Shown here: positions 1 through 64,000 of the stretch, piece by piece | Layout of the letters: the number at the start of each line of letters is the position of its first letter | Numbering within the stretch: position 1 is the first letter of the stretch | Origin: ANME-2 cluster archaeon | Lineage (GTDB): Archaea > Halobacteriota > Methanosarcinia > Methanosarcinales > Methanocomedenaceae | Direction of reading: 5' to 3' | DNA length: 64,000 bases | NCBI GenBank assembly: GCA_014237145.1 | Contig: JAAXOC010000089.1 | Location: 6,324 to 70,323 of the forward strand | Position numbers and translations under genes: made by a program | The notes under the pieces: generated by a model | Database searches by the model: none | The model's input: the letters and a program-made list of their open reading frames with translations, nothing else | Told to the model about the DNA's origin: nothing

Positions 1-1088
1 CCGATAGCAGAATACCAGTCTGCGCCGTTGTTAATGATCAGGGGAATGTTGGCCCAGGTTTCCACATTGTTGAGACTGGACGGGCGGTCCCAGAGTCCCT
101 TATCTGATGTGTGGATGTACTTGGCTCTTGGCTCACCAGGCTTTCCTTCCAGTGAGGCCATAAGTGCAGTGGATTCACCGCATACGAACGCGCCGCCGCC
201 ACGGTTGACCTTCAGGTCGAAATTGAATCCTGAACCCAGTATATTATCTCCCAGCAGACCTGCTTCACGTGCCTGCTTAATTGCCAGGTTGATGTTCTTT
301 AGCGCCAGTGGATATTCGTTCCTGACATAGACATACCCTTCATTGGAGCCAATGGCATAAGCGCCGATGATCATTCCTTCCAGCACACTGTGTGGATTCC
401 CTTCCAGGATACTGCGGTCCATAAAGGCTCCCGGATCGCCCTCATCTGCATTGCAGATGACATATTTGATATCACCCTGTGCATTACGGGTGGACTCCCA
501 TTTTCGTCCGGTTGGAAAACCTCCTCCACCACGGCCCCTTATGCCAGAATTCTTAATTTCATCAACCACATCCATGGGCTGCATTCCACCCAGCACCTTT
601 GCAAGGGCAGAATAACCTCCGATGGCGATATAATCCTCTATGCTGTGGGGGTCTATCTTGCTGTTATTGCCAAGAATCAGCCGCATCTGTTTTTTATAGA
701 ACGGAACTTCGCCTTCAGTCTCAACAAGCTGTCCTGCTTTGTCATCAGTATATAGCAACCTGTCAACGGTCTTGTTGTTGATAATCGTCTCCTCGATTAT
801 TTCAGGAATATCATCTATGGACAATCCCTGGTAGAAAATCTCTTGTGGATAGATCAATGCTATGGGTCCGCATTCACAAAAACCATGGCATCCTGTCGTC
901 CTGACATCCACCTTGTCGGTCAGGCCTTTTGCTGCTATCTCGTTAACAAATGCATCCCTCACTTCCAGACATTGATTTGCCAGACAGCCCGGGCCGCCGC
1001 AAACAGCAATGCAGGGCTTATCCAGGTCCTTCCCGGCCAGTATCTCACTGCGAATGGCTTCCAGTTCATTTACCGATGTTACTTTCAA
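1..1088 (-). CDS. NuoF/HoxF-like NAD(H)- and FMN-binding flavoprotein subunit with an N-terminal thioredoxin-like [2Fe-2S] domain; 3' end cut by the window edge
   Basis: Absent from the ORF track because it runs off the window. My reverse-strand translation from TTG at 1088 (GGTGA a few nt upstream) stays open to position 1. It reads CIAVCGGPGCLANQC...TTGCHGFCECGP, GRGGGGFPTGRKW, ICNADEGDPGAFMDR and GGGAFVCGESTAL. Confidence 0.8.
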   Translation of the reverse strand, partial: MKVTSVNELEAIRSEILAGKDLDKPCIAVCGGPGCLANQCLEVRDAFVNEIAAKGLTDKVDVRTTGCHGFCECGPIALIYPQEIFYQGLSIDDIPEIIEETIINNKTVDRLLYTDDKAGQLVETEGEVPFYKKQMRLILGNNSKIDPHSIEDYIAIGGYSALAKVLGGMQPMDVVDEIKNSGIRGRGGGGFPTGRKWESTRNAQGDIKYVICNADEGDPGAFMDRSILEGNPHSVLEGMIIGAYAIGSNEGYVYVRNEYPLALKNINLAIKQAREAGLLGDNILGSGFNFDLKVNRGGGAFVCGESTALMASLEGKPGEPRAKYIHTSDKGLWDRPSSLNNVETWANIPLIINNGADWYSAI

Positions 1089-1105
1089 TTAATTCACCTT
1101 CAGAC

Positions 1106-1561
1106 CTATTTACTGTTTAACAGACTCTCGACCTTGATGGGTGTCATCTCCCCATGGTATTCTTCGTTCTCCACAACCACCGGACCAAGGGCACAGGCAC
1201 CTACACAGTTAACGGTCTCAAGTGTATACTCGCCGTCGGCTGTGGTATCACCTGCCTTGATCTCCAGTTTTCGCTCCAGTTCTTCCAGCACTTTTTTCGA
1301 ACCCCTGACATGGCAGGCAGTACCCATGCATACGTGTATCTGCTGCTTGCCTTTGGGTTTTAGGCTGAACGCCTTGAAAAAAGTAGCCACGCCGAAGACC
1401 TGGACCCTGGAGATATCCAATCTCTGAGCCACATATTCCAGTGACTCTTCAGGCAGGTAATTGTACTTTGCCTGGATGTCCTGTAATATGGATATCAGCG
1501 AACCTGGTTCGGCATTATACTCATCTATTATTGAATCCAGTTTGGATTCGTTAGCAGTCAT
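1106..1561 (-). CDS. NuoE/HoxE-like thioredoxin-like [2Fe-2S] ferredoxin subunit
   Basis: 151 aa. Cys pattern HVCMGTACHVRG...VNCVGACALGP is typical of the 24-kDa subunit family. It lies directly upstream of the NuoF-like gene on the same strand. Confidence 0.85.
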   Translation of the reverse strand: MTANESKLDSIIDEYNAEPGSLISILQDIQAKYNYLPEESLEYVAQRLDISRVQVFGVATFFKAFSLKPKGKQQIHVCMGTACHVRGSKKVLEELERKLEIKAGDTTADGEYTLETVNCVGACALGPVVVENEEYHGEMTPIKVESLLNSK

Positions 1562-2200
1562 CTGATTCCTCCTGTTTCATTTTATTTTCCTTACTATAAT
1601 TTCTTACTATAATTTGGTTATCGGATATTGCAAAAAGCAATAGAATGTTCCATACTAAATAATTGAAAAAAAATAGGTTGGTATCTATTGCAAATAACCT
1701 GATCTACATAGTGTGGCTCGATATGGATAAGATATCACCTTGTATAGTTATGCCAATACGGATATAGTCAGCCATTTACTGACCATATCTTATTTAAATA
1801 TAACCTTTTTTCAGATGTTAGGAAAAGGATAGCCTATGTCTAAAAGTAATATTAAAATTTATCTACACAAGACTTAACTGTAAAAATGGTATAGGCAATT
1901 TACTTCTTTTAATTAATATTAGTAGTTTACTAATTTGAACGATAATAATATATATCATAACACTATAGTCTGATGTCGGCTACCTATTAATGACTAACAA
2001 AAAATTCATGGAAATTCCTGATAATACCAAAAAATTGCAGCCCTTCAACAGAATACAGGTTTCATTAAAAATGTGCCAACATTTGCCAATATATAAGGCT
2101 AATTGGATCAATAACCTTAGATCTGGGTTGAGTGGGTTAGGCAGGGAATTTTATCATGATCAGCCAAGCCCGTAAAAAATAATAAGCAGGAGGCAAAATC

Positions 2201-3790
2201 GTGAATCTTAGAACACCAAACGCAAATGAAGCTACCGGGACATCCAACCGTTCCAGGAACGTGGCACCGGTATCAGGAATATGTACCCGCTGTGTGGACG
2301 GGTGCAGAGGCAACTGTGAGATATTCAAGGCAACATTTCGGGGCAGGGAAGTATTGTATCCCGGACCCTTTGGCGAGAGCACTTCAGGAGCAGACAAGAA
2401 CTATCCGATCGACTATTCACATGTGAACATCCAGGGATATGCAGTGGGAGCATTCGGCCTGCCCGAAGGCGTAGAGCCGGGACCGGATACTGCAATATTC
2501 CCCAACGTGGATACTGAGACAGAATATGGCTGGGACCAAAAGGTCAAGCTGAAAGTGCCCATCTTCACAGGAGCCTTGGGTTCCACAGAGATCGCACGTA
2601 AGAACTGGGAACATTTCGCAGTGGGTGCAGCCATATCAGGCATCACCCTGGTCTGCGGCGAGAACGTCTGCGGTATTGATCCTGAACTGGAACTAAACGC
2701 TGAGGGCAAGATCAGCAAATCACCTGAGATGGACCGCAGGATCGAGACTTACAATAAGTACCACGAGGGATTCGGCGAGATACTTGTCCAGATGAATGTA
2801 GAGGACACCCGCCTGGGTGTGGCCGAGTATGTGGGCAGTAAGCACAACCTGGAAACCATTGAACTGAAATGGGGCCAGGGTGCAAAGTGTATCGGCGGCG
2901 AGATCAAGGTAAAGGAAATCGAAAGGGCTGTTGAACTGAAGAAAAGGGGATACGTAGTTACTCCTGACCCCGAAGCACACGATATCAGGGAAGCATATAA
3001 GATCGGTGCCATACGCGAGTTCGAGAGGCACTCCCGCCTGGGATTTGTCACAAAGGAAGATTTCATGGCAGAGATCGACAGGCTGCGAGACCTGGGATTC
3101 AAGCGCATCACTCTGAAGACTGGAGCATACCCGATGGTGGAGACTGCCATGGCCATGGCTTACAGTTCAGAAGCAAAGATCGATCTGCTCACCTTTGACG
3201 GTGCACCGGGCGGTACCGGCATGAGCCCGTGGCCTATGATGAACGAATGGGGCACACCCACATTCTACCTCCAGAGCCAGGTTTACGAGTTTGCAGAGAA
3301 GTTAAAGGCACAGGGTAAGAGAGTACCTGATCTTGCAATGGCTGGCGGTTTTTCAAGCGAGGACGGCGTATTCAAGGCCATTGCAATGGGCGCACCTGAT
3401 GTGAAGGCAGTCTGCATGGGTCGCGGACTGATGATACCGGGCATGGTGGGTAAGAACATCGCCAAATGGATCGAGGAGGACGACCTGCCCAAGACGGTGT
3501 CCCAGTACGGGCGCAGGGTCGAAGAGATATTTGTCCATTATGAGGAACTTGTTGACAGGTTCGGCAGCGATGTGAAGGACATACCGCTGGGAGCCCTGGG
3601 TATCTACAGTTACTGCCAGAAGACCAGGACCGGACTACAGCAGTTGATGGCTGGCAGCAGGAACTTTAACCTGTCCACCATTTCCAGGAAAGACGTTATG
3701 TGCCTGACCGAAGAGGCTGCAAAGGTCTCGGGTATTCCGTACGTGATGAATGCATACAGGGAAGAAGCAGAAGCCATCCTGAACCAGTAG
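2201..3790 (+). CDS. Glutamate synthase domain-2-like FMN protein (archaeal GltB-related)
   Basis: 529 aa, GTG start preceded by AGGAGG. N-terminal Cys cluster CTRCVDGCRGNC. Also KWGQGAKCIGGEIK and FDGAPGGTGMSP segments, as in the GltB FMN domain. Confidence 0.75.
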   Translation: MNLRTPNANEATGTSNRSRNVAPVSGICTRCVDGCRGNCEIFKATFRGREVLYPGPFGESTSGADKNYPIDYSHVNIQGYAVGAFGLPEGVEPGPDTAIFPNVDTETEYGWDQKVKLKVPIFTGALGSTEIARKNWEHFAVGAAISGITLVCGENVCGIDPELELNAEGKISKSPEMDRRIETYNKYHEGFGEILVQMNVEDTRLGVAEYVGSKHNLETIELKWGQGAKCIGGEIKVKEIERAVELKKRGYVVTPDPEAHDIREAYKIGAIREFERHSRLGFVTKEDFMAEIDRLRDLGFKRITLKTGAYPMVETAMAMAYSSEAKIDLLTFDGAPGGTGMSPWPMMNEWGTPTFYLQSQVYEFAEKLKAQGKRVPDLAMAGGFSSEDGVFKAIAMGAPDVKAVCMGRGLMIPGMVGKNIAKWIEEDDLPKTVSQYGRRVEEIFVHYEELVDRFGSDVKDIPLGALGIYSYCQKTRTGLQQLMAGSRNFNLSTISRKDVMCLTEEAAKVSGIPYVMNAYREEAEAILNQ

Positions 3791-3840
3791 GATTTCTACT
3801 GGTTTATTTTTTTCTTTTGGAAATATTGTTATATATATTT

Positions 3841-4458
3841 TTACATATTTTTAAGTTTTTCGTAGAGTTCGTTGACATTGAGAAGGAAAATATCATTAGC
3901 ACTTTTGATCAGTTCTTGGGAACACTTAGCTTGAGTAAAAACCTTTCCCTCACCTAACTCGATCCAAAATGGAGGTACGCTTTTCATTTCGTGAACCATG
4001 CCACCCGACATATCAGGCGCTGCATATAAAACTTTGTTGACCATTGAAGTTATTAGCCGTACCAAACACATGGGACAAGGTTCTAGGGACGAATACAGTT
4101 GGTAGCCTTCCAGTTCAGTGAGATCTTGGTGAGTGTCTTCAAACTTATCCATAACCACCATTTCAGCATGTCGATCACTACGAAAATATGGATTGAAAAT
4201 TTCGTTGTGACCTTGAACAACCACATTTCCACTCCCATCTATCAAAACACATCCAACGCCAAAATTACCATCGTTCACAGCCCTCAATGCCAGCACATTC
4301 GTAAGCCATATGTAAATATCATCTGTGTATTCGTGATTGAATTGATAATCCATTAGCTGACTTTTCCATTTTTCAATTCGGTCGGTCGTTGGATCGATTT
4401 GCGCAAGTTCATTTAACCCTGATTCGATGATCTGTTCATCAGTCATTGTAAAACCCAT
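3841..4458 (-). CDS. CMP/dCMP-type zinc deaminase family protein (nucleoside, nucleotide or tRNA deaminase-like)
   Basis: 205 aa with the zinc motifs DRHAEM and EPCPMC. Confidence 0.7.
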   Translation of the reverse strand: MGFTMTDEQIIESGLNELAQIDPTTDRIEKWKSQLMDYQFNHEYTDDIYIWLTNVLALRAVNDGNFGVGCVLIDGSGNVVVQGHNEIFNPYFRSDRHAEMVVMDKFEDTHQDLTELEGYQLYSSLEPCPMCLVRLITSMVNKVLYAAPDMSGGMVHEMKSVPPFWIELGEGKVFTQAKCSQELIKSANDIFLLNVNELYEKLKNM

Positions 4459-4707
4459 CCCATGTAATCATGTGTAACAACACCTTTGACAAATCTGTTG
4501 TGCAAATAATATAGTTTTTATGATATAAATCATACCCTGACGTTATAAAAATCTTACGATTCACCACTTATTAACTAAACATTTACATCTCGGCCAAATG
4601 ACCCATAATATAAACCGAAGACACTTTGTTATAAAAAGTTGTAATATGTCTTTCAGATAAAATTTACAGCAAATTTGCCAGTTGGAATAAAGGAGAACTA
4701 CACTAAT

Positions 4708-6060
4708 ATGAAAGCCACAAAAATCGTGATCATCGGTCTTGGCGTAAGCGGCTTTATCGCCGCAAAGACTGCAAAGAAAGTAAATCCCGATGTGCAGATA
4801 ACGATAATCGACCAGAAGGAGTATGACATGTTTTCGCCATGCGGGCTGCCTTTTGTGATGGAGGGTGTAATCGATGAGTTCGATGAACTCATACACAGCC
4901 TCCCGCTGGAAAAAATGAACATGGTCAAACTTTTGAAGCACAGGGCAGTGTCCATCGATTCCGGGAACAAGTTCGTAACTGCTGTGGATATTGAAACAAG
5001 CGAAGAAAAAACCATTCCCTACGATTCGGTAATAATCGCAACAGGATGTTTTCCATTCATACCTCCGATCCCGGGTGCACATGAACTGTTGAATAAGGGA
5101 GTCTTTGTGGTAAGCAACCCCGAAAATGCAAAACAGATCGTTGATTACTCAAAGGACATATCCTGTGCCGTTGTAGTCGGCGCGGGTGCGATCGGTCTTG
5201 AAACTGCTGCCGCAATTGCAGCACATAATATTGATTTGACAGTTGTGGAGATGCTGTCCCATGCATTCCCGCGAGCGATCGACCCTGATATTGCAAAAGT
5301 CCTAGAGAGATCACTGAAGAAATCCGGCATCAAGCTCATGATGAGCGCCACTGTTGAGAAGGTTTCAGGTAATGATGGGGTAACATCTGTAACTGTAAAT
5401 GGTAAAAGCATCCCTGCTGATATGGTTATCATGGCATCCGGTGTACGTGCCAGCTGGGACCTGGCAAAGGATGTGGGATGCGAACCTGGAAACTGGGGTA
5501 TTAAGACAAATGCAAAAATGGAGACCAGCATTGCCGGGATATACGCAGCAGGTGACTGTGTAGAGACCGTAAGCCCGATAAACCACAAACCATGGATGTC
5601 ACAGCTTGCAACAACTGCATACCGCCAGGGGATCGCGGCAGGAGCGAATGCGGCTGGCGGATATGAGACGTACGACGGGTCTCTTACGACCTTTGTTTCA
5701 GTCGTTGGTTCGATGGAAATTGCAGCAACCGGTTTTAACCAGTTCTTTGCCAAATCCGCGGGATATGAGGTTGTCGCCGGAAAGGCAAGCGGCTTAACCA
5801 GACCTGAGTGGTATCCAGGGGCAAAGGAAATCACAGTCAAGGTCCTGGCAGATGCCAGAACAGCAAGGATAATAGGCGGTCAGGCAGTCGGTGAAGAAGG
5901 CGCAGCATCGCGGGTGAATTTGATATCGCTTGCGATCAAAGGTAATATGGACCTGCACGACCTCTATGGCGCAGAATTTGCATACTGTCCTGCTGTGTCT
6001 GAGACCTATGATCCTTTGTCAAAGGCATGTGAGTTCGCTATACGCAAGATGAAGAAATAG
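4708..6060 (+). CDS. Pyridine nucleotide-disulfide oxidoreductase, CoA-disulfide reductase/NADH oxidase class
   Basis: The ORF track starts at TTG 4675. I prefer ATG 4708 (MKATKIVIIGLGVSG), which is preceded by AAGGAG. FAD GxGxxG motif, single redox Cys in FSPCGLPF, second Rossmann motif VVVGAGAIGLE. Confidence 0.8.
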   Translation: MKATKIVIIGLGVSGFIAAKTAKKVNPDVQITIIDQKEYDMFSPCGLPFVMEGVIDEFDELIHSLPLEKMNMVKLLKHRAVSIDSGNKFVTAVDIETSEEKTIPYDSVIIATGCFPFIPPIPGAHELLNKGVFVVSNPENAKQIVDYSKDISCAVVVGAGAIGLETAAAIAAHNIDLTVVEMLSHAFPRAIDPDIAKVLERSLKKSGIKLMMSATVEKVSGNDGVTSVTVNGKSIPADMVIMASGVRASWDLAKDVGCEPGNWGIKTNAKMETSIAGIYAAGDCVETVSPINHKPWMSQLATTAYRQGIAAGANAAGGYETYDGSLTTFVSVVGSMEIAATGFNQFFAKSAGYEVVAGKASGLTRPEWYPGAKEITVKVLADARTARIIGGQAVGEEGAASRVNLISLAIKGNMDLHDLYGAEFAYCPAVSETYDPLSKACEFAIRKMKK

Positions 6061-6068
6061 ATATTTCT

Positions 6069-6348
6069 TCTAGTGTCAAGTCAACAATACAATATCGCTA
6101 GATATATTATCTGACACTGTTCCATTTCCCAGTTATTTTTAAGACGCAGATTTACACTGATTTACGCAGATTTAAGGTTGCATCTGAGTAACCTGCACGC
6201 CCTTAAGGCGTAGCAGGCATTCACTTCCCGCGGAAGTGAATGTATCAGTGTAAATCTGAGTCTAATATTATTATTGAAATAATTTGATTTTAGAATTGTG
6301 CCCTATTCCCTTCATAATCTGACACTTTGATGTTGACTTGACACTAGA
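6069..6348. mobile_element. MITE-like non-coding element bounded by perfect 18-bp terminal inverted repeats
   Basis: TCTAGTGTCAAGTCAACA at 6069-6086 and its exact reverse complement at 6331-6348. Nested palindromes inside: CAGATTTACACTGAT 6147-6161 pairs with ATCAGTGTAAATCTG 6244-6258, and a central hairpin CATTCACTTCCCGCGGAAGTGAATG lies at 6218-6242. No ORF. Confidence 0.5.
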
Positions 6349-6402
6349 TAGTGTGGGCAAATTTACACGATTTAAGCTGTTGAGGATAAAATTATCTTTG
6401 CC

Positions 6403-6497
6403 TTCTTAGCGCCCTTTGCGGTGAATTAATCTAAACATCAATGAAGACGACTAAGTTTATCATATAACACCGCAAAGTCCGCAAATGGCGCGAAGAA
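6403..6497. repeat. Imperfect inverted repeat (word-repeat hairpin, TTTGCGG words)
   Basis: TTCTTAGCGCCCTTTGCGGTG at 6403-6423 pairs with the reverse complement of CACCGCAAAGTCCGCAAATGGCGCGAAGAA at 6468-6497. Confidence 0.5.
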
Positions 6498-6636
6498 TCC
6501 AATAGTTTGGCTATCATACCCACTCAATGTAAAAGAGAGCTAGAAATAGTCTTGTTCAGCCTCTGATAAAAAGATGGAATCGAGAATAAGAAACTTTGTT
6601 ATACTATTATCTACGTAAAATGAAACCGGTGATCAT

Positions 6637-7383
6637 ATGGAAAAATGGCGGGTCATTGATTTTGGAAAGGTTAACATAAGGTATATGATGGCAATGAACG
6701 AAGCCATCCTGAAATGCGATGAGGGAAACACCCTGATATTCTGGGACCCCACAAAATCCATCATCCTTGGGTATTTCCAGAAGGCTGATGTGGAACTAAA
6801 CCTTGAGCGGTGCAAGGATTACACGATCGTACGCCGCACAAGCGGCGGTGGTTTCGCGTATTCGGATGATCGGGGACGGCAGATCAACTATGGTGTTATC
6901 GGGACAATAGACGATAAACGGTTCCCGATCGATGTTACGGACTCGTACCATCAGATACTTGGCATGCTTATAGAGACCCTGCGCGAGTACGGCTTGAATG
7001 CGGCTTTCAGACCCATAAACGACATTGTTGTTGACGGCAAGAAGATATCTGGTAATGCGCAGACCAGATGGAGTGGAAAACTACTCCAGCATGGTACACT
7101 ACTACTGGATTTCGATATTAAGGAAATGCTTCGCCTCACAAATATCCCGCTTGAGAAGATAAGCGATAAACAGGTTGCCTCTATTGAGGAAGGGATGACA
7201 TGGATGGATAAGGAACTCCCTGAAAAAGTGGATATGAGAGAGGTCAAGAAAGTAATACGCCGCAAATTCGGGGAGATATTCGGTGTGGAACTGATCGATT
7301 CAAAACCAAGCGAGAGCGAGGTAAAGATGGCGCAGGAACTGTTACCTAAGTACGAATCAGAGAAATGGAACTACAGGCTGTAA
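6637..7383 (+). CDS. lplA: Lipoate-protein ligase A, catalytic (N-terminal) domain only
   Basis: 248 aa. RRTSGGGFAY motif, GKKISGNAQ (adenylate-binding Lys region), LQHGTLLLD, and a C-terminal KYESEKW end typical of the LplA catalytic domain. No fused C-terminal domain. Confidence 0.85.
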   Translation: MEKWRVIDFGKVNIRYMMAMNEAILKCDEGNTLIFWDPTKSIILGYFQKADVELNLERCKDYTIVRRTSGGGFAYSDDRGRQINYGVIGTIDDKRFPIDVTDSYHQILGMLIETLREYGLNAAFRPINDIVVDGKKISGNAQTRWSGKLLQHGTLLLDFDIKEMLRLTNIPLEKISDKQVASIEEGMTWMDKELPEKVDMREVKKVIRRKFGEIFGVELIDSKPSESEVKMAQELLPKYESEKWNYRL

Positions 7384-7495
7384 AGTAAATGAAGTAAAAA
7401 TAAAAAAGCAGTAGCTCTTTGGATTAGCTATTATTTCACAATAAAGTTCATGCATCAAGTGAATTGCTATAAAAAAACAAAGGAGATCTGCCTTA

Positions 7496-7912
7496 TCATC
7501 TTGATGCAAGATCTTCTTCAAACCACGGTTTAATATCATCCCCATGCACGAGTTTTTCCAGATCAGTCTCCATATCAGATGGCTCGATCACAATCAGCCA
7601 ACCTTCTTCATACGGGTCTTCTGCCATCTGTTCAAGGTCGTCTTCGATATCTTCGTTCACCTCAATAACCGTGCCACTAACAGGCATGGTAAGCCCGCCC
7701 ACCCATTTTGCGGATTCCAGTGACCCGAATGCTTCACCGGCTTCGAATTCATCATCTTCCACCGGAAGGTCGATAAACTCAATCGTTCCGACAGCGGTGG
7801 CGCCGAATGCATCCATTCCTGCTCTCACATTCCCGTCATCCTCAACCTTTGCCCAGACATGGTCTTTAGTATAATGAAGGTCATCAGGCATTTTGTATCC
7901 TTCGATCTCCAT
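7496..7912 (-). CDS. GcvH-like lipoyl-carrier protein 1
   Basis: 138 aa. YTKDHVWAKVEDDG start, then FGSLESAKWVGGLTMPVSGTVIEVNEDI...DPYEEGWL. The Lys sits at the canonical ESVKA position. Confidence 0.8.
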   Translation of the reverse strand: MEIEGYKMPDDLHYTKDHVWAKVEDDGNVRAGMDAFGATAVGTIEFIDLPVEDDEFEAGEAFGSLESAKWVGGLTMPVSGTVIEVNEDIEDDLEQMAEDPYEEGWLIVIEPSDMETDLEKLVHGDDIKPWFEEDLASR

Positions 7913-7969
7913 TGAATTATCCTCCTTTATCTATAGATAGATCATTGGTGTGTTTTCATATGTACGCAA

Positions 7970-8392
7970 TTAATATCCTGCATAGCGTTCCCGCTCTTTT
8001 GCTATCAATTCACCGTAATACGCAGCCGCATCACTGGCAGTCATCAAGCCGGTGCCCTCATGATCACCCTTGACCTCGACCATGACGATATTATATGGGT
8101 CGCTGTTAATAATGTTCGGGTCATCCCAGAGATCCTCATTGACGCTCACAACAGTAGACTCAAACGGAAGTGATATCTGCGATACAGCTTTGATTGTCTC
8201 ATATGCGATTATCAAGTCATCCTTCGGAATCACCTCGCCGACTTCAGGCAGGTCGATGTGTACGATCTCTTTTGAAAGCGACTGCCCAAGTTCTGTGATA
8301 CCGAGCTGAAACCTGTCCTCATGAGGCTTTACCCACACATGTGTTTTTAAATACAATCTATTTTCAGGGAACTCAAAATCTTCAACTTTCAT
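7970..8392 (-). CDS. GcvH-like lipoyl-carrier protein 2 (divergent paralog)
   Basis: 140 aa. YLKTHVWVKPHED, then AYETIKAVSQISLPFESTVVSVNEDLWDDPNIINSDPY. A candidate lipoyl-Lys is present. Confidence 0.7.
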   Translation of the reverse strand: MKVEDFEFPENRLYLKTHVWVKPHEDRFQLGITELGQSLSKEIVHIDLPEVGEVIPKDDLIIAYETIKAVSQISLPFESTVVSVNEDLWDDPNIINSDPYNIVMVEVKGDHEGTGLMTASDAAAYYGELIAKERERYAGY

Positions 8393-8431
8393 GAATTAGC
8401 CTCTTGCTTTTCTCTTTTACTTACTACACCA

Positions 8432-9328
8432 TCATTTTTTTGTTTCGATTTGAATGCTAAGCGTCTCACCACACTGCGGCAGGTATTCACCATACCGAGT
8501 AGGAATTAATTTTATTAAAGGCTTACCGAAAAATAAGATAAACGATACCCCGGCGGCATCTATCATGCGGTTTTTTCCATCTGATACCCTTAAATCCACA
8601 CTGGATGAGTGTACCATGTGCCAGTTCCCACTGCTTTTAAAGGTGTCAAACGGCGGCACAGTCCTGCTTTCACCGATCAAAGCGAACCTGTGCAGGGCGT
8701 GCTCACCAGTCGGGATGAATCCATCGAGCAGGTAACCGCCAACAGCATAACCATTGATAGCGCCGCTGCGACTGTGATCCGGGCAGTCGATAAGTGCAAA
8801 TCGCCTATCGGAAAACACCACTTCACCTGTAAAACCAAAGACATTACCATCTTCAGCCATGCCACAACCAACCTTTTTAACCGCACCAACAGGCACATCA
8901 AGCAGCATGTTGTTGCTCGCACGCACATAATCGTCAGGCGTGCGCACTTCAACATGCATGTGAGGGAAGTTCCAGAAATAGTAGTAACCGCTTCTGATGA
9001 ATGTGCCAAACTCTTCACCTGTGCGCACGCGGTCCCCTATTTCCACATCCGGCTTCACATGCATGATCTTTACAATAAACCCCTTGCAGCTAATCGCAGT
9101 TAAGTATTCCTTGAAATCGCGGTCCTTGAAGGGTGTGGGAGTATCGAATTCCCTGATATTCACAACCTCACCGTCAACAGGTGAGTACGCAGCCGAACCG
9201 AAGTCGCCGTATGCGATGTCTACCGCGCTGCCTGTCTCGTGTGCCGCAAACGGGCTTTTGAAAAACGAGAGTGCAGCGTCATCCGGCGCCATTAGTTCGA
9301 TGTTTTGATATGAAGCTGCAAGTTTCAT
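8432..9328 (-). CDS. Cytoplasmic M23/LytM-like (duplicated-hybrid-motif) domain protein, function unknown
   Basis: 298 aa, no signal peptide. HETGSAVDIAYGDFGSAAYSPVDGEVVNI ... IMHVKPDVEIGDRVRTGEEFGTFIRSGYYYFWNFPHMHVEV follows the M23 layout (H..D, G.V, HxH). The H-to-D spacing is non-canonical. Confidence 0.45.
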   Translation of the reverse strand: MKLAASYQNIELMAPDDAALSFFKSPFAAHETGSAVDIAYGDFGSAAYSPVDGEVVNIREFDTPTPFKDRDFKEYLTAISCKGFIVKIMHVKPDVEIGDRVRTGEEFGTFIRSGYYYFWNFPHMHVEVRTPDDYVRASNNMLLDVPVGAVKKVGCGMAEDGNVFGFTGEVVFSDRRFALIDCPDHSRSGAINGYAVGGYLLDGFIPTGEHALHRFALIGESRTVPPFDTFKSSGNWHMVHSSSVDLRVSDGKNRMIDAAGVSFILFFGKPLIKLIPTRYGEYLPQCGETLSIQIETKK

Positions 9329-9339
9329 TAAATCACCTC

Positions 9340-10323
9340 TTACAACTCCACATTATAGGAACAACACATGTTATCGACCTCATGGATATCCAGCCCGATC
9401 TCAGCGCATAATTGATACGCGCTCCGGCTCGGGACTGCGATCCTGTCGATCCCGCTCAATATCGCACATTCATCGAGCCGGGAGCGGTATCTCCCGCCAG
9501 GGCGCACGCAGCTTAAGGACAAGGGTGTTTGCGGGAATTCCTGCCTCGCCTTTGCGATCACCGATACAACATCCTCAAGCGCAGGAGGCAGTGTATCTGC
9601 ACAAGCTGTATTTTTTGTGGGAATAAATACCACTATAACGACAACATCCGGATCGTATTTCTTGATCATCTCAATCGCCCTGAACTCGCAGTCAAGCGCC
9701 CCGTTGTTCAATCCTGCGATGATATGCGGTGCGATGGGTATCCCTGCATCGGTAAGAAACCTGAGCGTGTTCTCGTAGTCGCTTACCGTATTCGGCAAAC
9801 CCAGTATCCCTGAGATTACGGCATCGCTCCCGATGCAGTCAACCAGTGCCATATCCAGCCATGTGGCAAGGGACCTTGCCTGCTCCTGTGTGATAATGCC
9901 AGTGTGGGCGCTCATTTTCAGATGAGTGTCATCCTTGATCTGCCTGATCTCATCTGAAAGTTCGTATGTCGGAACCGAGCCGTCAAGTTTGCTGCCGCCT
10001 GAGAGCAGGACCCCGCTGCGTCCCCTCTTTGCAAGATTTACAACTGCGGCACGGAGCTTGCCGCCACTGCCGTCAAGCATGTGTTCAAGATAGTGTTTTT
10101 CGCAGTGTTTGCAGTTCAATTCGCAGTCGGTGCCTGTGACTGAGACCGGGGTGAATGGCTCGTTGAAAAAGAGTATGGTGTTTGAAAATGAGTCCAGTCT
10201 GATCTTAAAGGATCTCAACATCTCTTTTTTTGCTGCTTCGCTAATATCCAGACCTTTTATTTTCTCCGGAACACGGTCAAGGTACACCCCGCCGTCTGAT
10301 GCTGTCATTCGTCGTCTCTCCAC
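9340..10323 (-). CDS. Radical SAM enzyme, type A (candidate LipS-type lipoyl synthase component)
   Basis: 327 aa. CX3CX2C motif in SVTGTDCELNCKHC, also LLSGGS, SAHTG and a C-terminal CC (NMCCSY). Paralog of 12639..13613. Confidence 0.7.
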   Translation of the reverse strand: MERRRMTASDGGVYLDRVPEKIKGLDISEAAKKEMLRSFKIRLDSFSNTILFFNEPFTPVSVTGTDCELNCKHCEKHYLEHMLDGSGGKLRAAVVNLAKRGRSGVLLSGGSKLDGSVPTYELSDEIRQIKDDTHLKMSAHTGIITQEQARSLATWLDMALVDCIGSDAVISGILGLPNTVSDYENTLRFLTDAGIPIAPHIIAGLNNGALDCEFRAIEMIKKYDPDVVVIVVFIPTKNTACADTLPPALEDVVSVIAKARQEFPQTPLSLSCVRPGGRYRSRLDECAILSGIDRIAVPSRSAYQLCAEIGLDIHEVDNMCCSYNVEL

Positions 10324-10376
10324 TATTTCACAATTCCATTATTCGTATCCATTTTAATAAGCATGGTATTTTGACC

Positions 10377-10440
10377 GGATTTACAGGATTTACAGGATGT
10401 TGACGTTGCGGTATATCCTGTCGATCCTGTTAATCCTGTC
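10377..10440. repeat. Word-repeat hairpin (ACAGGAT words) between two radical SAM genes
   Basis: GGATTTACAGGATTTACAGGAT at 10377-10398 faces ATCCTGTCGATCCTGTTAATCCTGTC at 10415-10440. Confidence 0.5.
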
Positions 10441-10481
10441 TAATAATTTTTAAATTAACCTTATATTTGAAGTGGATACCA

Positions 10482-11480
10482 TTATTCCACTATTCCAAGC
10501 TGCTCTTTTATCATCTTGATCTCATCCGCATCCGGATTCATTGGAAAATTGAACGTCTCATGGTGCGTCTCTGTGGCATACGGGCGGTTGCAGTCAGGGC
10601 ACCCTGTTGTCTTGAATGCATCCCCTACCTCCACATAGTGCAATATCCTGGCACGGGATATCCCGAAATCCACCACCTTCCCGTCCCTGAAGGTCATATC
10701 TTCAAAGGATGCCAACCCCTTGCGGATCAAGTATGCGCCTAACTGCACTGTGCGGTAGTGATTGACATTCAGGTTTGCAGGCACGTTCCGGGTTCCGGGC
10801 AGATGCGTATATGCGAACAGTGCTGAATAAACACCATCAGCGTGCAGTACATCTATTACCCCGAGCGCATCCCTGGCACTCTCTCCCATGCCGATGATAA
10901 GATGCGTGCCAACCGATCCCCTGCCAAAGATACGAACCGCGCGCCTGATACCGTCAAGGTGGGTATCCCAGTTATAGATACTATCTGCCTCTTTGCCTTT
11001 GATCCTACTGAACAGCTCAGGACTGCACGCATCCAGCGGGACCACCAGTTCATCAACTCCCATGCCCTTTAATGCAGCGTATTTTTCATCACTTAACGGA
11101 AATACGGATAGCGATATCGGGATCTGGCTTGTTTTTCGAATGCGGCTGATGAGGTACGTCGTATCCTGCCACATCTTAGCATACATTGCGGTCTGGATGC
11201 ACGCACGCATGAGGTAGCCGCGCTCGTATGCAATCCCCAGCCTTCGCACCACTTCGTCAAGGTCTGAAGGGATGTACTGTCCGCGTGCGATCTGTTTCAT
11301 ATCCCCATTAGCACCCGCCGCCTGCGAGCAGAAGCGACAGTTTGCCTGACAGCGCTTATCGGTGTATATCTGCAGATATGCGGTTGTAGGCGGCGCATCC
11401 ATTAGCACGAGTTCTATACCGAGCACTCCGAGCGTGCCAATGGAGGCGCGTACTTTTTTGGTGAGTGGTGAGGTTTGCAT
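10482..11480 (-). CDS. Radical SAM enzyme, type B (BioB/LipS-like; candidate lipoyl synthase component)
   Basis: 332 aa. CX3CX2C motif in TDKRCQANCRFCSQ. Additional conserved-looking Cys residues at RACIQT, DACSPE and C-terminal TGCPDC could bind an auxiliary cluster. Confidence 0.7.
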   Translation of the reverse strand: MQTSPLTKKVRASIGTLGVLGIELVLMDAPPTTAYLQIYTDKRCQANCRFCSQAAGANGDMKQIARGQYIPSDLDEVVRRLGIAYERGYLMRACIQTAMYAKMWQDTTYLISRIRKTSQIPISLSVFPLSDEKYAALKGMGVDELVVPLDACSPELFSRIKGKEADSIYNWDTHLDGIRRAVRIFGRGSVGTHLIIGMGESARDALGVIDVLHADGVYSALFAYTHLPGTRNVPANLNVNHYRTVQLGAYLIRKGLASFEDMTFRDGKVVDFGISRARILHYVEVGDAFKTTGCPDCNRPYATETHHETFNFPMNPDADEIKMIKEQLGIVE

Positions 11481-11678
11481 AATGGATCACTGGATTGGTT
11501 GATGATCGGTTGATTAAAAATTATTTTACTTTCAAATATTTTATAAAGTTTTTGACTGCAGATGGATGTAAGATGTCACGAAGCCTGGATTTTGCTAACG
11601 TTCATATCCGGGGCATCTCAAGGGGCATGAGGTTTACAGTAAAAAAGGTAACATATTATGAAGACATATGTTCAGTGT

Positions 11679-12068
11679 TTAGTTTATATCTGTGGCTACA
11701 CGGTCATTAATCTCAATAGAATTAGTTAAATTTTTTACAATTTCTTTACTTTTAATAATATTTAATTGTGCTAGTTTTTTCACTATCATTCTTTTATTTA
11801 AGGTAAATATTTTTGTTGGCTTTACTCTGCTTTCATAATACAAATTACCGCTGTCTAAATCTTCATTTACAATCTTTACACTCTGATCATAATTTCTTGG
11901 ATTGCTTGTAATAGCACAACAAATTACATCTTCATTATTTGAATTATATTCATGATTTGAAATAATTATACTGGGTCTTCTTTTCGTTTGTGACAGATCT
12001 GAAAAAGGAAATGGAATTAGAATTATATCCCCTTGGTTAACATTCATTCCACTGGTTATCGTATTCAT
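11679..12068 (-). CDS. mazF: MazF/PemK-family toxin
   Basis: 129 aa. GDIILIPFPFSDLSQTKRRPSIIIS is the hallmark PemK N-terminal segment. The gene is very AT-rich compared with its flanks. Confidence 0.7.
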   Translation of the reverse strand: MNTITSGMNVNQGDIILIPFPFSDLSQTKRRPSIIISNHEYNSNNEDVICCAITSNPRNYDQSVKIVNEDLDSGNLYYESRVKPTKIFTLNKRMIVKKLAQLNIIKSKEIVKNLTNSIEINDRVATDIN

Positions 12069-12309
12069 TATCCCAAAATTTAATTAATGCGTTCTCTGCG
12101 ATTGGTGATTTCTCGTTTTCTAAATGTTCTACTTTCTCTTTTAATTTCGTTATTTCAGAAAATAAAAATGGAATAATATCTTCTTTATCGAATGATATCT
12201 TTACAGTTACTTTATATTCTTTCGTAACTTCATAAGATATCTCATTGTCCACTTTGCTATTATCGATAAATAAAGTCTCTGGATTTAATGTTTTAGCAAG
12301 ACTCATCAA
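12037..12309 (-). CDS. Putative cognate antitoxin
   Basis: 90 aa. Overlaps the MazF start, has an acidic/aromatic C-terminal tail (FWDNEYDNQWNE), and shares the AT-rich composition. Confidence 0.4.
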   Translation of the reverse strand: MMSLAKTLNPETLFIDNSKVDNEISYEVTKEYKVTVKISFDKEDIIPFLFSEITKLKEKVEHLENEKSPIAENALIKFWDNEYDNQWNEC

Positions 12310-12580
12310 AATCCTCCTCCATGAACTTTATGAAAAATTCCATTATATCGCTGTTTTGGGATTCAATGTGTAATTGTTGTTTTTTGATTTCTTCACTGGT
12401 GTGGTGCGATAATATAATTGGAATTCCTTTTTTTTCACCATCAATTTTTATTTCGTTAATAAATACAACGGCTATCGGAAAAATTTTTGTCTCAAATTTG
12501 GAAATTCTCTCAAGAAATTCTTTTTTAAATATTGAATTTAACAATTTGTTTTCAATTAAGACCTTTTCAGCTTTTGCCAT
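12293..12580 (-). CDS. Hypothetical protein in the AT-rich cassette
   Basis: 95 aa. Overlaps the next gene by 17 nt on the same strand with the same composition. No motif recognised. Confidence 0.3.
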   Translation of the reverse strand: MAKAEKVLIENKLLNSIFKKEFLERISKFETKIFPIAVVFINEIKIDGEKKGIPIILSHHTSEEIKKQQLHIESQNSDIMEFFIKFMEEDFDESC

Positions 12581-12638
12581 TCTAGTTTGTTTTGTTATTA
12601 AGTTATATAAAATTATATGAAATTCAAGCAGGAAACTG

Positions 12639-13613
12639 TCATTTCAAATGTAAATCCCCATCTATGCGGGTCGAATCCTGCGGCAGGACACCGCAGCAGG
12701 TGCCGAAATACTCGATCCCGTACCCTTCTGCATGTGCATATTTGACAAAGCTGCGCGTGGGAAGTGCAACATTAAAAACACCGCTCTCAAGTGCAATCCG
12801 TTCTATCAGTTCGCGGTCGCGCCCGCTCGAATGGGCGCAGCCGAGTGTTATCGGGATATCAGGGAACAGTTCGCAGGCCCGGCAGAAGACCTCTGCAAAG
12901 TCGTACGGGTCGGGTTTAACCGATGACATTGCTGTGCCTGCAACCGACATGAGTCCTGTTATTACGACCGTGGTCGCTTTGATGTGCCGGATGAGTTCCA
13001 GCGCACGAAGTTCCCCGCACATCTTACCAAAATCAAGACCCACGCACACATGCGGGAAGATATTGATCCCGGCATCGGAAATAGCCTGAAGGCTTTTTAA
13101 GTAGTCATCCTCGGTAACGTCCAGGCCGTACACCCGCCGCACAGTACCGGCATTCCCGACCACATCGAATGCGATGCCGTCAAGACCGCTGTCCTTTAAA
13201 GCGCGCGCTTCGTCAGGTGTAATGAATCCGGTGTGAGCGATCACGATCAGGTCGGTCTGCTGCTTGATACTTTTGATGTATTGGGCCGCAGCCGCTGTGG
13301 GGACTTTTCCTTTTGTGTCGCACCCGCCTGTTATGAGCATACCTTTGGCACCGTTGTTTGCAAGACTGCGTGCAATCTGCTCTAGCCTTTCAGGCGGACC
13401 CACAGGGATCAGGCGGGAGAGCAGCCTGCCGCCGCAGTGCTTGCAGTTCAACTGGCACCTGCTGCCTGTGAGTGATATGGAAGGAAAGTTGTTCGATGTG
13501 ATGAAGATGTTGAGTTTACTACCTGACTTTACAAGGGACTGCTGTTTAGATTTACGCATACGCTTCTGGATAGCAGGGTCAAGCGTATCAATGTCAGGGT
13601 TCAGGCTGCTCAT
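12639..13613 (-). CDS. Radical SAM enzyme, type A' (paralog of 9340..10323)
   Basis: 324 aa. SLTGSRCQLNCKHC, LITGGC, IAHTG and a C-terminal CC (GTCCGV), collinear with the type A protein. Confidence 0.7.
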   Translation of the reverse strand: MSSLNPDIDTLDPAIQKRMRKSKQQSLVKSGSKLNIFITSNNFPSISLTGSRCQLNCKHCGGRLLSRLIPVGPPERLEQIARSLANNGAKGMLITGGCDTKGKVPTAAAAQYIKSIKQQTDLIVIAHTGFITPDEARALKDSGLDGIAFDVVGNAGTVRRVYGLDVTEDDYLKSLQAISDAGINIFPHVCVGLDFGKMCGELRALELIRHIKATTVVITGLMSVAGTAMSSVKPDPYDFAEVFCRACELFPDIPITLGCAHSSGRDRELIERIALESGVFNVALPTRSFVKYAHAEGYGIEYFGTCCGVLPQDSTRIDGDLHLK

Positions 13614-13634
13614 ATCCGGATGCTGCCGCTGTTC

Positions 13635-13925
13635 TTACGATTCGACTGCCTGCATGATGGATGTCGTGAAGTCTTCGGGAGCAGTCCCGGGTGCTGTTAT
13701 ACCTTCGGATTCATAGACCGAGCGCACGGCAAAGAGTACGGAATCAGAAGTGGCGTTGGCACCTTTTAAGGATTGTGCGATCTGTTCGATTGCGGTTTCG
13801 GGAAAAAGGAAGAAGTCTCCTGAAAATGCGATGTCTTCGATTTGGTTGCCTTCTAACTTGACGAATGCGCGGATGAGACCGCCTTTGGATTTGTGTCTGC
13901 CCTCTTTGTATCCTTCGTAGCTCAT
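13635..13925 (-). CDS. lplB: Stand-alone lipoate-protein ligase C-terminal domain protein (LplB-like)
   Basis: 96 aa. HKSKGGLIRAFVKLEGNQIEDIAFSGDFFLFPE matches the LplA C-terminal accessory domain layout, which is a separate polypeptide in some archaea. Confidence 0.7.
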   Translation of the reverse strand: MSYEGYKEGRHKSKGGLIRAFVKLEGNQIEDIAFSGDFFLFPETAIEQIAQSLKGANATSDSVLFAVRSVYESEGITAPGTAPEDFTTSIMQAVES

Positions 13926-13970
13926 GGTGTGCCTCCGGAGTTGTTGTAGTTCAATTATGGTTATGCTATT

Positions 13971-14153
13971 TTAATGTACTTGCGGTTTGTTTCTCTGCCT
14001 CCGCCTCTTATCCTCCATCCTGTAGATCAAGTCCCTGCTCCTGTGCTTTTCATTCAAACGCTGCGGCAGTTCGATCTCCGCCCCCGTCAGCACACTGCGC
14101 CGCGCCTCTACCCCGAGCGCATCCTCAAATCCGCGTTTCAAAATCCCTTTCAC
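13971..14153 (-). pseudogene. Remnant of the 3' end of a second lplA catalytic-domain gene
   Basis: ILKRGFEDALGVEARRSVLTGAEIELPQRLNEKHRSRD parallels the intact LplA end IRRKFGEIFGVELIDSKPSESEVKMAQELLPKYESEKW. It sits 45 nt upstream of lplB, and no upstream catalytic part remains. Confidence 0.55.
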
Positions 14154-14364
14154 ACGATTTTCTTGATAAATAATTTGACAATGTGCATTTTAAGAAACAT
14201 TATGTGATGATGAATTTGATTTTGACCCCCCATCTACTGGTGGATATAGCATTTCCGGTGATTTTCCTCGCAAAATTCAAAATATATTAATTCATTGATA
14301 TGTATTTAAAACATTTTATACTTTCTGCATACTTAATGCAAGACTAAAAATTCAATAAGTAAGA

Positions 14365-14625
14365 TCAAAAAAATGCGGTTGGAAACAAAACGGGAATTGC
14401 TGGCAGCTGCACGCCTTTTGCCACGGGCTCATCACCCATGATGTCAGCTAATATCTTGAGATCCTCGAACCTGCCATTGGTACAGGAACCCACATCCCCG
14501 ATCAGGTGCAGGATGAGATCCTTACTGTACACCTTATCAGGCAGGCGCCTGTTCACCTTGAACCACAGCCTTCCTGTGGAAAAAGCACCAAGTGAACCGT
14601 ATGTGCAGTTTTGAACGTTTCAATT
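14365..14625 (-). pseudogene. Decayed, internally deleted fragment of the hacA/leuC gene found intact at 17102..18379
   Basis: [20 protein letters not shown] is fused directly to [26 protein letters not shown]. In the intact gene these two segments are more than 100 aa apart. DNA at 14556-14620 matches 17880-17990 with deletions at short direct repeats. Confidence 0.75.
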
Positions 14626-14642
14626 CAGGCGCAATTTGATGA

Positions 14643-14990
14643 TCATTCAAACTCTATAATAGCTTTTTTTGCACCGATCGGAGTTATTGAAGCCTGCGTA
14701 CCCTTTTCAATATGATACGACTCTCGAAGCTCCTTTGGGAGCCGTAACAGTAGTACTTGTCCATTCTCGCTTATTTTTCTTTTGTATGAAACATGCCCTC
14801 TGGGTGCAATGCCAAGCACTGATTTTAGTCCTTTCTCTATTTTGTGTATGGAATCCGGATGATTGAAGTATATATTTCTTCCCGTACTTTTGTGCTTTCT
14901 TACAAGAACGTCTGTAAAAACTATAGGAATGCCATAGTTCTCTATTACAACATCTTCGTATACTTCCTCAAACTCGTCATTATTTTCCAT
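14643..14990 (-). CDS. Hypothetical protein, possible AbrB/SpoVT-like C-terminal domain
   Basis: 115 aa, in the AT-rich island. The C-terminal LRLPKELRESYHIEKGTQASITPIG..KAIIEF resembles a looped-hinge-helix pattern (weak). Confidence 0.35.
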   Translation of the reverse strand: MENNDEFEEVYEDVVIENYGIPIVFTDVLVRKHKSTGRNIYFNHPDSIHKIEKGLKSVLGIAPRGHVSYKRKISENGQVLLLRLPKELRESYHIEKGTQASITPIGAKKAIIEFE

Positions 14991-15074
14991 ATTTTCACTT
15001 CCGTAATGTACGTTTTTTCTTTCGATTGAGCAAAGTTATCACAACAATAAGACCTTGATCTGACTTTTCGATGC

Positions 15075-15371
15075 CTATAATACATGATAGATATGCTCAT
15101 TAAATTCCGATTCGCATAGGTATCTTGTTGGAAAATATTCAGTATCATGCAGTTCTTTTCTTTTTATCTCGGGATTTATCAAAATCTGCTTTATAAACTC
15201 AAATAACTGAAAAGGGTTTATATCCCATCTATCATATGCCCTGTTGTTTTTATAGATATGTTCATCAATACCGATGCGTTCTTCAGATGCTAATTTTTTT
15301 ATGAGCTCCCGGATTTGCTTCTTTTCTTCAGTATCCAGATGTACTATATTGTACGATTCGCCCTTAAGCAT
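15075..15371 (-). CDS. Hypothetical protein
   Basis: 98 aa ORF in the AT-rich island. No motif recognised. Confidence 0.35.
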   Translation of the reverse strand: MLKGESYNIVHLDTEEKKQIRELIKKLASEERIGIDEHIYKNNRAYDRWDINPFQLFEFIKQILINPEIKRKELHDTEYFPTRYLCESEFNEHIYHVL

Positions 15372-15662
15372 CGTACAAAAAAGGTAGTTTTTAGTATTTA
15401 AAAATGCGCCTGAATTTGGACTTGGGACAAAAATGCCGACACATAGCGGTAGTTTTTTGCGATAAATCTGTCAAAAAAAGCCGCAACGTATTGGATCCAA
15501 AAATAATTTTGTCCAAAGGCCCCTGAATTTCAATTTGAAGATTGTTATTTTGGCTTCTCATAACCTTTCAGAGCATGAATCTACCATCTAAAGTCAACGA
15601 CCTTGGACTTCCGCTTCGCTTTGTCCCGGGCATCCGAGCAGATTCTCATAAATTATAATAAT

Positions 15663-16391
15663 TTATTGGAATTTAACATCATTGAAAGATTCAGGTGGTC
15701 CAATATCATTCAATCCAAGATCAATTCTATTTGTTCTTTCACCCTTCTCGAAAATAACCTCAATTATCACAAGACGATTCTGATCGATGTTTTTATTTTT
15801 GCGAAGCTTATTTGTTATTTCTGAAATTCTCTTAATCCGTTCATTTCGGTATCCAGATGTTTTTCTATAGAATGAATGAACAATAAAGTAAAGTAGGAAA
15901 TACTTATTTGGCACTGCTTTTTTTAGTTTCCATAAGTCTTTTTCTAAATGCTTTACTGCCGTTTTTGCTTGTTGGGTGCTCCTATTTAGAAAATATTCTC
16001 GTGAATTGAGGTTCATAAGCCCTTCATCGATAAACTTACCAAGAAACATCTCTAGTCCAAATATAGGCTCCTCTTGATTTCCATTCAACATCGTAATAGC
16101 TAGATCAATGTATGCAGTTTTATTTTTCTTCTCTTGTCCGTCTCCATATTCATCCCCCTTTACTTGAACAGGATATTCTCGGCGGATATGGATGGGACCT
16201 TTGGGATTTTTTTTCTTTAAACATTCTTGAAGCTTAAAATGAATGTCTTTTTCATTAAAATATTTAAAAGGATCTTTAATAAAACAACATTCAATTTCAT
16301 ATATACATTGTTTCATTGTATCAAAAATTTCACTCTGTTTCGGTGGCATATTTTCAATTCCAAAATGCTTTTTTTTATATGACTTTTTCAT
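15663..16391 (-). CDS. Hypothetical protein, possible restriction-endonuclease-like fold
   Basis: 242 aa. IRREYPV ... AYIDLAI ... FGLEMFLGK loosely recalls a PD-(D/E)xK arrangement, but the ExK element is not canonical. Confidence 0.35.
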   Translation of the reverse strand: MKKSYKKKHFGIENMPPKQSEIFDTMKQCIYEIECCFIKDPFKYFNEKDIHFKLQECLKKKNPKGPIHIRREYPVQVKGDEYGDGQEKKNKTAYIDLAITMLNGNQEEPIFGLEMFLGKFIDEGLMNLNSREYFLNRSTQQAKTAVKHLEKDLWKLKKAVPNKYFLLYFIVHSFYRKTSGYRNERIKRISEITNKLRKNKNIDQNRLVIIEVIFEKGERTNRIDLGLNDIGPPESFNDVKFQ

Positions 16392-16435
16392 ATCATTAAA
16401 TTTATTAATTCTGAGTTGCTTGATTTTTCTGATTT

Positions 16436-16732
16436 CTATTTACTACTTCTTCCGTAACTTCCAGTACTAAAGCCAATATTCTTAAAAAAAAGTTCTATTT
16501 GAGAAGTTGATAAATCTTGCTGTATTATTCCAAATGGACCTAATATTTCTTTCCAAACCCATTTTATAGGAAGTCGCTTTCCTTCTAAAGTCTCAACATA
16601 AGCTTTCATCGCCCTCATTCCTGGTGTTTTCCAATTTTTTTCATCTTCAATCCATATTGGGAAATCAGACATTCTCATTAGATGCTTTAACACCTTATTC
16701 CATTCTTGAGTGTATCCGTTTATTCTACTCAT
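16436..16732 (-). CDS. Hypothetical protein
   Basis: 98 aa ORF in the AT-rich island. No motif recognised. Confidence 0.35.
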   Translation of the reverse strand: MSRINGYTQEWNKVLKHLMRMSDFPIWIEDEKNWKTPGMRAMKAYVETLEGKRLPIKWVWKEILGPFGIIQQDLSTSQIELFFKNIGFSTGSYGRSSK

Positions 16733-17101
16733 TTATATTTCTCCAAATTATAGGCATAACGAAATTATAAAATATAATGCATAGATATTGAATTACATAA
16801 AATTTCATAGCCTATAATCTATTATGAAGCTAATGCCGTAAATATTTATCGGCTCTCAAATATTTTATAAAAATAGTTAATGCTATTGAATATTTTAATT
16901 ATTTATTGCCTATAATAATAGGTATATACTCAATTTAATCTTTTACAATTATCTAAACAGAAATCCTCCATCCTGCAGTCACTATACCCTTGACTTAACT
17001 ACCGTATGCCTGTACAAAATACCTGCCGCCCGTTTTTCCATTTCGTCCGTTAATACAGATTTTCATAATTTCCCCCTAACTATGAAACCACCAGCACCCA
17101 G

Positions 17102-18379
17102 TCACCCCTTTCTCGGGTCAGTAATCTCGCCCGTAAGTGCAGACGCCGCTGCAGTGGCCGGAGAAGAAAGATACACAAAAGCTTTGGCACTGCCCTGCCT
17201 GCCCTGGAAATTACGGTTAGACGTGGCAAGCCCTACCTCGCCGTCACCCAGCAGCCCGAAACTGCCGCCCATACAGGGTCCGCAGCAGGGACTCTCAACA
17301 ATTGCGCCAGCCTCCATGAACTGCTCGACCAGTCCAGCACGCAGCACCTTCATATACTCGGTGCGGGACGCCGGGATGACCAGCAGCCGCACACCTTTTG
17401 CCACAGGCTCATCACCCATGATGTCGGCTGCGATCTTGATATCCTCGAACCTGCCATTGGTGCAGGAACCCAGAAGTACCTGGTCGATATGGGTGCCCTC
17501 CACTTCCTCCACAGATTTCACATTGTCCACATTATGGGGACATGCCACCTGGGGCGGCAGGTCTGAGATGTCATATTCACGGAACTCGGCATATCCGCAC
17601 CCCTCATCGCTCTTCCAGTTGGAGTCAAGAGTGAAGCCGGGAATGCGTTCTTTCAGGTAATCTTCAGTAGTAGCGTCTGGCTCGATAATACCAGCCTTGC
17701 CGCCCATCTCAATTGCCATGTTGCTGATGGTCATGCGCTGGCTGATATCCAGGCTCATTATTGCCTTGCCGCCATACTCTGCCGCCATATACATAGCACC
17801 ATCGGCACCCACATCCCCTATCAGGTGCAGGATGATATCCTTGCTGTACACCTTATCAGGCAGACGTCCGTTCACCTCGAACCTGATGGTCTGCGGCACC
17901 TTGAACCACAGCTTGCCTGTAGCGAAAACCGCAGCCATGTCCGTACTTCCTATGCCTGTGGAAAATGCTCCCAGCGAGCCGTAAGCACAGGTATGACTGT
18001 CACTGCCCACCACAAGGTCACCGGGTTTGGCCCAGCCCTTTTCCGGCACAACCTGGTGGCACACACCCTCAAAGACGTCATAGTTGGTGATGCCCTGTTC
18101 GGATGCGAACTTTCTAAGCATGATATGGTTCTCTGCCGCATTCAGCGAATCGGCAGGTACCTGGTGGTCGAACAGGATCACGATCTTGTCAGGGTCCCAG
18201 ACCTTTGGCTCGGCTTTGTCCTTCATGATCTCCTTGAAACCCTGCACAGCCAGAGGTCCGGTGATATCGTGGGTCATAGCGCAGTCAATGTCTGCCATAA
18301 CAAATTCGCCGGCCCTGACTGGCCTGCCTGAAGCTTTTGAAAAGATCTTTTCTGTAATAGTGAGATTATCAGTAGTCAT
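17102..18379 (-). CDS. Aconitase-family dehydratase large subunit (homoaconitase HacA or 3-isopropylmalate dehydratase LeuC type)
   Basis: 425 aa. [32 protein letters not shown] and CCGPCMGG Fe-S ligand motifs, plus the archaeal short large-subunit architecture. Confidence 0.85.
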
Positions 18380-18431
18380 AGGATGAATATATAGGGGCGG
18401 AAATATAATAAAATTATTGCAGCACGGTTGA

Positions 18432-18674
18432 TCATGACTCTCTTTTCACGATCTTCCTTACCTTTCGTCCCTTGAAATTAATGCCGCCTACCAGTTTGAC
18501 GCCTGGTTTTTTCTTGATGATATCCACATGGGCACTATCGAAACTGGCAATGATACTACGTTTCACAACCATATTGACATTCCCGCCTAAACTTGTAAGT
18601 GTTTTAAGAATATGTTCCACTTCAGTAGGAGAAATACTATCATTAAGGCTGATCAAATAGGTTTCAAAAACCAT
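18432..18674 (-). CDS. Small hypothetical protein, last gene of the PASTA operon
   Basis: 80 aa. The alternating beta-alpha pattern [28 protein letters not shown]...[20 protein letters not shown] weakly recalls a propeptide-like or ferredoxin-like fold. Basic tail. Starts 12 nt after the upstream gene. Confidence 0.4.
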
Positions 18675-18686
18675 GGTTTATGTATC

Positions 18687-20432
18687 CTATTGTGCCAGTT
18701 CAACCCATCGATTCACTGCATCCTGTTTAAGGGAATAATCCACGGGAACCTCTACTTTACCTGAAGCAATCGCCTCTTTGCATAAATTGTACAGGTCACC
18801 GGCTTTTGCATTCTTCAGCGAATCAACAGAATATATCCCAGCCGCCTTTACCAGGAGTTCGGCTGATTGCCTGTCAATCCCCAAACTGCCAAGTTGTGAA
18901 GCGCTGTCAATGAGTTTTGCCATGGAAATGAATTTCGTTGCAGTACTTTTGCCAACCAGTTCACCCACAGTTTCAGTATCTGCAACAGCCAGGTCTTTGA
19001 TGGTATTGATGCCTATGTCCTTCAGTTTTGAACCTCTTTCAGGTCCGATACCTTCGATCATTTCAATATCCTGGTTTGCCACTACCAGGTCCAATGGCAT
19101 TCCTGCATCAACCTCTGTACCAGCCTTTGGATTCTGGTCCAGGACAGTACCTGTACCCAGGGTACTTGTGCGTTTAATGATCCTTCCTATTCTCAATTCC
19201 TTGTTTTCCAGTATGGTCCTGGCTTCATTGATGAGCTTTCCAGTGACATCCGGAACTTTAAGGGCTTCAATAATAGAGATTACCAGATCCACACATTCAC
19301 CTTCCAGAACCGCTGTACCTGCTGACGGGTCCTGTTCAAGTACCGCATCTGCTTTTTCAGTACTGACCTGCTTTACGATATTCCCAGGTTTCAGTTTTGC
19401 TGAACGTATCAGGTATTTTGCCATATCCAGCTTTTTACCGATAAGTCCGGGAACCTCTACAGTTTCTCTCGCTGCTATTATAATGTCAACATGTGTACCA
19501 ATCAATGTGGTTGTTCCTGCCTCAATACTTTGGATTAGAATGGTTCCTGATGTGGATTTTGATGATTGCTCTGTAATTTCTCCCACTTCAAGCTGGCTGT
19601 TTATAAGAACCTCTTCTCCACTGTCAATATCAAGCCCCACGATATTTGGCATTTCCACATAAATGATCTTCGAGACAGTTATGTCAATGGCAGCCCCGGG
19701 CATTGCTAATGAGCAAGCTGAGGGCATCTGGTCAATGACCGTACCTTGAGGTGAATTACTATTCTTCTCACTGGTCGTACCCGGTTTGAAACCAGCATCA
19801 GTTATTGCATACTCTGCCTCTTCCAGGGTCATTCCTGTGAGGTCTGGTACTTCAATATATTCAGAAAGATCAGGTTCTTTAGGTGTTGATCTTATTGTGA
19901 ATTCAATCGTGCTGAGATTTTCAGGAGGGATGATATCATCCGGCTTAGGCAGCTGGAACTGGAGTTCATTATCTTCTAAGGAAAGGTTTGTCCTTAGTTT
20001 CACATTCATGCTGCTGATAATGTAGTTTGCTTTTGACTCTGGTTCAGTAAGTTTTCCGGCCATGCTGTCCAGGGATTGCCTGAACGTGGTTACCAGATTT
20101 CTCGATGGAATCTGTGCTCGCTCTTGCTGGAGTATCCGGATATTATTTTCGAGGTTTGCTTTTTCCTCTAACAATCCGGCAATTTGGTTCGACCGGACAA
20201 TGTTCTCCTGTTCGAGCACGATTTTCTCAGATATGATAGTATTGTTATTATTTCTCAGCTCGTTTATCAGTGTATCCTTGTTTTGCAGCTCAACTTCCAC
20301 ATTATCAATGGTATTGCGGACTTCGATGAGACTTGTCTCATCAATTTCCTTTGCAGCCCGTAGGTTTTCCAGGTTTTGTCGAAGATTAGTAATGAAAGTC
20401 ATATCATCCTTACCGTACCTGTATCTATTCAT
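18687..20432 (-). CDS. Coiled-coil protein with four PASTA-like repeats and C-terminal helix-hairpin-helix repeats
   Basis: 581 aa. N-terminal heptad-rich region of about 110 aa. Four repeats of about 65 aa each, beginning IEVPDLTGMTLEEAE, VEMPNIVGLDIDSGE, VEVPGLIGKKLDMAK and LKVPDVTGKLINEAR, each ending with a G..(V/I)D(L/I).V pattern. C-terminal IEGIGPERGSKLKDIGINTIKDLA and GIDRQSAELLVKAAGIYSVDSL. No signal peptide or TM segment. Confidence 0.6.
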   Translation of the reverse strand: MNRYRYGKDDMTFITNLRQNLENLRAAKEIDETSLIEVRNTIDNVEVELQNKDTLINELRNNNNTIISEKIVLEQENIVRSNQIAGLLEEKANLENNIRILQQERAQIPSRNLVTTFRQSLDSMAGKLTEPESKANYIISSMNVKLRTNLSLEDNELQFQLPKPDDIIPPENLSTIEFTIRSTPKEPDLSEYIEVPDLTGMTLEEAEYAITDAGFKPGTTSEKNSNSPQGTVIDQMPSACSLAMPGAAIDITVSKIIYVEMPNIVGLDIDSGEEVLINSQLEVGEITEQSSKSTSGTILIQSIEAGTTTLIGTHVDIIIAARETVEVPGLIGKKLDMAKYLIRSAKLKPGNIVKQVSTEKADAVLEQDPSAGTAVLEGECVDLVISIIEALKVPDVTGKLINEARTILENKELRIGRIIKRTSTLGTGTVLDQNPKAGTEVDAGMPLDLVVANQDIEMIEGIGPERGSKLKDIGINTIKDLAVADTETVGELVGKSTATKFISMAKLIDSASQLGSLGIDRQSAELLVKAAGIYSVDSLKNAKAGDLYNLCKEAIASGKVEVPVDYSLKQDAVNRWVELAQ

Positions 20433-20832
20433 TCACAATTTGGCTGGAAGGCGGGATTGAAACAAATTTGGCTTTTACAGTACTTGCCCCTTCCACATCA
20501 TATTCATGATAGCTTTTATATGATGCATTCAATGGTGCTGCATGTAATTTAGACCGATAACCACGAACTACTCCCTTTGAATCCTTTTCCTCTTTATATT
20601 TCATTGTGAGTGCCATTTTGAGTTCAAGTTCTACCTCAGGAATATGATGCCATGTAGCCTGGATGTCATATTGGCTCAAAATCTCATCGTTATCAATAGC
20701 AAGCTGGGTGTCAATGGAATTTCTATCCATTGCCTGTTGTGTTTCGGAAATGGATTTCCCGACTTCTGTGATTATCCTGGATAATGGATTTACCAATACT
20801 TCCGAGATTATCTTTGTATTACTATTGGCCAT
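20425..20832 (-). CDS. Hypothetical protein, paralog of 20874..21482
   Basis: 135 aa. Shares with the upstream gene an N-terminal helix (LSRIITEVGKSISETQQAMDRNSI), the strand motif EVELELKMALTMK, and a C-terminal Y-rich segment ending PPSS. Overlaps the downstream gene by 8 nt. Confidence 0.5.
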   Translation of the reverse strand: MANSNTKIISEVLVNPLSRIITEVGKSISETQQAMDRNSIDTQLAIDNDEILSQYDIQATWHHIPEVELELKMALTMKYKEEKDSKGVVRGYRSKLHAAPLNASYKSYHEYDVEGASTVKAKFVSIPPSSQIVNE

Positions 20833-20873
20833 GATTGTATCTCCAAAAAAAATAAATGGGGAGGAGATAACTG

Positions 20874-21482
20874 TTATGCGGATGCTTCGATTACTTTTAC
20901 TGTGGGTATTACTCTGGATGGGGGGGGTACAGGCTTTAATGTGGTACGCAGCAGGCTTGTGCCCGATTCTTTGAATGAATACTTGGAATTGTATTTTGCA
21001 TCGTAGGTTGATGAATATGCCACAGTTGTGGTATTTTCAAATTTTGTAGATGCTTTACCGAACAGAAAACTGGTCAAACCACCAGTACTAATCTTACCGC
21101 TTACTTTACTTGTGTTCGTTAAATTGAATTCCCTTCCGTATTTTTTCTCAGTCGACATTTCCCTTTTCATTGAGATAGCCATCTTTACCTCAATGATAGA
21201 TTCAGTAAATTCATAGAACCTGGGTTCAAGACCATAGGTGAGCAATGACATGGGCGCATCATTAGTAACCACATCAGTTGCTGTGACATTGCCGTCGTCA
21301 TCAACAGTTTCTTCAATGTACATCACCACGCTTCCTACTTCCAGTTCCGTGTCTGCGAGTGCCTGCGCGACTTTTACTGAGTTCATATCAAGGGCCATCT
21401 GTCCCTCTGCAATAGCGAGGGCCATTTCTCTTATCATTTCACCAAAGGGAACGTTTAATAATTCTTGTCCAACTGAAACCAT
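20874..21482 (-). CDS. Hypothetical protein, first gene of the PASTA operon
   Basis: 202 aa. FGEMIREMALAIAEGQMALDMNSV, ESIIEVKMAISMK and C-terminal LKPVPPPSRV. No signal peptide. Confidence 0.5.
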   Translation of the reverse strand: MVSVGQELLNVPFGEMIREMALAIAEGQMALDMNSVKVAQALADTELEVGSVVMYIEETVDDDGNVTATDVVTNDAPMSLLTYGLEPRFYEFTESIIEVKMAISMKREMSTEKKYGREFNLTNTSKVSGKISTGGLTSFLFGKASTKFENTTTVAYSSTYDAKYNSKYSFKESGTSLLRTTLKPVPPPSRVIPTVKVIEASA

Positions 21483-21631
21483 TCTTTAACTCTCCTTAAA
21501 ACAACTTAGTTAATTTGTGTAATAATTATAGATTTTTAAATACTTATATCTTTTGATTGATTTGATTATTTGTTAGAACTTGTGATAATTTTATAACAGC
21601 GTTCGATCAGGCAAAATACTGATTAAATTCT

Positions 21632-22258
21632 TTACACGGCAATAACTTCCTGCTGCCCGATTACATTATACAGTGCCACTACAAAGGAGAACTGCAACAG
21701 TATCAGCAGGTACAGCACTCCCAGCGCCACATGCCCTTGTGTCAGTACCAGCGAGAACAGGGTGCCGAAAACAAACGGCAGCACATATCCCACACGTTCG
21801 TACCGCTTAAGCCTGATGCATACCTTTGCCTCCAGTCTGAACAGCCATTTCAGCAGACTCCTCATGCCCTTTTTCTTAGCGAACCTGAAGATGAGGTACA
21901 TTGGTATGGTAATAAAGAAAAAATAGATGAATATGATAATGCCGTAAAGCAGTACGAGGAGCATTACGAACGACATAGGTATCATGATGCCGATAAGACC
22001 TGGAATCTCTTTGAGCTTGACTCCCCTGTGGTCAAGAAAAATCACCATATTTTTACCCGTATGTATCCTTTTGAAGAATAGCCTCAGGATAAGGCCCAGC
22101 ATGGCAAATACAGGAATTATGATGAGCAGGGCACTGATAACATTGCCAACCGGATCCTCATGGTTCCTGATGCCGATGGTAAAGGGATATGTAACCAGCT
22201 GGGCCAGGAGCAGGACTATGGGAAGATTAATGTCTTCAAGTTTTTTTAGGTAGCCCAT
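21632..22258 (-). CDS. Polytopic membrane protein, unknown function
   Basis: I prefer the start at MGYLKKLED (22258), which avoids overlap with the cupin gene. At least five hydrophobic segments. Confidence 0.5.
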   Translation of the reverse strand: MGYLKKLEDINLPIVLLLAQLVTYPFTIGIRNHEDPVGNVISALLIIIPVFAMLGLILRLFFKRIHTGKNMVIFLDHRGVKLKEIPGLIGIMIPMSFVMLLVLLYGIIIFIYFFFITIPMYLIFRFAKKKGMRSLLKWLFRLEAKVCIRLKRYERVGYVLPFVFGTLFSLVLTQGHVALGVLYLLILLQFSFVVALYNVIGQQEVIAV

Positions 22259-22274
22259 GCCCCTCCATCCTGCC

Positions 22275-22598
22275 CTACGCCAGCATGCAGGCAGTCTGCT
22301 TGTGCCTGAATACAAGGAACACGGCCGGTTTTTCTGAGTTGGTCCTGTGCCGCACTCCGGCAGGCACCAGTATACCAGTGCCGGATTTCAGCTCAATGGT
22401 AGAATTGTCTGATTCAATGACAACTTCTCCCTTCTGGTGAAGGAAGAACTCGTCGTAATCGTGGACGTACCATTTGCCTTTACCCTCACAAAGCACGGCG
22501 CGAAGCAGCGAGTCGTCAATGAACACCATATCATGGGGGCAGCGGGGCGATTCCAGTTTGCTTACTTCCTTTTCAAAATCAATGACCTGTATATCCAT
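22275..22598 (-). CDS. Cupin-domain protein
   Basis: 107 aa. WYVHDYDEFFLHQKGEVVI...GILVPAGVRHRT fits the two-motif cupin pattern. Confidence 0.65.
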   Translation of the reverse strand: MDIQVIDFEKEVSKLESPRCPHDMVFIDDSLLRAVLCEGKGKWYVHDYDEFFLHQKGEVVIESDNSTIELKSGTGILVPAGVRHRTNSEKPAVFLVFRHKQTACMLA

Positions 22599-22743
22599 CT
22601 ACAATTCTCCGTTTCTTAAACAATCAATACCTTCTTAATTATAATATTATCCTGAAGTCAGGAGGGTTTTTATCAGGATAACACTCCAGTTTTTCATTGA
22701 ACGTTAATGTTATATTTGTAAAAAATAGACAAAATGCCACGAA

Positions 22744-23454
22744 ATGAAAAAAACTGCCCGTACTGCCCCCAGATATGATGTGATGTTTGGTGACGGCAAA
22801 TTCAACGCCACTCTCCTGATAGGACCTGACCCTTTCGGTGCTTTTTATGATTATAGTGTCTTCCAGGGGGCCAGGCTCAAACTTAAGAAAAACGGTTTTG
22901 AACTTACCGGACACAAGGTCGGGATGGATACCTTTGAAACTGTGTTTAACTATAATGGTAACAGTATCAGGGCACGAATACGACTGGTCCATGGCCGGAG
23001 TTATTCAGGGGATCTGCAGGAACTCTGGCGGGAATCACTGGCGTATGAGGACATGGTATATCTTAAAAGCCATGCAGGATACGGGAAACACTTGAGCCTG
23101 AGCGATGATGTGAACTGCTTTACCGATGCCATGAAGGAAGGATTCAGTCATCCGGACAGGAAATCATACCAGTTGTATTACCTTGATTGCTGCAAGAGTG
23201 AGATGTATTACAGGGACCTGTTCCGGGAGTATGTGGGGTATGAAGGGGTGGACCTGATACTGCATCAGTGGTTCTGCAATTATATTATTATCGGGCCCGT
23301 TGTGGTACTGTTGAGGGAATTGATGGCAGGGTCGGATTTTGAGACAATTGTGGCAGAGATGAACGATGAGTACGGGGTGCCACATGTAGACGTGGAGGAC
23401 GACCCAGAGGATTTGAAGCAGGACCGTAAGATGGTTACTTATTGTGTGGGTTAA
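22744..23454 (+). CDS. Hypothetical protein with a caspase-like His/Cys dyad spacing
   Basis: 236 aa. VYLKSHAGYG followed about 40 residues later by YYLDCCKS, the layout of the caspase/hemoglobinase fold catalytic dyad. The call is tentative. Confidence 0.35.
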   Translation: MKKTARTAPRYDVMFGDGKFNATLLIGPDPFGAFYDYSVFQGARLKLKKNGFELTGHKVGMDTFETVFNYNGNSIRARIRLVHGRSYSGDLQELWRESLAYEDMVYLKSHAGYGKHLSLSDDVNCFTDAMKEGFSHPDRKSYQLYYLDCCKSEMYYRDLFREYVGYEGVDLILHQWFCNYIIIGPVVVLLRELMAGSDFETIVAEMNDEYGVPHVDVEDDPEDLKQDRKMVTYCVG

Positions 23455-23976
23455 TGGTGGCTAAACCAGGAAAATAAAAAATTAGTACTTCATAAAACCC
23501 TTGCTTCCGAATTAGTATACATTTTCTTACTGTATAGATCTTTAAGATTACGTACTCAGGTAAATCCGGGTGATGGGAGGTTTTTCTTGTAATTTTGTGG
23601 AAAAAAAGGGAGTGTAAAATATTCCTATATTGGTTTTCCAAATTGAGTAAAAGTGCTCCAATCATAAGTGCTCCAATCATAATGATTAAAGCGTATCTAC
23701 ATGTACATTCCTAAAGTTTCAATCTATATATAAAAGTAGGTGAGATTATAAAAAGTTACATTAATATACTATTATTAATATAATGTTATTACAAATATAT
23801 AGCACAATATAATTTCCAGTTATTATAAAGCATCAATTAACAGTGATTTGCACCGATTTCGATTTGTATCGGCATAAGTCCAGATAATATGAGTATGCGA
23901 CAAATGCCAAAATAACTGTATTTTAAAACAGTGCCAAAATATTCAAATCTATTATTCGAAATGGCTGTGATTTAAC

Positions 23977-25281
23977 ATGGAAAAAACAAAAATCATACTT
24001 GACGAAAACGAGCTTCCTAATCAATGGTACAACATACTGCCAGACCTTCAGACTCCCCTTGAACCGCCACTGAACCCTGCGACCAACGAGCCTATCGGGC
24101 CGGACGACCTTTCACCCATATTCCCAATGAGTCTCATTAAACAGGAAATGAGCCAGGACAGGTTCATCGACATCCCGGAAGAGGTAAGGGATATTTACCG
24201 CCTGTGGAGACCTTCTCCCATATACAGGGCACACCGCCTGGAAGCTGCCCTCAAGACGCCTGCCAGGATATATTATAAGAATGAAGGAGTAAGCCCGCCA
24301 GGCAGCCATAAGCCCAATACAGCTATCGCCCAGGCATATTTTAATATGAAAGAGGGTGTAGAACGCCTTTCCACCGAAACCGGAGCTGGACAGTGGGGCA
24401 GTGCCCTGTCTTTCGCTTGCTCTTTATTTGACCTTGAATGTAAGGTATATATGGTCAAATCAAGTTTTTACCAGAAACCCTACCGTAAATCCCTAATAAA
24501 CCTGTGGGGTGCTAATGTCATACCCTCACCCAGTATCGAGACACAGGCTGGCAGATCTATCCTTGAAAAACATCCTGATACTTCAGGCAGTCTTGGGATT
24601 GCCATCAGCGAGGCTGTGGAAGATGCCGCAACCCATGACAATACCAAGTATGCACTGGGTAGCGTGTTGAACCACGTTATGCTGCACCAGACAGTGATCG
24701 GCCTGGAAGCGAAACTGCAAATGGATATGGTGGATGATTATCCGGATGTTATTATTGGCTGCGTGGGTGGAGGTAGTAACTTTTCAGGTATCAGCTACCC
24801 ATTCGTTCGCGATAAGATGAAGGATAACAGGGACATTGACATTGTGGCTGTTGAACCAACGGCTTGTCCCAGCCTGACAGGAGGAGATTTCAGGTATGAT
24901 TTCGGGGATACGGCAGAGATGACACCCCTGCTTAAGATGTATACACTGGGACATGATTTTGTGCCGCCTCCAATACATTCAGGCGGGCTGAGATACCATG
25001 GTGAGTCCCCGATCATTAGCCAGCTGTATGCGGATGGTATAATGAGGGCTGTTGCATACCACCAGACCGATATATTTGATGCTGCTGTGACCTTTGCCAG
25101 AACGGAGGGTATTGTACCTGCACCGGAATCGGCCCATGCTATCAAGTGTGCTATTGATATGGCCCTTGAGTGCAAGAAGACTGGCGAGGAAAAGAGCATC
25201 CTGTTCAACTTTAGCGGTCACGGTCATTTCGATATGGCTGCATACGACACTTATTTCAGTGGTGAAATGACAAACGAATAA
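23977..25281 (+). CDS. TrpB2-type tryptophan synthase beta-like PLP enzyme (stand-alone)
   Basis: 434 aa. The long N-terminal extension with [12 protein letters not shown], plus GSHKPNTA and GGGSNFSG motifs, is typical of the TrpB2 subgroup. Confidence 0.85.
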
Positions 25282-25355
25282 TATGAGACGGATGCCTGAC
25301 TGGTATCCTTCCCATAACTTTTTAATTTTTGAATACCCTTTTAGCCTGAATATAT

Positions 25356-26642
25356 TTGAAATTCATTAAGAAGATTTTCGGGAAAAAGGAAGTAGCACCT
25401 TCCAAACTGACTCTTAAGTCCAATGAGCTTGCGGCTTGGCTGGAAAAGGAGGGCGAGAGTACATTTGCTGAGCTTGGGGCACATATCGGGCATAAGTATA
25501 CTGAGATCAGTAATGCCCTTGAAGACCTATCTGAAGCAAAAGATCGCCTGGTGGATGCGTCTTTTGGTGAGAAGGTGTATAAGCGCTTAGCCAAGGCTGG
25601 TGCATCTAACCGGGATAATCTTGTAAAGAACCTGGATGTTATTATAGAGAAGACTGCAATCCCTGAGGATACGGACCCGTCTGAAGCATACCAATTCCAC
25701 CTGGATGCTAAATCTGTATTGAATACTTGTCTTGAGAACGCTGTTAGGAGCCAGCAGTATGTCAAGGCGCTTTTTCCTGAGGAATATAAGGATATCTGGG
25801 GCGGGCTGAAGCACCTGGATGTCCTGCTGGATGAGCTTGTTGCTCCTATCAATGAGGTAAAGGATGAACTGGAGGCATATGATAAGCTGCCCGGGGATAT
25901 TGAACTAATCAGGCAGATGCAGCAGCAGATTCCGGCAGGGCAGAAGAACATCAATGAGCTCACTGGCAAGTACGAGACATTGAAGGCTGAACTGGGTTCT
26001 GGAGAGGCGAGGCTGGAAGAGATAGAGGCTGGTGATGAGTTTACCAGGGCACGGGAACTGGAAGAGCAGGCCCGAACCCTTAAGGGTCAGATATCTGAGG
26101 TTGATTCGAATCTGGTGGGTTTGTTTGCTCCATTGTCCAAGGCTCTTTCCAGGATGGAGAAACAGGATGGGAGCGGGCGGCATATTATGTCTGCTGATAG
26201 CAGGAAGGTCCTGAAGATACTGAAAGATGAGCCGGTGTCTGCGCTTGATATTGACCTTACTGGTTTTCTGGTTGAAATGAAGACCAGGGTTGAGGATGGG
26301 AGTCTGGGTCTTAAGCAGCAGAAGATGAACAAGACGCTTGAGCAGATCGATAGGTTGGTTGGAACTGATGTCCTGTCAAGGCTTAAAAGTCAAAGGGAGG
26401 GATATTCTTCTAAACTTACCGGGGTGCGGGTGGAGTTAGAGGGACTTACTGTTTACAGGGAGAAAACACAGGTTGAAGATAGGATTTCTGAGTGCCGGAA
26501 TGTGATGGATTCTACCGGGCAGAAGCTGGATGCTGAGAAGAGGGAAGTTGCAAGGCTGAAGAAGGAAGTTGAGGAATTGAAGTCGGGATTGGATTCTGAT
26601 CTGAGTGAGATTTTTGGGAAGGATATTGAAGTGGGATATTGA
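25356..26642 (+). CDS. Coiled-coil protein, unknown function
   Basis: 428 aa, TTG start per the ORF track. Long E/K/L-rich heptad-like stretches. No enzymatic motif. Confidence 0.45.
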   Translation: MKFIKKIFGKKEVAPSKLTLKSNELAAWLEKEGESTFAELGAHIGHKYTEISNALEDLSEAKDRLVDASFGEKVYKRLAKAGASNRDNLVKNLDVIIEKTAIPEDTDPSEAYQFHLDAKSVLNTCLENAVRSQQYVKALFPEEYKDIWGGLKHLDVLLDELVAPINEVKDELEAYDKLPGDIELIRQMQQQIPAGQKNINELTGKYETLKAELGSGEARLEEIEAGDEFTRARELEEQARTLKGQISEVDSNLVGLFAPLSKALSRMEKQDGSGRHIMSADSRKVLKILKDEPVSALDIDLTGFLVEMKTRVEDGSLGLKQQKMNKTLEQIDRLVGTDVLSRLKSQREGYSSKLTGVRVELEGLTVYREKTQVEDRISECRNVMDSTGQKLDAEKREVARLKKEVEELKSGLDSDLSEIFGKDIEVGY

Positions 26643-26721
26643 TCGTCAGGACTTGAAAAAAAAGATGTGTAGCGCCCGGAATGGACGCCTGGTTTAGTAA
26701 TTTCTGATTCCTATGTGTTTT

Positions 26722-29700
26722 TTATGGTACAGTTATAGAGCCTTGATCTTCAACGTTGGCTGAGGCATTGTAGGTGAAAACTGAATGTGTAACATCATCA
26801 ACAATAAAAGTAAAGGTTCCACTTGCACGCTTGACCTTGTTAGATTTTAAAGAAACAGCTCCATTTATGTCAGTGATTCTAACATCACTGTCACTTGTTA
26901 GGCCATCCCAATGACCTGATACTGTTGCTCCCACTACTTTATTATTATAAGCATCAAGAATTGTTACTGTAGCTGTAGCTATAGCTTTTGTTTTTTTTCC
27001 ACGAGTTTTCGTCGACATGTTGATGCTATGGACATGCATTTCTAATGAAGTTGCCTCGGTAATAGTTGCTGTTGTTGTACTTGTATCAGTGGCCCCATCT
27101 TCATCTGTGACCATCAACGTGACTGTGTAAGTCCCGTTCTGAGCATAGGTATGGGTGGGATTTACTCTGGTTCCTGTATTGGTGTCCCCAAAGTTCCAGT
27201 CATAAGAGACAATACTGCCGTCGGGATCAGATGAACCTGACCCGTTAAAGGTAATTGCCAATCCTTCCGTACCTGTGTAAGGTCCATTCGGATCTGATGT
27301 CGGTGGCTGGTTAAGATTTGATACAACAATAAAGTCGGTCTTGGTATCGGTCTGACTATCACCATCGGCCTCATAAACAGTCAGGGTCACTGTATACACG
27401 CCATCAATAGAATACATATGGCTCGGGTTCGGGGTTGTGTCATCTATTACAGTGTCATTCTCGAAATCCCATTCCCATGCAGTAATGCCGTCATATGATG
27501 TGGAAGTATCACTGAAAGAGACAGTTAATGGTTCTGGTCCTGAGGTAGGTGTAGCTGTAAAATCTGCAACTGGATCGATATCTCCTATGGTTGCCATAGT
27601 TGTGCTGGTATCCGTTGCTCCATCATTATCTGTGACCGTTAGTGTTACTGTATATGATCCGTTCTGAGCATAGGTATGTTTGGGACTCACTCCTGTTCCT
27701 GTATTTGTGTCCCCAAAGTTCCAGTTATAAGAGACAATACTTCCATCAGTATCAGAAGAACCGGACCCATCAAATGATATTGCAGTATCTTCAGTACCAG
27801 AGTACGGGCCACCTGCGTTTGCTATAGGTGGACTATTTGACTCTCCCGAATCACCCAACACAGTTACATCATCAATATACCAACCAGGGTAAGAATTTAC
27901 AGAATAATCAGTTCCGAAACTGAAACCAACTCTTACGTTACTGTATCCATTATAATCAGAGAGATCGAAAACCTGTTGATGCCATCCGTAACCATAATTA
28001 CTGCTATATGCAGGCACTTGACCGAGCGGATTGTAAGAAGATAATGCATCTTCCGGGTATCCGCCAACAGGCGTTATCTGAACCCATGAACTACCACCAT
28101 CAGTTGATATTTCAACGATACCACCATCATAGTAACTCTCTGTAAAATAATAATGCATGAATGTCAACTGTGTTGATATAATTCCACTAAGATCAACTGG
28201 CGGCGATACTAATCGGGCATTCATGTAATTTATATCATAGTTTCCATCAAGATTGGTGGCCCATGTATTTGGCTCAGAATAAGCACTGTTTGGACCTGAT
28301 GTTGGAGGACCTAATTCCCAGTTATCACCGGATCCTGAATGTGTCCATCCATTTGTTCCATGTTCCATATCATCATAAAATATTATTATTAGATCCTCTG
28401 TGTTTTCAGAAATAACATTTGATAATAATGAGGGATTGCCAACATTATCAATCGCTTTAACAGCAAAGTAATAATTTGTATTATATGACAATCCGGTAAC
28501 TGTGTAAGTCTCGGCAGATCCCGAAGATTGTGGTTTTGGCTCACCAGTTGCTTGAGTTGCTGCTTCCCAGTCTGCATCTGTTTCTATATTAGATGTGGAA
28601 TATCTGACATCATATAATTTCGCAGTTCCACTAATCCCATCATCACCTGGAGCGATCCAATCTAATGTAATCGTACTTGAAGTAGGACTAGCAGCTGTCA
28701 GGGAAGAGATGGTAGAGGGGGCAGTGTTATCAAGTTTTAAGGCATTATAAGCATTCAGTCTTCCTCCAGTCACAGTTATTCCAGACAAGGATGTAATTGA
28801 ATCTACTGAACCAAGTAACCGTGCTTTTATCCCATCGCTTGAAATTTCTGGATATTGAGCTTTAATCAAAGCTGCTGCACCTGCTACATGTGGGGTTGCC
28901 ATAGAAGTTCCGCTTTTATAGCCATAGCTGTTTTCGGGCTCTGTTGAAAAAATGCTGACGCCAGGAGCGCTAAGGTCAACTGAAATTAATCCATAGTCTG
29001 AGAAATATGCCAGATTGTCGGAACTATCTGTTGCTGCCACAGAGATTACATTTGGGACATCGTAGCTTGATGGGTAATAAGGGATTACATCATTATTGTC
29101 TCCAATCAGGTCATCTCCTCCATTTCCAGCTGCAGCAACGAACAGTATTCCTGCGTCATTAGCAGCAGAGATAGCATCTTCCAGAGCTTGGGAAAAACCT
29201 CCACCACCCCAGCTGTTGCTCATTATGTGTGCATCATTATCAATTGCATAATTGATTGCAAGTACAGCATCAGATGTGTAGCCCCCCTCCGGGCTTAAGA
29301 ATCTTAATGGCATAATCTTTGCATTCCAGCTTACTCCAACAACGCCCTTGACATTGTTTCCCTTAGCAGCTATTGTTCCAGAACAATGCGTTCCATGACC
29401 ATTCTCATCGTAAGGATCATTGTCGTCGCTGAAAAAGTCCCAGCCTTTTATATCGTCAATATAACCATTTCCTTCGTCGTCAACACCGACAACACCATTT
29501 AATTCGTGTTCATTTAACCACATATTCGCAGCCAAATCCTCGTGGTTATAGTCCACGCCTGTGTCAATTACTGCAATCACTACTTCATTGGAATTTCCCG
29601 TTTCGATGTCCCATGCTTCAGATGCATCTATATCTGCGTCATTTGTGTTTTGCAAGCCCCACAGAGATGAAAAATATGGATCATTTGGTACTGCATCAAT

Positions 29701-30123
29701 TTGAACTATGTAATTTAGTTCTGCATATTCCACATTCGAATTCTTCTTGTAACTGTTGATTATTTTATTAATATCTGTCTGCTTGGGTAATTTTAAGATA
29801 TAAATCATGTCAAGACCGTGTTTTTTGAGAATCTTTGTCTTCTCGTTTTCAACTGATTTTGGTTTTTTCTTTATGATCTTTTCTGATGATACGACATTGT
29901 TTTTTGAGTTTATCATAGATATTGTCGCATCACTTGTTCCTTTTTTGAATTCGACGATGATTTGATCTGTAGCATATTCAACACCTTCAGGAATATCTGG
30001 CTCAGTATGTTCTAAAATGTTGTTATCAAGTCTGTCTTGCTTTGCTAATACCGATATAGGTATTGTTCCCACAATAAAAGAACATAAGATTAATACCACA
30101 AGTGTTTTCTTTATAATTTTCAT
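26722..30123 (-). CDS. Secreted subtilisin-like serine protease (S8) with I9 propeptide, FN3-like, lectin/MAM-like and three PKD domains
   Basis: 1133 aa with an N-terminal signal-like segment. Triad motifs AVIDTGVDYNHEDL, HGTHCSGTIAA and SGTSMATPHVAGAAAL. PKD repeats carry WNFGD/WDFEND and HTYAQNG.YTVTL. Confidence 0.9.
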   Translation of the reverse strand: MKIIKKTLVVLILCSFIVGTIPISVLAKQDRLDNNILEHTEPDIPEGVEYATDQIIVEFKKGTSDATISMINSKNNVVSSEKIIKKKPKSVENEKTKILKKHGLDMIYILKLPKQTDINKIINSYKKNSNVEYAELNYIVQIDAVPNDPYFSSLWGLQNTNDADIDASEAWDIETGNSNEVVIAVIDTGVDYNHEDLAANMWLNEHELNGVVGVDDEGNGYIDDIKGWDFFSDDNDPYDENGHGTHCSGTIAAKGNNVKGVVGVSWNAKIMPLRFLSPEGGYTSDAVLAINYAIDNDAHIMSNSWGGGGFSQALEDAISAANDAGILFVAAAGNGGDDLIGDNNDVIPYYPSSYDVPNVISVAATDSSDNLAYFSDYGLISVDLSAPGVSIFSTEPENSYGYKSGTSMATPHVAGAAALIKAQYPEISSDGIKARLLGSVDSITSLSGITVTGGRLNAYNALKLDNTAPSTISSLTAASPTSSTITLDWIAPGDDGISGTAKLYDVRYSTSNIETDADWEAATQATGEPKPQSSGSAETYTVTGLSYNTNYYFAVKAIDNVGNPSLLSNVISENTEDLIIIFYDDMEHGTNGWTHSGSGDNWELGPPTSGPNSAYSEPNTWATNLDGNYDINYMNARLVSPPVDLSGIISTQLTFMHYYFTESYYDGGIVEISTDGGSSWVQITPVGGYPEDALSSYNPLGQVPAYSSNYGYGWHQQVFDLSDYNGYSNVRVGFSFGTDYSVNSYPGWYIDDVTVLGDSGESNSPPIANAGGPYSGTEDTAISFDGSGSSDTDGSIVSYNWNFGDTNTGTGVSPKHTYAQNGSYTVTLTVTDNDGATDTSTTMATIGDIDPVADFTATPTSGPEPLTVSFSDTSTSYDGITAWEWDFENDTVIDDTTPNPSHMYSIDGVYTVTLTVYEADGDSQTDTKTDFIVVSNLNQPPTSDPNGPYTGTEGLAITFNGSGSSDPDGSIVSYDWNFGDTNTGTRVNPTHTYAQNGTYTVTLMVTDEDGATDTSTTTATITEATSLEMHVHSINMSTKTRGKKTKAIATATVTILDAYNNKVVGATVSGHWDGLTSDSDVRITDINGAVSLKSNKVKRASGTFTFIVDDVTHSVFTYNASANVEDQGSITVP

Positions 30124-30287
30124 TTATACCACCAAGTAATGATTCTGATGCAAAATTTAATTTTATCTCCCATTAATATATATTCTGAATTATGTATAAC
30201 AATTTATAATACTTGCGGTTGATATTATCATAGTTTTGTAGAATGTTTAATAAATATATATTCCAAAGTTTAAAAAAAAGGATGCTT

Positions 30288-32096
30288 ATGATTTCTCCCA
30301 CTATAATAAGAATTGATCTATCTAACAAAAAAGTCAAATGTGAAAATATACCTGCCCCCCTCCTCCGCAAGTTCATGGGCGGCAAGGGCCTGGCAGCCCA
30401 CTACCTTTACCACGAGAACCCGCCCGGCTGCGCCCCCCTGACCCCTGACAACCTGCTTGCCATCATGAACGGGCCCCTGACCGGCGCACCCGCCACCAAC
30501 TGCGTCAACTTCTCAGTCTGTGCCAAAAGCCCGCTCACAGGCACCTGGAACGACAGCCACTGCAACGGCTGGTGGGGCACTGAACTGCGCCGTGCCGGGT
30601 ATATGGGTATCATCATCAGTGGACAGGCCGACTCCCCGGTATACATCAACATTGTGGATGATAAAGTGGAGATACTGGATGCTTCCGACCTGTGGGGTGT
30701 GGATACGTTCTCAAATCAGGCCGTCTTGAAAAAACGCCATTCTACTGACCGTGAGGCCAGGGTGATGACCATCGGGACCGCAGGCGAGCGAATGGCAAAA
30801 CTGGCAGTCATATTTGCAGAGAACCGCACAGCTGCCCGTGGTGGACTGGGTGCAGTCATGGGCAGCAAGCACTTGAAGGCCGTAGTGGTGTCCGGGCACG
30901 GGAAATTTGAACCCGCAGACCCTGAAGCATTCAGAGCCATAAGGAAAAAGATCAACAAGAAGGTCAGGACAAGTACAGGCGTGGAAAACCTCAGGAAGAT
31001 GGGTACTTCAGAACTTGTGGAGATAGTAAATGAAACCGATGGCTGGAGTAATCGCAATTATACATCAGGGCGGGATGACAAACTATCAGAGCACCTGGAC
31101 GGTTTTGCCATAAAAGAGAAATTGTGGGATGGCGGCAGCAGACGTCGGCCCTGCCCGGGCTGTGCCATACAGTGCAGCCACCTGGCAGTGGTGCAGGAGG
31201 GGCAATATCGCGGATTGACACACGACGGGCCAGAGTTCGAGTCCATTACCTTGCTGGGTTCTAACTGCGGTATCGATGACCCGGCGGCGGTCACGGCTGC
31301 TGAACACCTGTGCGACACATACGGACTGGATAGCATTAGCACGGGCAGCACTATCGCCTTTTTAATGGAATGTTATGAACGAGGGCTGATCAGTAAGGAG
31401 GAAACAAACGGGCTAAAACTTACCTTCGGCAGTGTCGATGCGCTGATAGAAACCATCCACATGATGGGGTCAGGTAAAGGGGCACTGGCATTTGCTGCAA
31501 ACGGCACAAGGGATGCCTCTGAAAGAATAGGGCAGGGTACAGAAGATTTCGCTATGAACGTCAAGGGCCTGGAGATACCTGCATACCTGCCCCAAACCGC
31601 AAAGGGCCAGGCACTGGCCTATGCCGTATCAGACAGGGGTGCCTGCCACCTGCGTCCATGGACCTACGGAAAGGAAGTGCTTGGCAGGGGGGGACAACTG
31701 GACCCAATGGCCACGACCGGAAAAGGTAAGATGGTCTGGGACGGGCAGCAGCGCAACGCTATCTATGATTCTATAGGAATCTGCAAGTTCTTTACATACG
31801 CTGCCGGATTGGATGAGCTATTAGAACTATATACTGCCTCGACCGGATTTGATATGGACCATGACGAATTCGATAGAGTAGGCAGGAGAGTGGCAGTACT
31901 TACCCGTGCTTTTAACAACAGGGAAGGATTTGGCAGGGATCAAGACACCTTGCCTGACAGGGTAATGAAAAGCAGCAGCAATCCGGTAACAGACCTGGAA
32001 CTGGATGCTATGCTGGATGAATTCTATTATGCGTCGGGTTTCACCAGTGATGGAATTGTGCCCGAACAGCTACTAATAGAACTTGGGATCAAGTGA
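30288..32096 (+). CDS. aor: Tungsten-type aldehyde:ferredoxin oxidoreductase (AOR family)
   Basis: The ORF track starts at 30243. I prefer ATG 30288 or 30282 (MISPTIIRIDL). GGKGLAAHYL N-terminus, CPGCAIQC [4Fe-4S] motif and DSIGICKF region. Confidence 0.85.
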   Translation: MISPTIIRIDLSNKKVKCENIPAPLLRKFMGGKGLAAHYLYHENPPGCAPLTPDNLLAIMNGPLTGAPATNCVNFSVCAKSPLTGTWNDSHCNGWWGTELRRAGYMGIIISGQADSPVYINIVDDKVEILDASDLWGVDTFSNQAVLKKRHSTDREARVMTIGTAGERMAKLAVIFAENRTAARGGLGAVMGSKHLKAVVVSGHGKFEPADPEAFRAIRKKINKKVRTSTGVENLRKMGTSELVEIVNETDGWSNRNYTSGRDDKLSEHLDGFAIKEKLWDGGSRRRPCPGCAIQCSHLAVVQEGQYRGLTHDGPEFESITLLGSNCGIDDPAAVTAAEHLCDTYGLDSISTGSTIAFLMECYERGLISKEETNGLKLTFGSVDALIETIHMMGSGKGALAFAANGTRDASERIGQGTEDFAMNVKGLEIPAYLPQTAKGQALAYAVSDRGACHLRPWTYGKEVLGRGGQLDPMATTGKGKMVWDGQQRNAIYDSIGICKFFTYAAGLDELLELYTASTGFDMDHDEFDRVGRRVAVLTRAFNNREGFGRDQDTLPDRVMKSSSNPVTDLELDAMLDEFYYASGFTSDGIVPEQLLIELGIK

Positions 32097-32141
32097 ACTA
32101 ATTTTGTAAACTGATTGAGTGAACCGATTAAGTGAACCGGA

Positions 32142-32843
32142 TCACACCATCATAGATCTCAACTCTTCCACCAGTTTCTGCTGGATAGTAGAGTTGCGGT
32201 CGCCGCCACACACACATCCCCTTATCCCGATAATATCAGGACCTATCTGGTTTATTGCCTCTATATCCTCAAACTTTATGTTACCTGCAATGGCAGTAAC
32301 AAGTCCCAGGTCATGGGCAGATTCCACGAATTGCGATAGTTCCTCATTGGTCATGAACTCGAATGTTGAACGACCGTCCTTTATACCCGTATCCATCATT
32401 GCCACATCTGCGCCGTAATCTGCACAAACAGAAGGCAGTTCACGTAACGGGATGGAGTTTATACGTTTATAGTCAGCATAGCCTGAAATAACGACCTTCT
32501 TACTAGGGTCATAATCCTTTACAGATTTCACCACATGCTCTACCATATCAATGGCCTGCTCAGTGGTCTGGATATCAAACAATCCCACTTTCACATAGTC
32601 AGCACCGGATACAGCAGCACCCAAGGATGCAAGGGATGCTGTTCCGGGTTTGTAGTTCATATCCCCGATAGTTGCACTGACCGGGGTCTTAGGGCCCATT
32701 GCTTCTTTGACTGAACGAATGACCCACGGGAAATTTGCACCAAGACTCCCCTCTTTTGGGTTCTTGACATCTATGATGTCTGCTCCACCGTTGTAAGCAG
32801 CCTTAGCTTCCTCTAGATTGATAGGACTTACCAGTAATTTCAT
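32142..32843 (-). CDS. mfnB: (5-formylfuran-3-yl)methyl phosphate synthase (methanofuran biosynthesis)
   Basis: 233 aa. MKLLVSPINLEEAKAAYNGGADIIDVKNPKEGSLGANFPWVI matches my recollection of the MfnB/UPF0264 family N-terminus. Confidence 0.7.
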   Translation of the reverse strand: MKLLVSPINLEEAKAAYNGGADIIDVKNPKEGSLGANFPWVIRSVKEAMGPKTPVSATIGDMNYKPGTASLASLGAAVSGADYVKVGLFDIQTTEQAIDMVEHVVKSVKDYDPSKKVVISGYADYKRINSIPLRELPSVCADYGADVAMMDTGIKDGRSTFEFMTNEELSQFVESAHDLGLVTAIAGNIKFEDIEAINQIGPDIIGIRGCVCGGDRNSTIQQKLVEELRSMMV

Positions 32844-33046
32844 ATCCTTATACCTCTGATTCGTGAGACAAATACTACCCTATCGTAATATATATGTTGC
32901 TATATCGTTCAATCAGTATTCTGCCAGTGTGGTCAATTATCTTTCATTCAATTCATAAGACTTTAATATTAATAATATGAATAGCCATATTGACTGATAA
33001 GAAAAGTTATAAGAATAACCGGTTTTAACATTTTTACCAAGATTCC

Positions 33047-33745
33047 ATGTTTAGAATAATATTTGTACTGGATATTTTAAACGGAAAGGTAGTGCATGCC
33101 GTAAAAGGGGAACGGGAAAAATACGGCCCTGTACATAATTTCAGTAAAGTCTGTGAATCTTCAGACCCCCTGCAGATCGTGGATGATCTTTCACCCAGGG
33201 AGCTCTATATAGCAGACCTGAACCGGCTGGAGGGTAATGGAAATAATGATGAGGTCATCGAGCAATTGGGCTGGAAGACCAGTTTAATGCTTGACCTTGG
33301 AGCATCCACTATGGATGATGTACACCTGGGTCAGGAGATGGCAGGCTCCGTAATCCTGGGAACAGAAACTGCAACCTTTGAGTTGGTGGAAAGTGCATCA
33401 AACTTCTACCCCAGGTCAATAAACCTGAGCATTGATTTCAAGGACGGCAACATCCTAACAAATGAACCGGCCTTTAATATTCCGCCCATCGACCTGATCA
33501 AGATGCTGAATGGATATGATATTAATGACCTGGTCATACTTGAACTGAGCAAAGTAGGGACATCAAGCGGTATTAATACAGAGTTCCTGAAGCAGGTTGT
33601 GGATCATTCGAACCATAACATACTACTGGGCGGTGGTATAAGGAATACGGATGATATCAGCCACCTGAAGGATATTGGCCTGGCAGGTGTGCTGGTGGCG
33701 ACTGCGGTGCATAACGGTGCGCTGCCCCTGGATATGATCCGGTAG
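33047..33745 (+). CDS. HisA/HisF-family (beta/alpha)8-barrel protein, not an obvious canonical HisA or HisF
   Basis: 232 aa. IFVLDILNGKVVHAVKG ... YIADLNRLEG ... LLGGGIRNTDDISHLKDIGLAGVLVATAVH. Confidence 0.6.
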   Translation: MFRIIFVLDILNGKVVHAVKGEREKYGPVHNFSKVCESSDPLQIVDDLSPRELYIADLNRLEGNGNNDEVIEQLGWKTSLMLDLGASTMDDVHLGQEMAGSVILGTETATFELVESASNFYPRSINLSIDFKDGNILTNEPAFNIPPIDLIKMLNGYDINDLVILELSKVGTSSGINTEFLKQVVDHSNHNILLGGGIRNTDDISHLKDIGLAGVLVATAVHNGALPLDMIR

Positions 33746-33746
33746 G

Positions 33747-34979
33747 TCAGGCTTTTAAGCGGAGAATAAGTTCGTCTGGATCCAGTAGTTCCTGCTTGCC
33801 TGATTCCATATCTTTCAGCGCCACCTTACCCTGTGCCACTTCATCCTCGCCGACTATCACGGCCCACCTGGCCCTGACAGTATTGGCAAATTTTAACTGG
33901 GCACTAAAACTTCTACCCATAACGTCCACGTCTACAATTATGTGTTCACGCAGGGAGTCGGCGATGTGTATACCTTCTTTTCGGGTCTCGTCAAAGCAGA
34001 CCACAACAGCCCGATCTTCAGCAGGGGGCTCTGTCGTGCATACTTCCATTACCCTGTCAAACCCGAGCGCAAAACCTGTGGATTCCACTTCTTTTCCGCC
34101 GAACAGGTGGGCAAGCCTGTACGACCCGCCGCCGCAGACCTGGTTCTGAGCCCCAAGGCCGCTGCTGTATATCTCAAAGACCATGCCTGTATAATAGTCC
34201 AGGCCCCTGGCAATGCCAAAGTTAACAGTGTAGTCAAGGCCGTGGGTGTCCAGCAGCTCCAGCAGGGTCTGGAATGTTTCCAGTTCTTCTATGTCGCCCA
34301 GAAGTGCTTTTGCTTCATCTACTGCACTGCTGCCGGTGAGTCCTATGAGTTCGAAGAGTTTTTCCCTCATCCCGATATCTGCATCGATCTCTTCCAGGTA
34401 GTCCTCCAGGCCCTTGTCGTCCTTCTTGTCTACGAGGCGCATTATCTGCCCCTGGGTGTCGGTGTCCAGCCCCGTAAACAGGGTTCTGATTATACCCAGA
34501 TGTCCGACATGTAGTTCGCCGTCCACGCCTGCCTCGTGGAGCATCCGGCAGGCCAGGGCTATGACCTCGGCGTCGGCTTCGGGCCTGGGGCTGCCTATGA
34601 CCTCGGTGCCGAACTGCCAGAATTCCCTGAACCTGCCTTTCTGGGGACGCTCGTACCTGAAGCAGTTGTCGAAGTAGTAGAGTTTGATTGGGCGGGGTGC
34701 GCGCGTAAGTTCGCTGACGTAGAGCCGAATGACGGGGGCTGTGAGTTCGGGGCGCAGGGCTATTTCGCGGTCGCCTTTGTCCTTGAAGTTGTATATTTCA
34801 CCCAGGATACCTTCGCCGGATTTTAGTGTGAATAGTTCGATGTGCTCGAAGGTTGGGGTCTTTATTTCGTTGTAGCCCCATCGTTTGGCGGTTTGGCGGA
34901 GTTTGTTTTCGATGTATCTGCGTTTGCGGGTATCTTCTGGGAGGAAGTCCCTGGTCCCTCTGGGTTTGTTGATCTTCAT
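33747..34979 (-). CDS. hisS: Histidyl-tRNA synthetase
   Basis: 410 aa. PRGTRDFLPED, ALRPELTAPV, FRYERPQKGRFREFWQ and a C-terminal anticodon-binding domain. Confidence 0.92.
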   Translation of the reverse strand: MKINKPRGTRDFLPEDTRKRRYIENKLRQTAKRWGYNEIKTPTFEHIELFTLKSGEGILGEIYNFKDKGDREIALRPELTAPVIRLYVSELTRAPRPIKLYYFDNCFRYERPQKGRFREFWQFGTEVIGSPRPEADAEVIALACRMLHEAGVDGELHVGHLGIIRTLFTGLDTDTQGQIMRLVDKKDDKGLEDYLEEIDADIGMREKLFELIGLTGSSAVDEAKALLGDIEELETFQTLLELLDTHGLDYTVNFGIARGLDYYTGMVFEIYSSGLGAQNQVCGGGSYRLAHLFGGKEVESTGFALGFDRVMEVCTTEPPAEDRAVVVCFDETRKEGIHIADSLREHIIVDVDVMGRSFSAQLKFANTVRARWAVIVGEDEVAQGKVALKDMESGKQELLDPDELILRLKA

Positions 34980-35230
34980 GTGTGGGTCTCCGTTGTATGT
35001 GGGGTGATTAGGATGTTATGTGAAATAGGTTTTGTTATGGGTGGTCTTTCCAATGTCGGGCTTATCTTTAAGCTGTACATAAAGATCAAATATCCAGCCT
35101 GGTCCTCAAGTTTTCAATACTACTCACATCAACAGGCTTATGGCGCATTATTTTCCTGGCCTTTTCTACATATTCAGGTTTTAGTTCTGGTTCGAGTATT
35201 TTCTCTTCATATTGCGTTGCCATGAGTAAC

Positions 35231-35460
35231 TTATCCTTCTATAATTTTCCAATGCCCGCCTTTAGCCGGACCAATCCTTATAAGTTTGCCATTTTATTGC
35301 AACTTCTGGATGATTCTTTCAATCGAGCGTTTTGTCATGCTAATTTCCCCTGCAAGCTCAGGTATGGTAATTTGGTTATTTGAGTTGATCAACTCTAGTA
35401 TTTTTCCCTACGTTTTCCCCGACATTTTCTCCGACATTTTCTCCGACGTTTTTACTGACT
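35231..35460 (-). pseudogene. Remnant of the C-terminal winged-helix end of a larger regulator/ATPase-type gene
   Basis: My reverse translation reads GKILELINSNNQITIPELAGEISMTKRSIERIIQKLQ*NGKLIRIGPAKGGHWKIIEG*, with an in-frame TAA. A TAG lies immediately upstream. A frameshifted VGENVGENVGENVG repeat comes from the GACATTTTCTCC tandem at 35415-35450. No N-terminal part is present. Confidence 0.55.
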
Positions 35461-35583
35461 GATTATGGCTGCTTACATCAAACTCAAGAAAAAACCCGAA
35501 AATGCGAACGAGTGAGCGCTTTCCCGTAAATATCAAGCAGTAGACGAACAGGTTATATTTTATCAGGTATTACCCTCCACATA

Positions 35584-36255
35584 ATGCGCATATCCTACCT
35601 TGCCCTGTCAGATACACGATGCACAGTGCAGATACCGGGCTGCAACTTCAATTGCCGGGGCTGTTTCAGTAACCAACGGCACAACGGCGACGTAGAAGTA
35701 TCTGCGGCCCGTATAGCCGGACACATTCCGTCAGGAAATGAAGTAATGCTGGCAGGAGGCGAACCCACCCTTTACAGGCAGGAATTGCTGTCACTTATAC
35801 ATGAACTGGACGCAAAAAAGGTAATCCTGTCTACAAACGGATACCTGCTGGACAGGTCACTGCTGGAGAACCTTGGCGGTATCACCGTACACATTGACCT
35901 GAAAGCCCTTGACCCAAAACTGCACAGGTGGTACACAGGAAAAGATAATGCTACTGTGATGGAGGCAATACGGATGCTCCATGACCTTGATTTCGATTTT
36001 GAAGTGAGCACGGTCTACATTCCAGGAATTGTGGAGACCAGGGAGATCGAGAATATCGCCCGCTTCCTGTCAGGGGTCGGGGATATCAAATACAAGATCA
36101 TCAGGTATGTACCAGCCAATAATTTTTCAAGCAGACCCGGAGTGCAGGAGATACAGGATGCAGTAAAAACGGCACGCAAGTATCTCGGGAATGTTTCCAG
36201 TTCCATTGAGAACAGGAGCCATCCGGTTGATCGTAAAATTATAAATTTTTCCTGA
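35584..36255 (+). CDS. Radical SAM protein, small activase-like (PflA/NrdG-like size class)
   Basis: 223 aa. CX3CX2C in IPGCNFNCRGC, then LAGGEPTL. Confidence 0.65.
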   Translation: MRISYLALSDTRCTVQIPGCNFNCRGCFSNQRHNGDVEVSAARIAGHIPSGNEVMLAGGEPTLYRQELLSLIHELDAKKVILSTNGYLLDRSLLENLGGITVHIDLKALDPKLHRWYTGKDNATVMEAIRMLHDLDFDFEVSTVYIPGIVETREIENIARFLSGVGDIKYKIIRYVPANNFSSRPGVQEIQDAVKTARKYLGNVSSSIENRSHPVDRKIINFS

Positions 36256-36478
36256 AGAGCAGGAATTTCCCCGGCAATCCCTATTACTTTCACCCCGCTC
36301 TTGGCTCGAGTATATTTACTCAAAGCCCAATCATTAATCGTACAATAAACAAGCGGGAAGGAATTGGATAAAACAACCCCCTCGTATCCGTCATACAATC
36401 CTTCCCCCATCCCCCAATTTTATTTATCTTTACTCCTACCTAAATTCTTAACTTAACCCCTACTCCAATTTCTGATAT

Positions 36479-36940
36479 TTATCCATTCAATAAACGCATA
36501 TAAGATTTCCCGATCAGGTCATCAACCTGGATGCCATATTCCCTTGCCATCAGTATCCCCAGCACCTCAATAGTGAACATCCCCCCTTTTTCGTTTCGGC
36601 TTTTATTGATCTTGGCAATGATCGTCTGCTTTTCAAGTCCTGTATTCATCATGATGCGTTCAATGATCTGCTCGAACACCTCTTTCTTCTGGAACCTGGA
36701 GACATCGGGCTTAAAACCCATAGGTATCTGTACGTCACTGATACCGAACTGTGCCTTGAGCATGTCTCCTTCCCTGGAAATAATACCATTTTCAATGGCT
36801 GAATTGATAAAATCCCTGGCAGTATCCGGTTTGAACCAGCCCAGGTCCATTGAAAGAGCCATTACAAACTCGGTCTCTTTAATGGCATCTGTCCCTTTGC
36901 GCTTAAAAGGCATAGCAGCAGTAAACAACAATTCATTCAT
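36479..36940 (-). CDS. Conserved archaeal protein downstream of radB (DUF2240-like)
   Basis: 153 aa, starting 8 nt after the RadB stop. The assignment rests on position and my recollection of the family, not on a diagnostic motif. Confidence 0.5.
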   Translation of the reverse strand: MNELLFTAAMPFKRKGTDAIKETEFVMALSMDLGWFKPDTARDFINSAIENGIISREGDMLKAQFGISDVQIPMGFKPDVSRFQKKEVFEQIIERIMMNTGLEKQTIIAKINKSRNEKGGMFTIEVLGILMAREYGIQVDDLIGKSYMRLLNG

Positions 36941-36948
36941 TGCAATCC

Positions 36949-37716
36949 CTACTCTACACCTTTTTCGGAAATAGTAAGCTCCACAGACTGCCCCTCAGCC
37001 CTTGACCTGTGCTTGATCAGAATAGCTCTGCGCTTATCCCGGCCTGCTCGTTCCATTTTGATAATAGTCTTTGACAGATGTTCGCTGAGATTGCCGCCCA
37101 AAGGCTGCAATTCTCCGCTATCCACGTCAGTATATACCTGGTTTGTGATCACCACAACCATGTTGAACTTCCTTGCCAGCCTGTGAAGACCTGCCAGCAT
37201 CTCGACCAGTTGCCGCCTGATGTGTACATTCCCGTTATCATCCGGAACCAGGCCCATCCGGTAGAAAAGTGTGGCTGAGTCCACGATGATCAGCCCTATA
37301 CCGGTACCTGCCAGTTTTTCAACATCCGTGATCGCAGAATACTGCTGATGGAAATCAGCAGGTTCGTAGATGATGAGGTCCTTTGCCAGTTCCCTTGCAT
37401 CACTACCCGCTATCTGGCTGAAGCGTTCAGCAGAAAAGCCATCAGTGTCGATTATCACTACCCGCTCCCCGGTCCTTATACACTCTACAGCAAGCTGCAT
37501 ACATATATTGGTCTTACCGGTCGCGGAAGCACCATATATCTGTGTGATAATACCATGTTCGAACCCACCTCCCAGCAGGTCGTCAAGGTTCATGCTTCCC
37601 GAGTGCATGCGTTTATCAATGGCCATGTTCTTTTCATTATCAGTATCATTATCTGCCATCAGGATGAATACTCCGTTCGTATTATTAGTATTGTTAATAT
37701 TATGTTCACAGGTCAT
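36949..37716 (-). CDS. radB: DNA repair and recombination protein RadB
   Basis: LDDLLGGGFEHGIITQIYGASATGKTNICMQLAV (Walker A) and GLIIVDSATLFY (Walker B). Short RecA-core-only protein. The true start may be an internal Met (for example 37659). Confidence 0.85.
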   Translation of the reverse strand: MTCEHNINNTNNTNGVFILMADNDTDNEKNMAIDKRMHSGSMNLDDLLGGGFEHGIITQIYGASATGKTNICMQLAVECIRTGERVVIIDTDGFSAERFSQIAGSDARELAKDLIIYEPADFHQQYSAITDVEKLAGTGIGLIIVDSATLFYRMGLVPDDNGNVHIRRQLVEMLAGLHRLARKFNMVVVITNQVYTDVDSGELQPLGGNLSEHLSKTIIKMERAGRDKRRAILIKHRSRAEGQSVELTISEKGVE

Positions 37717-38644
37717 TTATTGTCAATACAGAGATGTTATCTTTTTCCCATTTATTGAGCGGTTGACCATCATCGTCGGGTATTCTTGTCAGTATCCACC
37801 CTTGCCTGACATCCAGCGCTTCCATAAACAGTTTCATAGGCAATACATTATCATCCGAGGGGGCATCCATGTATTTTAATAACACTCCGTCATCTTCCTG
37901 CACTGCCAGTGCATCAAAGCTATAAGGCAGCCCTGCCGCCTCCACGAACTGCACATCACGGTATATATCATGTTGCTTTAGCCTGCTAAGTGCCAGTTCA
38001 ACTAATTCCCTGGGTGATTCGCCAAGTATTATCCGGTCAGGTGGTGTCAGTCTTCCGGATCCATCGGTTTTAGCCGTAACATTTGGCATAAGATCGAATA
38101 TCTCCTGGAAGAACGTCCCCGGATCGATCCTGACATAGGTCTCATCTGCTATCAGGTAAACTGAAAGTATATCATCCAGGGTATCAGGGGTAATGCTGCC
38201 GTCATCCGGGATGTTGTCCTTTATCTTGTCTGTGAATTCATCCTTAAAATCCTTGATCTCGATTATGGGTATCCTGGCTGCAAGCCGTCTGTGCGGACCT
38301 CTGTCATAGACCTTGAACCCAAAATCCCTATCGATCTCATCCTTCATGCTGCTGATTATCACAGGCGATCTGGTCCTGTCCCCAACCAGGTCTTCCACCA
38401 GGCTGCTGTCAACCTTTACCGACTTCTTACTGCCGATAAGCAGCAGTGAATCAATGTAGCGTATATCCTCGATATCCAGGCTGGCAAGCACATCCTTTAC
38501 ATCCTGTATTACATCTGGTTCTTGTGTAAAGGTCCTGAATACCAGTATCCACTCATTACCAGTTCTCACAGTCCTGGACTGCCCTATTTCACTTACTGCA
38601 TCATACAGGCCATTGTAGGTATTGTCGTTCAAACCAAACACCAT
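37706..38644 (-). CDS. Hypothetical acidic protein overlapping the radB start
   Basis: 312 aa. Its stop overlaps the longest radB ORF by 11 nt. No motif recognised. Confidence 0.45.
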   Translation of the reverse strand: MVFGLNDNTYNGLYDAVSEIGQSRTVRTGNEWILVFRTFTQEPDVIQDVKDVLASLDIEDIRYIDSLLLIGSKKSVKVDSSLVEDLVGDRTRSPVIISSMKDEIDRDFGFKVYDRGPHRRLAARIPIIEIKDFKDEFTDKIKDNIPDDGSITPDTLDDILSVYLIADETYVRIDPGTFFQEIFDLMPNVTAKTDGSGRLTPPDRIILGESPRELVELALSRLKQHDIYRDVQFVEAAGLPYSFDALAVQEDDGVLLKYMDAPSDDNVLPMKLFMEALDVRQGWILTRIPDDDGQPLNKWEKDNISVLTINDL

Positions 38645-38832
38645 TCACAGAATGAAACTTTATGTTATTGTATTCCTATATTGATATTCAATTGTATTGA
38701 AATAGTTTGTCAAATTATAGTATAGCAGGGGAAAACATACGTCGGTTTTTGGTTGATACAAATCAAATACCAGAACACCAGGAACGCAAACCATGAGACG
38801 ATCATTATAAAGGCTGTCCATTAATTCAAAAT

Positions 38833-38910
38833 CCTGTGGAAAGTGATAGCCACAGAGAGCGCCGAGGACACAGAGAGGAAAAACTCTGTGCTCTCTGTGT
38901 GCTCTGTGGC
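38833..38910. repeat. Word-repeat hairpin (CACAGAG words)
   Basis: GCCACAGAGAGCGCCGAGGACACAGAGAGG at 38849-38878 faces CTCTGTGCTCTCTGTGTGCTCTGTGGC at 38884-38910. An extra CCTGTGG lies at 38833-38839. Confidence 0.5.
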
Positions 38911-39108
38911 AAAAAAGGCGGAGATCAATTTAGTATGGTGATTATTTGTACTGCAACGTTTGATTTGACAATAATTGTTGGACAGCCTATATAGACGAAA
39001 ACAACTGGATATATACAGATATATCCGGATATGAAGGATATTACGACGTTGTTCCAGAAATTATGAATTTGGCATATTATTTATCAGATAAAAATTATTA
39101 AACCTTAA

Positions 39109-40140
39109 ATGTCATACCAGGAATACCTTGCTGCCAGGGAAACAGTAACCACTATCGGTCAGCCTGTTATTTCTGTCATTTTCATATTTTCGCTTGCCCT
39201 TGGTATTATTGCTATCTACCACATGCTTTCAAACGACAGCCGCGCCTTCAGGCTGGCATCACAGTTAAGGGAGATCGATACGGCACTGCTGGTCATAGGA
39301 TTTATTATCATTGCCTGGTTCCACCTGCGAATCTACCAGACCATAGAACTGGTCTACCCGCCTGAACTGGCAAATTATATGGCCAGTACCATGGGTATCA
39401 GTGCAACGTCCCTGAGATTCGCCGTGCCCCTATGGATAGAAACCGAAAAATTATATTTCTGGACCCTGTGCCTGTCCATTTTCCTTGCAGTAACCAACTA
39501 CCGCTATGATTTCATAAAAACAAAAATAACAGCACTGTTCTCATCAAGCCTGAACATCATGCTGGCAGCCTTTGGTATACTAACATATTATACCTCAAAC
39601 CCCTTCAGGGAACCCCTGCCCGGCCTGCATTCTGAGATAACAGGCTGGTACCAGGCCGCAGGTGTAGGTGACCCCAATGTGTTATACGGTGCACTGTACC
39701 AGTTGTATTTCCGCATCATATATTTCTACAATTCAGAGTATATGTGGACCCACCCGCCGATGCTTTTTATCGCATATGCATCCCTGGTGGTCACCTTTGT
39801 GGGCTGTGTGTTCATGCTGTTTCGGCGGGAGAAGATATTTGACCGCATTTCATACAGCCATGCCAAGGTCGGGTACTTACTGCTCACAGTAGGCATGCTC
39901 ATCGGCTACCCCTGGGCCGTGCTGGCATGGGACGGCAAGGACTGGTGGTGGGACCCTAAGATCAACGGCAGTATCATGATGTGGGTGCTGTACAGTGCGT
40001 ACCTGCATACACGGATATACCTGAAGCGGCGCAATATGTGGCGGGCCACTGCCATACTGGGTATTATCTGCTTCCTGTCACTGGTCTTCACCTACCTGCT
40101 GACATACATTGCGCCAGGGATACATGCCATAACACAATGA
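39109..40140 (+). CDS. Cytochrome c biogenesis heme-handling protein, CcsA/ResC/CcmF family
   Basis: 343 aa polytopic membrane protein. The Trp-rich signature GYPWAVLAWDGKDWWWDPKINGSIMMWVLYSAYLHTR includes the WWD motif and the downstream conserved His. Confidence 0.7.
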   Translation: MSYQEYLAARETVTTIGQPVISVIFIFSLALGIIAIYHMLSNDSRAFRLASQLREIDTALLVIGFIIIAWFHLRIYQTIELVYPPELANYMASTMGISATSLRFAVPLWIETEKLYFWTLCLSIFLAVTNYRYDFIKTKITALFSSSLNIMLAAFGILTYYTSNPFREPLPGLHSEITGWYQAAGVGDPNVLYGALYQLYFRIIYFYNSEYMWTHPPMLFIAYASLVVTFVGCVFMLFRREKIFDRISYSHAKVGYLLLTVGMLIGYPWAVLAWDGKDWWWDPKINGSIMMWVLYSAYLHTRIYLKRRNMWRATAILGIICFLSLVFTYLLTYIAPGIHAITQ

Positions 40141-40215
40141 AGAGGAAAGTGGAAGACTAGAAGAAAGGAAGGGGAAAGAAAGGAAGACCGGAAAAGGAGA
40201 ATTGGAGAATATACT

Positions 40216-40857
40216 ATGACGCTGGAATTGAATATTAAACCAAAGACCTATGACTTCTACCTGATGATCCTCACATCAGCGGTGCTGGCGTTGATAGGTC
40301 TGGTGTGTCTGTACGGTATCGGCTATTATACGTACACCAACGAGACTGCACCCCAGTGGACCCAGACCCAAATGTACGGGGATTATATCGACAGCATGAA
40401 CCAGCTTATTTACCCGTTCATCGTGCTGCTGCTGGTGGCACTGGGACTGTGCATACCCAAACGGATACTACCCCGGCAGTCGCTCCTGGCCGCGGGAACC
40501 GGCATACTGGCAGCTACTTTCTTTATAGCACTAATTACCAACATAGGCACCAGCCTGGCATTCCTGCTTGCAATCTCCATAGTGGTACAGGCAGCGGTCA
40601 TGGTATTGACCATGCTGGGGCGGGGCGGGCTGACCTATGAGCGGGAAGGGTATTTTGTCCGGACCGGCTCGTCCATGTTGCACCTGGGCACAGTAATATT
40701 TGTGTTCGATTTCGTTAGCATGCGCAGCAGCGAGTTTCATATTCCAGTGTTCTGGGTGGCAACCATCCTGATAACCGTGGGTACGGTGCTGTCGTTCTAT
40801 CCGGGCGAAGTCGGGAGCATTGCCAGGTTAGTGCGATCGGGCGGCAGGAGTTCCTGA
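40216..40857 (+). CDS. Polytopic membrane protein, possible partner of the CcsA/CcmF-like protein
   Basis: 213 aa, about six hydrophobic segments, conserved-looking SSMLHLGT. Same strand and adjacent to the heme-handling gene. Confidence 0.4.
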   Translation: MTLELNIKPKTYDFYLMILTSAVLALIGLVCLYGIGYYTYTNETAPQWTQTQMYGDYIDSMNQLIYPFIVLLLVALGLCIPKRILPRQSLLAAGTGILAATFFIALITNIGTSLAFLLAISIVVQAAVMVLTMLGRGGLTYEREGYFVRTGSSMLHLGTVIFVFDFVSMRSSEFHIPVFWVATILITVGTVLSFYPGEVGSIARLVRSGGRSS

Positions 40858-40931
40858 AGTGCAGTGTCGCTGCTTCTGGCTGTTCGAATACAATATATAG
40901 TATCGTGTACAATTTAATTGTGGGGCCAGAT

Positions 40932-41657
40932 ATGAACAGGACACTGACGTTCGGGGGCAGGACGCAGGAACCGGATATCCGCATGCTGTCTGATATTGAA
41001 GCTGTCCTGCTTGACAGGGAAATACTCCGGGGCGGGGACAGGGAACTCTATTATATGTACCGGGACCTGGCACTGAGCCGCCGCGATCACGAGACCATGC
41101 TCGAACACGGCCTGCGCTATGATATCACCATCATCCCACCTGCCATGCTGGGCAGGGAATATGTGAAGACCGCAGGACATTACCACCCTGCTGTGCCCGG
41201 CACTGACATATCGTATCCGGAAGTGTATGAGGTACTTGCTGGCGAGGGGCATTACCTGCTGCAAAAGCGCACAGGCGGCGGTTCGGTGATCGATGTAGTG
41301 CTGGTACGGGCATCGGTCGGAGATAAAGTGATCATTCCGCCGGACTACGGCCATGTTACCATCAATACCAGCAATAAGGAACTAAAGATGGCAAACTGGG
41401 TGTCCAGGGAGTTCGCATGTGTATATGAGCCATACGTGGAACTGTATGGTGCGGCCTACTATCTGACAGAGGATGGTTTTGTTGCCAACCCTGGTTACAG
41501 GGATGTGCCTGAGGTCAGGGAGGTAAAGCCCAAGAGTTTCAGTGACGTGGGGCTGGCCCGGGGCAGGGAGATCTACGGGCTTGTGAAGGATTTGGGTAAG
41601 CTGGATTTCCTTAACAGGCCGCAGGAGTTCGGGTGGTTGTTCGAGGATGTGCTTTAA
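40932..41657 (+). CDS. pgiA: Cupin-type glucose-6-phosphate isomerase (archaeal cPGI)
   Basis: TAGHYHP......YPEVYEVLAGEGHYLLQK ... IIPPDYGHVTINT matches the metal-binding H.H...E...H cupin PGI pattern. I prefer ATG 40932 over GTG 40905. Confidence 0.75.
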   Translation: MNRTLTFGGRTQEPDIRMLSDIEAVLLDREILRGGDRELYYMYRDLALSRRDHETMLEHGLRYDITIIPPAMLGREYVKTAGHYHPAVPGTDISYPEVYEVLAGEGHYLLQKRTGGGSVIDVVLVRASVGDKVIIPPDYGHVTINTSNKELKMANWVSREFACVYEPYVELYGAAYYLTEDGFVANPGYRDVPEVREVKPKSFSDVGLARGREIYGLVKDLGKLDFLNRPQEFGWLFEDVL

Positions 41658-41733
41658 GCAGCTGCTGGTCAACGTGATCTTCTTTAAGCGGTTGCTGGTC
41701 AACGGGAGCGCTTTAAACGGCTGCTGGTTAACA
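41652..41733. repeat. Three tandem copies with about 30-bp period at the 3' end of pgiA
   Basis: CTTTAAGCAGCTGCTGGTCAACG at 41652-41674, CTTTAAGCGGTTGCTGGTCAACG at 41682-41704, CTTTAAACGGCTGCTGGTTAACA at 41711-41733. The first copy contains the stop codon. Confidence 0.6.
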
Positions 41734-41821
41734 GGATGGATGTATGGCGATACGAATATGATATTTCAAGGTACCGGGTTTTTCCAGGCAGCTTAAAGGG
41801 AAGGTATATATTTATCTAAAT

Positions 41822-41971
41822 GGGGTATCCATTTAACTCCCGTTCTATTTCATCTGAGAATCAGTCCATAAACTGGTTCCATGTCTTAGGGCAGTCCATG
41901 TCTGCTTTTGGCATTACTCAATATTAAACTCTTCCACTTATATGAGGTTTCGGGAGTTAAGTGGATACCCC
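41822..41971. repeat. 21-bp inverted repeat pair separated by 108 bp (possible MITE ends or structured RNA)
   Basis: GGGGTATCCATTTAACTCCCG at 41822-41842 versus CGGGAGTTAAGTGGATACCCC at 41951-41971, with one mismatch. Confidence 0.5.
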
Positions 41972-42392
41972 ACTTTTATCTATACGTTAATAAAAATGGA
42001 CTTGAAGAACACTACCAGATACTTATGGAGTTTGCACCCAAGAACAAGAATATCTCGTTTTTGGATATTGAGGTAGAAAAACAAAGTTTTTTGAAGGAGC
42101 AAATCATAGGACATAATTAGTAATCGCAAATTATTAACAAAATATGGCCAGGTGAGATAATACGGGTTATACATGTATATTTTTAGTAGGTTCACGCTGC
42201 ACAGCAAGTGCAAGTCATTATTTTCCAGATGAGGCACACATGAAGAAATACTGCAATAGCCTTAATGCTCAAAATTGCCCTATCATGCTGGTGTATGTAA
42301 CAAGACCTGGTGCTTTTACTGAAGGATATTAGCACAGATCAAGCGCGATTTCGAAGATTTTATTTATACCACGTATCAGTTATTTGATCATC

Positions 42393-42584
42393 ATGTGTGA
42401 ATTAAATGCCATTTTAATTGACGGAAAGGATAAAACAACATTAATGGAAGATGTTGTACGGTTGGCTGTGGATGGAAATGAGATTACCATTACAGGAATT
42501 TTTGGAGATACCATGACCTTACCCGGACGGATATTGCGCGTGGATATGACGAAAAATGAAGCATTGATAGAAAATATCGATTAA
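42393..42584 (+). CDS. CooT-like small protein (putative nickel-binding/RNA-binding-fold family)
   Basis: I prefer the start at MCELNAILIDG. The Met-Cys N-terminus, the size of about 63 aa and the LMEDV...ITGIFGD pattern fit the CooT family. Confidence 0.55.
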   Translation: MCELNAILIDGKDKTTLMEDVVRLAVDGNEITITGIFGDTMTLPGRILRVDMTKNEALIENID

Positions 42585-42635
42585 AATACATCAAAAAAAT
42601 GACCACTGCTATAACAAAAATGAGGGGATAATAAA

Positions 42636-43658
42636 ATGTCAAAAGCAAAGATTGCTATTAATGGATACGGTACCATCGGAAAGCGAGTAGGAGATGCAGT
42701 TTCTGCCCAGGATGATATGGAAATAGTGGGTGTAGTGAAAACCCGCCCGTCATTTGAAGCTAAACTGGCAATAGACAGGAGTTTTGACCTGTATGCATCA
42801 ACTTCCGATAAGATAGAAGCCTTTAGCAAGGCAGGCATTGAAGTTTCGGGTACACTGGACGAGCTACTTGGTAAGACAGACCTGGTAGTAGACTGCACCC
42901 CCGGCAAAGTAGGTGCCACATACAAGGACCTGTATTTGAAACATGGTGTAAAGGCTATCTGGCAGGGCGGTGAGGAACATGAACTGGCAGGATTTAGTTT
43001 CAACTCGGAAGCCAATTATGATGATGCCATTGGCAGGGACCTGACCCGCGTGGTCAGCTGTAACACCACCGGACTGACCAGGGCACTGTATCCCCTGGAC
43101 CAGGAATTCGGTGTCAAGAAGTCCAGGGTCACCCTGATGCGAAGGGCGGCAGACCCGGGAAATATCAAGAGCGGCCCGATAAACGCTATTGTACCCAATC
43201 CTATCAGCTTACCCAGCCACCACGGGCCGGATGTAAATTCCATCATGCCGTATCTCGAAATTGCAACGGTGGCTGTGAAACTGTCCACTACTATCATGCA
43301 TTTCCATGCACTGAATGTTGAGCTGGAAAAAGATTTCGAGCCACAGGATATCATTGACCTGTATGCCGGCAGGCCACGTATCAGGTTCGTATCGGGTGAA
43401 GATAACATAAATAGTACGGCAGAGGTCATGGAACTGGCAAGGGACCTGGGACGCAGCCGCAGTGACATGTTCGAGAACGTGATATGGAAGGACAGTATCA
43501 GCAAGTACCACGGCGAACTGTATTTCTTCCAGGCCATCCACCAGGAGTCAGATGTGGTGCCTGAGAATGTGGATGCGATCCGGGCCATGTGCGAACTGGA
43601 ATCAGATGGGGCAAAGTCCATAGCAAGTACCAACAAGGCCATGGGGATAGGTAAATAG
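42636..43658 (+). CDS. gap: Type II (archaeal) glyceraldehyde-3-phosphate dehydrogenase
   Basis: 340 aa. INGYGTIGKRVGDAV, VVSCNTTGLTR (catalytic Cys) and HHGPDV. Confidence 0.92.
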   Translation: MSKAKIAINGYGTIGKRVGDAVSAQDDMEIVGVVKTRPSFEAKLAIDRSFDLYASTSDKIEAFSKAGIEVSGTLDELLGKTDLVVDCTPGKVGATYKDLYLKHGVKAIWQGGEEHELAGFSFNSEANYDDAIGRDLTRVVSCNTTGLTRALYPLDQEFGVKKSRVTLMRRAADPGNIKSGPINAIVPNPISLPSHHGPDVNSIMPYLEIATVAVKLSTTIMHFHALNVELEKDFEPQDIIDLYAGRPRIRFVSGEDNINSTAEVMELARDLGRSRSDMFENVIWKDSISKYHGELYFFQAIHQESDVVPENVDAIRAMCELESDGAKSIASTNKAMGIGK

Positions 43659-44081
43659 GCCTATTATCCCCTATTTTCTTTTAAAATTATTTTAATCCAC
43701 CCCATTGTTGTTAACCATAAAATAAATATGGGTTGACAATCAATCGTTGGCCATGACACAATGTGTTAATGTGAAACCAATGGTCTATGCTTCGCTTTTT
43801 GAAGCACAGTTCTAGACTATATTTTTTAGCAGCCATAGCGGTGCCCGCTACCCTGTACTACCATCCCAGGGTGCTCCTACAGCATATCAGGTGCGAAGGC
43901 GGGCAGCAGCACCAGGGATTGGCGGCCGGGTAAGTGTAGGGGGGCAGCACATGCAAGTGGAGAAAGGAATTGTGTTGGAAGTAGGCGGAACAATATCATA
44001 CTTCTAATATACATTGAAGGTAGCAATAAATAAAAAGAAGTTTTATAATGTATTTGAATCCTTTGTTAATGTGACAAAACT

Positions 44082-44441
44082 ATGGATAAGCTAAATCGAA
44101 TTGAAGAAGCAAGAAAAATCCTTGATGATATCGTAAGCAGGCTCAGGCAAGACTATGAACCTGAACAGATGATCCTGTTCGGTTCTTATGCATACGGGGT
44201 GCCGACCGATGACAGTGATATCGATCTGCTGATAATCAAAGATACCAGTGAATCACCACTTAAGCGGTGGATTAATGTCCGGAAATTAGTATCTGACTTG
44301 AGATGGGGTTTTGCTTTTTCACCTCTTGTCATTACCCCTTCGGAACTTGATAGGCAGCTTAAGAAAGGAGATACGTTTTTTGAGGATATTCTACTAAAAG
44401 GAAAGAAACTTTATGTCAGAGAAGGAATCAAGCCTGCCTGA
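44082..44441 (+). CDS. Minimal nucleotidyltransferase (MNT) antitoxin-type protein
   Basis: 119 aa. LFGSYAYGVPTDDSDIDLLII (GS...DxD). Confidence 0.8.
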   Translation: MDKLNRIEEARKILDDIVSRLRQDYEPEQMILFGSYAYGVPTDDSDIDLLIIKDTSESPLKRWINVRKLVSDLRWGFAFSPLVITPSELDRQLKKGDTFFEDILLKGKKLYVREGIKPA

Positions 44442-44853
44442 AGACTGGTTCGAAAAAGGCGACGAGGATAAAAAAGCAGTTGAAATCCTGTTGAAGCATG
44501 GCGGTAGTGTATCAGTTTCATCCTATCTGATCCAGCAGATGCTGGAAAAATATATAAAAGGGTTTTTGCCATCAAAAAATTGGAGACTTAAACGAACCCA
44601 CGATCTTGAAGAACTTCTTGATAAAATGGTTGAATATGACCTGTCCTTTGAAGAGTTTAGGGAACTATCACAGGAAGCTACTGCGTTTTATTTTTTTGAA
44701 CGCTATCCTTTTTTTGGCAGTGAACTAAGTCGGGAAGAGGTTGAGAGAATTTACAATAAATCATTGGAATTGATCAGGAAAATTGAAGACGATAAATTCG
44801 GTGCCACAGAACCACGCTTTGCATATGCTGGAGCAGGACCGGGGCAGGATTGA
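44413..44853 (+). CDS. HEPN-domain protein (partner of MNT)
   Basis: 146 aa. Overlaps the MNT gene by 29 nt. LKRTHDLEELL region. Confidence 0.7.
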   Translation: MSEKESSLPEDWFEKGDEDKKAVEILLKHGGSVSVSSYLIQQMLEKYIKGFLPSKNWRLKRTHDLEELLDKMVEYDLSFEEFRELSQEATAFYFFERYPFFGSELSREEVERIYNKSLELIRKIEDDKFGATEPRFAYAGAGPGQD

Positions 44854-45108
44854 GCCTGTGTTCCCTGTTGCTTCATGCGGGCTGGAACCCACGATGGTGC
44901 CTGAGTTGACAAAGATGTTATCATGCAGTTCGACGGCGGGATACATACCTATCCTATGGGGACAGTATCTGGCGCAACCGCATGCATGCAGTTGATGTAT
45001 CACTTGATGGCATATCTCTTGAGGAATATGCAAAAACCCGTACTGAATTGAAAGCAGCACTGGATAAATGGGGGTAACAGGGTAATTGAATTTACTTATT
45101 GGAAGATT

Positions 45109-46182
45109 ATGAACTGCAGCACACAGGTCTTTAAGATAGGCACCGGCAACCTGGAAGAGGTTATCAAAACAGCCGCCCGCATCATACAACAGGGCGGCAC
45201 AGTTGCGTTTCCCACTGAGACCGTATACGGTCTGGGTGCAGATGCATTGAACCCGGATGCGGTCAGGAAGATATTCAAGGCAAAGGGGCGGCCCCTGGAT
45301 AATCCCCTTATCGTACACATTGCGGACCAAGAGCAGCTTGGTATGGTTGCCATGGAAGTACCAGATAGTGCCCACGTCTTAATGGATGCATTCTGGCCCG
45401 GCCCCCTTACCATGATATTCAAACGTAAGGATATTGTGCCTGACGTTACCACATGCGGCCTGGATACAGTGGCGATCAGGATGCCTGACAATCCCATAGC
45501 CCTGGGATTGATAAAAGAGGCAGGTACGCCCATTGCCGCACCCAGTGCCAACCTCTCAGGCAGGCCCAGCCCAACCACGGCAGAGCATGTTATTGCTGAT
45601 CTTTCGGGCAGGATAGATGCGGTGATCGATGGCGGGGCCGTGCGCGTGGGTGTGGAATCTACGGTGGTGGACATGACCCCGGAAATTCCTGTGCTGCTAA
45701 GACCGGGCAGGGTCAGTATTGACGAGATAAGGGAATATGTGGGTGAGGTGCTTATTGGTTATACTGACAGGCCAGCAGGTGCAGGTGAAGCTGTCAGGTC
45801 GCCCGGCCTGAAATATACCCATTATTCGCCTGAGACCAGGCTGGTGCTGGTTATGGGGAACAGCAGTGCTGTTGTGGATACGATAAGTGAGCTGGCCAGG
45901 GAGTGCCGGGATCGGAATCTCCGGGTGGGGCTGCTGGTGACCGATGAGACTGCCGGGGTTGAAGAGATGTCTGAGTGTGTGCCGGCAGATGGTGTGTTCT
46001 TGCTGGGAAGCAGGTATGATGCCTCTGCAATTGCCAGCAATCTTTTTGCTGGTCTGAGATATCTGGATCTGGAAGATGTTGATGTGATCATAGCAGACGG
46101 TTCGATTGTGATTGACGGGATTGGAACTGCAGTCCTTAACAGATTGAAAAAAGCTGCTGATGAATTAATTGAAGTAAATTAA
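45109..46182 (+). CDS. sua5: Threonylcarbamoyl-AMP synthase Sua5 (YrdC domain plus Sua5 C-terminal domain)
   Basis: 357 aa. FPTETVYGLGADALN, KGRPLDNPLIVHI and SANLSGRPSPT. Confidence 0.9.
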   Translation: MNCSTQVFKIGTGNLEEVIKTAARIIQQGGTVAFPTETVYGLGADALNPDAVRKIFKAKGRPLDNPLIVHIADQEQLGMVAMEVPDSAHVLMDAFWPGPLTMIFKRKDIVPDVTTCGLDTVAIRMPDNPIALGLIKEAGTPIAAPSANLSGRPSPTTAEHVIADLSGRIDAVIDGGAVRVGVESTVVDMTPEIPVLLRPGRVSIDEIREYVGEVLIGYTDRPAGAGEAVRSPGLKYTHYSPETRLVLVMGNSSAVVDTISELARECRDRNLRVGLLVTDETAGVEEMSECVPADGVFLLGSRYDASAIASNLFAGLRYLDLEDVDVIIADGSIVIDGIGTAVLNRLKKAADELIEVN

Positions 46183-46188
46183 AAGGAT

Positions 46189-46434
46189 GTGACCTTTGTG
46201 AAGGCTGATAAAAAGGAAAATATGATTGAGAGACAGAAATATATTGCCATACTTACTCGAAACAGGAAGTTGACCAAAATAAATCTTATAATTCTTGGCA
46301 GTGGGTTGCTGCTCACGCTGGCGCATTTTGAGGAAATTGGAAGTATGATCGTGTGGGTGGGTATTGTAATATTCGTATTTACACTGTTTTCTAATCTTAC
46401 GGCAAAACGGATATTACGAAATCTGGGTAAATGA
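46189..46434 (+). CDS. Small membrane protein, hypothetical
   Basis: 81 aa with two hydrophobic segments. No motif. Confidence 0.3.
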   Translation: MTFVKADKKENMIERQKYIAILTRNRKLTKINLIILGSGLLLTLAHFEEIGSMIVWVGIVIFVFTLFSNLTAKRILRNLGK

Positions 46435-46695
46435 TGTTTCATTATCACAATCCTGCCCTCAATAATGATGATGTTTAACTTGGAGGATGGTGTGGAGTAT
46501 GACTGGATATGTGTGTAAGAGCTACCAGCATTAAAGGAACGAAAATAATTTAATGTTTTACAAGCTCTCTGACAAATAACCATTAAGCAGGATTCAAAGC
46601 AACAAATCGTTTTATTTAAGTATATGAAGACCCTGTACTATTAGTACAGGGATAGTTATTGCAACAAGGAGTTAAAATAATAAGGAGGTAAAGAA

Positions 46696-47304
46696 ATGAG
46701 CGATATGAAGAGAGAAGGAACGGCATTTATCGTCGGACACGCACAAAATTTTATGCTTGATGAAAAAGGACTAAATACAGCTTGGGGTGTTTGGAAGTAT
46801 GCCAAAGAAACAAGGATGATAGAAAATACAAAGAAAGCTATAGAAAAGGCAAGAGAAGCAAGGGTCCCAATAATTTATATCAAATTGGATATAAGACCAC
46901 AGGTTTTACCAAATATCGGTTTCTGGAAACAGGTTAAGGAGATCGACTTCACTAAAATAACCCCCAGCGAAGTCGAATTTCAATTTGGAATAGTGGAGGA
47001 ACTCGCCCCTCACCCAGAGGACTATATAGTCACTAACTACAATACCATGGATGGCTTTCATAATACAGATTTAGAGCAAATACTAAAGGCTTTAAAATGT
47101 GACACCCTGATCTTTACAGGAGTTGCAACAAACCTTTGTCTCGAAACTACCGTGAGAAGTGCTTTTAATAGGGGATATAATACCATAGTGCTCAGCGACT
47201 GTGTTGCTACGATGAATGAAGAGTTACAAAAGTTTCCCATAAATGTAATCTTTCCTATGCTGGGTGAGGTTACGACGGCAGAGAAACTTAAGATTACATC
47301 ATAA
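46696..47304 (+). CDS. Isochorismatase-family cysteine hydrolase
   Basis: 202 aa. LIFTGVATNLCLETTVRSAFNRGYNTIVLSDC contains the catalytic Cys region. Confidence 0.75.
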   Translation: MSDMKREGTAFIVGHAQNFMLDEKGLNTAWGVWKYAKETRMIENTKKAIEKAREARVPIIYIKLDIRPQVLPNIGFWKQVKEIDFTKITPSEVEFQFGIVEELAPHPEDYIVTNYNTMDGFHNTDLEQILKALKCDTLIFTGVATNLCLETTVRSAFNRGYNTIVLSDCVATMNEELQKFPINVIFPMLGEVTTAEKLKITS

Positions 47305-47383
47305 TCTGTGAAGATAGAAAACAATCCTGGAATGGCAAGGATGCCCCGCAATTCATTGCGGAGTGGCGAGGATGGGACTAGGC

Positions 47384-47575
47384 ATGACCCTTACACTTGA
47401 AACAATTCATGAAGATATATTATCGTTCAAAAGAGAGTTTGGCGGGGTAGTATCATATTTTGAAGAAGACAAAATGGAACTCTCATTTGAAATCAAAAAA
47501 CAGATAGAAGATTCCCGCAAAACACCAATTTTTGAGATGCGGACCCAGGAAGAAGTTGAAAAGGAATTCTTATGA
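47384..47575 (+). CDS. Small antitoxin-like protein
   Basis: I prefer the start at MTLTLETIHEDIL. It ends in an ATGA overlap with a short decayed ORF beginning MTFEILWDSK. Its 5' end is duplicated at 49257. Confidence 0.4.
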   Translation: MTLTLETIHEDILSFKREFGGVVSYFEEDKMELSFEIKKQIEDSRKTPIFEMRTQEEVEKEFL

Positions 47576-47723
47576 CCTTTGAGATTCTGTGGGACTCAAA
47601 AAACACATATATCACTCCCACCTCCCTATCAAACACTTTCACGCATTCCCGATCAGACCCATCCGACCAGCGCGCCTGGGCGCATCGTACACAAAGGTGT
47701 GGTTCTGCGCGCCCTATTCCTGA

Positions 47724-49058
47724 TCAGTGTATTTCCTGACCCAGCAGCCACTTCCACAGCGGCACAAACTCGATCGTCTTACCTTTAAAATCTTCCTCGC
47801 CCTCGTAATCCCATGTGATCACAAGCAGGTCGCCACATTCAAGTTCTTTTGATGCTTTCAGAATCGCTTTTAATTCCCGTTCTTTTGTGTCAAAATTGTC
47901 AATGTCATAGCATACCTGGATCAACTGCCTGACAGCCAGTCCTTCCTTCACAACGAAATCAACTTCTCGATGCTGGTAGTCTTTCCAGTAATAAACATCA
48001 ATAAAAGGATTTTTCAGTCTTTTGCGCAGCAACTGTGCAGCTACTGTATTTTCAATGAACTTCCCGTAGTTCGCCTGGAACCTGAACCCTACCGAATTTG
48101 CAAGACCTGTGTCAATTGAATATACTTTTCTCGGGGAGTTCTCCTGTTCCTTAAGGGAAAACGAGAAACGTCTTATGAAAAATACCAGGTTTGAAGCTTC
48201 AAGGTATTTGGAATAGGTTTCAACGGTCTTTACTGGCATTTTTATGAATTTCGAGATCTTATTGAATGTGATAGGCGACGAGATGTTAGTTAGATAATAT
48301 GTGCCAAGGAACTCCAGTTTATTGATGTTCCTGACCGACCATCTCTTTACAATATCCTTGTATAATATGTCCTCGTATATCTTCCTGATAATTAATAATT
48401 TCAGTTCACTGCTTGTCTCTATCACAACCTCAGGAAAACCGCCTGACTCCTCGTATACTTTCAAGCTTCTTATGATCTCATCTTTTCTGAGAATTATATC
48501 AGATGGTGTTCTCAGTTCCATGCCTGAGAAGTCCAGGAACTCCCTGAAAGATAAGGGGTACATGTTTATCTCAAGCGTTCTGCCAGTAAGTACTGTTGAA
48601 AATTCACCACTCATCAAGGCAGACGAGGAACCTGTGACTATGATGCGGGCTTCGTTCCTTTCCTGCAGGCTCCGGACGAACTTTTCCCATTTTGGGATAT
48701 CCTGTATTTCATCCAGTATCACCACAGGCTGCATCGACGGCTGCATGATCTCAAGGTATGCTTCGTAGGTGCTCTGAAGATGTTTCAGATCGAGCTCTTC
48801 TGAAAATGAGGGGTCCTCAAAGTTTATAATTAGTGTACTTTTTTCATCGTGTCCTTCTTCGATGAGCCTCTTTACGACCTGCCGTGTGAGAACTGTTTTT
48901 CCAGCTCTTCTTACACCGGATATCACAACGACCTTATTTGCTTTTGATCCAAGGTATTTTAAAGCCTGCTGAAGCTGCGATCTCTCTTTGCCGGTTTCAG
49001 GGATATTGGTCCAGAAGTTCCATCTTGAAAGAACTGCAATGATATCATCTTTTCGCAT
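47724..49058 (-). CDS. AAA-type ATPase of the archaeal DUF4143-containing class
   Basis: Walker A VISGVRRAGKT and Walker B VVILDEIQDIPKWE. I prefer the start at MRKDDIIAVL. Confidence 0.75.
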   Translation of the reverse strand: MRKDDIIAVLSRWNFWTNIPETGKERSQLQQALKYLGSKANKVVVISGVRRAGKTVLTRQVVKRLIEEGHDEKSTLIINFEDPSFSEELDLKHLQSTYEAYLEIMQPSMQPVVILDEIQDIPKWEKFVRSLQERNEARIIVTGSSSALMSGEFSTVLTGRTLEINMYPLSFREFLDFSGMELRTPSDIILRKDEIIRSLKVYEESGGFPEVVIETSSELKLLIIRKIYEDILYKDIVKRWSVRNINKLEFLGTYYLTNISSPITFNKISKFIKMPVKTVETYSKYLEASNLVFFIRRFSFSLKEQENSPRKVYSIDTGLANSVGFRFQANYGKFIENTVAAQLLRKRLKNPFIDVYYWKDYQHREVDFVVKEGLAVRQLIQVCYDIDNFDTKERELKAILKASKELECGDLLVITWDYEGEEDFKGKTIEFVPLWKWLLGQEIH

Positions 49059-49353
49059 AGTTTGTATTATGACACATGAATATTTAAGATTTTGTGTATT
49101 ACAATGCACAAAATCCTCATTTCGATCGGATTTACTTGGAGTACATCTGGTTATACCTGATAGAGGCTGTCTAACAATAACTCTCAGTGAATTTTTTTTA
49201 CTTTTTTTCGATTTTAAGCCCTGATCTAATTCGAAAAACCAGAAGGTGTATCAAGCATGACCGTTACACTTGAAACAATTCATGAAGATATATCTTCTTG
49301 TATCGTAAAAAAAGCAAGGTTAGTTGGAGAGACCGGTTTCGAACGTCTCCTGA

Positions 49354-50157
49354 TTAATTATCCTTATCCTTATCTATAATTTCCCTTTTTTTCCGTAACT
49401 TACGTATCTCATTTTTAAAATATATTGTCGTGACCAAAGACGCCACCAATAGCACCAGGCCCACGAATCCCATTATAGTAGGTAGTGATGACTTGTAATA
49501 TTTTACATGGATGAACTGATGGTTTGGATTGGGATTATCCCATATTAGCCACATCCTGTTCTGGTCGTCTAATTGTTTGGTGTCCGGTTTTGGTTTTGGA
49601 GAACCAAAGATTATATTGCCTGTATCATAACCCCTGGGCAACACCACGTTAACAGTCCCGTTCCTGGAAAGGATATGATAGAACAGGCCTTGTTCCACGT
49701 AATAAGTGTAAGCGACATAACCACTGATGGTGTCTGCAAATTCGAAATGTATATTTTTATTACGACTGGATTCATAATATGATACATTGTGCGAGACATT
49801 TGAAAATTGATTGATATTTGAAAAAACCGTTGATCTGCCAGTATTGCCAATGATCACCAGATTATCGATCCCTGGTCCCTTTTCAGACTTGACACCTGAA
49901 ATGTCTTTTAGCAAAACCACATCCAGTCTTGGTACGTTCACAACAGTGTGGATAGCCCTCACTGTCTTGTTCGTATACAAAAAAAATGTAGAGGAATTGG
50001 TGAATTTACCTTCCTGCACACTGAATTCATATGCAGAAAAATCACCCGGGTCAATTTGAATTTGTTCCGGGTCTTTACTTCCCAGACATCCATTTGAGGT
50101 GAATGCCATCATTATCAGGGCAATCAGGAGTAGAATTTTTAGTATTCTGTTTACCAT
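49354..50157 (-). CDS. Hypothetical cell-surface protein with signal/lipobox-like N-terminus and C-terminal TM anchor
   Basis: 267 aa. LLLIALIMMAFTSNGCLGS at the N-terminus. IMGFVGLVLLVASLVTTIYF followed by a basic tail at the C-terminus. Confidence 0.45.
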   Translation of the reverse strand: MVNRILKILLLIALIMMAFTSNGCLGSKDPEQIQIDPGDFSAYEFSVQEGKFTNSSTFFLYTNKTVRAIHTVVNVPRLDVVLLKDISGVKSEKGPGIDNLVIIGNTGRSTVFSNINQFSNVSHNVSYYESSRNKNIHFEFADTISGYVAYTYYVEQGLFYHILSRNGTVNVVLPRGYDTGNIIFGSPKPKPDTKQLDDQNRMWLIWDNPNPNHQFIHVKYYKSSLPTIMGFVGLVLLVASLVTTIYFKNEIRKLRKKREIIDKDKDN

Positions 50158-50176
50158 GGTATATTGACACCGGGCC

Positions 50177-51067
50177 CTACTTGTATCGAGATACTTTTGA
50201 GGCCCTGGGATCGATCTCGATTATCTGGATACCATCCCTGTAGACCCTGACTATTCCATCGCTCTCAGATGTAGTGACTGCTATTGCTTCCGTGTCCCGT
50301 GTGATGGCTGCGGCTGAAGCGTGCCGACCGCCCAGGCCTTTAACCATCTCCACTTCCCTTGCATTGACATCAAGATACCGGCCAGCTGCATGGATATATC
50401 CGTGGCTGTCCATGACAAATATCCCGTCCAGCTGGGCAAATTCCTTAACAGTCTCCCATTTTGCAGGATCGCGGATATTGAGTTCTTCTTTAGGATGGCC
50501 AAAAAAGGGATTCAACACAAGCTGGTGGGAACGTTTCATTACCTCTTCCATGTCACCGATTATAAAAGCAGTGCCCACAGGTTTTCCTTCCCTGCCATAT
50601 GCGCCCAGGTCCATGGCGATCATCAGGACAGATTTTAGGATATTCAGGTTGACCCGCTCCGAGCATGCCCTTAGTTCTTTAACTACAGGATTGGCTTTCA
50701 GGTCATGCACGACAATACTGGTTGTTTCGCCGTGTGAGACGATGCCCACTACGTGGTCTGCTGCCAGCATATTAGCAATAAATGCAATAACTGAAGCATC
50801 ACTTATGCGTTCTGACCCCAATGTTCCTTTATAATAAAGTGTCTCGGAGATGGCCTGGAGCCGCCCTGTGGAATCTTTTCCTTCTTCCACATTACTGGCT
50901 TCAAGGAGGTGATCGGCCGCCATCATTGCAGATGTGGAAGCAAGCATGACAGGGATATGGGTATCAATCTCAAGGGGCAGGTCGTTTGACATTATTATTA
51001 TGGCAGACGCAGATATCTCTTCGGCGATATTTACTGCGCTTTGGATTAAAAAGCTTTTTTCAACCAT
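50177..51067 (-). CDS. dacZ: Diadenylate cyclase, archaeal DacZ-like
   Basis: 296 aa. The C-terminal DAC domain has DGIFVMD, GLGGRHASAAAIT and AVTTSESDGIVRVY. The N-terminal regulatory domain has no TM segments. Confidence 0.75.
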   Translation of the reverse strand: MVEKSFLIQSAVNIAEEISASAIIIMSNDLPLEIDTHIPVMLASTSAMMAADHLLEASNVEEGKDSTGRLQAISETLYYKGTLGSERISDASVIAFIANMLAADHVVGIVSHGETTSIVVHDLKANPVVKELRACSERVNLNILKSVLMIAMDLGAYGREGKPVGTAFIIGDMEEVMKRSHQLVLNPFFGHPKEELNIRDPAKWETVKEFAQLDGIFVMDSHGYIHAAGRYLDVNAREVEMVKGLGGRHASAAAITRDTEAIAVTTSESDGIVRVYRDGIQIIEIDPRASKVSRYK

Positions 51068-51196
51068 AAGTAATTGCCCCTGCTTGTTCGTTCATTTGAT
51101 GCTCATCTTATCAACTTTAAATTATTTATATTAATCCTAAATCTTGTTTTTTCCACATCAATACACAGGAATATACCACTGGTTTATACCTATATT

Positions 51197-51275
51197 CACT
51201 ATCAATTATTCCTGATATGTCCACTATTCCTGATATGTCCATTGTCACTGATATGCCCACTATCCCTGATATGTA
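51197..51275. repeat. Four tandem copies of an 18-bp unit in the dacZ upstream region
   Basis: CACTAT(CAATTAT)TCCTGATATGTC, CACTATTCCTGATATGTC, CATTGTCACTGATATGCC, CACTATCCCTGATATGTA. They lie 130-210 bp upstream of the dacZ start codon. Confidence 0.7.
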
Positions 51276-51325
51276 CGCATAAAGGTCTGCTCAGATATCA
51301 GCCGAATTGTTTCCCGAGTGTCACA

Positions 51326-52261
51326 TCAAATCGGAAGCTGCATGGGTTCACCATCAAGATATACAGTGGGTCCGGTAATGATACCATCCAGGTGTATGCC
51401 TGCCACCACATCCCCGCCGAAGGCGCTGTTATCACCCAGGGCCACATGGACGGTGCCAGCCACTTTTTCATCCTCAAGTACATTGCCGATGAGATGTGCC
51501 TCCGGATTAATGCCGATACCCAGTTCTGCCAGGTTGCGGCCTGGTGGTCCAACACTATCGATCATTTCAATGAGCTTACCAGACGACTCACCCGTAATAT
51601 CAGTGGCCTGCCCGTCTTCGATCTTAATGGTCAGGGGCGAGTTTAGTATGCCAAGCCCGCTCATGGAACCATCCACCACAAAAACGCCATTGCCGCTTTT
51701 CGGGGCCACGAATACTTCACCAGCAGGCAGGTTAGTGGAATAACCCGGTTCATGGCAGATACCATGGTCAACCATCCATTCACATCCTTTTACATTAAAA
51801 ACAATATCAGTACCAATGTCGGTGGTTATCCTCACTTCATTCACACTGTCGAGCCTGGATTTCAGTTCAAAAGCAGTATCCTTTACAGACAGGTAATCGG
51901 CAGAAATGCCGCCCGATTCCATCATCTCAAGGCTTATCCCAGGCATGGTGGCTATACGTACGCCAGCCATTTTGGCATTGATCTTGGCCTGGGTATGGGT
52001 CAGGGACTTGCTGGTGGGCGCCAGTACAACGTCGGCAGCAGCCATTGCCTCTGCCACGGCCGGGGGTGGTTCCTGGCCGTGTACCTCCCTTGGCTCTATG
52101 TTCATAAATATAGGGTCACAGCCCAGCTCTAAGGCCCTGTCATACAATGCGCTGGCAATTGAAGGATGCGTGGCAGTATCTGTAATTATAAGTACAACCT
52201 CTTCAGGTTTCACTGCCATACAGGTTTCAAGTACGGTGCAAGTGCTGTTTTTTAGTGACAT
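51326..52261 (-). CDS. Aminopeptidase, M29/AmpS-like family
   Basis: 311 aa. NLPAGEVFVAPKSGNGVFVVDGS and AELGIGINP segments. Confidence 0.6.
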   Translation of the reverse strand: MSLKNSTCTVLETCMAVKPEEVVLIITDTATHPSIASALYDRALELGCDPIFMNIEPREVHGQEPPPAVAEAMAAADVVLAPTSKSLTHTQAKINAKMAGVRIATMPGISLEMMESGGISADYLSVKDTAFELKSRLDSVNEVRITTDIGTDIVFNVKGCEWMVDHGICHEPGYSTNLPAGEVFVAPKSGNGVFVVDGSMSGLGILNSPLTIKIEDGQATDITGESSGKLIEMIDSVGPPGRNLAELGIGINPEAHLIGNVLEDEKVAGTVHVALGDNSAFGGDVVAGIHLDGIITGPTVYLDGEPMQLPI

Positions 52262-52548
52262 GATTAATACTTTCCAGTGAGACTATCGGTAAAGCTTGAT
52301 TTTTAAACGTATAAGAAAGTATATACTTTCCTGCAGGCTTAGAAAATGGAAACGAAGTGAGCATTTTCTTGACATTTCACCTTTAGTGTCTAACCTTGAC
52401 AGCATATAGCTTTGTGCCTGGCACAGAGTCCAATTAATAAAGAACGAAAAATACAGTTGTATAAATAATTGGCTATGAATATCGGGTAATCCAAAATTTT
52501 ACCGATACCGATATATATTACAATATCCTATATCGGATAAGTAAAATC

Positions 52549-53493
52549 ATGTCTAATACCGATACCTCATTAATTCAGGAAAGTGTCCTTTCACATATTA
52601 ATGAAAAAATACAAATGTTGAATTCAAAACGGCCTCTACCAGTTGATGCTGTAAACAAATTACAAAAAGAGATTCGACTTTACCATACATACCATTCAAA
52701 TGCTATAGAAGGAAATACCCTTACACTTCCAGAGACAAAAATTGTTCTCGAAGAAGGCATAACAATCGGTGGAAAGTCAATAAAGGATCATCTCGAAGCT
52801 ACCAATAATGCAAAGGCGTTTGATTTATTGGAAGACATCGCTAAAAGCAATAAAGGAATAGATCATGTTGTTATACAGCATATCCATGAAATTGTTACTG
52901 CTGGTATTCTTGAGGAGGCAGGAAAATATCGTACTAAAAATGTAAGAATAACCGGTGCGATAAAAACACCTCCTGACTGGTCAAAAGTCATCATACTATT
53001 GGATGAATTGATCAATAAGATCGATCAAAGTAACATGCATCCTATTGAAACTGTTGCTTTTCTTCATCATAGATTTGTAGAGATTCATCCATTCATAGAT
53101 GGTAATGGGAGAGTAGCACGTTTGCTGACTAATTTATACTTAATTACCAAAGGTTATCCCCCTATAGTTATAACGACAGAAAATAGAAGGAAATATTATA
53201 AATTCCTTAAGTCGGCAGATAATGGAAACCTATCCCCGTTTGTTAATTTCATTGCTAAAGCTGTAGATGAGAGCATTACAATGTATCTGTCAATCTTCGG
53301 TGGAACTGATGAATTGCTGCCTCTAAAAGAACTTGCTAAGGAAACTACATATTCTCAGGAATACTTGAGCCTCCGGGCCAGACAGGGAGTTTTGGATGCA
53401 GTCAAGATTGGGAGAGTATGGTATTCATCAAAACGTGCTTTAAAAGAATACAGATTACAAAATGTTATTCCAAAAAGAAAATTAAACTTGTAA
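52549..53493 (+). CDS. Fic/Fido-domain protein with C-terminal DNA-binding-like tail
   Basis: 314 aa with the canonical Fic motif HPFIDGNGRVARLL. Confidence 0.88.
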   Translation: MSNTDTSLIQESVLSHINEKIQMLNSKRPLPVDAVNKLQKEIRLYHTYHSNAIEGNTLTLPETKIVLEEGITIGGKSIKDHLEATNNAKAFDLLEDIAKSNKGIDHVVIQHIHEIVTAGILEEAGKYRTKNVRITGAIKTPPDWSKVIILLDELINKIDQSNMHPIETVAFLHHRFVEIHPFIDGNGRVARLLTNLYLITKGYPPIVITTENRRKYYKFLKSADNGNLSPFVNFIAKAVDESITMYLSIFGGTDELLPLKELAKETTYSQEYLSLRARQGVLDAVKIGRVWYSSKRALKEYRLQNVIPKRKLNL

Positions 53494-53687
53494 ATTCAAT
53501 CGATTTATTTCAATTCTATTGGAATTTTATAGACCGGTTGCTTAAAGAGGGTACACCGGCAATACTCTCCGAACGCGGCGTGCCCCCTGTCCGTAAGGTG
53601 GAGCATAGTATGGAGCTTTTTCCCGCACCAGCATAAAAAGGTTTAACAAACCCAAAATGCAAAAAATACTAATGCTTATAATCCACT

Positions 53688-53903
53688 ATGACCACAATAC
53701 AGGTAAGCAATACCCTTCACAATGAACTAATCAAGAGAAAACTCTTTGACAGGGAGACATACGAAGAAGTTATCTGGGACCTGATAGAGGACACAAGTGA
53801 ATTGAACGACCAGACAAAAAGAGATATCGAAAAAGCCAGATCTGAAATAAAAGCCGGAAAGGTCCACACACTTGCACAGGTCAAGAAAGAGCTGGGATTA
53901 TGA
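53688..53903 (+). CDS. Small antitoxin-like protein
   Basis: 71 aa. Its stop overlaps (ATGA) the start of a 24-codon stub, MTYGIIFSDSALKQ..., that looks like a truncated RelE/ParE N-terminus. Confidence 0.5.
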   Translation: MTTIQVSNTLHNELIKRKLFDRETYEEVIWDLIEDTSELNDQTKRDIEKARSEIKAGKVHTLAQVKKELGL

Positions 53904-53974
53904 CATACGGGATCATATTCTCAGATAGTGCATTAAAACAAGAACAAAATCCTCCCTTTGGTCGGATTTTCTAA
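53900..53974 (+). pseudogene. Truncated RelE/ParE-like toxin stub
   Basis: MTYGIIFSDSALKQEQNPPFGRIF followed by a stop. Only about a quarter of the normal toxin length. Confidence 0.4.
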
Positions 53975-54027
53975 GTTCCCGATAGTTTCTCCACCACTTC
54001 CATTTCAATACCGCTTTTATCCCTTCT

Positions 54028-55971
54028 TCACTCCTTCTCAAGCATCCTCGCCTTCTCGACAAAAGCCAGAACCGTAATAACAAAAGTGGCATGAGCCCAT
54101 GTAAGCGGGCTGACACTTAAAGGACTTCCGTCAAAAGGATTCAACTGCTCCGCTAAAATACCGGTCTGGGTAGCACGATCGGTGACCCATAGCAAGATCT
54201 CCTCTGGTTTTTCCAGGTCGCTAATGCTCTCTGCTTTCTGGATATACCACTGGGCGACCCATAGTGTACAAATAAACCAGGGATTGCCTGGTATTTTCTC
54301 AGTATCGTACTCTAATACTTGGTGATACTTATCCCCATAGAACCGGGCAATGCCCCCTATATCCGTTTTTACAGAGAGTTTCTCCTCAATAGCCTTCATG
54401 GTATTGACCACCCTCACATCATCCGGGGGCAGCACCTTGAACTGTGAAAGGGCATACAGGCTGGCATCAACTGTCTCATCCCACGGATCGATGCTGCGCA
54501 GGAACCGCCCCAGTTCTTCATCATACAGATGTGTCTCGATCCCTGTTTTTATCTCATCGGCAGCCGTGCTGTATTTCCCTGCAAGGTCATTATCCCCGTA
54601 CAACCGTGCAAACCCTGCTGCACACTTCAGGCCTGCGTATACGGTCGAAGATGTATAGGTATGGACAGCCCTATGCTCCTCCCATAAGTTATAACTGGGT
54701 TTTGGAAGCCCGGTTGCAGGATCCCGGTACCTTGTCATGAAATCAGCAGCCGGTTTTACCATAGAATTATAGAGCTTATCGATCATTGCAATAGATCTGG
54801 TAGCTTTATAGTGGTTCCACAGGGACACGATTATAAGGGCAGTACTATCTTCCTGTATTGGAAGCTGTATATGTCCCTCAGGGGTGAGCCAGGGCATCCA
54901 GCCACTTGCAAGTGTACCTGTAGGATTGTATTTTTGCAGGAAATACCCATGCTCACTGATAAGGTCTTGACAGTACTCGAAAAAATTAGACACAATTCCG
55001 GAATAACGTGCCATGTCCAGCGACATGGCAATGAATGCACTGTCCCGCGGCCACATATAACTGTATGAATCCATGTTGAACCGTTCAAGGATGTCACTAT
55101 CATTGGCAGCGATGATCGCCCCTCCATTGTCGATCTGCGACCGTACTATAAGCAGGCTGTGTTTGAACAGGTCTGCCACCTTTGCTGGAAGGTCAAAAAA
55201 GTCATATTTCTCTTTATTGACCCATGAATGAAAGTACTGCCTGGTTTCGGCCATCATTTGTTCAGGAGTTCTTTCAAGTACCAGTTCATTGAGCCCCTTG
55301 ACATCATAAAATGTTTTTCCGGCCGCTATCCAGTAATACAGTGTTTTTGTCTCACCGGCTGCAAGATGCTGGGAGAACCTGATAAAACTGTTCACTGCTC
55401 CTACCTGGATTGAGTTCATATTAAGCTCTGCCGAGTGTATCATACCAGATTTGTTCTCTCCTTTGGGTCCTATCTCATACTGGTCGAAGTGTGGTGAGCC
55501 ATTGATAAGGAAATAGCGGCAGCGCTGGTAATGTATTATTGACTGCACTGCAGGATCATACACTCCTGTATCCCCCATCGGGTTCTCGTAAAGTGCAATG
55601 TCATGGGAGAAAAGCAGCTTTAGCTCGATATCCTCTGTGTCAGTATTGGTTATTACTATCCTGCGAATGAACACGTTCTCGAAAGGATGCACGCATTCGT
55701 TGAACCTCAAATTAATATCGAGCCGGTCGTTGCGGTAATAGGAGTCGGTTACTAATGTATCTTTCTTATAACCAAGTCTTGAGACCCAGTCATCTCCTAT
55801 CAGGGATACCAGGTCCTTGTTTTTCCCTTCGACCATCACTCCTACCCGGCAGTGGTGGCCGTTTACGTGGTTCTCATCCCCCACACGAGGAAAGTACATA
55901 TCCCGTATGCTTGCGTTCCTGTCAAGGTTCACTAACAGGGACCCATTTCCGATAACAAGAGGTTTTGGCAT
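54028..55971 (-). CDS. Glycoside hydrolase family 15 (glucoamylase/trehalase-like)
   Basis: 647 aa. YMWPRDSAF and SYNLWEEH catalytic-region motifs. N-terminal beta-sandwich plus (alpha/alpha)6 layout. Confidence 0.85.
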   Translation of the reverse strand: MPKPLVIGNGSLLVNLDRNASIRDMYFPRVGDENHVNGHHCRVGVMVEGKNKDLVSLIGDDWVSRLGYKKDTLVTDSYYRNDRLDINLRFNECVHPFENVFIRRIVITNTDTEDIELKLLFSHDIALYENPMGDTGVYDPAVQSIIHYQRCRYFLINGSPHFDQYEIGPKGENKSGMIHSAELNMNSIQVGAVNSFIRFSQHLAAGETKTLYYWIAAGKTFYDVKGLNELVLERTPEQMMAETRQYFHSWVNKEKYDFFDLPAKVADLFKHSLLIVRSQIDNGGAIIAANDSDILERFNMDSYSYMWPRDSAFIAMSLDMARYSGIVSNFFEYCQDLISEHGYFLQKYNPTGTLASGWMPWLTPEGHIQLPIQEDSTALIIVSLWNHYKATRSIAMIDKLYNSMVKPAADFMTRYRDPATGLPKPSYNLWEEHRAVHTYTSSTVYAGLKCAAGFARLYGDNDLAGKYSTAADEIKTGIETHLYDEELGRFLRSIDPWDETVDASLYALSQFKVLPPDDVRVVNTMKAIEEKLSVKTDIGGIARFYGDKYHQVLEYDTEKIPGNPWFICTLWVAQWYIQKAESISDLEKPEEILLWVTDRATQTGILAEQLNPFDGSPLSVSPLTWAHATFVITVLAFVEKARMLEKE

Positions 55972-56010
55972 TGTATCATAACCTTTAATGTAGATTACTT
56001 CTATAATAGT

Positions 56011-56696
56011 AGTTATTAAGTGATAGTTATTAAGTGATAGTTATTAAGTGATAGTTATTAAGTGATAGTTATTAAGTGATAGTTATTAAGTGATAGTTAT
56101 TAAGTGATAGTTATTAAGTGATAGTTATTAAGTGATAGTTATTAAGTGATAGTTATTAAGTGATAGTTATTAAGTGATAGTTATTAAGTGATAGTTATTA
56201 AGTGATAGTTATTAAGTGATAGTTATTAAGTGATAGTTATTAAGTGATAGTTATTAAGTGATAGTTATTAAGTGATAGTTATTAAGTGATAGTTATTAAG
56301 TGATAGTTATTAAGTGATAGTTATTAAGTGATAGTTATTAAGTGATAGTTATTAAGTGATAGTTATTAAGTGATAGTTATTAAGTGATAGTTATTAAGTG
56401 ATAGTTATTAAGTGATAGTTATTAAGTGATAGTTATTAAGTGATAGTTATTAAGTGATAGTTATTAAGTGATAGTTATTAAGTGATAGTTATTAAGTGAT
56501 AGTTATTAAGTGATAGTTATTAAGTGATAGTTATTAAGTGATAGTTATTAAGTGATAGTTATTAAGTGATAGTTATTAAGTGATAGTTATTAAGTGATAG
56601 TTATTAAGTGATAGTTATTAAGTGATAGTTATTAAGTGATAGTTATTAAGTGATAGTTATTAAGTGATAGTTATTAAGTGATAGTTATTTAGTGAT
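56011..56696. repeat. Near-perfect 14-bp tandem array, 49 units (AGTTATTAAGTGAT)
   Basis: 686 bp = 49 x 14. Only the last unit differs (AGTTATTTAGTGAT). The array fills most of the divergent GH15/GT4 intergenic region. Confidence 0.95.
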
Positions 56697-56805
56697 TGAA
56701 ATTAGGGGTTTTTCAATTCTATACAGTATATTACTTCATATACTTTAGTAACTGCGAGCGTTAGTGAGCAATTAATTGTGCACTACCCCTCAGGAAGACA
56801 GATAA

Positions 56806-58350
56806 ATGACAACAAAGCAGCAAAAAACAGATGATATAAGTGTAGGTTTTCTCTCGTATGAATTTCCACCAAAAATTTTTGGAGGAGTTGGGGTACATGT
56901 GACCGAACTGGCAAGACATCTTGCAGAGAGTATCCGGCAAGTGCATGTGTTCACATCACATGTGGAAGGATTGGACTGCCAGAAAGCAGGAAGTGTGTTT
57001 GTGCACAGGTCATCTAAACCTTTAGTACCTGTATCGGACCGTTCCTATAATATGTTTGAAAGGATATTGAACAATTTCAATGTGGCCGGGATGATGGATA
57101 AACATCCTTTAAATAATAATAAACTTGACCTGCTGAATTCACAAGAAGAATTGGTCCGGATGGCTGCAACAGAAGCTAAAAATGACACCGGACTGCTTCC
57201 AGTGGTGACTTCGCACAATACCGATGTTAACAAGCTCAAACCAGACCGGCTGGGCGTTGTTATGGGGCAGAATGTGGTGGATAAGGTGGGCAGGTTCACT
57301 GCAGTATCGAAATACATGCGAACGGAACTTGACCAGACCTTTGGTATTGCGTCACATGTTGAAGGATTGGATGGCCAGAAGGCAGGAAGTGTGTATGTTT
57401 CAAAGTCATCTAAACCTTTATTACCTGCATCGAACTATTCAAGTAAGGATTTTGAAAGGGTCATGACAAATTTCAATGTAGCCGGAATGGTGGAGAAACA
57501 TCTTTCCAGTGCAGGACTTGACCTGCTGCATTCACATGGAGGATTGATCCAGCTGGCTGCAACAGAAGCTAAAAATGACACAGGACTACCCCTGGTGATG
57601 ACAGCTCACAGTACCGAGATCAACAGGCTCAGGCCAGATCGGCTGAGTGTTGTTATGGAGCATAATGTGGTGGATAAAGTGGACAGGTTCATTGCAGTAT
57701 CAGGATATATGCGAAGGGAACTTAACCAGACATTTGGTATCAATTACAACAAGATCACTGTCATACCAAACGGCGTGGATACTGCGATCTTCAAACACCA
57801 GAAAGCGGATGATATCCGCAGGAAATACCAGCTTGATAACAGGTTTGTCGTGCTCTTCGTCGGCAGGGATGACCCGCAAAAGGGTGTGAAGTACCTGGTC
57901 AATGCCGTGAAGAATCTTGCTAAGCAGATACCTGAGATCATGCTTGTCATGGTCGGCCATCAGGATATTTATAATGATAAAAATATCCTCTGCCTCCCGC
58001 GTGTTAGCAGGAGCGAACTCGTCAAGTTACATTCCCTTTCCGATGTGTTCGTGCTGCCCAGTGTCTATGAGCCGTTCGGTATTGTCCTCCTGGAGGCCAT
58101 GGCATGTGAAACCCCGTGTATTGGAATCCGGACTGGCGGGATGCCTGATATCATAGACCATGACAGGACAGGGCTTCTGGTGGAGCCGAGGAGTGATGAG
58201 GGTATTTCAGAGGCGATCGCCAGGTTATACCACGACCCTGAAAAGCGGTACAGAATGGGTAAAAAAGGAAGGGACAAGGTAATCTCAGACTTTAGCTGGA
58301 AGGATATTTCGGATAAGACCATTAAAGTATACCAGCAGGTACTGCATTAG
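56806..58350 (+). CDS. GT4-family glycosyltransferase with an internally duplicated N-terminal domain segment
   Basis: 514 aa. The N-terminus has FPPKIFGGVGVHV, and the C-terminal domain has the EX7E region VLPSVYEPFGIVLLEAMAC. Residues about 51-182 and 183-312 are a tandem duplicate. Confidence 0.85.
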   Translation: MTTKQQKTDDISVGFLSYEFPPKIFGGVGVHVTELARHLAESIRQVHVFTSHVEGLDCQKAGSVFVHRSSKPLVPVSDRSYNMFERILNNFNVAGMMDKHPLNNNKLDLLNSQEELVRMAATEAKNDTGLLPVVTSHNTDVNKLKPDRLGVVMGQNVVDKVGRFTAVSKYMRTELDQTFGIASHVEGLDGQKAGSVYVSKSSKPLLPASNYSSKDFERVMTNFNVAGMVEKHLSSAGLDLLHSHGGLIQLAATEAKNDTGLPLVMTAHSTEINRLRPDRLSVVMEHNVVDKVDRFIAVSGYMRRELNQTFGINYNKITVIPNGVDTAIFKHQKADDIRRKYQLDNRFVVLFVGRDDPQKGVKYLVNAVKNLAKQIPEIMLVMVGHQDIYNDKNILCLPRVSRSELVKLHSLSDVFVLPSVYEPFGIVLLEAMACETPCIGIRTGGMPDIIDHDRTGLLVEPRSDEGISEAIARLYHDPEKRYRMGKKGRDKVISDFSWKDISDKTIKVYQQVLH

Positions 58351-58515
58351 AGCTCTTCGTTCCAGATTTTTCAATCTATAGGAAAATATATACTTTCTTG
58401 AGGAAGGTCTGGTGAAATCGTAATATGGTTTTGGGATTGTACTGTTTACGACGTTTCTGGAAAGGTATTTCAATAGTGATCCACATATATTTCATTGATA
58501 ATATGAATTATCGGA

Positions 58516-58932
58516 GTGAAAATTATGGAATATCTTGGCATAACAATCACAGCTGATTCCACCAGTAAGGAGATCGTACCAATTGCAAAGGCAATCCATG
58601 AATTGTTGGGACTTCCCATCACCATGCGTACACTGAACAACCTGGGTGTGAGGATTGAAAAAGGTAAAGTACTGGACTATAAATATACCGGACCTACTCT
58701 GGAAAAGGCACTTGAGACCAACTCAACCATCAGGTCTATTCCAAAGACAGGAGATTATTCCAGCATACCTGTAGTGGTGACCACTATTAAAAATGAAGAC
58801 GGATATGGAATTGCTGCTATAGGAATTGTGGATGTGGTCGGTACTGTTGACCTGGGAGTAGCTTTTGGAAATTATCCTGAGATAGTAAACCAGGTAAGTG
58901 ATATCCTGAAATCCAGGGTAATCACACCTTAA
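58516..58932 (+). CDS. Hypothetical conserved small protein
   Basis: 138 aa. No motif I can name with confidence. Confidence 0.4.
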   Translation: MKIMEYLGITITADSTSKEIVPIAKAIHELLGLPITMRTLNNLGVRIEKGKVLDYKYTGPTLEKALETNSTIRSIPKTGDYSSIPVVVTTIKNEDGYGIAAIGIVDVVGTVDLGVAFGNYPEIVNQVSDILKSRVITP

Positions 58933-58949
58933 TACAGAGGGCAGTTATT

Positions 58950-59486
58950 CTATAGTTCCCATCTGTTATCTACAGGGAATTGTTCATTTATCCACATCAA
59001 GACACGCCCGCCGTGTATGATATAATATTCCCTGGACAGCACTGGGACGTCATTGAATATTCCCCCTCCCTTTTTCATTCCGATATTGAGGATATCCCTT
59101 CTGGTCTCTAACTTGTGTTTCCTCAATATCCGCCCTATTGGGATGTCGGCCCGTATCAGGTCAGCTTTCATGCCAGGAGGTATCAGGTCTATAGGGGCAA
59201 GTGAGCGGGCGAACACATAGGACATTCCCGAAACCTTAAGCACGACCTCCCTGTGGTTCACAGGGTCATTTTGCCTGATGTCCAGCAGTTCTGCCTCTGC
59301 TTCGGTGGCCTCTCCCACTTCCTGGATCCGGGTCACAACATCTACCTGCTGCTTTGTCATGACTTCCAGCAGGTATGTAACCGACCCGTCTGTTCCTGCA
59401 CATATTCGTAGGGTGGTTGGGATATCAAGGGTTGTTAGCTTGTCCAGGGGTCCGGGTTCCATCCTCACACCTGAATTATGAAACAA
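58950..59486 (-). CDS. Chorismate-lyase-like (UbiC/DUF98 fold) protein
   Basis: 178 aa. The GTDGSVTYLLEVM segment is typical of the chorismate pyruvate-lyase-like family. The start may be an internal Met at 59462. Confidence 0.5.
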   Translation of the reverse strand: MFHNSGVRMEPGPLDKLTTLDIPTTLRICAGTDGSVTYLLEVMTKQQVDVVTRIQEVGEATEAEAELLDIRQNDPVNHREVVLKVSGMSYVFARSLAPIDLIPPGMKADLIRADIPIGRILRKHKLETRRDILNIGMKKGGGIFNDVPVLSREYYIIHGGRVLMWINEQFPVDNRWEL

Positions 59487-59756
59487 TTATTCCCGGACTT
59501 CTTTTTTCGCCATGTTTCGCCGCTGTTTTGAAGTATAGCCGGTGGCATTATTCAGGAATTCCCTGAATCTCCTGTTGGTATCGAGTATTTCCTCGTCAGG
59601 GACGTTCGGGTTAGGCGTTGTGTCCACTCTTAACTTTTTATCTATAATACTGGCCTCAACACGCTGAAGTGCGCCGTAACTGACGATGAGTTTTCCATCC
59701 TCTTCGGTCACCGGAACCTGGAAACTGTCCTGCAATACTTCTTTTATGCGGTCCAT
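59487..59756 (-). CDS. Hypothetical small protein
   Basis: 89 aa. Abuts the downstream gene with no gap. Confidence 0.4.
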   Translation of the reverse strand: MDRIKEVLQDSFQVPVTEEDGKLIVSYGALQRVEASIIDKKLRVDTTPNPNVPDEEILDTNRRFREFLNNATGYTSKQRRNMAKKEVRE

Positions 59757-59899
59757 TTCAGGCTTGAATCCTCGCTTTAACTTGTATTCCTGAATTTATA
59801 TCACCTTTATGTGTCTGTTAATTGCATAGTGATAAAATACTTTGCATTTTTTCGTAGTGTGCCAGAATAACAAGATTTTAGAAGGAATGCCTGAAACAT

Positions 59900-60223
59900 T
59901 TAATGTGCTCCACCACTAAGATTTAACCCAATTACTCCAATTATTATCAGTCCAAGTGATATTATTTTCAGTGCAGTTACCGGTTCCTTGAACCACAATA
60001 TTCCCACAGTTACGATAAGTGCAGTTCCTATGCCTGCCCATATTGCATAAGCAACACTTACATCGATCTTTTTCAGGGCAAATGTCAATGAACCAAGGCT
60101 AAGCAAATAGAAGATGATCATTAATATTGACGGAACTGCTTTAGTGAAACCATAGGATAATTTCATGCATGTGGTGCCAGCCACTTCAAAAATTATTGCT
60201 ATAATCAAATAGAATAGACTCAA
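59900..60223 (-). CDS. Small multidrug resistance (SMR/EmrE-like) transporter
   Basis: 107 aa, four TM segments, and the membrane-embedded Glu in IIFEVAGTTCMKLS. Confidence 0.85.
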   Translation of the reverse strand: MSLFYLIIAIIFEVAGTTCMKLSYGFTKAVPSILMIIFYLLSLGSLTFALKKIDVSVAYAIWAGIGTALIVTVGILWFKEPVTALKIISLGLIIIGVIGLNLSGGAH

Positions 60224-60257
60224 AAAATCACTCCTGTGATTTTACACAATAATATCA

Positions 60258-60665
60258 TCATTCCAATTCCAGCCGCTTCGCCAACTCGGCCAAACTCGTA
60301 CAAAGCACGACAGACCTCTCGATCATCAAGTTCACTACCCCCTCAATACCAAGCGTCCTGAAATCTGTCCGCAGCCCGTACACAGGCTTACCCAGGGCAT
60401 GGGCATATCCTATCTCCCACGCCGTGCCCGAATCCACATCCACACCGTCAAGCACTGCTACCAGTATGTCAGCCTCATCAATGGCGGCCACGTTCTTGCT
60501 AAATATGGACTCCTGTCTGGCATCCAGTTCGGAATCAATCTCGTTTGAGTGCTCCTGGGGCAGGAAGACACCCATACCTATTCTTTCCAGCTCATCTCTT
60601 AGCCTGCTATTAAAATCGCATTCAGCCTCTGAAAAAAGCGGTGCTGCAAGGTATACATTTCTCAT
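60258..60665 (-). CDS. Nucleoside 2-deoxyribosyltransferase-like protein
   Basis: I prefer the start at MRNVYLAAPLFS. DSGTAWEIGYAHALGKPVYG is the family core. Confidence 0.7.
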   Translation of the reverse strand: MRNVYLAAPLFSEAECDFNSRLRDELERIGMGVFLPQEHSNEIDSELDARQESIFSKNVAAIDEADILVAVLDGVDVDSGTAWEIGYAHALGKPVYGLRTDFRTLGIEGVVNLMIERSVVLCTSLAELAKRLELE

Positions 60666-60882
60666 GAGATCTAAATGGTCGCTAAAGGCAAATAAGTTTT
60701 CTAAAAGGAATTGAATCGAATCATTTTCAATATCTAAGTCTATCCTGCCTTTCAACAATGTAGTAAAAAACAAAAAAAATCCGCCTGGTCCCATCCCGGA
60801 TGAACGCTGATACTGCATACGAAATCTGCGTTCATCTGTAGTTCGTTATAATTCAAAAGACCAGAAGAAATTAAAAAATCTC

Positions 60883-63648
60883 TTATTTCGCCAGGCTTTC
60901 CCTTAGCACTTCCAGCCCGCGCTCCAGTGCCTCTTCGATCTTCCTCGCATCAGGACCCCCGCCCTGTGCCAGTTCAGTCCTGCCGCCGCCGCCGCCGCCA
61001 ACGACCTTTGACATTTCCCTGACAAGGTCACCTGAGTTTGCACCATTTTCCAGTGCTTTATCACCGGCTGCCGCTACAATCTTTGCCCCGCCCAGCTCGC
61101 TGGCCAGCAGTGCAACTACATCGGATTCTTTAGTGAACTTAGCTGCCGCTTTTACCAGCTCTTCGATATCGGCACCGGGCAGGGTACGGGCTATAACCCT
61201 GAATCCGCCAATGTCCACTGCATCTGAAATCAACGAACCCACTCTTGCCGAGGCCAGGTCTTCCTTCAGCCTGGCGTTCTCCTTTTTGAACTCCTTCCAT
61301 TCATTGAAGAACCTGGCAGTGGTCTCAGGCAGGTGTTCAGGTGCAACCTTCAATTCATCGGCGCTCAGCCACAGCAGGTCGTCCAGTTCCTGCCAGCGCT
61401 TTACTGCCGCCTCGCCTGCCGCATACTCCAGCCGTTCCACGCCGTCCTGTATCCGCTCTGCCTTTAGTATCTTAATAGGACCAATAAGCCCGGTATTGCT
61501 AACATGGGTGCCGCCGCACGCCTCCACGTCATCCCCTACCCTGAGCACCCGAATCTGTTTACCTGGCGGCACACCGCCCTGGTACAGCACGAACCCGAAC
61601 TTCTGCTCGGCCTCGGTCCTGTCCATCCAGGTGGTCTCCACAGGGATGTTGGCCATCACTGTCTGGTTGGCTATAAGTTCGATCTCCTTGAGTTCTTCAT
61701 TGGTGATGCGTTTGAAATGGGACAGGTCCAGACGTGCCCGCTCAGCGCTCTTCTGGGCGCCAGTCTGCCAGATATGGTTGCCCAGCACCTTCTTGGCAGC
61801 ATCGTTCACTACATGGGTGGCAGTATGGTGGCGCATATGTGCCAGACGTCTCTTTCTATCCACAGCCCCGTCCACAGTATCCCCTGGTTCCAGGTCGATC
61901 ATATCCTCGAAAATAGTATGAAAAATCACGCCCTGCTCGATCTGGACATCCACTACTTGGTAGGTGGAATTCCCTTTGGTGATGATACCGTGGTCATGAG
62001 GCTGCCCACCGCCCTCAGGATAGAACTGGGTCCTGTCAAGTATGACATTGCCGTCAATAACTGCCACGACCTTTGCCTGGAATTCAAGCTCTTCAGGCAG
62101 GTCATAATACGACTTCTCTGTATCAGGCAGGTTTTCTATACCGGGAATAACTTGTTCAACCTCTTCCTTATCCTCTGCTTTGCTGTGGCTTTCAGCCACA
62201 AGTGAGTAGAATGTATCTGGCAGGTCTATCCTCAGGCCGATCTCTTCTGCCACATCTGCCGTGATCTCAGGAGATATGCCGTGGGTGTCATACATCTGGA
62301 TGATCTCACCTAGTGGGAATTCCTCGCCCTTATCCATATAATGTCGTGCGCTCTTTGCAACCAGACGCCGTCCACGCTCCAGGGTATCGGCATACTTGTC
62401 TTCCTCTCTGTCAAGTATCTCTACAATAGTTTTTAGACGTTCACTGAACTCAGGATACTCGGGCAGCTTGTCTATCTGCATGGTAACGATGTCTGATAGT
62501 AGTACATCCATGCCTGCCTCAGCCATAAGCCGCAGGGTCCGGCGCAGTACCAGCCGTGCCAGGTATCCTGCCTTTACATTGGATGGGATGATACCATCCC
62601 CGAACATAAATGCCAGGCACCTGCTGTGGTCAGCGATGGCGTATACCCTTTCCACAGGTTCCATAATAGCCTGCAGTTCTTCAACCGGAATGCCGATCTC
62701 GGCCGCCACTTTCTTGCGCAGTTCCATGAGGTTGGCCTGTCCTGTGATATCCATCAACCCGGCAAGCTTTGCGTTTTTGGCCAGGATATTGGCATATTCG
62801 GGGTCGTCCAGTCTGTGCTCTACACCTGCAAGGTCCATTAGTTCACTGACTACCTCCGGGAACACAGCATCATAGATGGTGGGCGAACCCTTGCTGGCCC
62901 ATACGAATCTCTCAAGACCGTAACCCGTGTCCACGATGTAATTGTCCATCTTTACATATGGGTCTCCCTTGATCATTATATCCCCGCCTTTTTTCTGCTG
63001 CAGGTCCATGAACACCAGTGTGGCTACCTCAAGCCCGGCCACCAGCACTTCTACACAGGGCCCGGCATTACCGCCACCGGCCCATGGTTCTTCTTTATAG
63101 GTCACGGCATTGGGGTCTGTGCCCAGGTCATTTAGCAGGGCATCACAATATTCTACTGTCTCGTTCTTCCAGTAGATCTCTTTTTGTGGATTATTAAAAG
63201 CATGATGCGCCATCATCTCGAAGTTTGTGAGATGGCGGCCGCTGCGTCCTACTGAATCAAGGTCAGGTAAGCGGATGCACGGCTGGCTGATGGTAAGGGG
63301 ATTGGCTGGAGGTGGTACCATTCCAGAGGTGACGAACGGCTGGAAATCGGCAATACTTGCAATGGTGAGGTAGATATCGTCCCGCCACCTGGCAATAACA
63401 GGGTACCTGTCCACCCTTGTATGGTTGTGCTCCTCGAAGAAGGAGAGGAACTTCTCCCTCATCTGTGAGAGGTCGTACTGCTTTGTGAAGACCGGGCTGC
63501 CTATGAATGAGTACGGATCACATGGTGCGTCTCCGCATGTTATTCTGTCCGGGTCCCGTGTCCAGTAGGCACTGCCGCATTTTGAGCAGGTTTTTCTCTC
63601 AAATCCGTTCTCAAAGAAATAACTCAGTTGGTATTCGTCCTCAAGCAT
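60883..63648 (-). CDS. alaS: Alanyl-tRNA synthetase, archaeal type
   Basis: 921 aa. N-terminal zinc-like CSKCGSAYW...CGDAPC, editing-domain HMRHHTATH and ACGGTHV. Confidence 0.95.
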   Translation of the reverse strand: MLEDEYQLSYFFENGFERKTCSKCGSAYWTRDPDRITCGDAPCDPYSFIGSPVFTKQYDLSQMREKFLSFFEEHNHTRVDRYPVIARWRDDIYLTIASIADFQPFVTSGMVPPPANPLTISQPCIRLPDLDSVGRSGRHLTNFEMMAHHAFNNPQKEIYWKNETVEYCDALLNDLGTDPNAVTYKEEPWAGGGNAGPCVEVLVAGLEVATLVFMDLQQKKGGDIMIKGDPYVKMDNYIVDTGYGLERFVWASKGSPTIYDAVFPEVVSELMDLAGVEHRLDDPEYANILAKNAKLAGLMDITGQANLMELRKKVAAEIGIPVEELQAIMEPVERVYAIADHSRCLAFMFGDGIIPSNVKAGYLARLVLRRTLRLMAEAGMDVLLSDIVTMQIDKLPEYPEFSERLKTIVEILDREEDKYADTLERGRRLVAKSARHYMDKGEEFPLGEIIQMYDTHGISPEITADVAEEIGLRIDLPDTFYSLVAESHSKAEDKEEVEQVIPGIENLPDTEKSYYDLPEELEFQAKVVAVIDGNVILDRTQFYPEGGGQPHDHGIITKGNSTYQVVDVQIEQGVIFHTIFEDMIDLEPGDTVDGAVDRKRRLAHMRHHTATHVVNDAAKKVLGNHIWQTGAQKSAERARLDLSHFKRITNEELKEIELIANQTVMANIPVETTWMDRTEAEQKFGFVLYQGGVPPGKQIRVLRVGDDVEACGGTHVSNTGLIGPIKILKAERIQDGVERLEYAAGEAAVKRWQELDDLLWLSADELKVAPEHLPETTARFFNEWKEFKKENARLKEDLASARVGSLISDAVDIGGFRVIARTLPGADIEELVKAAAKFTKESDVVALLASELGGAKIVAAAGDKALENGANSGDLVREMSKVVGGGGGGRTELAQGGGPDARKIEEALERGLEVLRESLAK

Positions 63649-63958
63649 AGTATTCCCTGTATTTGTGATATTGGGTTTTAATGGTCTTTATACTGAAAAG
63701 GTTTGTGCAGGAAGACCATACCAGGATGTTTTAATTATTGTTTTTATGGCATCTGCATTTTCCCGGGTGGACGGGGTGTGGTTATTCAAGCAGTGGGATC
63801 GCGGTTTGGTGCAGTATAGGTGAGCTGGGTTTTGTTTGCATCTTTTTTTGGGGATATGTGATAATTTCCGCAGGTTTTATCGTTTATGCCGCAGTAAATA
63901 ACTTATTCTTCATAATCCAAACAATTTAATTAATTGATACAACATATCGGGATAAAAA

Positions 63959-64000
63959 ATGTCAGAATCAGAAATAAATATACAAAACGTAGTTGCATCG
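63959..64000 (+). CDS. tbp: Probable start of TATA-box-binding protein (5' fragment only)
   Basis: MSESEINIQNVVAS. The I.NVVAS segment is the characteristic first strand of archaeal TBP. Only 14 codons are visible. Confidence 0.5.
   Translation, partial: MSESEINIQNVVAS

Follow-up and report, generated by a model that had tools for sequence, protein, structure and literature searches.

What would an anaerobic methanotrophic archaeon do with a cluster of lipoate-assembly genes when no lipoate-dependent enzyme is encoded around it? The locus that raises this question lies in a 64,000-nucleotide stretch of DNA (the window) and was originally predicted to encode a pathway of a ligase and LipS1/LipS2 for dedicated GcvH-like carriers in a methanogen-type host. 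The DNA comes from a Methanosarcinales metagenome-assembled genome, more specifically that of an ANME-2 anaerobic methanotroph. Based on gene identities, conserved residues, synteny and purifying selection, we consider it probable that the locus is a conserved ANME-2 module by which two dedicated GcvH-family carriers are lipoylated de novo through Lpl(AB)-LipS1/LipS2.

Gene content and conservation of the locus

All the elements listed in the original prediction are present at the positions given in Table 1, where they are identified by profile models (Pfam and NCBIfam, with curated cut-offs).

Table 1. Features of the locus, in window coordinates, with their main supporting matches
Feature	Position	Strand	Match or property
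CoADR / NADH oxidase / persulfide reductase family flavoprotein	4708-6060	+	Pyr_redox_2 198 bits
LplA1, catalytic (large) subunit of the split ligase	6637-7383	+	PF21948 152.9 bits; TIGR00545 147.9 bits
GcvH-like carrier 1, K69, motif ESAKWVGGL	7496-7912	-	PF01597 107.9 bits
GcvH-like carrier 2, K68, motif YETIKAVSQ	7970-8392	-	PF01597 86.8 bits
DUF8155 ("M23-like")	8432-9328	-	PF26482 (precomputed Pfam)
LipS1 (radical SAM A)	9340-10323	-	NF053742 249.2 bits (cut-off 230)
LipS2 (radical SAM B)	10482-11480	-	NF053743 274.8 bits (cut-off 270)
AT-rich insertion splitting the operon	11481-12638	-	GC 0.29
MazF/PemK toxin, within the AT-rich insertion	11679-12068	-	PF02452 61.7 bits
Two small ORFs in the AT-rich insertion	12037-12309, 12293-12580		without Pfam match
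LipS1b (radical SAM A')	12639-13613	-	LipS1 model 217.9 bits, full length, below cut-off 230
LplB, small subunit of the split ligase	13635-13925	-	NF053749 71.6 bits (cut-off 65); PF10437 33.2 bits
LplA2, truncated pseudogene	13971-14168	-	tblastn against intact LplA2

The cluster is a conserved ANME-2 module and no peculiarity of one genome. Its order in ANME-2a and ANME-2c is LplA2-LplB-LplA1-LipS1b-LipS2-LipS1-DUF8155-GcvH2-GcvH1, and ANME-2d retains the core LipS1-DUF8155-GcvH2-GcvH1. Every module gene has a dN/dS of 0.04-0.18 against its relatives, which indicates purifying selection. In the present genome, the eight remaining module genes are intact full-length ORFs, 97-100% identical in three independent assemblies. 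Damage here appears limited to the edge of the module, namely the LplA2 remnant and the MazF cassette that splits LipS1b from LipS2, two genes whose matches lie only about 70 nt apart in three related loci (L007, L011 and L012). An AT-rich island at 14.6-17 kb abuts the module, and a hacA fragment lies at about 14389-14613.

The split ligase and the three radical SAM enzymes

LplA1 keeps the ligase lysine motif GKKISGNAQ and has a dN/dS of about 0.08. Together with LplB, it would activate free octanoate or lipoate with ATP and attach the acyl group to K69 and K68 of the carriers. The suspected lplA remnant is real: positions 14016-14168 of the minus strand match residues 201-251 of a second LplA paralog at 51-57% identity (tblastn against the whole window, E about 1e-11 to 2e-13, with LplA2 of the related ANME-2c loci L011, L012 and L058 as queries). 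This pseudogene retains only about 51 C-terminal residues, with a faint trace of the motif (R)KI(S/T)GNA beside it at 14248-14271, and LplA2 is intact in the three query loci and in ANME-2a loci. A separate ligase for each carrier is made less plausible by the loss of LplA2 in this genome, and also by locus L005, where LplA2 is not upstream of LplB.

Radical SAM proteins A and B are full-length matches, above cut-off, to the curated models of LipS1 and LipS2, while the models of BioB, PylB and other radical SAM families reach at most 40 bits. The cluster ligands defined experimentally in LipS1 and LipS2 of T. kodakarensis are all kept in LipS1, LipS1b and LipS2 (PMC9585515). LipS1 keeps C67/C71/C74 as well as C272, C320 and C321, and all members of the LipS1 family have a His that aligns with H188 of LipS1b; the corresponding ligands of T. 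kodakarensis LipS1 are C27/31/34, C230, C276/277 and H159 (PMC9585515). For LipS2, 15 distinct orthologs all share C44/C48/C51, C94 and C294/C297. The T. kodakarensis homologs of LipS2 and LipS1 insert sulfur into C8 and C6, respectively (PMC9585515). By homology, the ANME-2 LipS2 would introduce sulfur into C8, with a sacrificial auxiliary [4Fe-4S] cluster as the source, and LipS1 would next act on C6.

The expectation of three radical SAM enzymes that include LipS1 and LipS2 holds with one adjustment, in that the third, LipS1b, is on its sequence an ancient LipS1 paralog. It is 31% identical to LipS1, from which it is separated as one of two deep clades, its own taking in members from ANME-2a, 2c and 2d; a recent duplicate or near-copy of A is thereby rejected. 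LipS1b (dN/dS 0.09-0.16) keeps every LipS1 cluster ligand and carries a further pair of invariant Cys (C98 and C190), which also occur in some single-copy Bathyarchaeia-like LipS1 proteins. It most likely performs a LipS1-type step and may serve one of the two carriers; such a specificity is suggested by the ancestral set of two catalytic ligase subunits, two LipS1-type enzymes, two carriers and a single LipS2.

The carriers and their possible partners

Both carriers keep a lysine at the lipoylation position, as originally noticed (K69 in ESAKW, K68 in ETIKAV), aligned with what we take to be the position-65 lysine of E. coli GcvH and invariant in 22 distinct orthologs of carrier 1 and 31 of carrier 2. 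They represent two distinct orthogroups kept across ANME-2. Carrier 1 scores 123.3 bits with the NCBIfam GcvH subfamily model PRK01202, above the cut-off of 117, and 111.1 bits with the equivalog TIGR00527, below the cut-off of 115.85; carrier 2 falls under both cut-offs. Source records annotate the orthologs as GcvH. Published HMMs assign the carriers to LbpA1 in some genomes and to GcvH in others (Tanabe et al., 2023; PMC10332631), and their membership of LbpA is tentative.

In line with the original reading that no lipoate-dependent enzyme is encoded nearby, no GcvP/T, E2, E3 or Hdr was found among the scanned ORFs of the window (most of at least 200 aa, a few smaller). No GcvP or GcvT adjoins the carriers in the ANME-2 loci with annotated flanking genes, no lipoate-dependent enzyme was found near related loci, and sHdr genes were found neither in the window nor in related loci. 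In the S3 table of Tanabe et al. (2023; PMC10332631), marine ANME-2a/b/c have LipS1/LipS2/Lpl with LbpA1 or GcvH and lack E2, dihydrolipoyl dehydrogenase (E3/L-protein) and sHdr, whereas LipA, E2 and E3 accompany the module in most genomes of Methanoperedens. The presence of lipoate genes in ANME-2 is already tabulated in this supplement; ANME are not discussed in the text of that paper. In the literature examined we found no link between ANME and lipoate, and no mention of glycine cleavage in ANME-2. This distribution, with the module in marine ANME-2 without E2, E3 or sHdr and with both pathways in Methanoperedens, supports the view that the carriers would be dedicated ones. Once lipoylated, they may work on their own as shuttles, of either the dithiol/disulfide or the sulfur type, and serve a client encoded at a distance.

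In ANME-2c-type genomes, the best candidate for a link between the carriers and NAD(P)H would be the adjacent CoADR/NOX-family flavoprotein. It scores 283 bits with the NCBIfam CoADR model, well under the cut-off of 579, its best PDB match is A. fulgidus NoxA-3 (6pfz, E 5e-67), and it has a single active-site Cys, in SPCGLP, and a dN/dS of 0.11-0.12. The gene adjoins LplA1 or GcvH1 in four loci (L007, L012, L014 and L055). This candidacy as an NAD(P)H-linked redox partner is weakened by a synteny found only in ANME-2c-type loci and by a family that normally uses CoA or persulfide substrates.

DUF8155, a candidate component of lipoate assembly

The DUF8155 protein matches the M23 model PF01551 weakly (23.2 bits, below cut-off). 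Its AF2 model (pLDDT 95.2) predicts an N-terminal M23/LytM-fold domain followed by a C-terminal beta domain whose fold is unknown, and the Foldseek matches of this model are LECT2, LysTt72, lysostaphin, LytM and ShyA. The N-terminal domain would have the fold of M23/LytM metallopeptidases (LytM, lysostaphin, ShyA) and of EnvC and LECT2, both non-catalytic. The conserved residues are H30, D37, H90 and H123-x-H125-x-E127; the conserved Asp, the HxH(xE) motif and a further invariant His are common to M23/LytM proteins, and we regard the His and Asp residues as a conserved putative metal site. Unlike M23/LytM proteins, DUF8155 has the extra C-terminal domain and is predicted to be cytoplasmic, no strongly hydrophobic segment having been found in it. 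Its first motif is H-x6-D, as opposed to HxxxD in catalytic M23 enzymes, and its genomic partners are lipoate-assembly genes and not cell-wall genes. Murein is not expected in the host archaeon.

In 43/43 ANME-2 loci, the gene ahead of DUF8155 on its strand is LipS1 (median gap about 8 nt), and lipoate genes lie within 2.5 kb of DUF8155 in 31 of the 32 ANME-2 loci with adequate flanks. Among Bathyarchaeia-like metagenome loci, 16/36 have LplA/LplB, sometimes with LipS1/LipS2, within the same distance, and DUF8155 also adjoins LplA/LplB in genomes with one LipS1 in view. We propose DUF8155 as a new candidate component of lipoate assembly. It is probably a zinc amidohydrolase whose target would be the N6-acyl-lysine bond on the carriers, and it could serve the proofreading, recycling or salvage of octanoyl/lipoyl groups. 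Since its motifs depart from those of catalytic enzymes and the first His of HxH is absent in Methanoperedens members, a non-catalytic adaptor role is also possible.

Alternative explanations

Could this be an ordinary, scattered gcv/lip locus, with one or both carriers as true H-proteins, P, T and L encoded elsewhere and the cluster doing housekeeping lipoylation? Carrier 1, which passes the GcvH subfamily cut-off and nearly the equivalog one, would fit, as would the GcvH annotation of the orthologs and the E2 and dihydrolipoyl dehydrogenase of most Methanoperedens. We nevertheless judge it unlikely, given two conserved carrier orthogroups of which one fails both GcvH models, the lack of GcvP/GcvT beside the carriers in annotated loci, the missing L-protein of marine ANME-2 in the S3 table and a literature in which we met no ANME-2 glycine cleavage. 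We hold it to be quite improbable that the LipS1 paralog thiolates a further or different carbon, or another acyl chain, yielding a non-canonical cofactor that DUF8155 could release from carriers acting as scaffolds and not as end users. Three sulfur-insertion-type enzymes where two suffice, the age, selection and extra Cys of LipS1b, and a hydrolase-like protein close behind LipS1 on the same strand with no client enzyme found would suit such a cofactor. However, LipS1b is a full-length LipS1 match with all ligands, its extra Cys recur in single-copy Bathyarchaeia-like proteins, DUF8155 accompanies LplA/LplB where one LipS1 is in view, and the sequence flanking the carrier lysine is strongly conserved, a pattern expected of end users docking with partners.

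Decay of the module into a non-functional state in this genome seems to us very improbable indeed, although the LplA2 remnant, the MazF insertion, the AT-rich island (on this reading, foreign DNA) and the hacA fragment favour it. The eight intact genes, their near-identity between assemblies and their low dN/dS argue against decay, and the MazF cassette has the orientation of the operon, so that the genes behind it could still be transcribed by read-through or from internal promoters. A ligase-plus-LipS1/LipS2 pathway for dedicated GcvH-like carriers remains the reading supported by the S3 pattern, the curated-model matches and the kept cluster ligands.

Comparison with known systems

Orphan GcvH-L and dedicated LplA2 operons of Firmicutes belong to the SirTM/macrodomain oxidative-stress system. 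Like the ANME-2 module, they combine a GcvH-like carrier and a ligase devoted to it, and they lack a partner from glycine cleavage; unlike them, the module has no sirtuin or macrodomain and would rely on de novo sulfur insertion instead of salvage only. The carriers resemble the glycine cleavage H protein in fold family and in their lipoyl-lysine motif, and carrier 1 is at the subfamily threshold; they differ from it as two paralogs with no linked P, T or L, in marine hosts without L-protein in the published table.

The sHdr-LbpA system (Cao et al., 2018; PMC6067878) likewise has two tandem GcvH-like lipoate-binding proteins with their own LipS1/S2-type genes. Sulfur oxidisers use LipS1/S2 for LbpA and have a LipA pathway as well, a co-existence also seen in Methanoperedens, and the carriers are presumably stand-alone shuttles; ANME-2 hosts, unlike these, are not sulfur oxidisers, and sHdr is scored absent in them. 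Finally, the Lpl(AB)-LipS1/LipS2 pathway (T. kodakarensis TK2109/TK2248; sLpl(AB)-LipS1/S2 of sulfur oxidisers; PMC9585515, PMC10332631) has in common with the module a ligase and two BioB-like radical SAM synthases, the radical SAM and auxiliary-cluster ligands, and the clustering of these genes with GcvH-like carriers. The ANME-2 version departs from it in a ligase split into LplA and LplB, ancestrally with two catalytic paralogs, in a second ancient LipS1 paralog and a cluster without LipT, and in DUF8155 as an integral part of a module whose hosts are anaerobic methanotrophs.

Results

An ORF check of the window found every ORF named in the original prediction, and profile searches supported its reading of the locus as a lipoate ligase acting with LipS1/LipS2 on GcvH-like carriers, the curated cut-offs for LipS1, LipS2 and LplB all being passed. 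The radical SAM proteins did not side with unrelated families, which would have spoken against that reading: BioB, PylB, ThiH and other radical SAM models gave at most 40 bits. The split ligase was confirmed by profile as an LplA catalytic domain carrying the lysine motif GKKISGNAQ and a separate LplB small subunit; the window LplA did not reach the curated 'LplA_large' exception model (131 bits against a cut-off of 480). The lplA remnant that had been proposed is genuine, since it matches a second LplA paralog, LplA2, which is intact in related loci and has decayed in the lineage of the window. Both LplA1 and LplA2 retain the lysine motif as (K/R)KISGNA.

Features of the lipoate locus and of neighbouring regions of the window
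Feature	Position	Strand	Profile match or character
NuoE-like [2Fe-2S] protein	1106-1561		
Glutamate-synthase-domain protein	2201-3790		
Flavoprotein	4708-6060		CoADR / NADH oxidase / persulfide reductase family
LplA catalytic domain (LplA1)	6637-7383	+	PF21948, 152.9 bits
GCV_H-domain carrier 1 (GcvH1)	7496-7912	-	PF01597, 107.9 bits
GCV_H-domain carrier 2 (GcvH2)	7970-8392	-	PF01597, 86.8 bits
DUF8155	8432-9328	-	PF26482
LipS1	9340-10323	-	NF053742, 249.2 bits, cut-off 230, model positions 5-268 of 268
LipS2	10482-11480	-	NF053743, 274.8 bits, cut-off 270, model positions 1-292 of 292
MazF cassette	11481-12638		AT-rich, ~1.1 kb
PemK/MazF toxin	11679-12068	-	PF02452, 61.7 bits, gathering score 23.1; 29% GC block
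LipS1b (second LipS1 paralog)	12639-13613	-	NF053742 full length (1-268), 217.9 bits, just below cut-off 230
LplB	13635-13925	-	NF053749, 71.6 bits, cut-off 65
LplA2 remnant	14016-14168	-	last ~51 residues of LplA2; 51-57% identity, E ~1e-11 to 2e-13
Aconitase/HacA-like fragment	~14389-14613		56-80% identity to the intact gene
AT-rich island	14389-17000		GC ~0.29-0.40
Island ORFs	14643-14990, 15075-15371, 15663-16391, 16436-16732	-	no Pfam match
Aconitase-family large subunit, intact	17102-18379		
PASTA-repeat protein, 581 aa	18687-20432		161 bits to PASTA region of Stk1-type kinases

The lipoate cluster is a conserved module of ANME-2 and no peculiarity of the window genome. An alignment of DUF8155, the gene first described as M23-like, was scanned against one genome per GTDB species and gave 54 loci, essentially all of them from ANME-2. 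The DUF8155 protein of the window has its nearest relatives in Candidatus Methanogaster (ANME-2c), ANME-2 cluster archaea, Methanocomedens (ANME-2a) and Methanoperedens (ANME-2d). Identical copies of the window proteins are found on contigs of GCA_014237115.1, GCA_014237495.1 and GCA_014237125.1, and other genes of the window, such as the gene of 4-HFC-P synthase, which acts in methanofuran synthesis, and that of a cytochrome c assembly protein, fit a cytochrome-containing member of the Methanosarcinales. In ANME-2a the order is LplA2-LplB-LplA1-LipS1b-LipS2-LipS1-DUF8155-GcvH2-GcvH1 (L032, L038, L040, L041, L045, L147). The ANME-2c order, complete in L012 and partial in L007, L011 and L058, where contig ends cut it, is LplA2-LplB-LipS1b-LipS2-LipS1-DUF8155-GcvH2-GcvH1, followed on the opposite strand by LplA1 and a pyridine-nucleotide disulfide oxidoreductase. 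Methanoperedens keeps a core of LipS1-DUF8155-(one ORF)-GcvH2-GcvH1, with LipS2 and LipS1b located elsewhere (L051, L043). Every module gene had a dN/dS of 0.04-0.18 against three relatives, ratios that are rough at saturated synonymous sites and still far below 1.

Two further features of the Methanoperedens loci were noted. On at least three contigs a 162-aa ORF without a Pfam match separates DUF8155 from carrier 2 and is read from the other strand (L059 10797-11285; L061 10797-11285). A Prok-JAB gene, of the JAB/MPN metallo-isopeptidase family, runs in the opposite orientation right up to the 3' end of carrier 1, an arrangement found in two distinct genomic settings (L059 12236-12634; L145 10430-10810); absent from the window, this gene would be a second Zn-isopeptidase-like gene beside a lipoyl carrier.

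Our strongest new finding is that DUF8155 is associated with lipoate genes both in ANME-2 and on Bathyarchaeia-type contigs. In ANME-2, LipS1 comes before DUF8155 in the same orientation at 43 of 43 loci, with a median gap of about 8 nt, and where the flanks are adequate, which is so for 32 loci, lipoate genes lie within 2.5 kb of DUF8155 in 31. Metagenome contigs were scanned separately with a non-ANME DUF8155 alignment, which recovered Bathyarchaeia-type contigs; there LplA/LplB occurred within the same distance in 16 of 36 loci with adequate flanks, several of which also had LipS1 and LipS2, and one Bathyarchaeia genome contig likewise placed DUF8155 beside lipoate genes. DUF8155 forms a small family (in a set of 1.84 billion proteins, 246 clusters at 50% identity) whose distant members belong to Bathyarchaeia and Promethearchaeia, and we found no paper that mentions it.

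An AlphaFold model of DUF8155 built on a 49-sequence alignment that included the distant members reached a pLDDT of 95.2 (a shallow alignment of 16 sequences gave an unusable 48.6). Foldseek searches with this model matched the N-terminal ~135 residues to the LytM/M23 fold, as in LECT2, LysTt72, lysostaphin, LytM, ShyA and the EnvC LytM domain; for LECT2, LytM, LytU, lysostaphin and EnvC the probability was 1.0 and the target-normalised TM-score 0.5-0.6 over ~115-150 columns. The same searches returned no convincing structural match for the C-terminal domain. Since DUF8155 has no strongly hydrophobic segment and Methanosarcinales are not known to have murein, a role in the cell wall is unlikely. 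Elsewhere in the window, a 581-aa archaeal protein combines PASTA repeats with a helix-hairpin-helix region; the usual ligands of PASTA domains are bacterial peptidoglycan precursors.

At only 31% identity, LipS1 and LipS1b fall into two deep clades within the LipS1 family, each with members from ANME-2a, 2c and 2d, and the LipS1 proteins of Bathyarchaeia-like contigs branch between them. This identity and the separate deep clades led us to reject LipS1b as a recent duplicate of LipS1, and we likewise rejected its assignment as a biotin synthase, because its next best model, BioB, reached 30 bits where that of LipS1 gave 218. The CX3CX2C motif and the further cysteine ligands (C67/71/74, C272 and C320/321 in LipS1; C53/57/60, C259 and C306/307 in LipS1b) are invariant among 45 and 14 sequences respectively, LipS1b has two more invariant cysteines, C98 and C190, and every aligned member of the LipS1 family has a histidine at the column of LipS1b H188. 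Mutagenesis of T. kodakarensis LipS1 assigned C230, C276, C277 and H159 as ligands of its auxiliary [4Fe-4S] cluster (PMC9585515), and both LipS1 and LipS1b keep the equivalents of these residues together with CX3CX2C. In LipS2, C44/C48/C51, C94 and C294/C297 are invariant in 15 distinct orthologs, where C94, C294 and C297 correspond to T. kodakarensis C85, C276 and C279. In that organism C8 is thiolated first by LipS2 and then C6 by LipS1 (PMC9585515); if the same order holds in ANME-2, LipS2 would act at C8 before LipS1 acts at C6. With this natural pair of LipS1 paralogs, the regiochemistry of sulfur insertion might become easier to dissect.

The locus has been interrupted more than once. 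The MazF cassette of the window separates LipS1b from LipS2, whose matches are ~70 nt apart in L007, L011 and L012. A search around the cassette for a target-site duplication gave no more than an 11-nt near-repeat that overlaps the start of LipS2 and is at chance level, and a Pfam search recognised no antitoxin family in the two small ORFs upstream of MazF. In L005 the same junction is split by ~3.8 kb (4200-7990) holding a class I methyltransferase and a short LipS2 fragment, so that it is broken in two related lineages by different insertions. Just beyond the LplA2 remnant lies a fragment of an aconitase/HacA-like gene that matches the intact aconitase-family gene further on, and between the remnant and that gene is an AT-rich island, which has the look of foreign DNA whose insertion cut LplA2 short.

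The flavoprotein near LplA1 has A. fulgidus NoxA-3 as its best PDB match, keeps the active-site cysteine and adjoins LplA1 or carrier 1 in four ANME-2c-type loci, which is no more than suggestive of a redox partner for the module. Two metagenome contigs from outside ANME (L127 2174-3487; L128 1311-2624) carry, ~1.2 kb upstream of their DUF8155 gene, a homolog with 32% identity. From position 3790 of the window to its start, and on upstream (L001 15539-20897), NuoE-like, NuoF-like and ferredoxin-domain genes form a cluster that looks like a flavin/FeS NAD(P)H-linked complex; it is flanked by two glutamate-synthase-domain proteins, and no link to the lipoate module was established.

Discussion

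The recognised uses of lipoate as a cofactor are in 2-oxoacid dehydrogenases, in glycine cleavage and, more recently, in sHdr sulfur oxidation. In line with the original prediction, the ORFs of the 64 kb window that were scanned include no GcvP/T, E2, E3 or Hdr gene, and none occurred in the annotated flanks of related loci. No Hdr-type gene was seen there that would link shdrC1B1AHC2B2 to lbpA/lip genes, and a search of the ANME-2a, 2c and 2d flanks for a client enzyme gave no partner, these flanks being unconserved between the clades and made of housekeeping genes. In the S3 table of Tanabe et al. 2023 (PMC10332631), within the rows considered here, sHdr is scored 0 for all ANME-2 genomes; marine ANME-2a/b/c have LipS1, LipS2, Lpl and LbpA1 or GcvH, and lack E2, dihydrolipoyl dehydrogenase (L-protein) and sHdr; the Methanomicrobiales rows are all empty. 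That marine ANME-2 lack 2-oxoacid dehydrogenases and sHdr, two kinds of lipoate client out of three known, is new and well supported.

The ordinary reading, that a glycine cleavage system elsewhere in the genome uses these carriers, carries some weight. Carrier 1 passes the NCBIfam GcvH subfamily model PRK01202 (123.3 bits, cut-off 117), and sequence searches of the PDB with both carriers returned canonical GcvH structures only, which does not separate an LbpA from a GcvH identity. Neither carrier reaches the GcvH equivalog TIGR00527 (111.1 and 83.2 bits for carriers 1 and 2, cut-off 115.85), and carrier 2 passes neither NCBIfam GcvH model. The two are distinct orthogroups with strongly conserved motifs, ESAKWVGGL and YETIKAVSQ, around a lipoyl-position lysine that is invariant in 22 and 31 distinct sequences; these lysines, K69 and K68, align with what we take to be the lysine at position 65 of E. 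coli GcvH.

The score of DUF8155 with the M23 peptidase family PF01551, 23.2 bits, is below the gathering score of 28.7, the HxxxD motif is replaced by H30-x6-D37, and the first histidine of the HxH motif (H123-M-H125 in the window) becomes V or L in Methanoperedens members; a non-catalytic adaptor is possible. H30, D37, H90, H125, E127, R129, R136 and K273 are invariant or nearly so, and in a profile-to-PDB alignment D37 and H123-x-H125-x-E127 fall on LECT2 D39 and its HVHIE motif, residues that presumably include the LECT2 zinc ligands. We infer that DUF8155 would be a metal-dependent amidohydrolase acting on the N6-acyl-lysine of the carriers. DUF8155, linked as it is to lipoate genes, is a new and concrete candidate member of the lipoate pathway of archaea.

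This type of pathway was known before, and published supplementary data already list it for ANME-2 without discussion; the main text of Tanabe et al. 2023 (PMC10332631) has no discussion of ANME, as far as the parts considered here extend, and nothing relevant in our literature search connected lipoate, lipoyl groups or glycine cleavage with either ANME or Methanoperedens. What is new is the architecture of the ANME-2 module, with its second LipS1 paralog and paired ligase subunits. Judged from the gene content, an eight- or nine-gene module under purifying selection, in hosts with no recorded 2-oxoacid dehydrogenases or sHdr, would imply an undescribed use of protein-bound lipoate, in marine ANME-2 that control marine methane flux.

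Taken together, one tentative reading, which we hold to be possible and rather unlikely as a whole, is that ANME-2 has a lipoyl-protein system with no classical client, in which the two lipoylated GcvH-like carriers would be free-standing redox or sulfur shuttles, coupled in ANME-2c to the CoADR/NOX-type flavoprotein, and DUF8155 would be an unrecognised LytM-fold N6-acyl-lysine amidohydrolase of archaeal lipoate metabolism. Such carriers would be analogous, and possibly related, to the LbpA of sHdr systems. In Methanogaster sp002503595 (ANME-2c), gene 6 of contig DASC01000116.1 is of LplA type too, the third of its kind and longer than the others (~353 aa; it may be a fused LplAB), and is assigned by the authors' tool to a partial 'mHdr' cluster in the relevant entries of supplementary file 10 of Tanabe et al. 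2023, which might hint at a link of lipoate ligase to heterodisulfide-reductase genes. Most Methanoperedens in the S3 rows considered (PMC10332631) have LipA, E2 and E3 on top of the module, an arrangement that resembles sulfur oxidisers, where the LipA route serves the classical enzymes and LipS1/S2 serve a dedicated LbpA.

Follow-up and report, generated by a model that had tools for sequence, protein, structure and literature searches.

Why should the gap between two divergent archaeal genes be filled by 49 head-to-tail copies of a 14-bp sequence, all except the last of them identical? The array lies at 56011-56696 (686 bp) of a 64-kb stretch of DNA, hereafter the window, and by direct reading and count it consists of 48 identical units AGTTATTAAGTGAT followed by one terminal variant, AGTTATTTAGTGAT (unit 49, 56683-56696), in which A>T at 56690 places a T at unit position 8. 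The answer that we favour, with moderate confidence, is that the array is a real, non-coding chromosomal minisatellite of ANME-2a, recently expanded from an older pair of 14-bp direct repeats, near-neutral and possibly modulatory. The ancestral pair would sit between the divergent core promoters of two genes, one for a GH15 enzyme of glucan-degrading type and one for a GT4 enzyme of glycogen-synthase type.

Tandem Repeats Finder places the array at 56010-56696 with a period of 14, 49.1 copies, 99% matches and a score of 1367, making it by far the strongest repeat of the window and the sole long array there. A pattern search allowing up to two mismatches returned 51 unit matches across the whole window against about 0.67 expected, and none of 100 shuffles of the window reached that number. 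In all, four methods agree with the original prediction of 49 head-to-tail copies, the first 48 identical and the last with one substitution. An identical 49.1-copy array is borne by NCBI contig JAAXOG010000084.1 of assembly GCA_014237115.1, whose GH15 and GT4 proteins are identical to those of the window at every residue. The search for the unit elsewhere that had been proposed was run within the 64-kb window, where only two single matches, each with two mismatches and at chance level, lie outside the array. Related loci amounting to 315 kb yielded no comparable array, and neither the 241 million JGI metagenome records nor IMG/VR contain a match to the two-unit 28-mer.

What does the unit itself encode? 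Its plus strand contains five A, six T and three G (six A, five T, three C and no G on the minus strand), giving an array of 21% G+C with no C on the plus strand; at 36% A and 43% T on that strand, it is not enriched in A. The unit contains TAA and TGA, TAG is created at every junction, the period is not divisible by 3, and no ORF of at least 60 aa lies inside the array on either strand, all of which agrees with the original description of the array as non-coding. Single-strand folding of six units gave a minimum energy of 0 kcal/mol on either strand, with no hairpin or cruciform potential, and a search of 55700-57100 against Rfam at E<=1 returned nothing; neither the family match nor the stable fold of a structured non-coding RNA was found.

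Two weaker repeats occur in the same window. A 13-bp repeat, GATTAAGTGAACC, runs over 32087-32139 (4.1 copies, 72% matches) between convergent gene ends. It shares TTAAGTGA with the 14-mer, a likeness that we judged a coincidence given its mere 72% regularity and its position between convergent ends. An imperfect 18-bp repeat, TATCCCTGATATGTCCAC, spans 51207-51274 (3.8 copies, 82% matches), in the gap that separates the stop codon of an M29-peptidase-like gene from the start of a gene for a DacZ-type diadenylate cyclase, and is present in JAAXOG010000084.1 as well.

Which genes flank the array, and in what genome? On the minus strand, 54028-55971 encodes an intact GH15-family glycoside hydrolase of 647 aa, glucoamylase- or oligosaccharide-amylase-like, which matches Pfam Glyco_hydro_15 (PF00723, 1.9e-31) and NCBIfam TIGR01577 (321 bits, under the curated cut-off) and aligns over its full length with Methanosarcinales orthologues at 77-91% identity. 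On the plus strand, 56806-58350 encodes an intact GT4 glycosyltransferase of 514 aa, which matches Pfam Glyco_transf_4 (PF13439) and Glycos_transf_1 (PF00534, 6e-41); its best family match is the glgA_Coryne glycogen-synthase subfamily (NCBIfam TIGR02149, 231 bits, under the cut-off), and its full-length alignments with proteins from MAGs of ANME-2a, ANME-3 and related uncultured Methanosarcinaceae show 63-90% identity. The start codons, at 55969-55971 (minus) for GH15 and 56806 (plus) for GT4, are 834 bp apart, and both align at residue 1 with those of orthologues, which upholds the original statement that the array occupies most of an 834-bp gap. Neither N-terminus resembles a signal peptide by eye. 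From family matches that lie under curated cut-offs, both proteins are predicted to be cytoplasmic enzymes of glycogen-type metabolism, and a common control region for the synthesis and breakdown of a storage glucan would be a reasonable reading of their arrangement, no more. Within the GT4 gene there is a 393-bp internal tandem duplication (56956-57740, 2.0 copies, 79% identity), through which some 131 residues of the N-terminal GT4 domain occur twice. One copy is missing in Methanococcoides and Methanohalophilus homologues, and the 514-aa form that bears the duplication can be aligned from end to end in MAGs of ANME-2a, ANME-3 and related uncultured Methanosarcinaceae.

Gene order here is conserved: the neighbours are Fic, a 71-aa protein, GH15, GT4, DUF2111, EmrE-like and AlaRS, and the alanyl-tRNA synthetase gene (alaS) lies 2.5 kb away. 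Because of this conserved order and the nearby alaS, the locus is, judged by its gene content, chromosomal. The closest GH15 proteins in a GTDB set of one genome per species belong to cold-seep Methanosarcinales MAGs and Ca. Methanocomedens sp. S7142MS1 (89-91% amino acid identity), followed by uncultured Methanosarcinaceae MAGs including ANME-3 (Ca. Methanovorans; 79-85%) and then by Methanococcoides and Methanohalophilus (77-79%). Since its nearest GH15 relatives are ANME-2a (Ca. Methanocomedens) MAGs, the host of the window is on this protein's showing an ANME-2a-type archaeon. Just downstream of GH15, 52549-53903 holds a Fic-domain gene and then a 71-aa ORF without a family match, which could be a toxin-antitoxin-like pair. 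We also considered an iteron- or centromere-like array or a replication origin and rejected these candidates: the neighbourhood lacks Rep, Orc1 and Par genes, and the skew does not switch.

Is the array real, and how long is it? The Logan assembly (k=31) of SRR1237970 contains a contig that is 100% identical to window positions 56660-62350. Its first base precedes the variant base 56690 by exactly 30 nt, the point at which, for k=31, k-mers cease to be unique and the perfect repeat takes over. The position of this break implies that SRR1237970 reads hold the right junction together with at least ~45 nt of perfect repeat, which exceeds the single or double perfect units of any relative. The independence of this contig from the deposited genome is limited if SRR1237970 represents the genome's own reads, as it may. 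The alternative is that only a few true copies exist, as in relatives, and that the assembler over-looped its de Bruijn graph. Short reads give no copy count for a perfect 14-bp loop that exceeds their own length, the Logan assembly of SRR1237970 does halt at the repeat boundary, and contig L059, from a related population, also starts within its own array. However, arrays that reads can span (about 10 copies or fewer) normally assemble exactly, as the five-copy arrays of L054 and L058 did; both junctions of the window's array are clean and match orthologous positions; and the Logan break needs more perfect repeat than any relative has. We thus regard an assembly artefact as unlikely and a long array as very probably real. 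The caution originally voiced about the assembly was justified insofar as a k=31 assembly breaks at the repeat, whereas the artefact reading itself is disfavoured by the at least ~45 nt of perfect repeat. Forty-nine is the assembler's estimate, short reads being unable to span a perfect array of 686 bp; the true figure probably runs to tens of copies and could be heterogeneous. The start of L059 within its array is a hint of a longer or heterogeneous array in a sister population. In practice, the locus marks a spot where ANME-2a assemblies break or miscount.

Is the repeat itself new at this site? Throughout Methanosarcinales the GH15/GT4 pair keeps its divergent arrangement, with a spacer of 181-269 bp overall (seven ANME-2a MAGs have 181-195 bp, and the MAGs of ANME-3 and related uncultured Methanosarcinaceae have 191-269 bp); in the window the spacer is 834 bp with the array and 148 bp without it. 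A scan of JGI metagenomes with a conserved 32-mer of the right flank yielded 15 more ANME-2a loci. Altogether, 20 other ANME-2a contigs span the gap, and they carry 2, 3 or 5 imperfect tandem copies of the 14-mer at the orthologous position; in other words, a proto-repeat is there in every ANME-2a relative with a gap-spanning contig. Two clear units are found in most of these loci, three in L019, L055, L057, L066 and L017, and five in L054 and L058. The units read AATTATTAAGTGAT AGTTATTAAGTGAT in L021 and AATTATTGAGTGAT AGTTATTAAGTGAT in L006, and the five-unit series is composed of AGTTATTAAGTGAT, three copies of AGATATTATGTGAT and then AGTTATTTTGTGAT. A degenerate extra unit, CTATATTATGTGTT, lies further left in many loci. 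The array therefore has what is expected of a minisatellite or VNTR, namely head-to-tail, near-identical units in the range of ~10-100 bp and a copy number that differs among related genomes at an orthologous site. The changeable copy number that had been foreseen is borne out between related lineages, with 2, 3, 5 and 49 units at this exact site. The 3-copy and 5-copy alleles are each identical across two to three separate datasets, which indicates that low-copy alleles are stable.

Other duplications were seen at or near this site. In the ANME-3 loci L012 and L013 the GH15 leader is covered by 2-3 repeats of GTCACAACCTTTAAC, and a 12-bp duplication occurs in L004; the GH15/GT4 spacer region seems prone to duplication. 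L059, the closest metagenome relative, carries a 24-bp array of ~8-10 copies (93-95% matches) at its positions 9246-9488, past the window's end. L006 (JAIWAT010000039.1) is labelled as an 'Anaerolineales bacterium' MAG, is ~88% identical to the ANME-2a window and has the GH15/GT4 pair, and this contig is probably mis-binned.

How, then, did two units become 49? Over two 600-nt coding segments (the GH15 5' end and the GT4 3' end), L054 and L058 are 97.2% and 96.7% identical to the window, respectively, and they share with it a derived left flank, the first unit and a T at position 8 of the last unit. L056, L062 and L063, in the ~94-96% identity range (~96% in the GH15 segment), have two units only. 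The common ancestor of L054, L058 and the window would accordingly have had two units, which we infer to be AGTTATTAAGTGAT followed by AGTTATTT.GTGAT. In the lineage of the window, the first (proximal) unit would have multiplied to 48 copies while the distal variant unit stayed at the right edge of the array; in the sister lineage of L054 and L058, a different variant unit would have multiplied three times, independently. The terminal unit at 56683-56696 is probably the old distal unit of the ancestral pair and not a new mutation, because the final unit of L054 and L058, AGTTATTTTGTGAT, has a T at position 8 too.

When did this happen? At ~3% divergence, about 10 substitutions are expected in 672 bp on the window's branch and none is seen (Poisson P ~5e-5), which implies that the expansion, or the last homogenisation, is much younger than the split from L054 and L058. 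The array is best read as a lineage-specific, very recent expansion of an old proto-repeat. Its perfection could also reflect ongoing concerted evolution or selection, beyond youth alone. Of the very recent or ongoing slippage and expansion originally proposed, the youth of the array holds, with 0 substitutions against ~10, and slippage or unequal recombination is its most likely mechanism.

Does the array interrupt either promoter? The left flank (55972-56010, minus strand), which reads ACTATTATAGAAGTAATCTACATTAAAGGTTATGATACA-ATG, is predicted to contain the GH15 core promoter and a short leader. Its TATA candidate, CTATTATAG (minus strand, 56001-56009), precedes the ATG by 29 nt, and in the alignment ANME-2a relatives have ATAATATAG at an identical 29-nt TATAG-to-ATG distance. 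The array starts immediately upstream of this candidate, at about the position of a BRE. The right flank (56697-56805, plus strand) is made up of a 74-nt block (56697-56770), nearly invariant in the alignment of ANME-2a relatives, and a variable 35-nt leader with a Shine-Dalgarno-like AGGAAG. The GT4 TATA candidate, ATTCTATA (56716-56723), which reads ATTATATA in most relatives, is separated by 19 nt from the array and by 82 nt from the ATG downstream. From these candidates, transcription would be predicted to start at about 55980-55985 on the minus strand and about 56745-56750 on the plus strand. The TATA consensus of methanogens is TTTATATA. By hand count, the repeat unit matches 4-5 of its 8 positions and the flank candidates match 6-7, which speaks against the earlier suggestion that the TTATTAA of each unit mimics a TATA element.

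Since the TATA candidates lie in unique flanks at conserved distances from the start codons, gain or loss of units would leave the TATA-to-start spacing unchanged, contrary to the original idea that copy number alters promoter spacing. All that would vary is how far apart the two promoters stand and how often the motif occurs. Each gene seems to have retained a core promoter and leader of its own, together with one neighbouring unit, with the expansion between them. In archaea, activators and repressors bind between divergent TATA elements, a typical spot for shared operators. From the predicted promoter layout, the array would thus lie outside the core promoters, in the zone where archaeal upstream regulators usually act.

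The GT4 leader shows a separate difference. In most ANME-2a relatives (e.g. L005, L006 and L060) the GT4 ribosome-binding site is closely preceded by a palindrome of the TGCAGAAYTCTGCA type, perfect as TGCAGAATTCTGCA in several of them. At 56771-56805 the window has GTGCACTACCCCTCAGG in its place, with the 3' arm missing, and it is possible that an operator or a leader hairpin was lost in the array-bearing genome.

Could the array nevertheless be a switch? The original prediction proposed a contingency locus, in which frequent copy-number change within the population would alter transcription of GH15 and/or GT4. Copy number does differ between lineages at the site (2, 3, 5 and 49), the array abuts the GH15 TATA candidate and comes within 19 nt of the GT4 candidate, and graded control by upstream repeats occurs in bacteria, as with the 7-bp upstream repeats of Haemophilus hmw1A. 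Against this, a change in the number of units alters neither a reading frame nor, for the promoters as predicted here, core-promoter spacing, the TATA-to-ATG distances being conserved. The genes would not act at the surface or with host or phage; they are glucoamylase-like and glycogen-synthase-like, cytoplasmic and metabolic by family match, and the identity of low-copy alleles across separate datasets points to stability. A contingency locus or rheostat of this kind is improbable, and the idea of a contingency switch is unsupported and anatomically unlikely. A related proposal makes the 14-mer a selected operator that binds a regulator of glucan turnover, its multiplication serving as a protein sink or as an insulator that uncouples the promoters. 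In its favour, 2-3 units with an AGTGAT core persist at 14-bp spacing in all ANME-2a relatives whose contigs span the site, and their location is typical of shared archaeal operators. However, among relatives with two units, the unit sequences are roughly as variable as the spacer beside them, core included (AGCGAT, AGTGAC, AGTGGT, AGTAAT), whereas the adjoining 74-nt block is nearly invariant, and there is no adjacent regulator gene. A search of 666 kb for two AGTGAT cores 14 bp apart returned this intergenic site and two chance matches in bacterial loci, so that no regulon is visible, and the motif on its own shows no enrichment in the rest of the window. The persistence of the 14-bp spacing is compatible with a binding site and makes only a weak case for the units as a constrained operator; we consider a selected operator array doubtful. 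The same low probability applies to a copy-number rheostat, in which the 14-mers would bind a regulator that coordinates synthesis by GT4 with breakdown by GH15, and a rise from 2 to 5 to ~49 units would tune or uncouple the promoters. If this were true, a copy number varying within ANME-2a populations would be a contingency-like control of carbon storage in an uncultured methane oxidiser.

By far the least probable origin is the repeat-forming process of Borgs or import by a mobile element. The perfect head-to-tail units of a length not divisible by 3 do recall Borg intergenic repeats (PMC9879509), and by hand count the flanks are partly similar to the unit, the left one agreeing with it at 7 of 14 positions and the right one at 8 of 14. 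Yet this locus is chromosomal, in a gene order conserved across Methanosarcinales with alaS 2.5 kb away, the unit was already in situ in relatives, the array is the sole one of its kind in 64 kb, its unit is not A-enriched, and the 28-mer is absent from viral contigs.

We therefore return to a near-neutral minisatellite grown from a direct-repeat pair. What drove the growth? Replication slippage and/or unequal recombination between genome copies would be the mechanism, and the lack of secondary structure in either strand leaves no added hairpin-driven route. Archaeal PolB and PolD slip on tandem-repeat templates, according to work cited in PMC9879509, and ploidy is variable in methanogens (PMC6749651). 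The ancestral 2-3 units may have been a shared cis-regulatory site for two opposing enzymes, though signs of constraint on them are weak. Expansion would have pushed the promoters ~660 bp further apart and multiplied the motif while each gene kept its TATA candidate, its leader and one unit; with the elements of each promoter left in place, it would be tolerated. Its outcome is probably neutrality or a mild modulation, and the location of the array, where archaeal activators or repressors bind, makes some influence on expression plausible.

Why does this matter? One site with 2, 3, 5 and ~49 units, its seed visible in relatives, makes a natural series of the birth of a minisatellite; such a stepwise series from a conserved proto-repeat is a nice case that will not surprise specialists. 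The host group, ANME-2a, comprises environmentally important, uncultured marine methane-oxidising archaea, and the site is one where archaeal regulators normally bind. The array could be used as a strain marker, and the locus offers a simple test case of whether archaeal divergent promoters tolerate a separation of 0.7 kb. Were its copy number both variable and consequential, it would be among the first repeat-based variators of expression described in archaea, a prospect that the present evidence does not support.

How does the array compare with known systems? The promoter contingency tracts of bacteria have units of 1-7 nt, form part of the core promoter or are closely tied to it, and govern surface or virulence factors, classically by altering core-promoter spacing; in Haemophilus, a TA tract occupies the divergent promoter of hifA and hifB. 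The array resembles these loci only in its upstream position, which for hifA/hifB is also between divergent genes, and differs from them in its 14-nt unit, its 686-bp tract, its location outside both predicted core promoters and the metabolic nature of its genes. The repeats of Methanoperedens Borgs (Schoelmerich et al. 2023, PMC9879509) are closer, with units free of SNPs, recent independent formation, intergenic unit lengths not divisible by 3 and flanking partial repeats. As perfect units in at least 3 copies over at least 50 nt, the array falls within the definition of a Borg repeat (PMC9879509), yet it is not on a Borg element among many arrays and lacks their strong A enrichment. Borg repeats are pervasive, A-rich and extrachromosomal, whereas the ANME-2a array is single, chromosomal and not A-enriched, and its seed was a complete pre-existing pair of units.

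With bacterial VNTRs of the kind used in MLVA, the array shares intergenic identical units, a copy number that differs between close lineages, and diverged edge units around a homogeneous interior, as slippage or unequal recombination predicts; it differs in that 49 perfect copies are at the high end and the host is an uncultured archaeon. Its nearest kin are in its own order. Subirana and Messeguer (2019, PMC6749651) surveyed 142 archaeal genomes and found Methanosarcina rich in satellites of 10-30 nt, mostly with units below 30 nt, which they ascribed to local replication errors, at 7 to 89 per Mb. With 25-89 per Mb in most species (PMC6749651, Table 1), short-unit satellites are abundant in that genus, and the original remark that such a locus is rarely described in archaea goes too far where the repeats themselves are concerned. 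Like the ANME-2a array, these satellites are found within Methanosarcinales, have tandem units of 10-30 nt, would originate in local replication errors and are usually specific to a species or lineage (PMC6749651). That survey dealt with cultured Methanosarcina and not with marine ANME-2a, and it gives no locus-level history. The array belongs to this known kind, the short-unit satellites of Methanosarcinales, and unlike those in the survey it can be seen together with its progenitor and its intermediates of 2, 3 and 5 units, between two divergent promoters.
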